Below the pieces are notes generated by a model. The model worked only from the letters and a program-made list of their open reading frames with translations, ran no database searches and had not been told where the DNA came from. Shown in pieces: positions 1 through 64,000 of a stretch of 64,000 nt of DNA (its first letter is position 1; each line of letters starts with the position of its first letter). Both the position numbers and the translations under genes were made by a program. Source of the stretch: Pristiophorus japonicus. Its lineage: Eukaryota. The DNA lies in contig NC_091995.1 of the NCBI RefSeq assembly GCF_044704955.1, positions 7,316,001 to 7,380,000 on the forward strand. Reading direction: 5' to 3'.

Positions 1-3000
1 TGCTGATGGTCATCCAGTGAACCCTGCTGCTGCTGATGGTCACCCAGTGACCCCTGCTGCTGCTGATGGTCATCCAGTGACCCCTGCTGCTGATGGTCAT
101 CCAGCGACTCCTGCTGCCGCTGATGGTCATCCAGTGACCCCTGTTGCTGATGGTCATCCAGTGACCACTGCTGCTGCTGATGGTCATCCAGTGACCTCTG
201 CTGCTTATGGTCATCCAGTGACCCCTGCTGCTGATGGTCATCCAGTGACCCCTGCTGCTGATGGTCATCCAATGAACCCTGCTGCTGATGGTCATCCAGT
301 GACCCCTGCTGCTGATGGTCATCCAGTGAACCCTGCTGCTGCTCGTCATCCAGTGACCCCTGCTGCTGATGGTCATCCAGTGACCCCTGCTGCTGCTGAT
401 GGTCATCCAGTGACCCCTGCTGCTGATGGTCATCCAGTGACCCTTTCTGCTGCTGATGGTCATCCAGTGACCCCTGCTGCTGATGGTCATCCAGTGACAC
501 CTGCTGCTGATGGTCATCCAGTGACCCCTGCTCTTGCTGATTGTCATCCAGTGGCCCCTGCTGCTGATGGTCATCCAGTGACCCCTGCTGCTGCTGATGG
601 TCATCCAGTGACCCCTGCTGCTGCTGATGGTCATCCAGTGACCCCTGCTGCTGCTGATGGTCAGCCAGTGACCCCTGCTGCTGATGGTCATCCAGTGACA
701 CCTGCTGCTACTGATGGTCATCCAGTGACACCTGCTGCTGATGGTCATCAAGTGACGCCTGCTGCTGATGGTCATCCAGTGACCCCTGCTGATGGTCATC
801 CAGTGACCCCTGCTTCAGATGACCATCCAGTGACATCTGCTGATGGTCATCCAGTGACCCCTGCTACTGATGGTCATCCAGTGACTTCTGCTGCTGCTGA
901 TGGTCATCCAGTGACCCCTGCTACTGATGGTCATCCAGTGACCCCTGCTGCTGATGGTCATCCAGTGACCCCTGCTGCTACTGATGGTCATCCAGTGACC
1001 CCTGCTGCTGCTGATGGTCTTCCAGTGACCCCTGCTGCTGATGGTCATCCAGTGACCTCTGCTGCTGCTGATGGTCATCCAGTGACCTCTGCTGCTGATG
1101 GTCATCCAGTGACCCCTGCTGCTGATGGTCATCCAGTGACCCCTGCTGCTGATGGTCATCCAGTGACCCCTGCTGCTGGTTATCCAGTGACCCCTGCTGC
1201 TGATGGTCATCCAGTGACCCCTGCTGCTGCTCGTCATCCAATGACCCCTGCTGCTGATGGTCATCCAGTGACCCCTGCTGCTGCTGATGGTCATCCAGTG
1301 ACCCCTGCTGCTACTGATGGTCATCCAGTGACCCCTGCTGCTGCTGATGGTCTTCCAGTGACCCCTGCTGCTGATGGTCATCCAGTGACCTCTGCTGCTG
1401 CTGATGGTCACCCAGTGACCCCTGCTGCTGATGGTCATCCAGTGACCCCTGCTGCTGATGGTCATCCAGTGACCCCTGCTGCTGATGGTCATCCAGTGAC
1501 CCCTGCTGCTGGTTATCCAGTGACCCCTGCTGCTGATGGTCATCCAGTGACCCCTGCTGCTGCTGATGGTCATCCAGTGACCCCTGCTGCTGATAGTCAT
1601 CCAGTGACCCCTGCTGCGGATGGTCATCCAGTGACCCCTGCTGCTGCTGATGGTCATCCAGTGACCCCTGCTGCTGATGGTCATCCAGTGACCCCTGCTG
1701 CTGATAGTCATCCAGTGACCCCTGCTGCTGATGGTCATCCAGTGACCCCTACTGCTGATGGTCATCCAGTGAACCCTGCTGCTGCTGGTGGCCATCCAGT
1801 GACCCCTGCTGCTGCTGATGGTCATCCAGTGACCCCTGCTGCTGATGGTCATCCAGCGACTCCTGCTGCTGCTGATGGTCATCCAGTGACCCCTGTTGCT
1901 GATGGTCATCCAGTGACCCCTGCTGCTGCTGATGGTCATCCAGTGACCTCTGCTGCTTATGGTCATCCAGTGACCCCTGCTGCTGATGGTCATCCAGTGA
2001 CCCCTGCTGCTGGTCATCCAATGAACCCTGCTGCTGATGGTCATCCAGTGACCCCTGCTGCTGATGGTCATCCAGTGACCTCTGCTGCTGATGGTCATCC
2101 AGTGACCCCTGCTGCTGCTGATGGTCAACCAGTGACCCCTGCTGCTGATGGTCATCCAATGAACCCTGCTGCTGATGGTCATCCAGTGACCCCTGCTGCT
2201 GATGGTCATCCAGTGAACCCTGCTGCTGCTCGTCATCCAGTGACCCCTGCTGCTGATGGTCATCCAGTGACCCCTGCTGCTGCTGATGGTCATCCAGTGA
2301 CCCCTGCTGCTGATGGTCATCCAGTGACCCTTTCTGCTGCTGATGGTCATCCAGTGACCCCTGCTGCTGATGGTCATCCAGTGACCCCTGCTCTTGCTGA
2401 TTGTCATCCAGTGGCCCCTGCTGCTGATGGTCATCCAGTGACCCCTGCTGCTGCTGATGGTCATCCAGTGACCCCTGCTGCTGCTGATGGTCATCCAGTG
2501 ACCCCTGCTGCTGCTGATGGTCATCCAGTGACCCCTGCTGCTGATGGTCATCCAGTGACACCTGCTGCTACTGATGGTCATCCAGTGACCCCTGCTGCTG
2601 ATGGTCATCAAGTGACACCTGCTGCTGATGTTCATCCAGTGACCCCTGCTGATGGTCATCCAGTGACCCCTGCTTCAGATGACCATCCAGTGACATCTGC
2701 TGATGGTCATCCAGTGACCCCTGCTACTGATGGTCATCCGGTGACTCCTGCTGCTGCTGATGGTCATCCAGTGACCCCTGCTATTGAAGATCATCCAGTG
2801 ACCCCTGCTGCTGATGGTCATCCAGTGACCCCTGCTGCGGCTGATGGTCTTCCAGTGACCCCTGCTGCTGATGGTCATCCAGTGACCTCTGCTGCTGCTG
2901 ATGGTCATCCAGTGACCTCTGCTGCTGATGGTCATCCAGTGACCCCTGCTGCTGATGGTCATCCAGTGACCCCTGCTGCTGATGGTCATCCAGTGACCCC

Positions 3001-4104
3001 TGCTGCTGGTTATCCAGTGACCCCTGCTGCTGATGGTCATCCAGTGACCCCTGCTGCTGCTCGTCATCCAATGACCCCTGCTGCTGATGGTCATCCAGTG
3101 ACCCCTGCTGCTGCTGATGGTCATCCAGTGACCCCTGCTGCTGCTAGTCATCCAGTGACCCCTGCTGCTGCTGATGGTCATCCAGTGACCCCTGCTGCTG
3201 AAGGTCATCCATGACCCCTGCTGCTGCTGATGGTCATCCAGTGACCCCTGCTGCTGCTGATGGTCATCCAGTGACCCCTGCTGCTGATGGTCATCCAGTG
3301 ACCCCTGCTGCTGATGGTCATCCAGTGACCCCTGCTGCTGCTGATGGTCATCCTGTGACCCCTGCTGCTGATAGTCATCCAGTGACCCCTGCTGCTGATG
3401 GTCATCCAGTGACCACTGCTGCTGATGGGCATCCAGTGACCCCTGCTGCTGCTGATGGTCATCCAGTGACCCCTGCTGCTGCTGATGGTCATCCAGTGAC
3501 CCCTGCTGCTGCTGATGGTCATCCAGTGACCCCTGCTGCTGCTGATGGTCATCCAGTGATCCCTGCTGCTGCTAATGGTCATCCAGTGACCGCTGCTGCT
3601 GATGTTCATCCAATGACCTCTGCTGCTGCTGCTGCTGGTCATCCAGTGACCCCTGCTGCTGATGGTCATCCTGTGACCCCTGCTGCTGATGGTCATCCAG
3701 TGACCCCTGTGCTGATATTCATCCAGTGACCCCTGCTGCTGATGGTCATCCAGTGACCCCTGCTGCTGCTGATGGTCATCCAGTGACCCCTGCTACTGAT
3801 GGTCATCGAGTGACCCCTGCTGCTGCTGATGATCATCCAGTGACCCCTGCTGCTGCTGATGGTCATCCAGTGACCCCTGCTACTGATGGTCATCCAGTGA
3901 CCCCTGCTACTGATGATCATCCAGTGACCCCTGCTGCTGATGGTCATCCAGTGACCCCTGCTGCTGCTGATGGTCATCCAGTGCCCCTGCTGCTACTGAT
4001 GGTCATCCAGTGACCCCTGCTGCTGCTGATGGTCATCCAGTGACCCCTGCTGCTGATGGTCATCCAGTGACCCCTGCTGCTGCTGGTCATCCAGTGACCC
4101 CTGC
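1..4104. repeat. Minisatellite, 27/30-bp unit (TGC)2-3-TGATGGTCATCCAGTGACCCC, runs off the left edge
   Basis: Continuous tandem copies. Length variants are mostly gains or losses of TGC triplets. Diagnostic variants recur (ccagcgactc at 101 and 1853; tgcttcagatgacc at 811 and 2671), which indicates higher-order duplication. Confidence 0.98.
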
Positions 4105-4285
4105 CGGGAAGTTGAGTGAAGACAGGATCATGTTTAGCTGTGATGCCCCTCCTCGTCAAATAGCCCGCTGACATTCATTGCTTGGGCTCACACATCAAGG
4201 GCAATGGTGTGTAAGGTATTGGGGGGGCTGCTATAGAACCATACCCCAGTAACTGGCCACCTCTGGGAGTGGAGGAGATAAGGGT
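4085..4285 (+). mobile_element. Old SINE-like interspersed repeat (family not confidently named), contiguous with the end of the minisatellite
   Basis: gacaggatcatgtttagctgtgatgccc...gtcaaatag aligns to the reverse complement of 4520-4565 and to the copy at 51005-51225. Confidence 0.6.
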
Positions 4286-4314
4286 ATGGGGGGAAATAAC
4301 GAGAGTAGTCCAGG

Positions 4315-4407
4315 GAAACATAGAAACATAGAAAATAGGTGCAGGTGTCGGCCATTCGGCCCTTCGAGCCTGCAGCACCATTCCATAAGATCATGGCTGA
4401 TCATTCA
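4315..4407 (-). mobile_element. CR1 LINE 3' tail fragment
   Basis: (aaacatag)n microsatellite tail plus aggtgcagg...ggccattcggcccttcgagcc...gatcatggctgatc, the same 3' end as the CR1 at 42934. Confidence 0.85.
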
Positions 4408-4489
4408 CCAGAGCAGTCTGATCAATCCAAGAAAGAAGGAAACATAACACCAGCACCCTGCACTTGTACATTAGTGCGTGGTCACATGG

Positions 4490-4755
4490 CACAGTGAGCT
4501 TTGGTGGTGAGTCCTGGCCGTATATTCGACTACAGAGGCATCACGCTCTGAACCCGATCTTGTCCTGGTCCGCTCTCCACCAACATACTTTCCGGAAAGG
4601 GATTTCTGGATAGTGCTTGGCATCAGGAAGCCTGTCTGATTGCTCCCTTCCCGCTAATCCAGAGGCACTGAGCCCAACTGTAAAACCCCCTCCTCCCTTC
4701 CTGCTGAGATCAGTCGCGTGCAGGACCAGAGAGATACTGGGGCCATTCCTGTAAG
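4490..4755 (-). mobile_element. Second, inverted copy of the same SINE-like repeat
   Basis: Reverse complement contains ggacaagatcgggttcagagcgtgatgcct and ctatccagaaatccctttccggaaag, matching 4085-4165. Confidence 0.55.
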
Positions 4756-5040
4756 GTTGATGTTCAAACACGGGATGAATAGCACGCAGAGCAACCGAGG
4801 GGGAAGGGAGACGGGGGAATTCATGGTATGTGGCATCTAGTCTTCAATTGCATTAGATGCAATCTGTGTGTACATGACACATTCTGCGGGATCGTCTCGC
4901 ACAGTATGTCCGACAGGAAGGAGGCTGGAGACCCAGAGCAGGGCGACAAGCACCCGATGCTGAACTGCAAAATCGTGTGTCTCCGAGTCACATAATCATT
5001 AGTGAGAACAGCAATGCTAACTGTGAATATCGCTAACTTC

Positions 5041-5470
5041 GCTACCCTCGCCTCTGAGTCGGAAGGTTTGTGGGTTTAAGTCCCACTCCAGGGAATTGAG
5101 CACAAATATCTCGGCTGACATTCCCAGTGCAGTACTGGGGGAGTGCTGCCCTGTTGGAGGTGCCGTCTTTCAGATGTGACATTACATCGAGGCCCCATCT
5201 GCTCTCTCAGATGGATGTAAAAGATTCCATGGCATTATTTCAAAGAAGAGCAGGGGATTTATCCTAGCCAATATTTATCCCTCAATCAACATCACTAAAA
5301 ACAGATCACTGGTCATTATCACGTTGCTGTTAGTGGGAGCTTGCTGTGCGCAAATTGGCTGCCATGTTTCCTACATTACAGTACTACACTTCAAATGATT
5401 ACTTTATTGGCTGTTCAGCGCTTTGGGACGATCGGTGGTCATGAAAGGCGCTCCATAAATGTCTTTCTTT
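5041..5470 (+). mobile_element. tRNA-derived Deu-domain SINE (SacSINE1/AmnSINE-like) with L2-type 3' tail
   Basis: Box-B-like gggtttaagtccc at 5072. Central ggtgccgtctttcagatg...gattccatggcattattt...ccaatatttatccctcaatcaacatcac is recognised from memory as the Deu domain. The tail gcgctttgggac...aaaggcgctccataaat resembles the L2 tail at about 45840-45890. Confidence 0.8.
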
Positions 5471-5954
5471 TTTTTATCACATGTACCCCGATACAGGCAT
5501 TAGGACTGAGCGGGAAATTCACCAGGCTCCTTCAAAGTGACGTAATCAGGTTAAGGTATCCTAATAACACAGTGGGTGGGAAATAAACACACTGGATGGG
5601 AAATCACACATAATCCTGCTCACTTTTTTTGTTTTATTTTCCTCACCAGTTTTCCCCTCTCCATTCCTGACAGCAGCCACACCTTGCTGGCTGCAGTTGC
5701 TGCAATGCAAGGGTTTTATGGTTCTAGTCCACTTAACGCACTGAGCCCATCTCCCTCCTGCTGATCTCAAGCTGAATCAAATATCTACAAAGTAGACTGA
5801 TGCAGCAACTTGAACAATGCATTCCTTCATCAACTTTACAATTAAATGAAATTGAGCCTCAATTAGTGGCAGGGTAAACAGGTCTGATTCCCCTGATAGG
5901 AGCAGGTTAAACAGATCCTATTCCCGGGTAAACAGTAGAAAAGGCAGAGTGATC

Positions 5955-8093
5955 GGAGATACAGAGGGATGGACAATACCAGAGGGATGGGAGATACAGA
6001 GGGATGGGAGATACAGAGGGATGGGAGATACAGAGGAATGGGGGATACAGAGGGACGGGAGATACAGAGGGATGGGAGATGCAGAGGGATGGGAGATACA
6101 GAGGGATGGGAGATACAGAGGGATGGGGGATACAGAGGGATGGGAGATACAGAGGGATGGGAGATACAGAGGGATGGGAGATGCAGAGGGATGGGAGATA
6201 CAGAGGGATGGGAGATACAGAGGGATGGGGGATACAGAGGGACGGGAGATACAGAGGGATGGGAGATGCAGAGGGATGGGAGATACAGAGGGATGGGAGA
6301 TACAGAGGGATGGGGGATACAGAGGGATGGGAGATACAGAGGGATGGGAGATACAGAGGGATGGGAGATACAGAGAGATAGGGGATACAGAGGGATGGGA
6401 GATACAGAGGGATGGGAGATACAGAGGGATGGGGGATACAGAGGGATGGGAGATACAGAGGGATGGGAGATACTGAGGGATGGGAGATATAGAGGGATGG
6501 GAGATACAGAGGGATGGGAGATACAGAGGGACGGGAGATACAGAGGGATGGGAGATACAGAGGGATGGGAGATACTGAGGGATGGGAGATACAGAGGGAT
6601 GGGGGATACAGAGGGATGGGAGATACCAGAGGGATGGGAGATACAGAGGGATGGGGGATACAGAGGGATGGACGATACCAGAGGGATTGGGATACAGAGG
6701 GATGGGGGATACAGAGGGATGGGAGATACAGAGGGATGAGAGATACAGAGGGATGGGAGATACAGAGGGATGGGAGATACAGAGGGATGGGGGATACAGA
6801 GGGATGGGAGATACAGAGGGATGGGAGATACTGAGGGATGGGAGATACAGAGGGATGGGAGATACAGAGGGATGGGAGATACAGAGGGATGGGAGATACT
6901 GAGGGATGGGAGATACAGAGGGATGGGGGATACAGAGGGATGGGAGATACCAGAGGGATGGGAGATACAGAGGGATGGGGGATACAGAGTGATGGACGAT
7001 ACCAGAGGGATGGGGATACAGAGGGATGGGGGATACAGAGGGATGGGAGATACAGAGGGATGGGGGATACAGAGGGATGGAAGATACAGAGGGATGGGAG
7101 ATGCAGAGGGATGGGAGATACAGAGGGATGGGAGATACAGAGGGATGGGGGATACAGAGGGATGGGAGATACAGAGGGATGGGAGATACAGAGGGATGGG
7201 AGATACAGAGAGATAGGGGATACAGAGGGATGGGAGATACAGAGGGATTGGAGATACAGAGGGATGGGGGATACAGAGGGATGGGAGATACAGAGGGATG
7301 GGAGATACTGAGGGATGGGAGATACAGAGGGATGGGAGATACAGAGGGATGGGAGATACAGAGGGACGGGAGATACAGAGGGATGGGAGATACAGAGGGA
7401 TGGGAGATACTGAGGGATGGGAGATACAGAGAGATGGGGGATACAGAGGGATGGGAGATACCAGAGGGATGGGAGATACAGAGGGATGGGGGATACAGAG
7501 GGATGGACGATACCAGAGGGATGGGGATACAGAGGGATGGGGGATACAGAGGGATGGGAGATACAGAGGGATGGGAGATACAGAGGGATGGGAGATACAG
7601 AGGGATGGGAGATACAGAGAGATAGGGGATACAGAGGGATGGGAGATACAGAGGGATGGGAGATACAGAGGGATGGGAGATACAGAGGGATGGGGGATAC
7701 AGAGGGATGGGAGATACAGAGGGATGGGAGATACTGAGGGATGGGAGATACAGAGGGATGGGAGATACCAGAGGGATGGGGATACAGAGGGATGGGGGAT
7801 ACAGAGGGATGGGAGATACAGAGGGATGGGAGATACAGAGGGATGGGGGATACAGAGGGATGGACGATACCAGAGGGATGGGGATACAGAGGGATGGGGG
7901 ATACAGAGGGATGGAAGATACAGAGGGATGGGAGATACTGAGGGATGGGAGATACAGAGGGATGGGAGATACAGAGGGATGGGAGATAGAGAGGGATCGG
8001 AGATACAGAGGGATGGGAGATACAGAGGGATGGGGGATACAGAGGGATGGGAGATAGAGAGGGATGGGAGATACAGAGGGATGGGAGATACAG
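5955..8093. repeat. 17-bp G-rich minisatellite (GGGATGGGAGATACAGA)n, about 125 copies
   Basis: Tandem array read directly. All overlapping ORFs here are repeat translations. Confidence 0.98.
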
Positions 8094-8789
8094 GTCGGTT
8101 TATTCTCTAGAAGTGGGTTGACCTCCCATCCATCACTTTCCAGTTATTTAAAAACAAAATGCAAGAAAAGAAACCTTTTAATTTGTTAAGAGGAAAAGAT
8201 AATGGGAAGGGATCACATGAAAATAATATCAGCAAAAGGTTCAGATATATCAGAAATTACAGGAGCATGAACCAGCCAATCCCTAACGCCTCCAGTGTGG
8301 CATCATTCTACTCACTCATTGCTCTTTGTAAATAGTCAACTTTATTTCCAACCTTTAACATCAGTTCCCTTGTTTTGTGAATGGGAGCTATTTCTTGTGG
8401 TGAGGAATGATGTTGGCTGTAAGTAATACACAATAACAACCTCACTGAAAAATCCCGTTTGTGATTTGAGAGTAAATTTATTGAAAATCTGCTTCAGTGC
8501 TCATTAACCGTGGTAGGAATCTGCATTGGGAAATTCCACAACCCCATCCTAGAATTTTTCGGTCTTACAGTGAATGAGGTGGGAAATCTTGGCCCCACTC
8601 TTCAAGTAGATCAGTGTGAAATTACACAGTGACCTAGATTTATACTGAGCTATAATAGAACAGTGACATTACACAGGCTGATTGTGCTAGAATCGGCTCC
8701 ACACAGCAACACCAACATTCAGACTCAGAACGAGAGCTGGTTGAGGAGTAGAAAGAAATGACTTGCATTTATACAGCATTTCTCAATTC

Positions 8790-8961
8790 ACAGAGTTCCT
8801 TAGTATAAACAGCACAGAAACAGGCCACTCGGCCCAACAGGTCTGTGTCGGTGTTTATGCTTCATTCGAGCCTCCTCCCACCCTCTTCATCTCACCCTAT
8901 CAGCTTATCCTTCTATTCCTTTCGCCCTCGTGTACTTATCCAGATTCCCTTTAAATGTATC
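8790..8961 (-). mobile_element. CR1 3' fragment
   Basis: cagcacagaaacaggccactcggcccaac...gagcctcctcccaccc...; reverse complement of the CR1 3' end at 13330-13470. Confidence 0.75.
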
Positions 8962-8979
8962 TCAGAGAACTTCAGTCAA

Positions 8980-11780
8980 TGCACAGATAGCTGTTAACAG
9001 ATATGATGTAATTGGGATTACGGAGACATGGCTCCAAGGTAACCAAGGCTGGGAACTCAACATACAGGGGTATTCAATATTCAGGAAGGACAGACAGGAA
9101 GGAAAAGGAAGTGGGGTAGCGTTACTGGTTAAAGAGGAGATTAGCGCAATAGTAAGGAAGGACATTAGCTTGGATGATGTGGCATCTATATGGGTAGAGC
9201 TGCAAAACACGCAGAAAACGTTAGTGGGAGTTGTGTACAGACCACCAAACAGTAGTAGGGAGGTTGGGGATGGCATCAAACAGGAAATTAGGGACACGTG
9301 CAATAAGTGTACAGCAGTTATCATGGGTGACTTTAATCTGCATATTGATTGGGCTAACCAAACTGGTAGCAATACAATGGAGGAGGATTTCCTGGAGCGT
9401 ATAAGGGATGGTTTTCTGGACCAATATGTCAAGAACCAAGTAGAGAGCAGGCCATCCTAGACTGGGTCTTGTGTAACGAGAAAGGATTAATTAGCAATCT
9501 GGTCATGCGGGGCCCCTTGGGGAAGAGTGACCATAATATAGTAGAATTCTTCATTAAGATGGAGAGTGACACAGTTAATTCAGAGACTAGGGTCCTGAAC
9601 TTAAAGAAAGGAAACTTCAAAGGTATGAGATGTGAATTGGCTAGAATAGACTGGAAAATGATACTTAAAGGGTTGACGGTGGATAGGCAATGGCAGACAT
9701 TAAAAATCACATGGATGAACGACAACAATTGTTCATCCCTGTGTGGTGTAAGAATAAAAAAGGGAAGGTGGCTCAACTGTGGCTAACAAGGGAAATTGGG
9801 GAAAGTGTTAAATCCAAGGAAGAGGCATATAAATTGGCCAGAAAAAGCAGCAAACCTGAGGACTGGGAGAAATTTAGAATTCAACAGAGGAGGACTAAGG
9901 GTTTAATTAGGATGGGGAAAATAGAGTATGAGAGTAAGCTTGCAGGGAACATAAAAACTGACTGCAAAAGCTTCTATAGATATGTGAAGAGAAAAAGATT
10001 AGTGAAGACTAATGTAGGTCCCTTGCAGTCAGAATCAAGGGAATTCATAATGGGGAACAAGGAAATGGCAGACCAATTGAACAAATACTTTGGTTCTGTC
10101 TTCACTAAGTAAGACATGAATAACTTCCTGAAAATACTAGGGGACCGAGGGTCTAGCGAGAAGGGGGAACTGAGGGAAATCCTTATTAGTCAGGAAATGG
10201 CATTAGGGAAATTGAACGTACTGAAGGCCAATAAATGACCAGGGCCTGATAGTCTGCATCACAGAGTACTTAAGGAAGTGGCCCGAGAAATAGTGAATGC
10301 ATTGGTGGTCATTTTCCAACATTCCATGGACTCTGGTTTGTTCCTATGGATTGGAGGGCAGCTAATGTAACACCACTTTTTTTTAAAAGAGGGAGAGAGA
10401 AAACAGGGAATTATAGACCGGTTAGCCTGACATCGGTGGTGGGGAAAAAGCTGGAATCAATTATTAAAGATGTAATAGCAGCCCATTTGGAAAGCAGTGA
10501 CAGTCCAAGTCAACATGGATTTATGAAAGGGAAATCATGCTTGACAAATCTTGTTGAATCTTTTGAGGATGTAACTAGTAGAGTGGATAAGGGAGAACCA
10601 GTGGATGTGGTGTATTTGGACTTTCAAAAGGCTTTTGACAAGGTCCCACACAAGAGAATTAGTGTGCAGAATTGAGGCACATGGCATTGGGGGTAATGTA
10701 CTGACGTGGATAGAGAACTGATTGGCAGACAGGAAGCAAAGAGTGGGAATAAACGGGTCCTTTTCAGATTGGCAGGCAGTGACTAGTGGGGTGCCGCAGG
10801 GTTCAGTGCTGGGACCCCAGCTATTTACAATATACATTAATGATTTAGACGAAGGAATTGAATGTAACATCTCCAGGTTTGCAGATGACACTAAGCTGGG
10901 TGGCAGTGCGAGCTGCGAGGAGGATGCTGGGAGGCTGCGGGGGTCTTGGACAGGTTAGGTGAATGGGCAAATGCATGGCAGATGCAGCATAATGTGGATA
11001 AGTGTGACGTTATCCACTTTGGGGGCAAAAACATGAAGGCAGATTATTATCTGAATGGTGACAGATTAGGAAAAGAGGAGGTGCAACGAGACCTGGGTGT
11101 CAAAGTACATTAGTCATTGAAGGTAGGCATGCAGGTACCTCAGGCAATAAAGAAAGCAAATGGCATGCTGGCCTTCATAGCGAGGGAATTTGAGTATAGG
11201 AGCAGGGAGGTCTTACTGCAGTTGTACAGGGCCTTGGTGAGACCACACCTTGCGTATTGTGTGCAGTTTTAGTCTCCTAATCTGAGGAAGGACATTCTTG
11301 CCATTGAGGGAGTGCAGCGAAGGTTCACCAGACTGATTCCCGGGATGGCAGGACTGACATATGACGAAAGACTGGATCAACTAGGCTTATATTCACTGGA
11401 ATTTAGAAGAATGAGAGGGGATCTCATAGAAACATATAAAAAATCTGACGGGATTGGACAGGTTAGATGCAGGCAAGTCCAGAACCAGGGGTCACAGTCT
11501 AAGGATAAGGGGTAAGCCATTTGGGACCGAGATGAGGAGAAACTTCTTCACTCAGAGAATTGTGAACCTGTGGAATTCTCTACCACAGAAAGTTGTTGAG
11601 GCCAGTTCGTTAGATATATTCAAAAGTAAGTTAGATGTGGCCCTTACGGCTAAAGGGACCAAGGGGTATCGAGAAAAAGCAGGAATGGGGTACTGAAGTT
11701 GCATGATCAGCCATGATCATATTGAATGGTGGTGCAGGCTCGAAGAGCCTACTTCTGCACCTATTTTCTGTGTTTCTATG
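8980..11780 (+). mobile_element. 5'-truncated, degenerate CR1 LINE ORF2 (APE endonuclease + RT) with 3' tail
   Basis: Frame-broken ORFs: YDVIGITETWL/GDFN (endonuclease), [39 protein letters not shown] (RT). Tail ttttctgtgtttctatg. Confidence 0.95.
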
Positions 11781-12345
11781 AATTACTTTTCAAGTGTCGT
11801 CACTGTTGTTGGAAAATCACACCTTCTGTTTGCACCCAGCAAGCTCCCACATACACCACTGGTATAAATGAACAGTTACATCGGTTTTGTTGGGTCGGGT
11901 CGGTTGAAAGATAAATGTTGGCCAGAACACCAGGAGAACTCTATAAAAGTGCCATGGGGGGGATCTTTTGCATCTACTTAAACAGTAGGGGTTCGGTGTA
12001 ACATCTCATTTGAAAGACGGCACCTCCGACAGTGCACCATTGGAAGTGTCAGCCTGGAGTGTGTGCTCAAGTGTCTGGAATGAGGTTTGAATCCAGGGCC
12101 ATCTGACTGAATGCAAAAGGTTTGGGGCCGCTGGTGGGGTGGGGGAGGGGAGAGGGTGCAGTAATTACTTTTTAATTCATCAAAATGGGTATGGCAATGG
12201 GAGAGAATGGAACTCCACTTTTCTGAACATGAAATTTATCTTGGATGGTTCCATTAACTTGGCATTAGGAAATTGGTGTGGTGTGAAAAGGGCAGCTGAT
12301 TCTCTATTGGCCGTTCTGTACTCCCATTGTGTTCCAACAAAGGAA

Positions 12346-12552
12346 GGAATGTGATTGGGTAGAATATATTGCTGGAACATGATTGGGTAGATTTTGTTGC
12401 TGGAATCTGATTGGGTAGAATTTTTTCTGGAATGTAATTGGGTAAAATGCTTTGCAGGAATATGATTGGTAGAATTTTTTGTTAGACTATGATTGGGTAG
12501 AATTTTTTGCTAGATTGTGATTGGATAGAATGATTTTGCACAATATGATTGG
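12346..12552. repeat. Degenerate tandem repeat of about 28 bp (ggaatrtgattgggtagaattttttgct), about 8 copies
   Basis: An attgg core (mostly gattgggtagaa) recurs at 27-29-bp spacing. Confidence 0.8.
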
Positions 12553-12686
12553 TTATTCATCAATGTAGAAAATAACCAAATAGAAAGGAGAAAAACACAG
12601 AGACTTAAATGTTAAACCAACACGGAAGAAGCAAATTGACAGAAAGACTCAATGTTCACACAGTAGAGGACAGTCACAACAGAACC

Positions 12687-12833
12687 AATAAGGGAATTAA
12701 GGGTTATGGGGAGCGGGCGGGTAAGTGGAGCTGAGTCCACGGCCAGATCAGCCATGATCTTATTGAATGGCAGAGCAGGCTCGAGGGGCTAGATGGCCTA
12801 CTCCTGTTCCTAATTCTTATGTTCTTATGTTCT
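12687..12833 (+). mobile_element. CR1 3' tail fragment
   Basis: gggttatggggagcgggcgg...gatcagccatgatc...ggcctactcctg...(ttcttatg)n. Confidence 0.85.
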
Positions 12834-12859
12834 GAAGTATTTCTGTGTAAGGTCTAGGC

Positions 12860-13485
12860 TGTAAGCACTGGGTGTTCATTTCTAGAGGAATTGAATTGGC
12901 AAGCAGGGACGCCATGTTAAACTTGCACCAAACCTTGGTAAGACCACACTTAGAGTGCTGTGCACAGTTCTGGTCTCCAGATTACAAAAAAGATACAGAC
13001 CTACTGGAGAAGGTACCAAAAGGATTGATGAGGATGATACCAGAACTGAGAGGTTATAACTATCAGGACAGATTGAATGGGCTGGGGATCGTTTCTTTAT
13101 ATGTTAGAAGGCCGAGAGGTGACCTGACAGAAGTCTTTAAAATAATGAAGGGGTTTGATAGAGTCGATGTAGAGAAGATGTTTCCACTTGTGGGGGAATC
13201 CAAAACCAGGGGGGAATAAATATAAGACAGTCACTAATAAATTCAGTCGGGAATTCAGGAGAAATGCCTTTACCCAGAGAGTGATGAGAATGTGGAACTA
13301 GCCACCACAGGGAGTGGTTGAGACACATAACATAGATACATTTAAGGGGAAGCTGGATAAGTACATGAGGGAGAAAGGGACAGAAGGATAGGGTGATCGG
13401 TGAGATGAAGCAGGATGGGAGGAGCCTCATGTGGAGCAGTTGGGCCAAATGGCCTGTTTCCGTGCTGTAAACTCGATGTAATTCT
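12860..13485 (+). mobile_element. CR1 3' fragment (RT C-terminus + 3'UTR)
   Basis: LVRPHLECCAQFWSP...RGDLTEVFKIMKG motif. Confidence 0.9.
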
Positions 13486-14023
13486 ACGTTTGTTGGTTTG
13501 GCAGATTCTTTCTGGCTCCAGTGAAGGGTGAAGATCAGCTCTCTGTCTGCACTGTGGCCCTACCAATCTCTAGCTGTTGGGAGCGTGCTGTGTAAAGGTC
13601 TGGAGGGAGATAGAATGTAGTCGAGCCATTTAGTGACTGTCGGTTGCAGGAAAGCTGAATGTTGCCTCCAGATGTTCCTTTGTGTCAGACTGAAGTAAGC
13701 AATGAGAAACAAGTGGTGGGACTGTTATTACTTTCTGGAAGTGAAGAGAGGATCTTATCAGAAGGATTTTTATCAATAAAAATAAGAAACCTTTGGAGAC
13801 TTCTTACTGAATGTTGTAGCTGTGGGTTGAGTGATGCAGGATAAGTTATTTTCTAGAATAGGATGCCATTTCTGGGGTATACCGTCCACAATACACGATT
13901 CCCCTCAGCCCCTGCGAGCAGCACTATGAGTAATTACATCCCTCCTGACAGGAGAGAGCTCTGGAGCCAACAGTCTCCATCACAATTGTGTTCGGTAACC
14001 AAGGTACCAAGTATACACTCAGT

Positions 14024-14590
14024 TAGAATCAGAGAATCAGAGAGTGGGACAGCACTGAAGGAGGCCATTCGGCCCATCGAGTCTGCACTGGCTCTTTCGA
14101 AGAGTAATCCAGTTAATCCCACTAACCCCTGCTCTTTCCCCATATAGCTGTAATTTGTTCTCCTTCAAGTATTATCCAATTTCCTTCGAAGGCGACTATT
14201 GAATCTGAATCCACCACCCTATCAGGCAGTGCATCCCAGATCCTAACTACTTGTTGCTTAAAGTTTTTCCTCATGTCGCCTCTGGTTCTTTTCCCAATCA
14301 CCTTAAATCTGTGTCCTCTGGTTCTCGACCCTTCTGCCAATGGGAACAGTTTCTCTCTATCTACTCTGTCCAGACACCCCATGATTTTGAACACCTCTAT
14401 CAAATCTCCTCTGCTCTCAGGAGAACAATCCCAGCTTCTCCAGTCTATCCACTAACTGAAGTCCTTCATCCTTGGAACCATTCTAGTAATTCTCTTCTGG
14501 AACCTCTCCAAAGCTTTCACATCCTTCCTAAATTGTGGTGCCCAGAATTGGACACAATACTCCAGCTGGGATCGAACTAGTGGTTTATAA
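14024..14590 (-). mobile_element. CR1 3' fragment
   Basis: IEVFKIMGCLDRVDREKLFP...TRGH; (agaatcag)n tail at the left end. Confidence 0.9.
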
Positions 14591-15712
14591 ACTAGTTAAC
14601 AATACAAGCTTCACCAGTCTCTCCACTGAAGCCCTACACCGCTTGTAAGACTTATCTTGTATAAGAACAGGTTTTTATCCTGTAAAATTTTGTCTTGTTC
14701 TTTTCACTAAACAGTCAAGACTTATTTACGACTTGACTCTACACTTTCAGAGTTCGAACTTGTGAGACAAAACAATGCAGACACAGGATGTTCCTTCACC
14801 ACCCCAATCCAGGGGTTATCTTTACTTAGAATAGTCAAAAGAAATACAAGCAACTTACTTGTGCATTAAATGTACAACAATTTCTTAATTATTAGCTCGC
14901 ACCAACCTATCCCGTTAAATCCCTGATAAGGGTTAAACTTGCCCATCCCCCAAGTGATTAATAGAAAACAAAGACCTTCACACCAGACCGTGGTTAGCGA
15001 TTGGAAATTAACTCCCTCATTCTCTTGGCACTAACCAGGTGCCAGTTCTGTTGCCTGCCGCAGTTCCTCCTATCTCCCGTGTTACACCCATTTTATATCC
15101 TTTTCTGGGACGTTTGACCACCGTGCAACTAATTGCTGAGTTTAAAACAAAGGAATATTCTTAAACAAATCCTTCCCATGAACAGATCTTCTCATTTCTT
15201 TATCACCATAGTTGGAGCTTTCTTCACAGTTCAGAGACAATTGAAGGACGTCTCTTAGGGCCTGTGAAAAATGTCTCTTCTCAGCTGTGCGATCTCTCAA
15301 ATGTTCATTAAAAAAAGGTCACTTGACTTTTGCAGAGCATTAAAAGAAATGGTCGTCATGTGTTCAACCATCTTGGAGCAGTTTGCAAGTATAGTTAATA
15401 GCATAAAAATGAGATGAAAAAATACACACTTTTATTTTAATATTTAAGATATCTGTAACCCTTCGAGGAAAAATTATTTTTGGTTTGAAAGGCGGAATTA
15501 CCGCAGGCTCAAAACAACATAAAATGGAGTGGGCCACACTGCAAAGTATGTCCCAGACACCCCCGGGAAATAAATGTCATGTCTTACCTATATTGTGAAA
15601 TTCCACACTCCCAACCTTTGCCTTTTGAACATTGGGCAGGCCGGGGTGCGGAATTTCCCAGGAGCACGGAAGTGGGAAGTGTTTATTTTTCCTTATGCAA
15701 TTATCTTTCAGT

Positions 15713-15808
15713 TAAGAACATAAAAAATAGGAGCAGGAGTAGGCCATTTGGCCCCTCGAGCCTGCTCCACCATTTAATAAGATCATGGCTGATCTGATCA
15801 TGGACTCA
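15713..15808 (-). mobile_element. CR1 3' tail fragment
   Basis: aagaacataaaaaataggagcaggagtaggcc...gatcatggctgatctgatcatggactc. Confidence 0.85.
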
Positions 15809-16011
15809 TGTTCTGAATGTCTTGCCTGAATTATCAGATGAGCCGAGTGTTTCAGCATTTTCTGTTTTTGGGTATTCCCGCAGTACCGGTTTCTACCAGC
15901 AGGTGGTCATATTGCACCATAAAACTATACAGCTCTCTGTACAGCTCGCCATCACCATCTCCCGGCTGAAAGCGGCATTACAGCGACCTGCAAGGGAACG
16001 TGAAACACTCT

Positions 16012-16100
16012 GGGGTGAATTTTCACTTTTACCACCGGGTGTTAGCGGATCAGCCGTCAGTTTTACACCCCACACGGCAGTAAAAGGGAACATCCAGCCC
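16012..16100. mobile_element. Tiny Harbinger-type MITE / imperfect palindrome
   Basis: Left end ggggtgaattttcacttttacc versus reverse complement of right end gggctggatgttcccttttactg; same GGG-start TIR style as the other MITEs. Confidence 0.45.
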
Positions 16101-16298
16101 TTTAAACCGAAGATTACCAAACTCCCGGTGTTTTTGAGGAGAGACAGTTTGTGTATTTCCCATCCCCAATGGTGCGTGGTGCTGAATACCTGAGGAATGT
16201 GCTCATTGTCAGAGCACACCTTATACCTGCTTTTTAATACAAAGGAGCGGGGCAGTGATGAGAAAGAGCTGGGATGGACTTGCTGTCGGATTTTACTT

Positions 16299-16304
16299 TT
16301 TATT
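16299..16304 (-). promoter_or_regulatory. Candidate polyadenylation signal AATAAA for the butyrophilin-like gene
   Basis: tttatt on the + strand, about 190 nt downstream of the TAA stop at 16492-16494. Confidence 0.5.
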
Positions 16305-16491
16305 TAAGTCTCCTCACATTTTATATTTGTATGGGTTGTATTTACAGTCTCATTGGGATCTTACAATGCATCATTTGGAAATTACATTTTCTAACTCCCG
16401 ACCCCTGACCTCTGCTCCTGACCCTATCCGCGCGGGGTCAAGTCATTGTGAGGTCATGGATGACGTGTGCCGGCCCGAGGCCCCGCCCCTT

Positions 16492-17024
16492 TTACAGACC
16501 CGGATCGGAACCGGAGCAGATTCTCAGCCACTTGTTCTCATCCCAAGTCCCGAAGAAAGGATAAAGTTTCTCCGGGAATTTATTCCCAGTGAAGGTGTGG
16601 AGATGGGACTTGGTGTCCGCGCTGTAAAATGTAACTGTCCCGGACTCGTAACTGAGATAAACTCCCACCTTCCCGGGGATCTGACCGGCAGGGAGAGGGG
16701 ATGGAGGGGAGGAGTTTACATTAAACTGATCATTGTACCGCTCGATGGTCCACAATCCATTCTCCGGGCTCAGTCTGACACATCGCTTCCTCTCCACAGA
16801 CTCTGCGGCGACTCCCAGTCTCCAGTACCGATTCCCCTCCACCTCCACCTCCCAGTAATGTCTCCCCGATGTGAATCCCTCCGATCCCAGCACACAGAGC
16901 CGGGCTGTAAACCTCTTCTCGGTGTCAGGGAGATTCCTCCGGGTCCCGGTCCGTCTCACACTCTTCAGATCCTCAGACACCTCGAGCCATGGATTCGCTG
17001 TTTCCACATCCAGGGTCACAGAGA
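16492..17024 (-). CDS. Terminal exon: B30.2 (PRY-SPRY) domain
   Basis: ctttttctcccag acceptor; VSVTLDVETANPWLEVSED...CVLGSEGFTSGRHYWEVEV...GKVGVYLSYESGTVTFY...LYPFF, then TAA stop. Confidence 0.93.
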
Positions 17025-20000
17025 CTGGGAGAAAAAGCAGAGAATTAGAGAGAGTCACTAGAGGACAGGGGGGAGAGAGTCACTCGGGGTCGACGGGAGG
17101 TCACTCGGGGTCGGGGGGAGAGAGAGTCGCGCGGGATCGCGGCACCGGGGGGGCCGCTCGGGGTCAGGGGGCGCCGCTCGGGGTCGGGGGGGAGTCCCTC
17201 GGGGTCAGGGGGCGCCGCTCGGGGTCGGGGGGGAGTCCCTCGGGGTCAGGGGGCGCCGCTCGGGGTCGGGGGGGAGTCCCTCGGGGTCAGGGGGCGCCGC
17301 TCGGGGTCGGGGGGGAGTCCCTCGGGGTCAGGGGGCGCCGCTCGGGGTCGGGGGGGGGGGGGGGGGAGTCCCTCGGGGTCGGAGGGGGAGCCGCTCGGGG
17401 TCGGGATTGGAAAATACATCTTCTGGCAGAGTTAAATCAGCTGGAGTAAAGCAGCTCTAACAAAATAAATATTTGTTCAGAAGATGTATTCTGATGAGCT
17501 GTTTCAGCAGTGACAGTAAAGTGTCCAGGAACTGTTCTTCAATTTGTATTATAAATATGTGGACAGTTGTATTGAATTGTGTAATGGTTCTGTACTTACC
17601 ATAATCTATATCTACTTCATCATATCCTGCCGAAACAAAAATATTTCACATCTTACACTTCTTGCTGACTGCCAGTTAAAACTATGAGCTGTATCTTCAC
17701 AGACTGAGAATAGGAACAAGGAATCCCCTCACTCAGTCTGCACCATTCTGCTGGGTTACAATCCAACGATTAACAAGACAGATCAAATGTTCTATTCATC
17801 TCAAAATAATCATCCCATTCAATGCAATGAAAAGACTGAGCTGCAGATTGAACACAGAGACTGGAATATTGGGAAGGGTTTACAGTATTTACATCTCATG
17901 TGATCAGCCCACAATTATTACATTCCAACTCTGCACCAATCACAAGTTGGGAGCTGAGAACCTGACAGCTCAACCCAACCATAATGCTGCTGTCACTTTC
18001 ACCTGTTTCTAGCTGGTTTTGGAGCAGATCCCCGTGACAACATGCAGCCTGGACTGACAGTCAAATGGTGGCTGCAGTGAGAGGCCTCTCTCTATTTTTG
18101 AATGGGTCACTGGGGAAGGTTAAGGAAATTAGGTGGGAGGGTCCCGTTCTGCTCAAGATAAGCTGTCTTCTGGAGGTTAACCAATCAGCAAAATTTCTCT
18201 ATCCCCTCCCTCAGTGAAGAAATAAATAAGCAGAGAAGTGTAAAGCGAGAGAACATTTCTGGTATAATTATGAAATACATTTACAGATTTAATTGATGTG
18301 AAACAATGGGGCTGAATTTGTAGGGGCCCCACAAGTTCCAGGTTTAGACATTCACTGCGTAATCGCTGAAACCCACAACTTGCGATCTGTCAAGAATCCT
18401 CGCCAGATCGTACGAATCCAAAAATAAAGGGCCTTTAAGGGCGGAGAGTTGGGCTATTTGCCCAAATTCTGCCCAGCAACTGTCCTTGAAATTCATACGT
18501 CTGGTAAAAGTAGGCACAAGACCTGCTCTAACCAGTGTAGGAGTGTAAAAACTTATTTCATGTGTTTGTGTATTTTCTTTTAAGTGATCCCCATTCACAC
18601 TTATGGGAGTTCGGTACAAGGAAATCCCATCAGTATGAATGGGGAGGGGATTCCCTTCTTTTATTGGTTGGGTAAGCCCATGTGATCTCGAGATATGCAG
18701 GCGTCTACTCATGTGTACCCGGAGAGGCTCAGGAGCGTGAATCTACGAACCACCAGGTAAATTTGCAGATTTTTTGCAGGTCGGAGTCATCTGCTCGTGG
18801 GAAACCTCCAACCACAATTTAGCCCCATTATTGTATTTCACTCAGTATTCTGCCCCCACACGTGAAGTGTAGTTTCCAAGAACAGATAGCAAAGAATAAT
18901 TAAATACTGATAGCAAAAAGGAAAGGACAGTATCTAACACATTGCACCATGGGGTTCCAAAGCTGAAAGGGACAGTATCTGATCCACTGCACTCCCCAGT
19001 CTCAAAGGTGAAAGGACAGTTGGAGTAAGCTAGGCGGCATATGTGGAGAAAAACACCAAAGGAAAGTTGATGGTTCTGTGATTTAACGGTCCAATATTTA
19101 CAGTGTCTGTAAATGCACCAATGGGTTGCAAAAATGAAAGGTCAGTGCCGAACCCAACACTCCACCCAAGCCCAAAGGTGAAAGTTCAATGCCTAACACA
19201 TTGCACCAACCAGCAGGGTGTTGTTCTAACTAAACAAGGTGTGAAGTTCACAGAAATGTAAAATGGTCAAGACCATTGGTGTACGCTTTTCAGGGAAAAT
19301 AAATGGGATTATAGAACTCTATCTTCAAAATTCCTGGATTCCCATGCAATGAAACTAATATTTTTATTCAGTCATTTAATCAGAGCCCTGAAATGATTCT
19401 TAAATTGCTTACCTTCTAAAGTGCAAAACAGCTGTAGTTCTGAAAATCAAGAACACAGGGATGTGTTAGTGTGAGAAATTCTGCAGCTCCTATATGGCTC
19501 AGAGACGTGGACCATATACAGTAGACACCTCAAATCGCTGGAGAAGTACCACCAGCACTGCCTCCGCAAGATTCTGCAAATCCGCTGGGAGAACAGACGA
19601 AACAACGTCAGTGTTATTGATCAGGCCAACATCTCCAGCATCGAAGCACTGACCACACTCGGCCAGCTCCACTGGGCAGGCCACATTGTTCGCATGCCTG
19701 ACATGAGACTCCCAAAGCAAGCGCTCTACTCAGAACTCCTACATGGCAAGCGAGCCCCAGGTGGGCAGAGAAAACGTTTCATGGACACCCTCAAAGCCTC
19801 CTTGGTAAAGTGCAACATCCCCACCGGCACCTCAGAGTCATTGGCCCAGGGCCGCCCTAAGTGGAGGAAGAGGCTCCGGGAGGGCGCTGAGCACCTCGAG
19901 TCTCATCGCCGAGAGCATGCAGAAACCAAACACAGACAGCACAAGAACATAAGAAATAGGAGCAGGATTCGGTCATTTGAGTCCTTCAGCCTGCTCCGCC

Positions 20001-23000
20001 ATTTAATAAGATCATGGCTGATCTGATCATGGACTCAGTTCCACTTTCCTGCCCGCTCCCCATAACACTTTATTCCCTTATCATTCAAAATTTGTCTATC
20101 TCCATCTTAAATATATTCAATGACCCAGCCTCCACAGCTCTCTAGGGCAGAGAATTCCACAGATTTACAACCCTCTGACAGAAGAAATTCCTCCTCATCT
20201 TAGTTTTAAATGGGTGACCCCTTAATCTGAGACTATGTCCCCTAGTTTTAGTCTCCCCTATGAGTGGAAATATCCTCTCTGCATCCAACTTGTCCAGCCC
20301 TCTCAATGGCCCAGACATTCCGGCCTCCCCGGGTCGGTACGGAGTTTCTACAGACCCGGAAAGGCACCGGAAAACCCAGTTTTCAGCGCACAATGAGCAT
20401 GCGCTGAAAACCAGCTTTTCCGATCCACCAAGCTCCTCCGCATCTCGGGAGCAAGGACATTTGCAAGAGCAAGATTGCGGTATTTACCCATATCTTGCCC
20501 AGCAAATGTCCTCAAAACTCTTGCGCCGGATAAAAGCAGGCGTACAGCCTATTGTTACAGGCGTAAGAGTCTTAAAACACACTTAAAATATAAAAAATAA
20601 AATTAAAAATACGCATTTTATTTTTAAAAACCCTGCCACTACGTTAAATTTATTTTAACCCATAATGAAAAAAACTTTGTAAAAACTCAAATTTTTTTTT
20701 TCTCCAAGATATTTATTAACTTTAATTTCAATTAATTTTAATTTTGTGAGGTGTGTTTTTTATTTTTTAATTGGTGTTATTGTGTTTGTTTTTTTCTCAA
20801 TTAATAGCAACGAGAACATATAGATATAGAGTTCCCATTGCTATTGAGAATACTGTACCTGATTGGTTGAGCAGTCCTTCTGCATCCGAACCTCGAGGAC
20901 GGGAGCGCACTTCGCAGTGCGGGATGATAGGGCCTCCCCACCGGAATTCCAGGCGTCTCCGGGACCGCCAGGTACTTTCCGAAAAATTCTCCGGTCGGAG
21001 GCAATTGCCCGCGGGAAGCCTCCGACCGGAATTTCAGGGCCATTATCTTATGGGCCAGAAATCCCTGTTTCTTCTTCCCGCAGGCATTGGATTAAAAAGA
21101 AAAGAAAAGATGTGCACTTACCTTTTGGTCGAATGCCCGCCAGAGATCCCGGACTCGAGGCCTCTTCTTGCGCAACGGAGCGCATTCACGTCGGGACACT
21201 CAATGCAGGAAAAGTATTTTGTCATTCATAGTAATAGGAGTTTTGTAAGTCCGAAAGTCCTATTACTTTGAATGGGAAACACACCCAAACACGACATAAA
21301 ATATAAAAAAACACCTCACATAAATACACTATAGAAATTAAAGTTCATAGAAATGTTTTTTAAAGAAAAAAAATTTGCCGATTTTTAAAAAAAGTTTTAA
21401 TTATGGTTAAAAATAAATGTAATGTAGCAGGGCAGGATTTTTAAAAAATAGGATGTTTTTTTTTTAAATTGAATTTAATTATATTTTTGCATGTTTTTAA
21501 ACTCTTACGCCTGTAAAAGTAGGCTATGCGCCTGCTTTTATCAGGCACAAGAGTTTTAGGGACATATGGGTATGCAATCTTGCCCTTTGCAAATGTCCTC
21601 ATTCCCAAGATACGGAGGATCTATCAAGCCAGAAACGCATTACGCACTGAAAACCGACTTTTCCGATGCCTTCCATGGTCCGTAGAAACTCCGTACAGAC
21701 CCGAGAGGTCGCGATTTCTGGGCCAATATGTTTCGATAAGATCATCTCTCATTCTTCTGAACTCCAATGAGTATAGACCTAACTTACTCAACCTATCTTT
21801 ATAAGTCAACCCCCTCATCTCTGGAATCAACCTCGTGAACCTTCTCTGAACAGCCTCCAATGCAAGTATATCCTTCCTTAAACACGGAGACCAAAACTGC
21901 ACGCAGTACTCCAGGTGTGGCTTTACCAATAACCTGTACAGTTGTAGCAGGACTTCTCTGCTTTTATACTCCATCCCCCTTGCAATAAAGGCCAACATTC
22001 CATTCGCCTTCCTGACAACTTGCTGTACCTGTATGCTAACTTTTTGTGTTTCATGCACAAGGACCCCCAGGTCTCTCTGTACTGCAGCACTTTGCAATTT
22101 TTCTCTATTTAAATTATAATCTGCTTTTCTAGAACATCGCATTTTCCCACATTATACTCCATCTGCCAAATTTTTGCCGACTCAGTTAGCCTGTCTATAT
22201 CCCTTTGCAGATTTTTTGTGTCCTCCTCACAATTTGCTTTCTCACCCATCTTTGTATCATCAGCAAACTTGGTTACATTACACTCAGTCCCTTCATCCAA
22301 GTCATTAATATAGATTGTAAATAGTTGGGGACCCAGCACCGATCCCTGCAGCACCCCACTAATTACTGTTTGCCAACCGGAAAATTACCTATTTATCCCG
22401 ACTCTGTTTTCTGTTAGTATGGATTGAGGATTGGCTAACTAACATATTACCCTCAACCCCGTGAACTTTTATCTTGTGCAGTAACCTTTTATGTGGCACC
22501 TTATCAAATTCCTTCTGGAAATCCAAATACACCACATCCACTGGTTCCCCCTTATCCACCCTGCTCGTTAGATCCTGAAAGAACTCCAGCAAATTTGTCA
22601 AACATGATTTCCCTTTCATAAAACCATGCTGACTCTGCTTGATTGAGTCATGCTTTTCCAAATGTTCCACTACAGCTTCCTTAATAATGGACTCCAGCAT
22701 TTTCCCAATTACAGATGTTAGGCTAACCGGTCTATAGTTTCCTGCTTTCTGTCTGCCTCCTTTTTTAAATAGGGGCATTACACTTGCGGTTTTCCAATCC
22801 GCTGGGACCTCCCCAGAATCCAGGGAATTTTGATAGATTACAACCAATACATCCAAATATCTCTGCACTTCTTTTAGGACCCTTGGATGCAAGCCATCAG
22901 GTCCAGAGGACTTGTTCACTTTTAGTCCCATTATTTTACCGAGTACTACTACTTTAGTAGTAGTGATTGTACTAAGTTCTTCCCTCCCTATAGCCCCTTG

Positions 23001-26000
23001 ATTATCCACTATTGGGATGTTTAGTGTCTTCTAATATGAAGACCAATAAAAAATATTTGTTCAAAGTCTCTGCCATTTCCCCGTTCACCATTATTAATTC
23101 CCCAGTCTCATCCTCCAGGAGACCAGCATTTACTTTAGCCACTCTTTTCCTTTTTATATACCTGTAGGAACTCTTACTATGTTTTTATATTTTGTTTGCG
23201 CTAGTTTACTTTCATAATCTATCTTCCCTCTCTTTATTATTTTTTTAGTCGTTCTTTGCTGGCTTTTGAAAGTTTCACAATCCATGACCTCCCACTAGTC
23301 TTGGCCACATTGTATGCCCTTGTTTTCAATTTGATACCATTCCTTATTCCCTTAGTTAGCCACGGATGGTTATCCCTTCTCTGACAGCCTTTCCTTCTCA
23401 TTGGGATATATTTTTGTTGAGAGTTATAAAATATCTCCTTAAATGTCTGCCACTGCTCATCAATCGTCCCTTTTTTTAAATCTATTTCCCCAGTCCACTT
23501 TAGCCAACACTGCCTTCATAATTTTGTAGTCTCCTTTATTTACGCTTAGGACACTGGTTTGAGATCCAACTTTCTGACCCTCCAACTGAATTTAAAATTC
23601 AACCATGCTATGATCACTCTTTCCTAGAGGATCCTTTACTAGGAGATTGTTTATTAATCCTGCCTCATTACACAGTACCAGATCTAAGATAGCCTGCTCC
23701 CTGGTTGGTTCCACAATGTACTGTTCAAGGAAACTATCCCGGATACACTCTATGAACTCTTCCTCAAGGCTACCCTGGCCAATTTGCTTTGTCCAATCAA
23801 TATGAAGGTTAAAATCGCCCATGATTCTTGCCGTTACTTTTTTTTACAAGCCTCCATTATTTCTTGATTTATACTCCGTCCAATAGTGTAGTTACTGTTA
23901 GGGGCCCTATTGACAAAGCCGCTCAGCGACTTTTTCCCCTTATTATTCCTTATCTCCACCCAAACTGATTCAACATCGTGATCCTCTGAGCCAATATCGT
24001 TTCTCACAAATGCACTGATCTCATCCTTTATTAACAAAGCTACCCACCTCTTTTTCCTTTCTGACTGTTCTTCCAAATTGTCAAATACCCCTAAATATTT
24101 AGTTCCCAGCCTTGTTCGCCTTGCAACCACGTCTCTGTAATGGAAGGAGCGTGCGGCAAATCAGTCCCGCACACCCTTTCCTTCAACCACTGTCTGTCCC
24201 ACCTGTGACAGAGACTGTAATTCCCATTTTGGACTGTACAGTCACCTGAGAACTCACGTTTAGAGTTGAAGCAAGTCTTCCTCGATTTCGAGGGACTGCC
24301 TATAATGATGATGATGACTGCCACACCCTGTAAAGGAACACTTTGTACACAAACAGAACACAACTTAACATGCTTCTGAATCTAGATTAATAAAGAAACA
24401 GTGTGGTAATACTAATAAATAATTGATCACATTTTAAACTCTAAGAGCTTTTTTTTCAGTTTGTTGCTGCCTAGGTTTTCGCCCCGGAGGGGCGGTAATG
24501 GCGACGGCCCTGCTGGGACATTCGGTGCAGGTTTGCGGGGGGCGGGGAGCAGTACCGCCCGGGACAGGCGAGCCGGTGTGTAACATTCCTCGTTGCGATA
24601 ATGTCTCAATACTTGTTTCCTGCCTGTGCCATAGTGCCCCGCAGTATGCCCGAGTGAGAACGCCAGTGAAAGCTGTAGCGGCCGCAGTGAGGGAAGGAAT
24701 GTCGACCTGAGGTAAGTGCGATTGGTTTTTATTTTTGCGATTGATGTTGACGTGGAGTCAGTAATGTATCGGGAATGTTTTTGTTGGGTTTTTCAGATTT
24801 TCTTTTTTTCACGGAAGCCTTAGCTCGGGATTATTAGTTGCTCGCCTCCCTTAGTGCTCCGCTCCACACTCAGGGCACAGCTGGTGAATTTTGCGGCTGG
24901 AGACACAAACTATTTCTGGTGCAAAGTTTACCGTTCCGCCTGGATTAACGGCGCAACAGAGGCGCGACCAAATTTCCATCCCGAACTCTCTGAAGTTTAA
25001 GATCATGACTGAATTTAAAATTCATGTTTTTCACCTTTCATCCAATGTTCCAGTGATGATGTAATGGGCTGTATCTTATTATCTGTTCCAGCTAATGAAA
25101 CGTGGGCAGTGATAGGATAATAGTTAGTGTGCATATTCATGATTTGAACTTTTTAACCCCGGGTTTCTGCCCTCTCTATTCCCCATTTATTACCAGTATA
25201 GATCGATCCAAATCTTGCTGTGTAACCCCACCTCTGTAACTTGAGTTTCCCGGTGTCCAATCACGTGCACCTTTTGGATGCCGATCCAGACCCGAGACGA
25301 TCACTTCTATTTCCTCTTTTTCTCTTCACCCCTGCTCGGCCTGCTCATTTCATTTCTCCCCTCTTGGGTACTCTGACCAAATCCCTACCCCAATCCCTCA
25401 GCACTTCTCAACCTTCCTACTCTCCTGCCAGGATCCTAGGTCTGACTCCCTCTTAGACAAGCCTAGAGCTTCCCTCTGTGCCTCTCTTGGCATCCTCCGA
25501 AGGGCCCATTGAGGCACTCGTTGCTGTCTCCAAACGAGAAGCAACCCCAACTGCTCCATCCTACTCTCTCGCCAACCATCCAACCAGTGTGTCAGCTGGG
25601 GGCTAATTTTGCCAATCTCTTTTCTGTCCCACTCGCCCCTCCCAATGCTGACCCTGTGGACTCTGCCAGTGGATCAGCTATCACCGCCCACATCCACATT
25701 TCCCTCCAGAATGTCCAATTCCTTGTGAACAAGGCCCTTGACATCCATGAGCTTATTGCACATGATTGCATCGACATTATGCCCATCACAGTAACTTGGC
25801 TGATGGGTGATGACACCTCCCACCTGGCTATAGCTTCCATCACTTGCCCCGTCTAAACTGCCGTGATGGCGGTATGACTCTCATCACCCAATCACAGCTT
25901 GGTCTGTCCCCCTCCTGCTCTGGCACTTACTCTGACTTTGAGCATCTAACCTCGTTCCACCCTCCTCACCTCTCCTTTAAAATCCTTGTTCTCTACCACA

Positions 26001-29000
26001 TACCCAAGTACCATACCAAGTTTCTCAGATATCTTCACTCTTTCCTCCCTCAGCCCCTGTATCGAGCGATTTCTCATTCTCCGTGATTTCAACCTTCATC
26101 TCAATTCATCATGCTCTCTCTCCTGAATTCACTGCCCTCCTATCCTCCCTTAATCTCCATATAAACTCCCCCATCCATAGCCACCCCCTTGACCTTGCCA
26201 ACTCACGAGGCCTCGCTACTTCTATCATGCCAATCACTGATCAGCCAATCTCTGATCAATTCCCTGTATCCCTCTCCACACACATACCCCTTCCTTCCAT
26301 GTCTGCCCCTGGAAAACATAAGAACGTAAGAAATAGGAACAGGCGGCCATTTGGCCCCTCGAGCCTGCTCTGCCATTCAATATGATCTTGGCTGATCTGA
26401 TCTTGGGCTCAACTCCACTTCCCCGCCCGCTCCCCATAACCCTTGACTCCCTTATTGTGGAACGATCTGACTACCGCCACCTTAAATATATTCAATGACC
26501 CAGCCTCCACAGCTCTCTGGGGCGGAGAATTCCATAGATTTACAACCCTCTGAAAGAAGAAATTCCTCCTCATCTCCATTTTAAATGGGCGACCCCTTAT
26601 TCTGAAACTATATTCCCTAGTTCTAGATTGCCCCACGAGCGGAAACATTTTCTCTGCATCTACCCTGTCAAGTCCCCTCATAATCTTAAGCGTTTCAATA
26701 AGATCACCTCTCATTCTTCTATATTCCAATGAGTATAGGCCCAACGTGCTCAATCTTACTTCATACGACAACCCTTTTATCTCAGGAATCAACCTAGTGA
26801 ATCTTCTCTGAACTGCCTCTAATGTAAGTGTATCCCTCCTTAAATACGGAGACCACAACTGCACGTAGTACTCCAGGTGTGGCTTCACCAACGCCCTGTA
26901 CAATTGTAGCAGGACTTCCCTACTTTTATACTCCACTCCACATGCAATAAAGGCCAATATTCCATTTGCCTTTCTAATTACTTGCTGTACCTGCATGCTA
27001 ACCTTTTGTGTTTCATGTACAAGGACCCCAAGATCCCTCTGTACTGCAGTATTTTGTAATCTCTCTCAGCAAATCTGGCTACATTACACTCAGTTCCTTC
27101 ATCCAAATCATTAATATAGATTGTACATAGTTGAGGCCCCAGCACTGATCCCTGTGGCAACCCACTAGTTACAGTTCGCCAACCTGAAAATAACCCATTT
27201 ATCCCGACTCTCTTTTTTCTGTTAGTTAGCCAATCCTCTATCCATGCTAATATATTGCCCCCAACCCCGTGAACTCTTATCTTGTGCAGTAATCTTTTAT
27301 GTGGCACCTTATAGAAATCCTTCTGGAAATCCAAATACACTACATCTACTGGTTCCTCTTAATCCACTTAAAAACTCTCCCCAAGTCACTTGCAATGGCA
27401 CTTTCAAATTCTCAACAGTCTAGCCTTTGGCCTCCCATTCACCATGACATTCTGCAGCTACCGATCTGCTCAATTACACCCTCACCTCCACTTTTGATGC
27501 CCTAGTCCTCCTTAAAACTGTCATGTATTCAACTGTCATTGTAACCCATGTATAAACTGACCTAAGTTGTACACCGTGAGAACATTGACCACTAGGTGGT
27601 GAACTTGTGGAGACACTCCTAACCTGGACTTTCAGGTATAAAAGGGTAAGCTCCACCCACCTTCATCACTTCAGTGCTGGCTAATAAAGGTTACTGGTCA
27701 CAGAGTGACCTTCTCTCAAGTATGGGCCTCGCGTGCATTTATACTGCATAGTAAGGACATATCATTGGCGACGGGATACTGGGATTTAAACCACGTGAGC
27801 ATGGCCACTAGCAGCACAGAAGAGAGGTACTGTGTTGGTGATGATTGGGACTGATATGTCCTTACTATACAGTATAAATGCAGACGAGGCCCACACTTGA
27901 GAGAAGGTCACTCTGTGACCAGTAACCTTTATTTCCCAGCACTGAAGTGATGAAGGTGGATGGAGCTTCCCCTTTTATACCTGAAAGTCCAGGCTAGGCG
28001 TGTCTCCCACAAGTTCACCCCCTTGTGGTCAATGTTCTCACGGTGTACAACTTAGGCCAGGTTATACATGGGTTACAATGATAGTTGAATACATGACATC
28101 ACCTCCCCCCCAAAGTCTTATTGGGATCACAGATTGAGTCTCTCTGGTGGTTTACGCTCCCTTGTAGAGCACCTGAGTTGGGGCTCCGGTTGTTGAGCGC
28201 TGGCCTGAGTGTCTGCTGTTTGCAGTGCCTCGGGCCTGTCCGGACTGCCCACAGTGACTGGGCTCTCCTCCGCTTGGTTCTGGTGTTCAGTCACCTGTGG
28301 AGGAGTGAACTCTACATCGTGTTCTTCCTCTGCTTCTTCTATGGGGTTGCTGAACCTCCTTTTTGTTTAATCCACGCATTTGTGGCAAATTTGTCCATTG
28401 GTAAGTTTAACTACCAGAATCCTATTCCCTTCTTTGGCAATCACAGTGCCTGCGAGCCATTTGGGCCCTGCAGCGTAGTTGAGGACAAAGACAGGGTCAT
28501 TGACATCAATAAATCGCGCCCTCGCATTCCTGTCATGGTAGTCACATTGTGACTGGCGCCTGCTCTCAACAATTTCTTTCATGGTGGGGTGTATGAGGGA
28601 TAAGCTGGTTTTGAGAGTCCTTTTCATTAGCAGCTCTGTGGGTGGAACCCCTGCGAGCGACTATGGTCGGGATCTATTGGCCAACAGGAGGTGTGATAAG
28701 TGGCTTTGCATGGAACCCCCTTGGATTCTGAGCATCCCCTGTTTGATTATCTGCACTGCTTGTTCCGCCTGGCCATTTGAGGCCGGCTTGAACGGTGCCG
28801 TTCTGACATGGTTGATACCATTTCCTTCCATGAAGTCCTGGAATTCAGTGCTTGTGAAGCACGGACCATTGTTGCTGACCAAGATGTCCGGTAGACCATG
28901 GGCGGCGAACACTCCCCATAGACTTTCTACCGTGGCAATGGATGTGCTTGAACTGAGAATATCACACTCGATGCATTTGGAGTAAGCGTGTACTACAACC

Positions 29001-32000
29001 AAATACACTTTTCCCATGAAAAGACCTGCGTAGTCCACATGGCTGCGTGACCATGGCTTGGCTGGCCAGGATGAGGGGCTAAGGGGTGCTTCCCTGGGCG
29101 CATTGCCCAGCTGGGCACACGTGTTGCACCTGCGAACACAAAGTTCCAGGTCTGCATCTATCCCTGGTCACCAAACGTGTGATCTGGCAATTGCCTTCAT
29201 CGTGACAATGCCTGGGTGCTCATTGTGGAGTTCTCCGATGAACATCTCTCTGCCCATCTGGGGCATGACTACTCGGTTTCCCCATAGTAGGCAATCGGCC
29301 TGAATCGAGAGTTCATCCTTGCACCTGTGAAATGGTTTGAATTCTTCGGGGCATGCCCCGTACGTGGCTGCCCAATCCCCATTCAGGACACATTTCTTGA
29401 CTAAAGATGGTAGCGGGTCTCTATTTGTCCAGACATTGATCTGACGGGCTGTCACGGGTGAGCCTTCGCTTTCGAAAGCTTCAACGGCCATGACGATCTC
29501 AGCACCATGCTCAGTTGCCCCCTCGGTGGTGGCTAGTGGGAGCCTACTGAGTGCATCGGCGCAGTTTTCAGTGCCCGGTCTGTGCCGAATTGTATAGTCA
29601 TAGACGGCTAACGTGAGTGCCCACCTCTGTAAGCGGGCCGATGCATTAGCATTTATGGCCTTGTTGTCGGCCAAAAGGGACGTTAGGGATTTGTGATCTG
29701 TCTCCAGCTCAAATTTCCTGCCAAACAGGTACTGGTGCATTTTCTTTACCGCATATACACATGCGAGCGCTTCCTTTTCTACCATCCCGTAACTCCTTTC
29801 TGCCTGGGACAGACTTCTGGAGGCATAAGCTACACCGTCTGTAACTGACCCTTGGCATTAACATGCTGCAACACATACCCAACCCCATAGGACAACGTAT
29901 CGCACGTTAAAACTAGTTTCTTACATGGGTCATATAGCATTAACAGATTGTTGGAGCATAACAAATTGCGTGCTCTATCAAAAGCCCTTTCCAGGCTGTC
30001 CCCCCAGACCCATTCGCGACCTTTGCGTAGGAGCACGTGTAGCGGCTCTAACAGCGTGCTCAATTTGGGAAGAAAGTTACCAAAATAGTTCAGGAGCCCC
30101 AGGAACGAAAGCAGCTCCGTCGTGTTACGGGGTCTGGGTGCAATCTGGATCGCTTCCGTCTTGAACACAGTAGGTCTGATCCCGTCTGCTGCTACCCTCA
30201 TCCCCAGGAATTCTACCTCTGGAGCTAGGAAGACGCACTTCGCCTTTTTCAGGCGCAGCCCTACCCGGTCCAGTCTGCGTAGCACCTCCTCCAGGTTGTG
30301 GAGGTGTTCTTCAGTATCGCAATGATGTGGGTGTCGTCTTGAAATCGACTTGAGGAGGCTTTCCATATTTCGTTGAAAGATTGCGGCAGCCGAGCGAATC
30401 CCGAACGGACATCTGTTGTACTCAAACAACCCCTTGTGTGTCGTGATGGTGGTCAGCTTCTTTGACTCACTCGCCAGCTCCTGGGTTATGTAAGCTGAGG
30501 TCAGGTCCAATTTTGAAAAAGGTTTGCCACCGGATAGCGTCGCAAAGAGGTCCTCCGCTCTCGGTAGCGGGTACTGGTCTTGGAGTGACACCCAATTGAT
30601 GGTGGCTTTGTAATCGCCACATATCCTGAACGACCCATCCGTCTTGTGTACCGGCACAATCGGGCTCGCCCAGTCACTGAATTCGACTGGCGAGATGATG
30701 CCTTCCCTCAGCAGGCAGTCCAATTCGCCTTCTATCTTTTCACGCATCACGTACGGCATCGCTCTGGTCTTGTGGTGTACTGGCCTGGCGTCCGGGTTAT
30801 GTGAATAACAACCTTGGCCCCCATGAAAGTGCCAATGCCGGGTTGCAATAATGAATCAAATTTGTCCAGGATCTGTGAGCATGATATTCGCTCCACAGAA
30901 GAAATTGCATTGACATCGCCCCATTTCCAGTTCATGTCAGCAAGCCAACTCCTCCCGAGTAGTGCGGGACCATCCCCCGGGACAATCCAGAGTGGTAACC
31001 TGTTCTCCGAATCTTTGTGGGTCACGACTACCGTGGCGCTGCCTAGCACCGGAATGATCTGCTTTGTGTAAGTCCGTAGCTGTGCGTCAATCGGCAATAA
31101 TTTTGGCCTCCTGGCCTTGGACGCCCACAACTTGTCGAACTGTTTGATACTCATCAGGGACTGGCTGCCCCCCGTGTCTAGCTCCATTGATACTGGGATG
31201 CCATTGAGATGCACTTTCATCATTATTGGTGGCGTCCTGGTGTATGAACTGTATATGTGCTCCACATGAACTCGCTGAACTTCAGCTTCCAGTGATTTCC
31301 ACCAGTGTTCATTTGGCCTCGTAGGGCTTACTTCGGGCCCGTCCTCCTCGTACATCAACCTGGCTGCAGGCTTCCTGCACATACGCGCCAAGTGATCGCT
31401 TACGTTGCAATTTCTGCAAGTATATTGCTTATACCTGCAAGCTCTGGCTGGGTGTCTGCCTCCACACCTCCAACATGAGCCGTTGTTGGAAACAAAAGAT
31501 CCATTAGCAGTCGATCGTCTCTGTCTCTGTAACTGTCCTTACGCGCGCCATTGACAGGTGTTGATGGCCCCCCTACTCCAAATGCATCGAGTGTGACATT
31601 CTCAATTCAAGCACATCCTCTGCCACGTTAGAAAGACTACAGGCAATGTTTGCCGCCCATGGTCTATCGGACTTCTTGGTCAGCGACAATGGTCCGTGCT
31701 TTACAAGCATTGAAGTCCAGGATTTCATGGCAGGAAATGGTATCAACCATGTCAGAACGGCACCGTTCAAGCCAGCCTCAAACGGCCAGGCACAACAAGC
31801 AGTGCAGATAATCAAACAGGGGATGCTCAGAATCCAAGGGGGTTCCCTACAAAGCCGCTATTCATGCCTCCCATTTTGCCAATAGATCCCGACCACACTC
31901 GCTCACAGGGGTCCCACCCGCAGAGCTGCTAATGAAAAGGACACTCAAAACCAGGTTATCCCTCATACACCCCACCATGAAAGAAATTGTTGAGAGCAGG

Positions 32001-35000
32001 CGCCAGTCACAATGTGACTACCATGACAGGAATGCGAGGGCGCGATGTATTGATGTCAATGACCCTGACTTTGTCCTCAACTACGCTGCAGGGCCCAAAT
32101 GGCTCACAGGCACTGTGGTTGCCAAAGAGGGGAATAGGATTCTGGTAGTTAAACTTACCAATCGACAAATCTGCCGCAAACACGTGGATCAAACAAAAAG
32201 GAGGATCAGCAACCCCATAGAAGAAGCAGAGGAAGAACACGATGTAGAGTTCACTCCTCCACAGGTGACCGAACACTAGAACCAAGCGGAGGAGAGCCCA
32301 GTCACTGTGGGCAGTCCGGACAGGCCTGAGGCACCGCAAACAGCAGACACTGAGACCAGTGCCCAACAACCGGAGCCCCAACTCAGGCGCTCTACAAGGG
32401 AGCGTAAACCACCAGACTCAACCTGTGATCCCAATAAGACTTTGGGGGGGAGGTGATGTCATGTATTCAACTGTCATTGTAACCCATTTATAAACTGACC
32501 TAAGTTGTATACCATGAGAACATTGACCTCTAGGTGGTGAACTTGTGGGAGACACTCCTAACCTTTCAGGTATAAAAGGGGAAGCTCCACCCACCTTCAT
32601 CACTTCAGTGCTGGGAAATAAAGGTTACTGGTCACAGAGTGACCTTCTCTCAAGTATGGGTCTCGTGTGCATTTATACTGTATAGTAAGGACATATCATA
32701 AACCATTACGGTTTGTCACATTGCTCATTCCCCGGTACAGTCCTCATTTCCCGTCCCTCAAGTCCAAGGGACACAGATTTCAAGTTTATGGCAGACAACT
32801 GGTTTAATATCATCCTAGAATTAAAAGTTAACCCCCGCCCTCCCCCCTCCTCCCATTGGGCTTCCCTTCTCCTCTACAATCTGTCATCTGAAACCCCCCC
32901 TCCCTTGCCTCCTCCACCCTCACCTCCAACAACAAATCAGCAATGGCAGGCCTTCAAGGTGGAGATACTTTGGGTACAAACCAAGCATATTCCCAGAAGG
33001 AAAAATTGGGCATCCAAAGGTAGAGCTTCCTGGATGACGAAGGAAAGAGGTTCATTAAAACAGAAAAAGTAGGTTCATGACAAATGTTAGGTACAGATTT
33101 CAGTCGAAAACCAGGCAGAATACAGTGCAGGGAGAAATTGAAAAAGGATGTAATAACTGCAAAGGGGACATTATGAGAAAAAATTAGTGGGTAACATAAA
33201 GGGAACCAAAAAGTATAAAAAGTAAGAGGATTGTTGAAGGAATGGTGGTGCCGATTAGGAACAGAAAAAGTAATCATCTTGTGGAGGCAGTGGGCTGATT
33301 AAATTAATGAGAGTACTTTATATCTGTCTTCACTATTGAAGAGGATGAAATTAATGTTGCAGTAGAGGAGGGGGGAGTAGAGATATTGGGTAAACATAGA
33401 AAATAGGTGCAGGAGTAGGCCATTCGGCCCTTCGAGACTGATCATTCCGTCAGTGCCCCTTTCCTGCTTTCTCTCCATACCCCTTGGTCCCTTTAGCCGT
33501 AAGAGCCATATCTAACTCCCTCTTGAATATATACAATGAATCCAATGAGGATAAAAATAGATAGAAAGGAGGTGCCAAATAGGTTGACATCACTCCCAAG
33601 TTAAGAAGGCACCCGGTCCAGATGGAATGCATCCTAGGTTGCTGAGAGAAGTTAGGGTGGAGACAGCAGAGACTCTGGCCACAATTTTTCAATCTACATG
33701 GATATGGGATTGGAGCGAGAGGACTGCAGGATTGCAAATGTTATACCCCTGTTTTAAAAAGGAGAGAAGGATAAACCTGGTAACTAATATCAGTGGTGAG
33801 TAAGCTACAAGAGACCATTATCAAGGACAAAATGAATTCACACTTGCAGAAACATGGGTTAATAAGAGACAGCCAGAGTGGATTTGTTAAAGGCAAACTG
33901 TGTCTGACTAACCTGATTTGAATTCTTTGATGAAGTAGTAGAGAGGTTTAATGAAGATAGTGCAGTAGATATTGTACCTATGAGAAAACACCATCAACGG
34001 CAGGTGGGGATAAAAGCAGGAGCGCTCCAGGACCCAGCACGGCACCAACCTGTGAGAAAACACTATCAGCTAACCATCACAAGCCATCCTAGGAGGGTGA
34101 TGGAGTCGAGGAAGACGATTGGATCGATGGCATCGGAGTCCAGGTAGCCGATTGGAGCATGGACGAGACCAACGGCAGGCTTGTGACCCAGGTGCTGGAG
34201 GAGCAGCGAGGCCCAGAGATAGAGACTGGCGAGGAGCTGTGATCGGAGGTGACGTGAGCAGCGTTCGGGACCGGTGGCGATTGGAGCCGGCATGGAGCAG
34301 AGGTCGGGACCAACGTGGAGTGGCAATCAGAAGCAGCGGATGAGCGGAGCGAGGTCGAGGCCCGGGAACGGAGCGACGTCGGGGCCCGGGAACGGAGCGA
34401 GGTCGGGGCCCGGGAACGGAGCGAGGTCGGGGCCCGGGAGCGGAGCGAGGTCGGGGCCCGGGAGCGGAGCGAGGTCGGGGCCCGGGAACGGAGCGACATC
34501 GGGGCCCGGGAACGGAGCGAGGTCGGGACCCTGGGAGCGGAGCGAGGTCGGGTCCCTGGGAGCGGAGCGAGGTCGGGGCCCTGGGAGCGGAGCGAGGTCG
34601 GGGCCCTGGGAGCGGAGCGAGGTCGGGGCCCGGGAACGGAGCGAGGTCGGGGCCCGGGAACGGAGCGAGGTCGGGTCCCTGGGAGCGGAGCGAGGTCGGG
34701 GCCCTGGGAGCGGAGCGAGGTCGGGGCCCGGGAGCGGAGCGAGGTCGGGGCCCGGGAACGGAGCGAGGTCGGGGCCCGGGAGCGGAGCGAGGTCGGGGCC
34801 CGGGAACGGAGCGAGGTCGGGGCCCGGGAGCGGAGCGAGGTCGGGGCCCGGGAGCGGAGCGAGGTCGGGGCCCGGGAACGGAGCGAGGTCGGGGCCCGGG
34901 AACGGAGCGAGGTCGGGGCCCGGGAACGGAGCGAGGTCGGGGCCCGGGAGCGGAGCGAGGTCGGGACCCTGGGAGCGGAGCGAGGTCGGGTCCCTGGGAG

Positions 35001-38000
35001 CGGAGCGAGGTCGGGGCCCGGGAGCGGAGCGAGGTCGGGGCCCGGGAACGGAGCGACGTCGGGGCCCGGGAACGGAGCGAGGTCGGGGCCCGGGAGCGGA
35101 GCGAGGTCGGGGCCCGGGAACGGAGCGACGTCGAGGCCCGGGAGCGGAGCGAGGTCGGGACCCGGGAGCGGAGCGAGGTCGGGTCCCTAGGAGCGGAGCG
35201 AGGTCGGGTCCCTAGGAGCGGAGCGAGGTCGGGTCCCTAGGAGCGGAGCGAGGTCGGGTCCCTAGGAGCGGAGCGAGGTCGGGGCCCGGGAGCGGAGCGA
35301 GGTCGGGGCCCGGAAGCGGAGCGAGGCCGGGGCCCGGGAATGGAGCGAGGTCGGGTCCCCGGGAACTGAGCGACGTCGAGGCCCGGGAACGGAGCGACGT
35401 CGGGGCCCGGGAACGGAGCGAGGTCGGGACCCTGGGAGCGGAGCGAGGTCGGGTCCCTAGGAGCGGAGCGAGGTCGGGGCCCGGGAACGGAGCAACGTCG
35501 AGGCCCGGGAACGGAGCGAGGTCGGGGCCCGGGAACGGAGCAACGTCGGGGCCCGGGAACGGAGCGAGGTCGGGACCCTGGGAGCGGAGCGAGGTCGGGT
35601 CCCTAGGAGCGGAGCGAGGTCGGGTCCCTAGGAGCGGAGCGAGGTCGGGGCCCGGGAGCGGAGCGAGGTCGAGGCCCGGGAACGGAGCGAGGTCGGGGCC
35701 CGGGAACGGAGCGACGTCGAGGCCCGGGAGCGGAGCGAGGTCGGGACCCTGGGAGCGGAGCGAGGTCGGGTCCCTAGGAGCGGAGCGAGGTCGGGGCCCG
35801 GGAACGGAGCGAGGTCGGGGCCCGGGAACGGAGCGACGTCGAGGCCCGGGAACGGAGCGAGGTCGGGGCCCGGGAGCGGAGCGAGGTCGGGGCCCGGAAG
35901 CGGAGCGAGGCCGGGGCCCGGGAACGGAGCGAGGTCGGGTCCCCGGGAACTGAGCGAGGTCGGGGCCCGGGAACTGAGCGAGGTCGGGGCCCGGGAACGG
36001 AGCGACGTCGAGGCCCGGGAGCGGAGCGAGGTCGGGGCCCGGGAGCGGAGCGAGGTCGGGGCCCGGGAGCGGAGCGAGGTCGGGGCCCGGGAGCGGAGCG
36101 AGGTCGGGACCCTGGGAGCGGAGCGAGGTCGGGACCCTGGGAGCGGAGCGAGGGAGGTCGGGGCCCGGGAGCGGAGCGAGGTCGGGGCCCGGGAACGGAG
36201 CGAGGGAGGTCGGGGCCCGGGAGCGAGCTGGAGCCCAGCAGCGAGGTCAAGACCCAGGAATGGCGCAGCGTGTAGCAGCAACAGGGTTGGGGCACAGGGA
36301 AGGTGCAGCATGGGCCAGCATCGAGGCCGTGAGGCCCACACTGTGTCCTATGAATCCCAGGGACAGTAGGTGTATGTGTGTGTACTAAGCCCGTGCAGCG
36401 GAGCTTGGTCTCCAGTTGTCTTGGATATCCTTGTCACTGGACCAAGACCTGGCTCTGTCAAGCCCGTGTGGTGGCTGGTGTGCAACGGCCATCCCACTTT
36501 AAAAGAATTCACGCACGGGCATCTTTCATCATTCAAAATAAAGTTTGGCATAGAAACACCAGAGAACTCATTTTTTGGTGTGGGTCATCCTCGACCCTAA
36601 CGGACTGCCGAATACTATTTGATAAAGAACCACATAACAGACTTAATCAGAAAATAGAAGCACACGGTATTAAAGGGATGGTGGTAACTTGGGTATGTAA
36701 CTGGCTAAGGGATAGGAGGCAGAGAGTAATGGTGAATAGATATTTTTCTGACTCGAGAGAAGTAAGCAGTGGGGTTCCAAGAGATCAGTATTCGGACCAG
36801 TGCTTTTCTTGTTAAATATAAATGACCTGGACTTGGGTATAGGGACTACAACTCTGAAGTTTGAAGATGTACAAAACTTGGCAACATCGTAAATAGTGAG
36901 CAGGACAGTAGCAGACTTCAGGAAGACATAAAGAGACTGGTGAAACGGGCAGGCACAAAGCAGATGCAACTTAATGTGGATAAGTGCAAGGTGCTGCATT
37001 TTGGGAGGAACAACATGGAGAGGCAGTATAATCTAAATGGTGCTATTTTGAGGGGGGAGCATCAGCAGAGGGACCTGGGGGTGTATATTCACAAATCTTT
37101 GAAGGTGCAGGGCAAGTTGATAAGGTGGTTAATATAGCATATGGGATACTTGGCCTTGTAAATACAAGCATTCAATGCAAAAACAAGGAAGTTATGCTAA
37201 ACCTTTACAAACCATCAGTTAGGCCTCAGCTGGAACATTGTGTACAATTCTGTGCACCACACTTTTAGACGGATGTCAAGGCTTCGAAGAGGATCAAAGG
37301 AGGTTTACCAGGTTGATACCAGAGACGAGGGACTTCAGTGATGAGGACAGATTGGAGAAGTTGGATTTGTTCTCCTTAGAGCAGAGAAGGTTAAGGGGAG
37401 ACCCAATAGAGTTATTCAAAGTTACGAGGGATTTTGATGGAACAAGTTGGGAAAAAACTGCTTCCTCTGGCAATTGGGTCAGTGATCAGAGGGCATAGAT
37501 CTAATATAATTGGTAACATAACTAAAGGGGAAATGAGGAGAATGTTTTTCACAGAGGGATGTTAAGATCTGGAACGCACTACCTGGGAGGGTGGTGGAAG
37601 CAGAATCCATAGTAACTTTCAAAAGGCAATTGGACAGGTCCCTGAAGAGAACTCATTTGCAGGGTTACGGGGAGAAAGGTGGAGTGTGTTATTGGAAAGC
37701 TCTTTCAAAGAGTCAGCACAGGCAAGACAGGCCAAGACTCTATGGGGGAGGAATTCGGTTGCGCCTCAGGTAGGGCGGTAATCCAGGCGGATCAGTAATT
37801 TAGCACCTTGAAAATGTTTGCGCCTTCTGCTGAGAAGTTTGTTGGGAATTGGGCGAAGAGCTGAATGTGGTGCAAATTCAGCCGTTACACACTTGACCTG
37901 GGGGGTGTGAATGAAAATTCCGGCACTAAATTGACCCATTGCGCATGCACCGAACTCCGATTCAGATCCCGGGAAAAGTCGAGTCTTAAAGGCACATCAA

Positions 38001-41000
38001 GGTAAGTTAGCGCATGAGCAGCTCCAGCTCCACAGTGTCTTCAGAGCGTGAAAATGGAGGAGCAAGGAGGAAGCAAGCTATCTCCCCGTTCTCGCCCACC
38101 GTCCTTGATGCCTTGCTGGAGCCAGTGGAGAGTCGCTGGAATGCCCTCTGGAGGGGGATGAAGGCCACCACTTAGGGTTTTAACAGGGCTGTGGAGGGAG
38201 GTGGCACAGCACGTTGCAGCCCGAACACAGTGGCCACAACAGCGACGCAATGTCACAATAAATTCAACGGCCTTACTAGGGTCGTCAGGATGAGTACCCT
38301 TTAATTCACCTTCCAACGCCTTCATGTGAACCTCACTGTCTCACACAATGTAAAGATTTTGCAGTGCCAACCCCTTCTCTATGTTTACCAGGCCATTGCT
38401 GAAGCTAGTCTGAGAACTCTCCATTGCCTCACCAGTCATGCCCTGCCCATCCAAGCGTCTCTCATCTTCTCGCTCCTTACTCAGCCTGAGCCCACCTAGC
38501 AGCACCTTTCAACTCTTCATATGTGGTCACAGGCCTAAGCCTCATACTTACTGGTAGTTGCTTGTGCCCCAGACCCACTGTTCACACATCCACTGTGCGA
38601 TGTCACGCAGGATGAAATGCAGATATGCTCACTTCGGTATATTACTCTCAATACCCTACTGCAGACACATGTGGCACACCAGCACCTACACAGCCACTAA
38701 CAACTTTTTGTGTTGGTCATTGCAGGTCAAACTCGCGCACAATATGCGTGTGTTCCAATGTCAGGGAAAGGGCCAGGATCTGACTGACGAGGAGGAGCGA
38801 GTGTCTGCCCTCATGAGCGCTGCAGTCGTGGCGGTGGAGGGCAGAGAGGCAGAGCCCCCACTCGGCAGTGTCGGTATGTGAATGCGATGGCCGTTTTGTG
38901 TGAGTACCCTTAGCCTTGAGGCCACTTGCCTTACAACATGTTGCAACCAAAATAACGAGCACCCCTCCTTCTTGTCTTCTTGCCCCCTCCCCAGCTGATA
39001 ACTGCACTTCTGTTGCTTTGTGCTTACGGATGATGAGCGCCAGCCTGCCCATGAGCCGACGTCTTATTACGACGGGGAAGAAGAGGAGGAGGTGGAGAGC
39101 AGTATGCTGGGACAGCACGAGACATCCTCTTTGGCGAGTGGGGAGTCCACCTCAGTGGACGAGGCCATCTTCCCGGGGTTAATTGAACCGGAGGCTCCAG
39201 GCCCCAGTGGCCTGCAGCAATGTCCAGGGCGAGGGGAAGCTCAGGGACTAGCTCTCCGGAGATAAGTCAGCCCATGAGTTATGCTCACAGACCGGCAGAT
39301 GAGGCCCTGGACTTGGAGGCTCTGTCCTGGGAGTCAATGCAGATACACCGCGAGCTAATGGGTGCTTTGGCGAGGATCCCGCAGAGAGTGGATGCACTTG
39401 TTTTATATGTGGCGGAGGCCGCCTCAATCTTTGCATTTGCACCTCGGGGGCTGATCGAGCCCATCCTTCGTATATTCCAATAGGTGATGGAGGCCACATG
39501 ACCATGGGGGTCCCAGCCATAATGGCGCAGGCCATGGTGACATAGCAGTAGCCATTGAGCAGCAGGCCGAGACCACACAAATCCTGCATTCTGCCAGGCT
39601 GTCAGTGCGTGGTGCCATCATTGTACTTACTGTGTGCTATGTTGCAGGGTCAAATTGATGCCACGCAAGCACGGACTGCTGCCATTGTGTCTGGGGCCCC
39701 ATCAGTCCATCAGGAAGCTAACAGTGCCGAAACAGTTCAGCAATCTGCACCCTACCGGATTGCTCCGGATGTTGAGGCTCTGCCCCGGGAGAGTGGCAGC
39801 CAGTCGGTCTCAGGACGACATCATTCCGGCTCCCACCACTGCCATTCCACCTTCGAACCTGCCGCGGTCTGCACCCCAGCCATCAGAGACTGCTGCTGCC
39901 CATTCTCAGGTGGTGCTGTCAGCAGCCGGGCTTTCCAGGCCCAGAGCTGATCCAGGGAGTCGTGCTCGACCATCTGTCCGGTCTCCCTCAGACACACAGC
40001 AGCCCTCAAGCGGCTTTGCTGCAGGCACTGAGGACCCATTGAGGAGGTGCAGTAGGCGAGGGAGGGGAGCAAGGCAGAGGGGTGGGAAATGTCTATGTAA
40101 GACCCACTGATGAAAGATGCCCCCACGGGTCCTTTGTACAAATACTGTAAATATTATTCATCTGTTGTATTATTTGAAGGGATGGGTGCCCCATTTTGTT
40201 TTCTTTGAGGAATGTGGTGTTTTTGGGTTTGTTTGAGGGATGTTTTTCAAATAAAATGTGACGTCGACCATTCCTTCAGCCTGGTGTATGACTGTTGACT
40301 TGTTATGGAGAGGTGACATTATTGTGGCACAATACACGCTCATTACTAGCTGCAGCCCTCAGATCACACCATTGAAGCGAAGCGCTCCCTTATCAGCCAC
40401 CGCCCAATAGCCCTGCCGGCGCCAACATTGGCACGCTGTCTCCTCCGCGGATGCTGCTGGTTCTCGTCATGTTGCGGGACATTCGGGACATCAACAGGCT
40501 CCTGGTCCTCTTCCTCCTCCTCCTCCTCCTCATCCTCCTCAGGCCTGGCAAGACCTGGGCCTTCATAATGGCCGAATTATGCAGCATGCAGCACACCACA
40601 ATGAATAGCGAGACCTGTTGAGGGGAGTATTGAAGGCTGCCTCCAGAGCGGTCCAGGCATCGGAATCGCTGCTTCAGCAGCCCTATTGTCTGGTCTGCGA
40701 TGTTACGGATGGCGGCATGGCTCTCAGTGTAGCGTTCCTCCGGCTCTGTGTTGGGGTTGCGGAGGCGGGGGTCATTAGCCAGGTGGGCATGTCGTACCCC
40801 TTGTCCTGAGCAGCCAGCCTCGGCCTTGCCTTGGTGGCTGAGACAGTCGAGGCATAGTGCTGTCCCGCAGGATAAAGGCATCATGTGCGGTTCCAGGATA
40901 GTGAGCATTAGCTGCGAGGATGCGCTGCGCGTGTCCCCTGATGAAGTCTGGAAGGAGCCGGAGGCATAGAAGGCGAGTGCCACGGTGACATTCACTGCGA

Positions 41001-44000
41001 CGGCCAGCGCAGTCTTGTTGCCGATCTTAGGCTGCAGAAAATGGCATATCTCTGTATCTACCGCCTTTCGGAAGTGCAGCCTTCTGACACACTGCTCCTC
41101 GGACAGGTCCAGGTATGAGTGTTGCCGCCGGTAAAGCCTTGGGGGGTAGGCCTCCTGACCCAATGTCGAGGGGTTCTCCTCCTTCGGCTGCCGACATGGC
41201 CAACAGCACTTCTCTGTCGAAGCCACCTTGCCAGAGCATGTCTAATGCGACGTTGGCTCCATAGCAATGCACCTATCAAAGTTTTAACAAGTTATTTTTT
41301 CTCAAGCTGAACTGTTATGTCTATCTGCTGCTGCAAACTTGGAGACTCACGCACCGTGCTCTGTGTGAACGCTGCACTGACTGGGACCTCCGAGGGAAGC
41401 GCTGCCTCATCTCTTTAAATAGCCACCATTTAACGACTCTGCAAGCCTGCACCGACTGTGTTTACAGAGGTTGTTATTGGCAGTCGCTAAATGAGGTGGC
41501 CTAATTTACCGACCGGGCGCAAGCGTGGGCATTGCAACGGGACTGATGTGAGAATCGCACTGATCGCCAGCAGCCAGGCGCTAATGGTTTACGCCCCGTG
41601 AGCCTCCAATGAATTTCCCATCGGGGCGCTAAAAGCTGTGTGCCCTGTCGATAACCTCTTACACCCCCATTAATGCCCCTCCTGGCCACTAACTGAGGCG
41701 TTAGACAACCGAAAATCCAACTCTTTGATTCTAACAAGTGCAAGGAGTTCACGGACTTCTTTATCATCAAGATTGAGACCATCCGTTCAGCTGCATCTGC
41801 CACTTCTCTTCCTTCCCCACGCCTACCGGGCCAAACTTCCCCGAAACTTCCTCCCTGACCTAGCCCTAAACTTTCTCTCGTTTCTGTCCTATCGCCCCTC
41901 ATGCCCTCTCCGAGCTCACCTTGTCCATGAGACCCACCTCCTGTTCCCTCAATGATTGGCACCAAACTGCTGACCACCAAATTTCCCTTCCTGGTCCTCA
42001 CATCAGCTGATAACATTAATGGTTCCCTCCTCAGGTACTGTCCCCCTCCCCTTCAAATCTGCCATCAATACCCCTCTCCTAAAAAACCACCATTGATCCC
42101 TCGGTCCTTGCAATCTACGCCCCATTTCCAACCTCCTTTTCCTCTCCAAGGTGCTTGAACATGTTGCAGCCTCCCAAATCTGTGCCCACCTTTCCTGCAA
42201 TTCCAATCAGGTTTCTGCCCTACCACCCACAGAAACGGCCCTTATCAAAGTCACAAGTGGCATCCTACGTGACCATCATAAACTATCTCTCCTCGTTGTT
42301 CTCTACCTGTCTGCAGCCTTTGACACAGTTGACCACTCCATCTTACTTCAACACTTCTCCTCCATCATCCAGCTGGAGGGGGCTGCCCTTGGTGCACTCC
42401 CGGTCCTCACTCTCACTCCCCCTCCCCACTCCCGCTCCCCACTCCCGCCTATATCCAGGCGTAGCCAGAGAATCACCTGCAATGGCTTCTCTTCCTGCTC
42501 TGTTACCTCTGAAATTCCTCAACAATCTATTCTTGGCCCCTGTTACTTCTCATTTACATGTTGCCCCTCGCAGACATCATTTCAAAGCACAGACAACACC
42601 CAGCTCTATCTCACCAAACCCTGTCTCAACCCTGCACTGTCTCTGATTTGTCACGCTGCTAGTCAGACATTCAGTTCTCGATGAGCAGAAATTTCAGCAG
42701 AAGACTGAAGCCATTGTCTTTGGACCCCGCCATCAACTCCGTTCCCTAGCCACCGACATCATTCCTCCCCCTAGTCACTGTCCAAGGCTGAACCAGACCA
42801 TTCATAACCTTGGCATCATATTTCACCCCGAGGTGAGCTTCTGACCACATATTTGCTCCATCACCAAGACCACCTACTTCCACCTCCATAACATTGCCTT
42901 TCTCCGTCCCTGCCTCAGCTCATCTGCTGCTAAAACATAGAAACATAGAAACTTAGAAACATAGAAAATAGGTGCAGGAATAGGCCATTCGGTCCTTCGA
43001 GCCGGCACCACCATTCAATAAGATCATGGCTGATCATTCACCTCAGTACCCTTTTCTGCTTTCTCTCCATACCCCTTGATCCCTTTAGCTGTAAGGGCCA
43101 TATCTAACTCCCTCTTGATTATATCCAATGAACTGGCATCAACAAATCTCTGCAGTCGGGAATTCCACAGGTTAACAACTCTCTGAGTGAAGAAGTTTCT
43201 CCTCATCTCAGTCCTAAATGGCTTACCCCTTATCCTTAAACTATGTCCCCTGGTTCTGGATTTGCCCAACATCGGGAACATTCTTCCTGCATCTAACCTG
43301 TCCAGTCCCGTCAGAATTTTACATGTTTCTATGAGATCCCCTCTCATCTGTCTAAACTCCAGTGAATACAGGCCCAGTCGATCCAGTCTCTCCTCATATG
43401 TCAGTCCTGCCATCCCGGGAATCAGTCTGGTGAACCTTCGCTGCACTCCCTCAATAGCAAGAACGTCTTTCCTCAGATTCAGAGACCAACACTGAACACA
43501 ATATTCCAGGTGAGGCCTCACTAAGGCCCTGTACAACTACAGTAAGACCTCCCTGTTCCTATACTCAAATCCCCTCGCTATGAAGGCCAACATACCACTT
43601 GCCTTCTTCACCGCCTGCTGTACCTGCATGCCAACTTTCAATGACTGAATTACCATGACACCGAGGTCTCATTGCACCTCCCCTTTTCCTAATCCGCCAC
43701 CATTCAGATAATATTCTGCCTTCGTGTTTTTGCCACCAAAGTGGATAACCTCACATTTATTCACATTATACTGCATCTGCCACACGTTTGCCCACTCACC
43801 TAACCTGTCCAAGTCCTCCTCACAGCTCACATCACCACCCAGCTTAGTGTCATCTGCAAACTTGGAGATATTGCACTCAATTCCCTCATTCAAATCATTA
43901 ATATATATTGTAAATAGCTGGGGTCCCAGCACTGAGCCCTGCGGTACCCCACTAGTCACTGCCTGCCATTCTGAAAAGGACCCGTTTATCCCAACTCTCT

Positions 44001-47000
44001 GCTTCCTGTCTGCCAACCAATTCTCTATCCACATCAGTACATTACCCCCAATACCATGTGCTTTAATTTTGCACACCAGTCTCTTGTGTGGGACCTTGTC
44101 AAAAGCCTTCTGAAAGTCCAAATACATCACATCCACTGGTTCTCCCTTGTCCACTCTACTAGTTACATCCTCAAAAAATTCTAGAAGATTTGTCAAGCAG
44201 GATTTTCCTTTCATAAATCCATGCTGACTTGGACCGATCCTGTCACTGCTTTCCAAATGTGCTGCTATTTCATCTTTAATAATTGATTCCAACATTTTCC
44301 CCACTACGGATATCAGGCTAACCGGTCTATAATTACCCGTTTTCTCACTCTGTCCTTTCTTAAAAAGTGGCGTTACATTAGCTACCCTCCAGTCCATAGG
44401 AACCGATCCAGAGTCGATAGACTGTTGGAAAATGATCACCAATGCATCCACTATTTCTAGGGCCACTTCCTTAAGTACTCTGGGATACAGACTATCAGGC
44501 CCCAGGGATTTATCGGCCTTCAATCCCATCAATTTCCCGAACACAATTTCCTGACTAATAAGATTTCCTTCGGTTCCTCCTTCTCACTAGACCCTCGGTC
44601 CCCTAGTATTTCCAGAAGGTTATTTGAGTCTTCCTTCGTGAAGACAGAACCAAAGTATTTGTTTAACTGGTCCGCCATTTCTTTGTTCCCCATTATAAAT
44701 TCACCTGAATCTGACTGCAAGGGACCTACGTTTGTTTTCACTAATCTTTTTCTCTTCACATATCTATAGAAGCTTTTGCAGTCGGTTTTTATGTTCCCAG
44801 CAAGCTTCCTCTCATACTCTATTTCCCCCTCCTAATTGAACCCTTTGTCCAACCGTTAGCCCAATCAATATGTAGATTAAAGTCACCCATGATAATTGCT
44901 GTACCTTTATTGCACACATCCCTAATTTCTTGTTTGATACTGTCCCCAACCGCACTACTACTGTTTGGTGGTCTGTACGCAACTCCCACTATCGTTTTCT
45001 GCCCTTTGGTATTCCGTAGCTCCACCCATATCGATTCCACATCGTCCAAGCTAATGTCCTTCCTTACGATTGCATTAATTTCCTCTTTAACCAGCAACGC
45101 CACCCCACCTCCTTTTCCTATCTGTCTATCCTAAATGTAGAATGTTGAATACCCCTGGATGTCGAGTTCCCAGCCTTGGTCACCCTGGAGCCATATCTCC
45201 GTGACGCCAATTACATCATACCCGTTAACTGCTATCTGCGCAGTTAATTCGTCCACCTTATTCCGAATACTCCTCGCATTGAGGCACAGAGTCTCCAGGT
45301 TTGTCTTTTTAACACACTTTTCCCCTTTAGAATTTTGCTATAATGTGGCCCTTTTTGCTTTTATCCATGCCTTTATTACCTCAAGACTGGTCTATTCTAA
45401 TGATCCCCTGTGACCCTCCAGTCTTCCTCCTTCCATAAACTTGAACTCATCCAAAACTCTGCTGCCCATACCCTAACTCACACGAACTCTCGTTCATCCA
45501 TCACCCTGTCCTGGTTCCCGGTCCAGCCATACATTGATTTTAAAATTCTCATCTTTGTTTTCAAATACCTCCGTGGCCTCGCCCCTCCCTATCTCCGAAA
45601 CCTCCTCCAGCCCTATAACCCTTTGAGATCTCTGTGCTCCTCCGCCTCTTGGGCATTCCCAACTTTAATCGCTCCACCACTGGTGACCATGTCTTCCGCT
45701 ATCTGGGCCCTAGGCTCTGGAATTACCTCCCTGAGCCTCTCCTTCTTTAAGACACTCCTTAAAACCTATCTCTTCACCTGTCCTAATATCTCCGTATGTG
45801 GCTTGTTGTCAAATTCAGTTTCATAACATTCCTGCGAAGCGCCTCGGGATGTTTTACTAAATTAAAAGGTGCTATATAAATACAAGTTGTTGTTGTTTCA
45901 ATGAGAGAAGAGGGGATCACAGCCAGACTGCATTACAGTATCTGTCCACAAAGTAGATGTGTCAGCAGGTTATAGATTAGCTGTGTGTGTATGTGATTAT
46001 AATGTAGCACGATTACAATAGCATCCAGTACAGGGCTGGGGCGGGGGACAAATTTACCAGCAACCTTTCCTGAGACTCTGATAATGTAAAGTGGTGTCAT
46101 TACTTAACCACTGAAAGCTGAAAATAATGGGCGTGTTAGCTGCCAAAATAAAAAATGTGTAACTCTCCTGAGTTCAAATGGTTCATGATTCAGTGAGTTC
46201 AGCTTTGCCAGGGAGTGGTAAATATTGGTCCGGGCACCTTCATTGATCACCATCCAGTTCCCCAAACAGAAGGGCAGTTTGATTGCGGATAAGGATGGGC
46301 AGTAAAGGGCTCAAAGTCCAACAGTCTTATTCCTCCATTCAGGCTTCGACAGATTACCCTCACTGAAATGTAATTAATTTATATCCTTCCCACTCCCTGT
46401 TTAAACATTTCCCAATGCTGACCAACAGTTCAAGTTAACAATTGTTCTTCATTGCAATCTGGGCAAGGTCCCTTTTACATTATACAAATTGCATTTATTT
46501 AGTCAGGTACCTTTGTACTCAGCTTTTCTTTTCCTATACTAAAGCCAGTTATATCGTGCCAAGTCAATAATGCTTCTTTCTTCATTGGAATTACAGCATA
46601 TTGATTAAGAAATCATTCCTGAACACACTGAAATAAACTTCTCCTTTTTCACCAATTGTTTTCATATCTCGGTCTTATTTTTGGATGATTACAGTCTCCT
46701 ACAATTATAATTCTATTGTTATTATACATCTGCAATGTGACTACACATTTCAAACTCAATTCACATACATAAATTTAAAGTTTTATAGACACAATAATGT
46801 TCGAACTTAAGAACATAAGAAACAGGAGCAGGAGTAGGCCTTTTGGCCCCTCGAGCCTGCTCCGCCATTTAATAAGATCATGGCTGATCTGATCATAGAC
46901 TCAGCTCCACTTCTCCGCCCACTCCCCATAAACCCTTATCCCCTTGTTGAACTATTATTTGTGCTCCTACCTTTAATCTTTTTATCTTCTTTTCTGTGGA

Positions 47001-50000
47001 CCATTATATCAGCAGCAACAGCCGTAATCACAAGGCCTGCAAACACCCAGAAAATTACCAGCCAGACGTTGACCACATCGACTTTAGGGAAAAACTCATC
47101 TAAGGTAAAAAAAAACAGAATCAGTATCGGATTGTACAACAAACACTGGGTTCTCATTCCAAATATTATTCATAGGTCTTCAGCAATCCTCAGCAGCAAT
47201 CTCTGGTGCTGACTTCCATCCGAATTATATTGGTAAATAACATCAGTGATAACAAAGACTTACATTATTATAAATGTAAAATACTGCGGATGCTTGAAAT
47301 CTGAAACACAAACAGAAAATGCTGTAAATACTCAGCAGGTCAGGTAGCTTCTGTGGAGAGAGAAACATTGTATTAATATAGTGCCTTTAACAAGAGAAAT
47401 ACTTTCCAAGGCACTATATTAACACTATTTCTCTGTTAATGCGTGTGGTGTGAGGACAAATTAGTTAAATGAGGAGAGGTGACCAAAAGCTTTGTCACAT
47501 TTGTGAGTTTTGAGTTTTAAGGAGGATCTGAAAATGAGAAGATGGAGGTGGAGAGGTAGAAGGGTTTGGAGAGGGAATTCCAGAAATGGATCCTAGGTGG
47601 CTGAAGGCACTGCACCCAATGATGGGTCAAAAGGAAAATGGAATGGACAAGAACCAAACCTTACAGACGATAAGATTGATATTAATCCTAAAAGTGCAGT
47701 AAAAACCGTAAAGGGGCCGAAATTGCCCTCAGTGGGAAATTGGGGAGGGCACTTTGAATCAAGTGGAAATTTACCGCCTGGCGGGAGTCAGAGGGAAGAG
47801 CCGGAAAATTTGTCTCTTTAACTCTGACACCGCCTCTCAGCGTTTGAGCGCTGTTTGAGGCGGTACAGGGGCAGGTTTGTGAGGGAGCAGGGCGGTGTCC
47901 ATCAGGGCCGCACTGACCATGTCAGCGCGGTGGTGATGACGTCAGCGCGACGTGGAAGTGCTGTGTTGCAACATTCGTCCCCTTCACTTAAAGGAGAGGG
48001 ACACTGTGAGGCCGATGTGGAGCCCACTGGGCCACCAGGAAGGTGTTCGGCTGGACCAGCGGCGCGGGACCAAAGAGCGGGTGCCGGACTGCCTGTTGGC
48101 AGCTCGGCGAACCAACGGCCGACAATTAAAACAAAATGGCGGCCGCGGCGTTGCGCCCTCCCCTTCATGGGCGGCTGCACCACCCAGCCACTGGCAGTTT
48201 CCCGACTCTTGAAGCTGTCAGTAGCACGAACCTGCGAGGCAAATTCCCCCACGGGGCAGAAAACGAGCCGTCGCTGGTCGGTAAGGGGTCAGCATTCCGG
48301 GCGGGGCGGAAACACGGGGCATGGCAGAAACCCGTTCCCACCGCCCCCGGCTCGGGGACAATTCCCAATGGGTTGGCCCCGCCGACTACCCCCGGGCCGA
48401 AAGGCCTTACTACCCTATTTGAGGCAGTAATGGGTCTTAAAGAGGGCAATTTCCACCCAAAAAGGTATAAACATATGAACTAAGTGGATTGCACAGACTC
48501 TTACACAATAGAACAATGAAATTATATAACTGGAGAATCCTGCAACGCTTGCATATCCTTTATAGGATAATGTAGGATTAATAAACAATCTCCTTGTAAA
48601 AGATCCCCTTGGAATGAGTGACCATAGCACGGTTGTATTTTAAATTCAGATGGAGGGCGAGAATGTTGGATCTCAAACCAGCGTACTAAGCTTAAATAAA
48701 GGAGACTACAAAGCTATGAGGGCAGAGTTGCCTAAAGTGGACTGGGAAAATAGATTAAAATATAGAACGGTTGATGAACAGTGGTGTACATTTAAGGAGA
48801 TATTTCATAACTCTAAAGAAAAATATATTCCAGTGAGGAGGAAAGATTATAAAAGAAAAGATAGCCATCCGTGGCTGACTAAAGAAATAAAGGATGGTAT
48901 CCAATTAAAAACAAGGGCATACAAAGTGACCAAAACTAGTAGGAGGACAGAAGATTGGGAAGCTTTTAAAGCCAGCAAAGAACAACTAAAAAATGATTAA
49001 GAAAGGGAAGATAGACTAAGAAAGTAAACTAGCATGAAATATAAAAACAGATAGCAAGAGTTTCTACAGGTATATAAAAAGGAAAAGAGTGGCTAAAGTA
49101 AATGTTGATCCATTAGAGGACGAGACCGGGGAATTAGTGATGGGGAACATGGAGATGGCAGAAACTCTGAACAAATATTTAGTTAATATCAGTCTTTATG
49201 GTAGAGGACACTAAAAATATCCCAACAGTAGATAGTCAAGGGGCTAGGGGGGAGGAACTTACACAATCACAATCACAAAGGAGGTGGTACTCAGTAAGAT
49301 AAATCCCCTGGACCTGACGGCTTGCATCCTCGGGTCTTAAGAGAAGTAGCGGCAGGGATCGTGGATGCATAGTTTGTAATTTACCAAAATTCCCTGGATT
49401 CTGGGACAGTCCCAGCAGGTTGGAAAACTGTAAATGTAATGCCCCTATTTAAAAAAGGAGGCAAGCAAAAAGCAGGAAACTATAGACCAGTTAGCCTAAC
49501 ATCTGTGGTTGGGAAATGTTGGAGTCCATAATTAAAGAAGCAGGAGCAGGACATTTGGAAAAGCAACATTCAGTCAGGCAGAGTCAGCATGGATTTATGA
49601 AGGGGAAGTCATGTTTCACAAATTTGCTGGAATTCTTTGACGATGTAACGAACAGGGTGCATAAAGGGGAACCAGTGGATGTGGTGTATTTGGATTTCCA
49701 GAAGGCATTTGACAAGGTGCCACATAAAATGTTACTGCACAAGATAAAAGTTCACGGGGTTGGGGGTAATATACTAGCATGGATAGAGGATTGGCTAACT
49801 AACAGAAAACAGAGAGTCGGGATAAATGGTTCATTCTTGGGTTGGCAATCAGTAACTAGTGCCTCAGGGATCAGTGCTGTTTACAACTATTTACAATCTA
49901 TATTAACGACTTGGAAGAAGGGACCGAGTCTAAGGTAGTCAAGTTTGCTGACGATACAAAGATGGGAGGAAAAGCAATGTGTGAGGAGGACACAAAAAAT

Positions 50001-53000
50001 CTGCAAAAGGACATAGACAGGCTAAGTGAGTGGGCAAAAATTTGGCCGATGGAGTATAATGTTGGAAAGTGTGAGGCTATGCACTTTGGCAGAAAAAAAA
50101 TCGAAGAACAAGTTATTATTTAAATGGAGAATAATTGCAAAGTGCCGCAGTACAGCGGGACCTGGGGGTTCTGGTGCATGAAACACAAAAGTTTAGTATG
50201 CAGGTACAGCAAGTGATCAGGGCCAATGGAATCTTGGCCTTTATCGCAAAGGGGATGGAGTATAAAAGCAGGGAAGTCTTGCTACAGCTATATAAGGTAT
50301 TGGTGAGGCCACACCTGGAATATTGCATGCAGTTTTGGTTTCCATATTTACAAAAGGATACACTTGCTTTGAAGGCAATTCAGCGAAGGTTCACAAGGTT
50401 GATTCCGGAGATGAGGGAGTTGGCTTATAATGAAAGGTTGAGTAAGTTGGGCCTCTACTCATTGGAATTCAGCAGAATGAGAGGTGATCTTATCGAAACG
50501 TATAAGATTATGAGGGGGCTTGACAAGGTGGATGCAGAGAGGATGTTTCCACTGATATGGGAGACTAGAACTAGGGGGTATAATCTTAGAATAAGGGGCC
50601 GCCCATTTAAAACTGAGATGAGGAGGAATTTCTTCTCTCAGAGGGTTGTAAATCTAAGGAATTCGCTGCCTCAGAGAGCTGTGGATGCTGGGTCATTGAA
50701 TAAATTTAAGTTTCTTAACCGATAAGGGAATAAGGGGTTATGGAGAGCAGGCAGGGAAGTGGACCCGAGTCCATGATACGATCAGCCATGATCGTATTAA
50801 ATGGTGAAGCAGGCTCGAGGGGCCGTATGGCCTACTCCTGCTCCTATTTCTTATATTTTTATGTTCCTATGTAATTTTCTCTATGAGAACTTCATTACAT
50901 TGTTAAATAATATTAATGATAATAAAGAGTTATATTAATTTAAAAGTAAAATAATGCGGATGCTTAAAATCTGAAATAAAAACAGAAAATGCAGGAAATA
51001 TAAGTGTTCTTGCTCCTAATCTCTATCCAGTGACCACTGTTGGAATATAGACAAGTGGACATTGGGTGAGGTCTGATCAGGCTCAACTGCTGTGCCGCAG
51101 ATAATCCACAAGCTTGTCAACTTCCTAGGTTGAAGTATGAAAAACTGCCCCTTGGACATGTTCCACAGGAGAACCAATGCTCGTAGATCCACACCCAGTC
51201 TGAGTTTGTGCCTTCAGGAGAGGAGAAATAAAGTTCGTTTTTTTTTATGAAATGATTTCTCAGCTCTCACATACCTGATATCTGGATATGGGCCTCTCGT
51301 TGTTTGCGCAAGAACCGGTTTTGTATGAAACATGAAAACTTGTTTACAGAATCACTTGTGACATCAATGTGACTCTGGACAGCAATAAGGCCTTTGGAGT
51401 CCTTTATGAATTCTGTTTCAGACCATTCTGTCATTTCTTGTCCATTCCCATCCTCCCACCGTATCTGTGGTTCAGGATACCATCCATCTGATTTACACAC
51501 AACACGAACTCCTTGTTTGTTGTTTTCCTCCAGGTGAATCCAAGGTCGATGTCCAAAACCTGCAATTAGGATTTAATTAGTAATAAAAAATATTACTCAT
51601 TTTTATTGGTAAATGTGTAATTGCAACAATCTATAATCATTTTTGTCTGTTAAATTGTTAATATAGGATGACCTATTCCTCCATTGAGTGACCCAAGTAT
51701 TAAAATCGGTGGGGTCATTTTAACTTTCGCCAATAGTATAAACAGGCAATATCGGATTGACAGCATGATGTGACCACCATTTCTGTGCCTTCTTTCTCAG
51801 CCAGCAGGGGTCTGCTTGTGAATCTGAATCAGACCGCTTTTCCCGTCTCCAGCATTCTCCATCATTCTAAACTCCTTCATCCCGCCTTCACTCAATCTCT
51901 TCATCAACAACTACTCTGTGGCATCAACAGTTTCTGTTTCTTTAATTTATTTCCCTCTCCACTTGTAGCTTTTTGTTCCATTCCAGATACCAAACACACC
52001 AAGAAAGAGGGCACTGACGTTATATGGCGGAAGGGCCTCAGACAGGCTGAGGCTGAACATTAATTGTCTGACGATGACTCCCATCTAACGACACACCATG
52101 ACCCCATGACCAAACACCAAATCGTAATCTCCCAGTGTTAGCAAAATCAACCCTCCCCCAACCCCATGCTTTCAATCTTATTGTTCCCCAACCCACAGCC
52201 AATTTCCAATTCCTCCCCAATATTCACAAATAGGACTGACTTGGTAGATTCTACTTACTGCTGTCCCACTAGACTAATATCCTCTGACCTTAACTCTTGT
52301 CCAGTCTGTACCCACCTATATCTGTGACTCTTCTGATACCCTCTGCAACTGACGATTTTGCGTTTTCTGCCAATCATTTCCTTTTACCATGCACAGTCCT
52401 TCAAAAGCTCCGTCCCTCACCAGCTATGACTCCAGTCACAGGAAAGTTTCCAGCTTATCTGCATTGACTTCAGTTTTACTCGGGCTCCTTGGTGCCACAC
52501 TCAGCTGAATGCTGCCTTATATCAAGGGTACTCACATCTCACCTGTAGAATTCATGTTGACGACTCCTTCCATCAGTTTACTGATGATTGGAAGTAGGCT
52601 TATAGGGTAGAAACTGGCCAGGTTGGACTTGTCCTGCGTTTTGAGGACAGGACATATCTGGGCAATTTCCCACTTTGTCGACTGTCCACAATCAAATACC
52701 GATAGGAAACAGGCATTGTGGGTCACACAAGTACAGGGATTTCTGGCATCACCTCTTCAAAGTTAGCACCAGTAAGTTGTGGACACACAAAGCACCTTCC
52801 CCCTTTCCAATGGAATTTTGCATTGTTTGCAAAAAGAGGCAGAGAGGACTCAGAAATGCCATACAAGGTCCATGAATACATCCTGTTTTCAGTCGGCCGA
52901 TGATATTACCCTTCTGTACATGCCCTCTGATGACATCTTTCTATACACATGAATAAAAGGTTTCCAGTGGTGACATCATGCCAGTTCATGGGGTTACATA

Positions 53001-53821
53001 TTTGAATGAGCTCACAAGTGAATTGCTGTATAGGCCTGGCGTTGTCTGAACTCAGGAGTATTAGCGCTGTGTTGTCTGAACTATGAAGGATTATGCCTGC
53101 AGTACCGCTATACTTTGGTATCTCTGTATAGTCGAGCAGAGCTTAATATCATCACTGCCTGCCTGTGGCCTGACTACCACTGACTGGATCAAATTCCAGG
53201 CCGAATCCTGGATGAGTGGAGTCCAATTACACCTTCCACTTCCCTGTGTTGTCTGTACACTATTTTAATTGGTATATATTTCCAGTCTGTGCCAAAGATA
53301 GCAGTTTGAATTATTAGCAAAAATCTTGAATTTTCCAGTAAATTGTTTGTAGTTTTAATTTTCAAATAACATGGAGCTTGCTAATTGTCAATCATGATTT
53401 TAAAAATACTGGAACTTGAATATTGTGTCTTATACCCAGCACCCAATAGTAGTTTCCAACTAGGGGGACTAACCTTCAACTTGTAGATCTATCACTGCTT
53501 CCGCGTGGTATGTTTCGGAGTCAATGAAACACGTGTAGTTCCCTTCATCTGATGCTTTTACCTTCTGCAGTTTGAGAGAGGCATTTCCACGGGGAAACTC
53601 CTCTTTAAATAGTTCCGTCCTCCCTTGATAAGCTTTGTCCTGCACATCAGGTCGATCCTGTCCACCGGTGTATAAATGTACTGGCGAAGCCGAGTCTGAT
53701 GTAAACCATCGAATCTCCAGGTTATCCAGCGATATATCTGGTACCAGTTGGCATTCTAATACAATATCTTCACCTACAGTGACTCTGATGGGATCGTCTG
53801 CTACAAGCACACGGAATTTCT
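16492..53821 (-). CDS. Butyrophilin-like type I membrane protein (IgV-IgC-TM-short cytoplasmic linker-B30.2), 6 coding exons, 5' leader exon not found in window
   Basis: Exon lengths 348+285+129+27+27+533 nt, all AG/GT bounded and phase 1, join into one open frame of about 449 aa. The domain order is that of butyrophilins. Linkage across the 27.5-kb intron is inferred. Confidence 0.8.
17075..17405. repeat. GC-rich 41-bp minisatellite (two subunits of about 20 bp sharing ctcggggtc)
   Basis: tcggggtcagggggcgccgctcggggtcgggggggagtccc starts at 17158, 17199, 17240, 17281 and 17322. Confidence 0.92.
17600..17626 (-). CDS. 27-bp cytoplasmic micro-exon (G)YDEVDIDY
   Basis: Minus strand ttttgtttcggcag|gatatgatgaagtagatatagattatg|gtaagt: consensus donor, phase 1-1, no stop. 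Confidence 0.75.
18308..18826. mobile_element. Harbinger-type MITE
   Basis: TIRs ggggctgaatttgtagg ... ccacaatttagcccc; flanks aat / att. Confidence 0.7.
18918..19210. repeat. Highly degenerate tandem repeat of about 45 bp
   Basis: gaaagg(g)acagtatct...tgcac motif recurs 5-6 times. Confidence 0.5.
19413..19439 (-). CDS. 27-bp cytoplasmic micro-exon (E)LQLFCTLE
   Basis: Minus strand ttgattttcag|aactacagctgttttgcactttagaag|gtaagc: strong splice sites, phase 1-1. Confidence 0.75.
20308..21041. mobile_element. Non-autonomous DNA transposon (MITE A)
   Basis: TIR ggcccagacattccgg ... ccggaatttcagggcc; 3-bp flanks aat/att. Confidence 0.75.
21052..21724. mobile_element. Non-autonomous DNA transposon (MITE B), related to MITE A and in opposite orientation
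   Basis: TIR gggccagaaatc ... gatttctgggcc; flanks tat/aat. The body is reverse-complementary to much of MITE A. Confidence 0.75.
24467..24982. mobile_element. Degenerate Harbinger-derived non-autonomous element
   Basis: Reverse complement of 24880-24982 (taatccaggcggaacggtaaactttgcacc) resembles the left end of the Harbinger at 37744 (taatccaggcggatcagtaatttagcacc). The left boundary is uncertain. Confidence 0.5.
26313..27365 (-). mobile_element. CR1 3' portion nested in the L2
   Basis: YLDFQK...[30 protein letters not shown]; aacataagaac tail. Confidence 0.93.
27519..27764 (+). repeat. 5' LTR (246 bp) followed by a primer-binding site
   Basis: tgtcatgtattc...gacatatca, containing tataaaa and aataaa. 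PBS tggcgacgggat at 27766 resembles the complement of the tRNA-Ser(GCU) 3' end. Confidence 0.92.
27852..28098 (-). repeat. 3' LTR of the inner, inverted Gypsy copy
   Basis: Reverse complement of LTR1, adjacent to the reversed polypurine tract tcacctcccccc. Confidence 0.92.
28130..31572 (-). pseudogene. Degenerate Gypsy gag(C-terminus)-protease-RT-RNaseH-integrase
   Basis: ELDTG protease; WASPIVPV/RICGDYK/PFGI RT; EKEALA...ETDHK...RLQRWAL RNaseH; DYAG...SNNGPCFTS...PASNGQAE integrase. Multiple frameshifts. Confidence 0.92.
31573..32698 (+). mobile_element. Integrase 3' part + PPT + 3' LTR (32457-32698) of the outer Gypsy copy
   Basis: SDNGPCFTS...PASNGQAQ; ggggggggaggtga PPT directly before tgtcatgtattc. 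Confidence 0.92.
33982..36616 (+). mobile_element. Putative non-autonomous RTE-type retroposon carrying an expanded CpG minisatellite
   Basis: Interrupts the CR1 RT between the VDIV and FDK motifs. The 3' end gtcatcctcgaccctaacggactgcc resembles the RTE tail gtcttcctcgatttcgagggactgcc at about 24275. No coding capacity. Confidence 0.55.
34345..36225. repeat. 24/25-bp CpG-rich minisatellite (GGAGCGAGGTCGGGGCCCGGGARC)n, about 78 copies
   Basis: Tandem array read directly; about 4 CpG per unit. Confidence 0.97.
38054..40110 (+). pseudogene. Harbinger Myb/SANT-like DNA-binding protein gene, spliced and degenerate
   Basis: FSPTVLDALLEPVESRWNAL...LWREVAQHV...QCHNKFNGL, followed by a second exon ttgcag|VKLAHNMR...LTDEEERVSALM. 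The 3' extent is approximate. Confidence 0.65.
40393..41272 (-). pseudogene. HARBI1-like DDE transposase, internally deleted and frameshifted
   Basis: YLDLSEEQCVRRLHF, ALAFYASGSFQ, IGLLKQRFRCLDRSGGSLQYSP...CCMLHN. Confidence 0.88.
42934..45358 (-). mobile_element. CR1 LINE with an internal deletion (junction about 44850), nested in the L2
   Basis: 291-aa RT segment (YLDFQKAFDKVPH, FADDTKLGG), endonuclease segment, (aaacatag)n tail. Same subfamily as 8980-11780. Confidence 0.95.
46807..46945 (-). mobile_element. CR1 3' tail fragment ending about 25 bp from the TM-exon donor
   Basis: aagaacataagaaacaggagcaggagtaggcc...ctccccataaacccttatcccctt. Confidence 0.85.
46971..47099 (-). CDS. Transmembrane exon (129 bp)
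   Basis: ttttttttaccttag|(D)EFFPKVDVVNVWLVIFWVFAGLVITAVAADIMVHRKEDKKIK|gtagga: hydrophobic span followed by basic stop-transfer residues. Confidence 0.85.
47272..47367 (+). mobile_element. Short repeat resembling a Penelope-like element terminus (also about 50942-51000 on + and 15835-15885 on -)
   Basis: aaaatactgcggatgcttgaaatctgaaa...aacagaaaatgct recurs in the window. The family assignment is from memory. Confidence 0.45.
47368..47690 (-). mobile_element. L2 3' fragment
   Basis: ttgtattaatatagtgcctttaac is the reverse complement of the L2 tail; gagagggaattccaga motif. Confidence 0.55.
47713..48459. mobile_element. GC-rich Harbinger-type MITE
   Basis: TIR gggccgaaattgccctc ... gagggcaatttccaccc. 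Confidence 0.75.
48565..50872 (+). mobile_element. CR1 LINE, 5'-truncated
   Basis: [38 protein letters not shown]; ttcttat tail. Confidence 0.95.
51005..51225 (+). mobile_element. Third copy of the old SINE-like repeat, with an unexpanded 27-bp segment
   Basis: cttgctcctaatctctatccagtgaccactgttggaa...gggtgagg...ccttcaggagaggag; aligns with 4085-4285. Confidence 0.55.
51275..51559 (-). CDS. IgC-type domain exon (285 bp)
   Basis: attgcag|(G)FGHRPWIHLEE...VVCKSDGWYPEPQIRWED...FSCFIQN...HIQIS|gtatgt: B7/BTN-type C..GWYP.P...W...C pattern. Confidence 0.92.
52540..52900 (-). mobile_element. Degenerate LINE RT fragment
   Basis: WEIAQICPVLK..DKSNLASFYPISLLPIISKLMEGVVN. Confidence 0.6.
53474..53821 (-). 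CDS. IgV domain exon (348 bp)
   Basis: ttttaccag|xKFRVLVADDP...VLECQL...IRWF...VHLY...YQGRTELF...GNASLKL...SDEGNYTCF...LQVE|gttagt: BTN/MOG-type V-set signature. Confidence 0.95.
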
Positions 53822-55549
53822 CTGGTAAAATATAACATTTTGAACAACATCAGCGATATTACTGTCGCAAAGGATTTAATCTTAATGGAGGTATTTTAAG
53901 GGAAACAAATAAAATTCCATTTTTAGTGTTACTAATTCTTCCAATAATCATGAATCTGGAAAATAAATTTGGAATAATTGCCTAAATGGGACAGATCATT
54001 GTAAAAACTATCACTGTCTCACTATATACAGTGTATATAAATAGGTAGGGGTAATAAAAGGGCATTCTGAACATTAACCTTAATATTATAGAAATTGACA
54101 CCACAGGAGGGCATTTGGCCCCCGGTGTCTGTGTCGGCTGAAAAAGCTATCCAGCCTAATCCCACTTTCCAGCTCTTGGTCCATAGCCCTGTAGGTTACG
54201 GCACTTCAAGTACATATCGAAGTACTTTTTAAATACGATGGGAGTTTCCTGCCTCTACCACCCTTTCAAGCAGTGAGTTCCAGACCCCCACCACCATCTG
54301 GGTGAAAAAAGTTCTCAACTCCCCTCTAATCCTTCTACCAATTACTTTAATCAATAACCTTTCTGCTAAGGGAATTACATCCTTCCTATCCATTCTATCC
54401 AGGCCCCTCATAATTTTATGCACCTCAATTAAATCTCCCGTCGTCCTCCTCTGTTCCAAAGAAAACAACCCCAGCCTATCCAATCTTTCCTCATACCTGA
54501 AATTCTCCTGTCCAGGAAACATCCTCATAAATCTCCTCTGTACCCTCATTAGTGCAAACGCATCCTTCCTATAATGTGGGGACCAGAACTGTGGCCTAAC
54601 TAGTGTTTTATACAGTTCAAACATAACCCCCCTGCTCTTGTATTCTATGCTTCAGCTTATAAAGGAAAGTATCCTGCATGTCTTCTTAGCCACCTTATGT
54701 ACCTGTCCTGCTACCTTCAGGGATTTGTGAACATAGAGAGGGCTATAAGGAGGCAGGAACTTAATACAATCACTATCACTAAAGAAGTAGTACTCAGTAA
54801 AATAATGAGACTAAAGGCGGACAAGTCCCCTGGAGCTGATGGCTTTCATCCTCGGGTCTTAAAGGAAGTGGCCTCAGACATAGTGGATAGTAGATGCATT
54901 GGTTGTAACCTACCAAAATTCCCTGGATTCTGGAGAGGTCCCAGCAGATTGGAAAACCGCAAATGTAACGCCCCTATTTAAAAAAGGAGGCAGACAGAAA
55001 GCAGGGAACTATAGACCAGTTAGCTTAACTTCGGTCCCTGGGGAAAATGCTGGAGTCCATTATTAAGGAAGCAGTAGCAGGATATTTGGAAAGCATAATT
55101 CAATCAAGCAGAGCCAGCATAGTTTTATGAAAGGGAAACCATGTTTGAAAAATTTGTTGGAGTTCTTTCAGGATGTAACGAGTAGGGTGGATAAGGGGTA
55201 ACCAGTGGATGTGGTGTATTTGGATGTCCAGGAGGCATTCGATAAGGTGCCACATAAAAGGTTACTGCACAAGATAAAAGTTCACGGGGTTGGGGGTAAT
55301 ATATTAGCATGGATAGAGGATTGGTTAACTAACACAAAACAGAAAGTCGGGATAAATGGGTCATTTTCCAGTTGGCAAACAATAACTAGTGGGGTGCCGC
55401 AGGGATTGGTGCTGGGGCCTCAACTATTTACAATCTATATTAATGACTTGAATGAAGGGACAGAGAGTTATGTAGCCAAGTTTGCTGATGATACAAAGAT
55501 GGGTGGCAAATCAAATTGTGAGGACACAAAAAATCTACAAAGGGATATG

Positions 55550-58409
55550 GGGCTAGATTTTCCACTTTTTTTTGCATGCTTAACACTCATTTAACATCCA
55601 TTTTACCGCTAAAATGACATATAATGCCCATTTATCGCCCATTTAGCTACAAAATGGAAACTGACAGGCATTTTTCGGAAAAATATCACCGAGCATTACT
55701 TTCCCTATGTGTGTAATGCCGGAAAAAAATAATACCGCCCGCCCACTTTTTTTGTGCGAAATCATCAGAATGGGCGAAATCAACACCCAAAATATCGGCC
55801 AGCATTACTTTCCGCACGGAATTAACGGCAAGATTCAATAATACCGCCCGTCCACTTTTTTTGTCGTAAAGATCATATTTGCCGAAACTAACGGCCATGA
55901 GATCGCCCAGCGTCACTTTCACCACCTCACACATATCGCCCACAATATCACTCGCCCCAAAAAACGTCCAGAAAAAGTGGAACTAACTGAAACTAATCAC
56001 AGCGTTAAGGACACCATGTTCTACATCACATGTCGCATTCTTTAAAAGGCTGCTGTGCTTCAACCTTGGGGGAGTTCAGATGTTCTCTGAAGGTCGTTGG
56101 AGTTGATGTGAACATCTCTACAAACATCTTGACCATACTGTGAGCGATTGGAACTTAATAGGTGTCTTCGTCGGGACATTCATTGTTTGTGACCAATCGG
56201 TGGAAAACAGAGAGCTACTGCAATGGGGCCTGTCCTTTCCCACCCTCTCTTGATGACCAATTGCATGCTGCAGACTCGAGAAGGCCGAAGGTACGCTCCA
56301 CAGCATTATGAGCCCAATGTAAGACGTGACAGACTGATGAGAAAGGCCAGACGTTACACCTCCCGCAAGTACAGGGAGAAGCAGTCTTACCTCGACTTGC
56401 CCGACACCACCTGCCTTCGGAGACTGCGCTTCCACAAAGAGGTTATCACTGAGGTATGCCAGCTCATAAGCGAAGATCTGCAGCCTGCCAGCACCCTCAG
56501 AACTGCACTGTCCGTCGAGGTCAAAGTCATCGCGGCACTGTCGTTCTACATGTCGGGTTCTTTTCAGGCCATAGCTGGCGACATTTGCGGTCTGTCTCAG
56601 TATGCCACATATTGCTTCATTAGACAGGTCACTGAAGCCCTGTACGCATACAGGAGGGACTTGATCAGCTTCCCTATGACTAGGGAGGCAGAGTGAGAGG
56701 GCTCTAGGATTTTCCAGAATTGCAAACTTCCCCAAGGTGCGGACACTTTTTCAGGATGCTGAGGTTTTCAGGAACTGCAAGGGATTCCACTCCCTGAATG
56801 TCCAACTCGTTGTCGACCACCAGCAAATTATAACGACAGTGAATGCTAAATTTCTGGCAGCATCCGTGATGCTCACATCCTGCGAGAGAGCACTGTATCT
56901 GACTTGTTTAACAATCAGCCAATGCTGGATGCTTGGTGACAAAGGATATGGCCTCACCACCTGGCTGATGGCCCCACTGCGTGACACCCACACCGAAGCC
57001 GAGAGGCGATACAACGAGAGCCACAGAGCCACTTGCAATATTGTGGAGAAAACCATTGGAGTGCTGAAGCAGCACTTTAGATGCCTGGACCACTCGGGAG
57101 GCAAACTCCAATACCACCCTGAGCAGGTAGCTCAATTTGTGGTGGTGTGCTCCATGCTGCACAACTTGGCTATGAGCGGGGGACAAGAATTGCCTGATGA
57201 GTCTGACAGTCCACCTCACCAGAGAGAGGAAGAGGAGGACGAGGAGGCGGACGCTGACATCGGCCCAGACAATCAGGCTGACGCTGAAGCCATGCCCCCG
57301 GCCCCTGTAGACCGCATGAAAGGGCCCGTGGTGGCATGATAGCTCCAAGAGCCTTACATCAGGAGCTCATTAATGAGCGCTTTGCCTGAAAGAACTTTGG
57401 TGTTATTTACAAGGCTGACACACTGCTGGGTCTGCAGCTCATACATCAATGGTGGGCATCATCTTGGTGACAGTTAAAGTTTAAGTTGATTGAAGTTAAG
57501 TGTCATTATACTCTTTGATGTTAAGGAATTACCAGCGTGTAACGGTGCAGCTATCTGTGTCAATGCGCAACAAGGTTTTGTTAAATAAAAAACATTTAAA
57601 CCAAACAGTTGTCTGAAATCATCAGTATTTCTGTAAAAATCAACCATTCCCCCTCTGCTTCTCCTCCCCACCTCTATCCCTTCCCCTTCCTGTCCTGACT
57701 CCAAGCCGCCTGACCAAGGGGCTCCTCAGGTGATGCTTCATTGGGGTGTAGCGGGGAGGAAATGACGGCCGAACCGCTGCCTGGACGGATACAGGAGAGG
57801 ACAGTCCTGAGGTGGGAATGTGCTCCGAGCCAGAAGCAAGATGCTGCTCCTGACTCTCATGTGTGGTTGGCAATGAGGGTGTCGTGCTGCAATCCAGGAC
57901 CACTGGGAGCCCTCTGCCATCAGTATTTCTGGCTACCAGCTCCAGGGCCTCCATCATCCCTTCCATGTTATATATTATTTGTTGGACAAAAACTCGGTGC
58001 CAACTCTATTCTTAGTAGGCTTTTTGCTGCTGGTGAACCACCCTCGAGCCTCCCACAACAGCCAAACAAGCACACACCACACCCACACACGCCTTCAGTC
58101 CCTCTCAGCTCCCTCTCTCTCTGTCTCCTCTTCTGCGCATGTCATGATGACCCTTGACCTCCTGAATCGCGGAAATTGAGCGTTGCCATACCGTTGCTAA
58201 GGACGGTGAAACTGTACGGCAGAAGGTCAGCGAGATTTAACGCTACCGCCCATTTCATTTCGCTCGCGGTAATGCCCAATTTCAAAAATGGAGACTAGGT
58301 GCTTTGAGAATGGGCGAGAAGCCAATGATCTGAAAACCCATTTTTACCGCACATGCCGGAAATAACGCCCATTTTTGGGCGATATGCACAAAAGTATAAA
58401 ATCTAGCCC
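55550..58409. mobile_element. PIF/Harbinger DNA transposon (second family), partly deleted
   Basis: Perfect 12-bp TIR gggctagatttt ... aaaatctagccc; 3-bp flanks atg/ata; subterminal cgccc/gcccattt repeats. Confidence 0.92.
56223..57389 (+). pseudogene. HARBI1-like DDE transposase with an internal stop and deletion
   Basis: YLDLPDTTCLRRLRF, ALSFYMSGSFQ, KGFHSLNVQ, LGDKGY, YNESHRAT..IVEKTIGVLKQHFRCL, CSMLHN. TGA at about 56694; the segment with the first catalytic Asp appears deleted. Confidence 0.9.
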
Positions 58410-59418
58410 ATAGACAGGTTAAGTGAGTGGGCAAAGATTTGGCAGATGGAGTATAATGTGGGAAAATGTGAGGTTATCCATTTTGGCAGAAAAAAATAGA
58501 AAAACAAATTATATTTTAAATGGAAAAAAATTGCAAAGTGCTGCAGTACAGAGGGACCTGGGGGTCCTGGTGCATGAAACATAAGACGGTTAGTATGCAG
58601 GTACAGCAAGTGATCAGGAAGGCCAATGGAACGTTGGCCTTTATTGCAAAGGGGGATAGAGTATACAAGCAGAGAAGTCCTGCTACAACTGTACAGGGTA
58701 TTGGTGAGGCCACACCTAGAGTACTGCGTACAGTTTTGGTCTCCATATTTAAGGAAGGATATATTTGCCTTGGAGGCTGTTCAGAGAAGGTTCACTAGGT
58801 TGATTCCGATGATGAGGGGGTTGAGTAGGTTGGGCCTTTATTCATTGGAGTTCAGAAGAATGAGAGGTGATCTTATCGAAACATATAAGATAATGAGGGG
58901 GCTCAACAAGGTGGATGCAGAGAGGATATTTCCACTGAGGGAAAACTAAAACTAGGGGATATAGTCTCAGAATAAGGGGTCGCCCATTTAAAACTGAGAT
59001 GAGGAGGAATTTCTTCTCTCAGAGGGTTGCAAATCTATGGAATTCTCTGCCCCAGAGAGCTGTGGAGGCTGGGTCATTGAATATATTTATGGCCGAGATA
59101 GACAGATTCTTTGAGCGATAAGGGAATAAAGGGTTATGGGGAGCGGGCAGAGAAGTGGAGCCGAGTCCATGATCAGATCAGCCATGATCTTATTAAATGG
59201 CAGAGCAGGCTCGAGGGGCAAATTCTTATGTCCTTATGACATGTTCTCCAAGGTCTCACTGCTCCTCTACACTTCTCAGTATCCTACCACTAATTGTGTA
59301 TTCACTTGTCTTGGTAGCCATCCCCAGATGCATTACCTCACACTTCTCCAGATTGAATTCCATTTACCACTTTTCTGCCCACCTGAACAGTCCATTGATA
59401 TATTCCTACAGTCTGGGA

Positions 59419-60812
59419 AGAATCATAGAATCATAGAAATTTACAGCAAGGAAGGAGACCATTTCGGCCCATCATGTCCGCGCTGGCCGACCAAGAGCTA
59501 CCCAACCAAACCCCACTTTCCAGCTCTTGGCCCGTAGACCTGTAGGTTGCGGCACTTTAAGTGCACATTCAAGTATTTTTTAATTGTGGTGAGGCTTTCT
59601 GCCTCTACCACCCTTTCAGGCAGTGACTTTCAGACCCCCACCACCCTCTGGGTGAAGAAATTCACCCTCATAGCCCCGTAAACCTCCCCCCAATTACTTT
59701 AAATCTATGCCCCCTGGTTGTTGACCCCTCTGACATGTATTCAACTATCAGTGTAACCCATGTATAAGCTGACCTAAGTTGTACATCTTGAGAACATTGA
59801 CCACAAGGGGGTGAACTTGTGGGAGACACTCCTAACCTGGACTTTCAGGTATAAAAGGGGAAGCACCACCCACCTTCATCACTTGAGGTCTTGGTCATAA
59901 AGGTAACTCCTTCTCTCAAGGATGGGCCTCGTGTGCATTTATACTGTATAGTAAGAATATATCATCCTCTGCCAAGGGAAACAGGTTCACTATCCAAGCC
60001 TTTCATAATTTTATACACTTCAATCAGGTCTCCCCTCAGCCTCCTCTGTTCCAAAGAAAACAGACTGAACATCTCAAATCTTTCCTCATAGCCAAAATTC
60101 TCCAGTCTCGGCAACGTTCTTGTAAATCTCCTCTGCACCCTCTCCAGTGCAATCACAACTTTCTTGTATTGTGGTGACCAGAACTGCACACAGTACTCCA
60201 GCTGCAGTCTAACTAGTGTTTATACAGTTCAAGCATAACATCCTTGCTCTTGTATTCCATGCCTCGACCAATAAAGGCAAGTATTTCATATGCCTTCTTA
60301 ACCACCTTATCTACCTGGCCTGCTACCTTCAGGGATCTGTGGACCTGCACTCCAAGGTCCCTTTGTTCCTTTTCAGTGTCGTACCATTTAATGTGTATTC
60401 CCTTGCCTTGTTAGACATCCCAAATGCATTACCTCACACTTATCCGGATTGAATTCCATTTGACACTGTTATGCCCACCTGACCAGTACATTGATATCTT
60501 CCTGCAGTCCGCAGCTTTCTTCTTCATTATCAACCACACAGCCTATTTTAGTGTCATCTGCAAACTTCTTAATCATACCCCCACATTCAAGTCCAAGTCA
60601 TTGATATATACCACAAAAAGCAAGGGACCCAGCACTGAGCCCTGCGGAACCCCACTGGATACAGCCTTCCAGTCAAAAAACACCCATCAACCATTACCCT
60701 TTGCTTCCTGCCTCTCGAGCCAATTTTGGATCCAACTTGCCACTTTGCCCTGGATGTCATGGGCTTTTCCTTTCGTGACCAGTCTACCATGTGAGACCTT
60801 ATCAAAAGCTTT
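59419..60812 (-). mobile_element. CR1 3' portion carrying a solo LTR
   Basis: QFWSPQYKK...LEQRRLRGDLIEVYKIMKG; (agaatcat)n tail. Confidence 0.88.
59731..59964 (+). repeat. Solo LTR of the same Gypsy family as 27519-32698
   Basis: tgacatgtattcaact...tataaaagggg...aatatatca; flanks ccctc / tcctc. Confidence 0.92.
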
Positions 60813-60829
60813 GCAGAGGAGTTATCCCC

Positions 60830-61090
60830 AGAGCTGACACTTCAGTGCAGTTGTATTGTTGGAGGAGCTGCCTTTTTGATGAGACATTAAACCAAAGCCC
60901 AGTTTGTCTGCCTGTTCTGGTGGCTGTAAATGATCCCATGGCACTATTTAAAGAGGTGGGAATTCTCCCAGTGTCCTGGCCAACATTCCTCGCTCAACTA
61001 CCACCATGAACAGATTATCTGATCATTTAACTCATTTGTAGTTTGTTTGACTTTGCGGTGTACAAATCGGCTGCCACATTTGCTTTCATT
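60830..61090 (+). mobile_element. Degenerate Deu-domain SINE fragment
   Basis: gctgacacttcagtgcag...gatgagacattaaacc...gatcccatggcactattt...gtgtcctggccaacatt aligns to 5110-5380. Confidence 0.75.
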
Positions 61091-61154
61091 ATTTGATTTG
61101 CTTTCTCTGGCAAAGAGGAGAAATTGGGTCATTTAACTGAAGTGTTCAAGATTA

Positions 61155-62195
61155 TAAGAACATAAGAAGTAGAAACATAGAAAACAGGAGCAGTAGTAGG
61201 CCATTTGGCCCTTTGAGCCTGCACCGCCATTCAATATGATCATGGCTGATCCTCTATCTCAACACTATATTCCTGCTTTCTCCCCATATCCCTTGATGCC
61301 TTTTGTGTCTAGAAATCTATCATCTCCCTCTTAAATATATTCAATAATTTGGCCTCCACAGCCTTCTGTGGTAGAGAATTCCACAGGTTCACCATCCTCT
61401 GAGTGAAGAAATTTCTCCTCATCGCAGTCCTAAATGTCCTACCCTATATCCTGAGACTGTGACTCCTTGTTCTAGACTTCCTCCCCGCATCCAGTCTGTC
61501 CAACCCCTTCAGAATTTCATACGTTTCAATGAGATCCCCTCTCATTCTTCTAAACTCTAGTGAATACAGTCCGAGTCGACTCCTCATACCATCCCAGGAA
61601 TCAGTCTGATGAACCTTCGTTGCACTCCCTCTATGGCAAGTATATCCTTTCTTAGGTAAGGAGACCAAAACTGCACACAATACTCCAGGTGTGGTCTCAC
61701 CAAGGCCCTGTATAACTGTAGTAAGACATACTTGCTCCTATACTCAAATCCTCTTGCAATGAAGGCCAACATACCATTTGCCTTCCTAACTGCTTGCTGC
61801 ACCTGCATGTTTGCTTTCAATGACTGGTGTACAAGGACACCCAGGTCCCTTTATACATTGACATTTCCCAAGCTATCACCATTAAAATAATACTTTGTCT
61901 TTGTTTTTCCTACCAAAGTGGATAACTTCACATTTATCCACGTTACACTGCATCTGCCATGTGTTTGCCCACTCACTCAACCTATCTAAATCGCCTTGCA
62001 GCATCTTAACATCCTCCTCACAACTCACAATCCCATCAGCAAACTTAGAAATATTACATTTGGTTCCCTCATCCAAATCATTTATATATATTGAGAATAG
62101 CTGGGAGCAAGAGTAGAGCATTTGGCCCCTCGAGCCTGCTCCACCAAACAATAAGTTCATGGCTAATCTGACCTTGGCCTCAACTCCACTTCCCT
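61155..62195 (-). mobile_element. CR1 3' portion plus an adjacent short CR1 tail
   Basis: ISKFADG...[29 protein letters not shown]. Confidence 0.9.
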
Positions 62196-62349
62196 ATCTG
62201 ATAGTTTGATGCTCTTGTCACTTTAAAAAGAAGGATGAGAAGTCCTGAGTCCCAGGATTGGTCAATATAGGAAGGTTTTCTGTTAGTACACCTGGGTTCT
62301 ATCAAAACCCTTCCTCGATATCAGGGCCAGTGAAAATACCTTAGAGACC

Positions 62350-64000
62350 ATAATAGGAGCAGGAGTAGGCCATTTAGCCCCTTGAGCCTGCTCTGTCATT
62401 CAATAAGATCATGGCTCATCTGACCCTGGCCTCAGCTCCACTTTCCCGCCCGTTCCCCATAACCTTCGACTCCCTAATCATTCAAAAATCTGTCTATCTC
62501 CACCTTAAATATATTCAATGAACCAGGCTCCACAGCTCTCTGGGGTAGAGAATTCCAAAGATTCACAAACCTCCGAGAGAAGAAATTTTAAATGGTAACC
62601 CCTTATTCTGAGACTATGGGGGAAAACATCCTCTCTGCATCCACCTTGTTGAGCCCCCTCAGAATCTTACACATTTCAATAAGATCACCTCTCAGTCTTC
62701 TAAACTCCAATGAGTATAGGCCCAACCTGCTTAACCTTTCTTCATAAGATAATCCCTTCATCTCAGGAATCAACTTCGTGAACCTTCTCTGAACTGCCGC
62801 CGATGCAAGTATATCCCTCTTTATATAAGCAGACCAAAACTGTACGCAGTATTCCAGGTGTGGTCTCACCAACGCCCTGTACAGTTGTAGCAGGACTTCC
62901 CTACTTTTATATTCCACCCCACTTGCAATAAAAGCCAACATTCCATTTGCCTTCCTAATTACTTGCAGTACCTGCACGCTAACTTTTTGTGTTTCATGCA
63001 CAAGGACCCCCAGATCCCTCTGTACCTCAGCATTTTGTAATCTCTTACCATTTAAATAATAATTTGCTTTTTTATTTTTCCTAACAAAGTGGATAACCTG
63101 ACATTTGCCCACATTATACTGCATCTGCCAAATGTTTGCCCACTCAATTAGCCTATCTATATCCCTTTGCAGATTATTTGCATCCTCCACTAAACTTGCT
63201 TTCCCACCTATCCTTGAATCAGTAACAAATGTGGTTGCATTGCATTTGGTCCCTTCATCAAAGTCATTAATATAGTATGTAAATAGTTCAGGCCCCAACA
63301 CTGATCCCTGTGGCACTCCACTATTTACAGCTTGCTAACCTGAAAATGATCCATTTATCCCAACTCTCTGTTGTCTGTTACTAAGCCAATCCTCTATCAA
63401 TGCTGATATGTTACTCCAACCCCTTAATCTCTTATCTTGTGCAGTAACCTTTTATGTGGCACCTTATCAAATGTCTTCTGGAAATCCAAATACACGACAT
63501 CTACTGGTTCCCCTTAATCCACCCTGCTCGTTACATCCTCAAAAAACTCCAGCAAATTTGTCAAACATGATTTCCCTTTCATAAATCCATGCTAACTCTG
63601 CTTGACTGTATTATGATTTTCTAAATGTCCTGCTATTGCCTCAATAATAATGGGCTCCATGCATTTTCCTAATGACACATGTTAGGCTAACTGGTCAATA
63701 GTTTCCTACTTTCTGTCTCCCTCCTTTTAGTGTCTTCTACCGTGAAGACCGAAACTATTTGTTCAAAGTCGGTGCCATTTCCCCGTTTCTCAATTTTAAT
63801 TCCCCAGTCTCAGCCTCTAAGGGACCAACATTTACTTTAGCTACTCTCTTCCTTTTTCTATATCTGTAGAAGCTCTTACTGTCTGTTATTATATTTCTTG
63901 CTAGTTTACAATCAAACTATCATCTCCCCTCTTTATTATTTCTTTTAGTTGTCCTCTACTGGTTTCTAAAAATTTCCCAATCCCCTGGCCTTCCACTATT
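62350..64000 (-). mobile_element. CR1 LINE, runs off the right edge
   Basis: PQGSVLGP...[14 protein letters not shown]...RGDLIE; upstream DFQK/NY-PVSL region. Confidence 0.93.

Follow-up and report, generated by a model that had tools for sequence, protein, structure and literature searches.

A butyrophilin gene lies on the minus strand of a 64,000-nucleotide stretch of the Pristiophorus japonicus genome (G000:C19:7316001-7380000, hereafter the window), and its sequence places it as an intact member of an elasmobranch-wide, short-linker butyrophilin clade with a putative T-cell receptor or co-regulatory ligand function. The tyrosine motifs in its juxtamembrane linker probably only resemble signalling motifs and do not amount to a new switch, because they vary between species and one of them lies within a folded domain. 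We consider it probable that this is an ordinary short-linker butyrophilin, in which the tail of the transmembrane (TM) exon and a first micro-exon form a helix, a second micro-exon forms a hinge into the PRY domain, and exon skipping tunes the distance of the B30.2 domain.

An intact butyrophilin gene with two micro-exons

The seven exons of the gene run in the order leader, IgV, IgC, TM, micro-exon 1, micro-exon 2 and B30.2; all join in phase 1 and splice into an open frame of 468 residues with no internal stop. The leader exon (58 nt coding, minus strand) was found by tblastn just outside the window, 1.6 kb past its end, at the equivalent of positions 65573-65630 (locus L023:1573-1630). Next come the IgV exon (53474..53821, minus strand, as for every exon that follows; 348 nt, phase 1), delimited by splice sites and phase and matching Pfam V-set at E=1e-12, and an IgC exon of the butyrophilin-type C2-set (51275..51559; 285 nt, phase 1; Pfam C2-set_3, E=8.8e-24). 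Pfam and named homologues both assign this ectodomain to the B7/BTN type. The TM exon (46971..47099; 129 nt) has HRKEDKKIK as its C-terminal residues, and the encoded protein has a signal peptide and one TM helix, the latter recovered also in the structural proxy described below. Very short in-frame exons separate the TM exon from the exon for the cytoplasmic B30.2 (PRY-SPRY) domain (16492..17024), which extends to the stop codon and is identified by Pfam (PRY, E=1.3e-20; SPRY, E=5.4e-23) and by the fold of the proxy.

Both micro-exons are 27 nt long and phase 1/1, with a pyrimidine tract and CAG acceptor on one side and a GTAAG donor on the other. Micro-exon 1 (19413..19439) encodes ELQLFCTLE, a conserved juxtamembrane segment that is helical in the model, and micro-exon 2 (17600..17626) encodes GYDEVDIDY, a fast-evolving acidic loop that leads into the first PRY strand. 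The spliced linker reads KKIK-ELQLFCTLE-GYDEVDIDY-VSVTLD and is mostly acidic; measured from HRKE up to but excluding VTLD, it is 29 residues long. Its two tyrosines, Tyr1 (codon 17624-17622) and Tyr8 (codon 17603-17601), are spaced seven residues apart, and the Gly of micro-exon 2 is a split codon, partly fixed by the splice junction.

Reading through the TM-exon donor (46936-46970) gives GRSTNNSST and then a stop. A similar read-through ends the Scyliorhinus canicula model P0005, hinting that a tailless isoform generated by intron retention may be conserved. The intron between micro-exon 2 and the B30.2 exon contains GC-rich tandem repeats (17079..17404, unstranded; a 41-bp unit repeated 4.9 times and two short arrays), and three long tandem-repeat arrays elsewhere in the window (815-4013, 5856-8143 and 34070-36433) produce long low-complexity ORFs. 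ORF fragments at 28100-32400 resemble an LTR-retrotransposon pol, those at 40393-41241 and 56193-57339 look like Harbinger-type transposases, and many between 8800 and 63600 are similar to LINE reverse transcriptases.

Both micro-exons are used in a gene pair and across elasmobranchs

A preliminary description of this DNA had proposed the two 27-bp phase-1 exons from their strong splice sites, and a retrocopy, paralogues and homologues all agree with it. The stretch from 46971 to 17024 holds 19 AG..GTRAG candidates measuring 18-42 nt, and the two micro-exons alone have 10 or more pyrimidines among the 14 tract positions. Contig C21 carries a processed retrocopy (L013:677-1337; G000:C21 ~19660176-19660836, minus strand) that covers the 3' part of IgC to B30.2 with small deletions; its joins between IgC, TM, exon 1, exon 2 and B30.2 all fall exactly where predicted. 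Its exon 1 is identical to that of the window gene, and its exon 2 differs by one synonymous change. The retrocopy has its synonymous change and its shortened TM exon in common with the paralogue at C19:8.51-8.54 Mb. It is therefore closer to that paralogue, or to an ancestor of both genes, than to the window copy; as the relic of an mRNA of one of these, it shows the junctions for the gene pair rather than for the window copy itself. The same paralogue is identical to the window gene over 101 nt of the exon-1 region. Paralogues L001 and L004 carry both micro-exons with the same splice sites, and L002 carries exon 2 alone. Paralogue exons and retrocopy junctions rule out a chance splice-site match. 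Judging by the retrocopy, the homologues and the candidate-exon scan, neither the 27.5-kb nor the 1.8-kb intron contains a further heptad exon, as the original reading of the linker had supposed.

We assembled 43 + 21 homologous proteins, 46 of them distinct. The exon-2 register was present in 31 rows, and dropping P0009, P0012 and P0027 as isoform or partial duplicates left 28 non-redundant proteins, some of them fused or low-quality models, which come from 18 species of sharks and rays. Exon 2 directly follows exon 1 in 27 of the 28, and the segment from TM to B30.2 contains no additional unit in any of them. Among the matches listed by these word-based searches, which are weak in this respect, no clade members from chimaeras or bony fish appeared. 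In-frame skipping of a 27-nt exon, previously a prediction, is annotated in four related species: in four of the five clusters looked up, NCBI isoforms (annotation models) form pairs differing by exactly nine residues, with exon 1 skipped in Cetorhinus and Leucoraja and exon 2 in Stegostoma and Scyliorhinus canicula. Overall, domains, retrocopy and homologues bear out the butyrophilin identity of the gene, the use of both micro-exons and the short linker.

The B30.2 exon of the window gene (16700-17040) shares 97% identity with a copy at C19:4114834 but only 93% with its closest butyrophilin paralogue (C19:8543254); the IgV exons of these two genes are 96% identical. B30.2 copies at least 88% alike number 27 on C19, spread over 3.9-4.9, 7.4-8.7 and 9.4-9.8 Mb. 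This pattern suggests conversion or shuffling of B30.2 exons within a TRIM/BTN cluster. Another paralogue (L002, L016-L018; C19:8638837-8692600) has a partial IgV match, a TM exon and an exon 2 reading GYDEVDLDY. Its fetched intron held no exon-1 match, and the fetched stretches, which leave out a 1.2-kb gap, held no IgC match; genomic exon loss or a pseudogene is possible. A decayed, inverted exon-2 copy that has lost its donor GT is present at L003:4093-4194 (C19:8695085-8695223, minus strand), and a TRIM (A33-like) gene (L004:410-2209; C19:7926400-7928200) sits directly downstream of the paralogue with GYGDLKIDY.

The short linker follows a known layout

Sequence comparison identifies the window gene as an orthologue of proteins annotated in NCBI as butyrophilin 1A1-like. 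Elasmobranch entries named 'butyrophilin subfamily 1 member A1-like', which are automatic annotations, include Heterodontus P0008/P0015, Heptranchias P0017, Scyliorhinus canicula XP_038672654.1 and Cetorhinus XP_078422659.1. Nine of the ten that we compared are 72-80.5% identical to the window protein, and the tenth is 64% identical. They have the same domain order and the same two 9-residue linker units, with skip isoforms annotated, and differ from the window gene only at the species level.

The human proteins BTNL3 and BTNL8 (PDB 22kk) share the arrangement IgV-IgC-TM-short linker-B30.2 with the shark gene, a likeness judged by alignment length. The Heptranchias orthologue P0017, 78.5% identical to the window protein and used here as its proxy, aligns in one stretch with BTNL8 (20-446 on 17-441) and with BTNL3 (6-449 on 3-445), with net offsets of 1-2 residues; the short linker is therefore a known layout. 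BTN3A, in contrast, aligns in two stretches and needs ~42 more residues. Human BTN3A1, BTN3A3 and BTN2A1 have the architecture of the shark gene and a B30.2 fold similar at Z ~29, but the shark linker is ~42 residues shorter than that of BTN3A1. The BTN3A1 juxtamembrane region is reported as 68 residues (PMC6017450) and has been modelled as a coiled-coil dimer (PMC10665462), and short 'heptad' exons between TM and B30.2 are a feature of the butyrophilin family, with skipping of such exons reported in macaque BTN3A (PMC6790196).

A sister shark clade with an EWKRI-type exon (P0003, P0038-P0040, P0047 and the C19 locus L012) brings the pre-B30.2 segment of BTN3A1 into register with the shark linker. 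Its members align gap-free to human BTN3A1, placing Tyr1 on Trp, Ile6 on Phe and Tyr8 on Pro. They have an IKEL-type linker start as in exon 1, a 27-nt exon before B30.2 (in L012) and skip variants among their named isoforms. The last linker exon is basic and Trp-bearing in the sister clade, whereas it is acidic and Tyr-bearing in the window clade. At the DNA level exon 2 matches the L012 EWKRI-type exon at 8 of 27 positions, which is chance level, and the two are equivalent in position only.

These comparisons do not support one part of the preliminary description, namely that tyrosine motifs stand here instead of a coiled-coil linker. Exon 1 is well conserved, prolongs the TM helix in the model and corresponds to the initial linker exon in the sister butyrophilins, and the BTNL3/8 linker is about the same length.

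Structural context of the linker

We examined an AlphaFold2 monomer of the proxy, not of the window protein, built from 24 aligned sequences (mean pLDDT 81.6, pTM 0.44). A single helix (residues 239-278) runs from the TM segment through exon 1, with pLDDT below 50 for most of 263-278. Residues 279-286 are coil and D287-Y288 take part in a beta-bridge; the pLDDT of this block is 61. The B30.2 domain superposes on that of BTN3A3 with Z 29.8 and rmsd 1.5 over 182 residues, and the ranges aligned with TRIM21 PRYSPRY crystals begin at proxy residues 286-287 (rmsd 1.1). The conserved hydrophobic residues of exon 1 and its modelled helix, seen in a monomer at pLDDT below 50 over 263-278, bear on the question of a coiled-coil dimer. 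For exon 1 the hydrophobic moment reached 1.44 at the periodicity of a strand against 0.79 at that of a helix, and exon 2 also favoured strand, but segments of 9-11 residues are too short for this measure to decide.

Tyr1 falls in the loop of this model and could be reachable. SH2 domains bind extended peptides, and an ITIM would be expected in an unfolded, accessible tail; the ITIM-like hexamer instead occupies the ordered start of PRY, at the model level and with a block pLDDT of 61. An earlier caveat, that VSV forms the first PRY strand and may be inaccessible, thus holds, with the hexamer lying within the ordered PRY core. The +3 Val of the motif would itself be required for the PRY fold.

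Conservation favours exon 1 over the tyrosines

The spliced sequence contains both patterns first noted in it, the ITIM-like IDYVSV across the junction of exon 2 and B30.2 and YDEV upstream. ITIMs follow the consensus (I/V/L/S)xYxx(I/L/V) and reside in the cytoplasmic part of a receptor. The Nck SH2 consensus is given as pY-D/E-x-V/P, with pYDEV as the nephrin site (PMC8187788), and the YDEV of the window gene fits it.

Conservation of the tyrosines in orthologues, proposed at the outset as a test, gave a divided answer. Each is kept in most clade proteins, Tyr1 in 21 of 28 (otherwise H in three, F in two, L and C) and Tyr8 in 20 of 28 (otherwise C in five, L, R and E), but both occur together in only 15. 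Exact YDEV is found in 7/28 and the Nck consensus in 9/28, and Nck and ITIM patterns coincide in 5/28. Site rates were 1.15 at Tyr1 and 1.38 at Tyr8 against a median of 0.64 (79th and 83rd percentile of 309 columns), and both sites evolve faster than seven of the eight other Tyr-majority columns. Parsimony on the ectodomain tree counted seven changes at Tyr1 and six at Tyr8 (median 4); this tree has long branches from the mis-cut models P0016, P0018 and P0044, and we recomputed rates on IgC-to-B30.2, a tree that B30.2 conversion may distort. The mean rate was 0.45 in exon 1 versus 1.16 in exon 2, and the residues E, L, L and E of exon 1 were invariant in 27/27. Selection is strongest on the TM tail and exon 1 (H-R, I, E-L, L-E-G), not on the tyrosines. 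The Nck site, in particular, is not conserved across orthologues. Tyr8 changes quickly yet is clade-specific: 16 of 18 species have at least one copy bearing it, and it predominates in each of the two paralogue groups, in sharks and in rays. Its replacements are never F, W or H, which is not as expected of a purely structural aromatic residue.

The residues flanking Tyr8 offer an explanation for the ITIM-like match. As TRIM-type controls we used 109 B30.2 starts (74 distinct 9-mers, mostly ray), taken from the 119 present in 116 new proteins. Of these controls, 93/109 have I/L/V at the ITIM -2 position and +3 is the PRY Val, while Tyr is found at the Tyr8 site in 0/109. Controls mostly carry R/Q/H/P/K at that site, which is probably surface-exposed. 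In the clade itself the -2 position is I/L/V in 28/28 proteins, including all eight without Tyr8. Since the PRY scaffold supplies both the -2 and the +3 hydrophobic residues, a single substitution to Tyr completes an ITIM-like motif. Of 152 B30.2 domains scanned, 15 likewise contain the pattern within their fold. Taken at the sequence level, the match would mostly be a by-product of the B30.2 scaffold.

An ordinary butyrophilin linker and its alternatives

In the arrangement that we favour, the TM-exon tail and micro-exon 1 would extend the TM helix by ~17 residues and, as in other butyrophilins, may provide a short dimerisation helix. Micro-exon 2 would be the usual short exon before B30.2: residues one to six may act as an acidic, flexible hinge, and the closing I-D-Y would enter the first PRY strand. 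YDEV would then be one variant of a fast-changing loop to which SH2 domains presumably do not bind, and skipping either 27-nt exon would alter linker length and the distance between B30.2 and the membrane, not a phosphotyrosine signal.

The preliminary description had instead proposed direct phosphotyrosine signalling. Its motif patterns are present, but the tyrosines evolve fast, few proteins combine the two patterns and the hexamer lies in the PRY fold. It is unlikely, we judge, that this elasmobranch-specific clade made its last linker exon a phosphotyrosine cassette, with an Nck site, an ITIM completed by the PRY strand, or both, through which the receptor would signal directly to SH2 proteins, toggled by exon skipping and by Tyr-to-Cys paralogues. 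A narrower version confines the signal to Tyr1, with YDEV as a Src-family phosphosite through which, in one shark sub-lineage, an SH2 adaptor of the Nck type would link the receptor to actin, and with exon-2 skipping as the off state. The fit to the Nck consensus and to nephrin pYDEV (PMC8187788), the coil at residues 279-286 and the exon-2-skipped isoform annotated in Scyliorhinus canicula all suit it, as does YDEV in catsharks, lamniforms and a hexanchiform in addition to the window gene and two paralogues. Weighing against it, the consensus is absent from all six batoid proteins (0/6), Tyr1 gives way to H, F, L or C, D2, E3 and V4 are themselves fast sites, and the motif is a single site rather than a tandem array; we regard such docking as unlikely. 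Motifs of the form G-Y-x-x-hydrophobic are sorting signals of the type bound by adaptor-protein mu chains, and Tyr1 might accordingly set surface level and endocytosis, with exon skipping tuning trafficking. GYxx[VLIMF] is present in 15/28 proteins, wider than the Nck consensus, in a modelled coil ~20 residues from the membrane. However, position 4 is hydrophobic in all six counted of the seven proteins that lack Tyr1, and hence independently of the tyrosine, and the Gly is partly dictated by the splice junction beside a fast-evolving Tyr1, which leaves a sorting role quite improbable.

The remaining possibility makes Tyr8 a working ITIM: the first PRY strand would fray or be displaced, become phosphorylated and recruit SHP-1/2, and the Tyr-to-Cys paralogues would act as non-inhibitory partners, which are familiar from paired receptor families. 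Repeated Y-to-C losses on separate branches agree with this, as do the breadth of the pattern (20/28 proteins, 16/18 species) and the lack of Tyr8 in every control. The butyrophilin relative BG1 of chicken offers a precedent, a functional ITIM reported to be conditional on splicing (PMC4046983), although its ITIM lies in read-through intron sequence of a long heptad tail and not at the B30.2 start, and BG proteins have a single Ig domain. The +1 and +3 Val sit at the start of the PRY core, the residues around Tyr8 are scaffold-derived and the site is at the 83rd rate percentile; moreover P0047, a further clade-like domain, keeps both tyrosines with Arg at -2. A working ITIM therefore strikes us as very improbable.

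A literature search that did not extend to most subscription journals listed no work on this shark clade or its motifs and no functional study of the elasmobranch 1A1-like proteins. The well-supported gene model places a BTNL3/8-like compact layout in cartilaginous fish, in a family for which we found almost no literature. If its tyrosines were functional, a butyrophilin with a B30.2 domain would be signalling by way of phosphotyrosine, and annotations of its relatives would already contain the splice switch.
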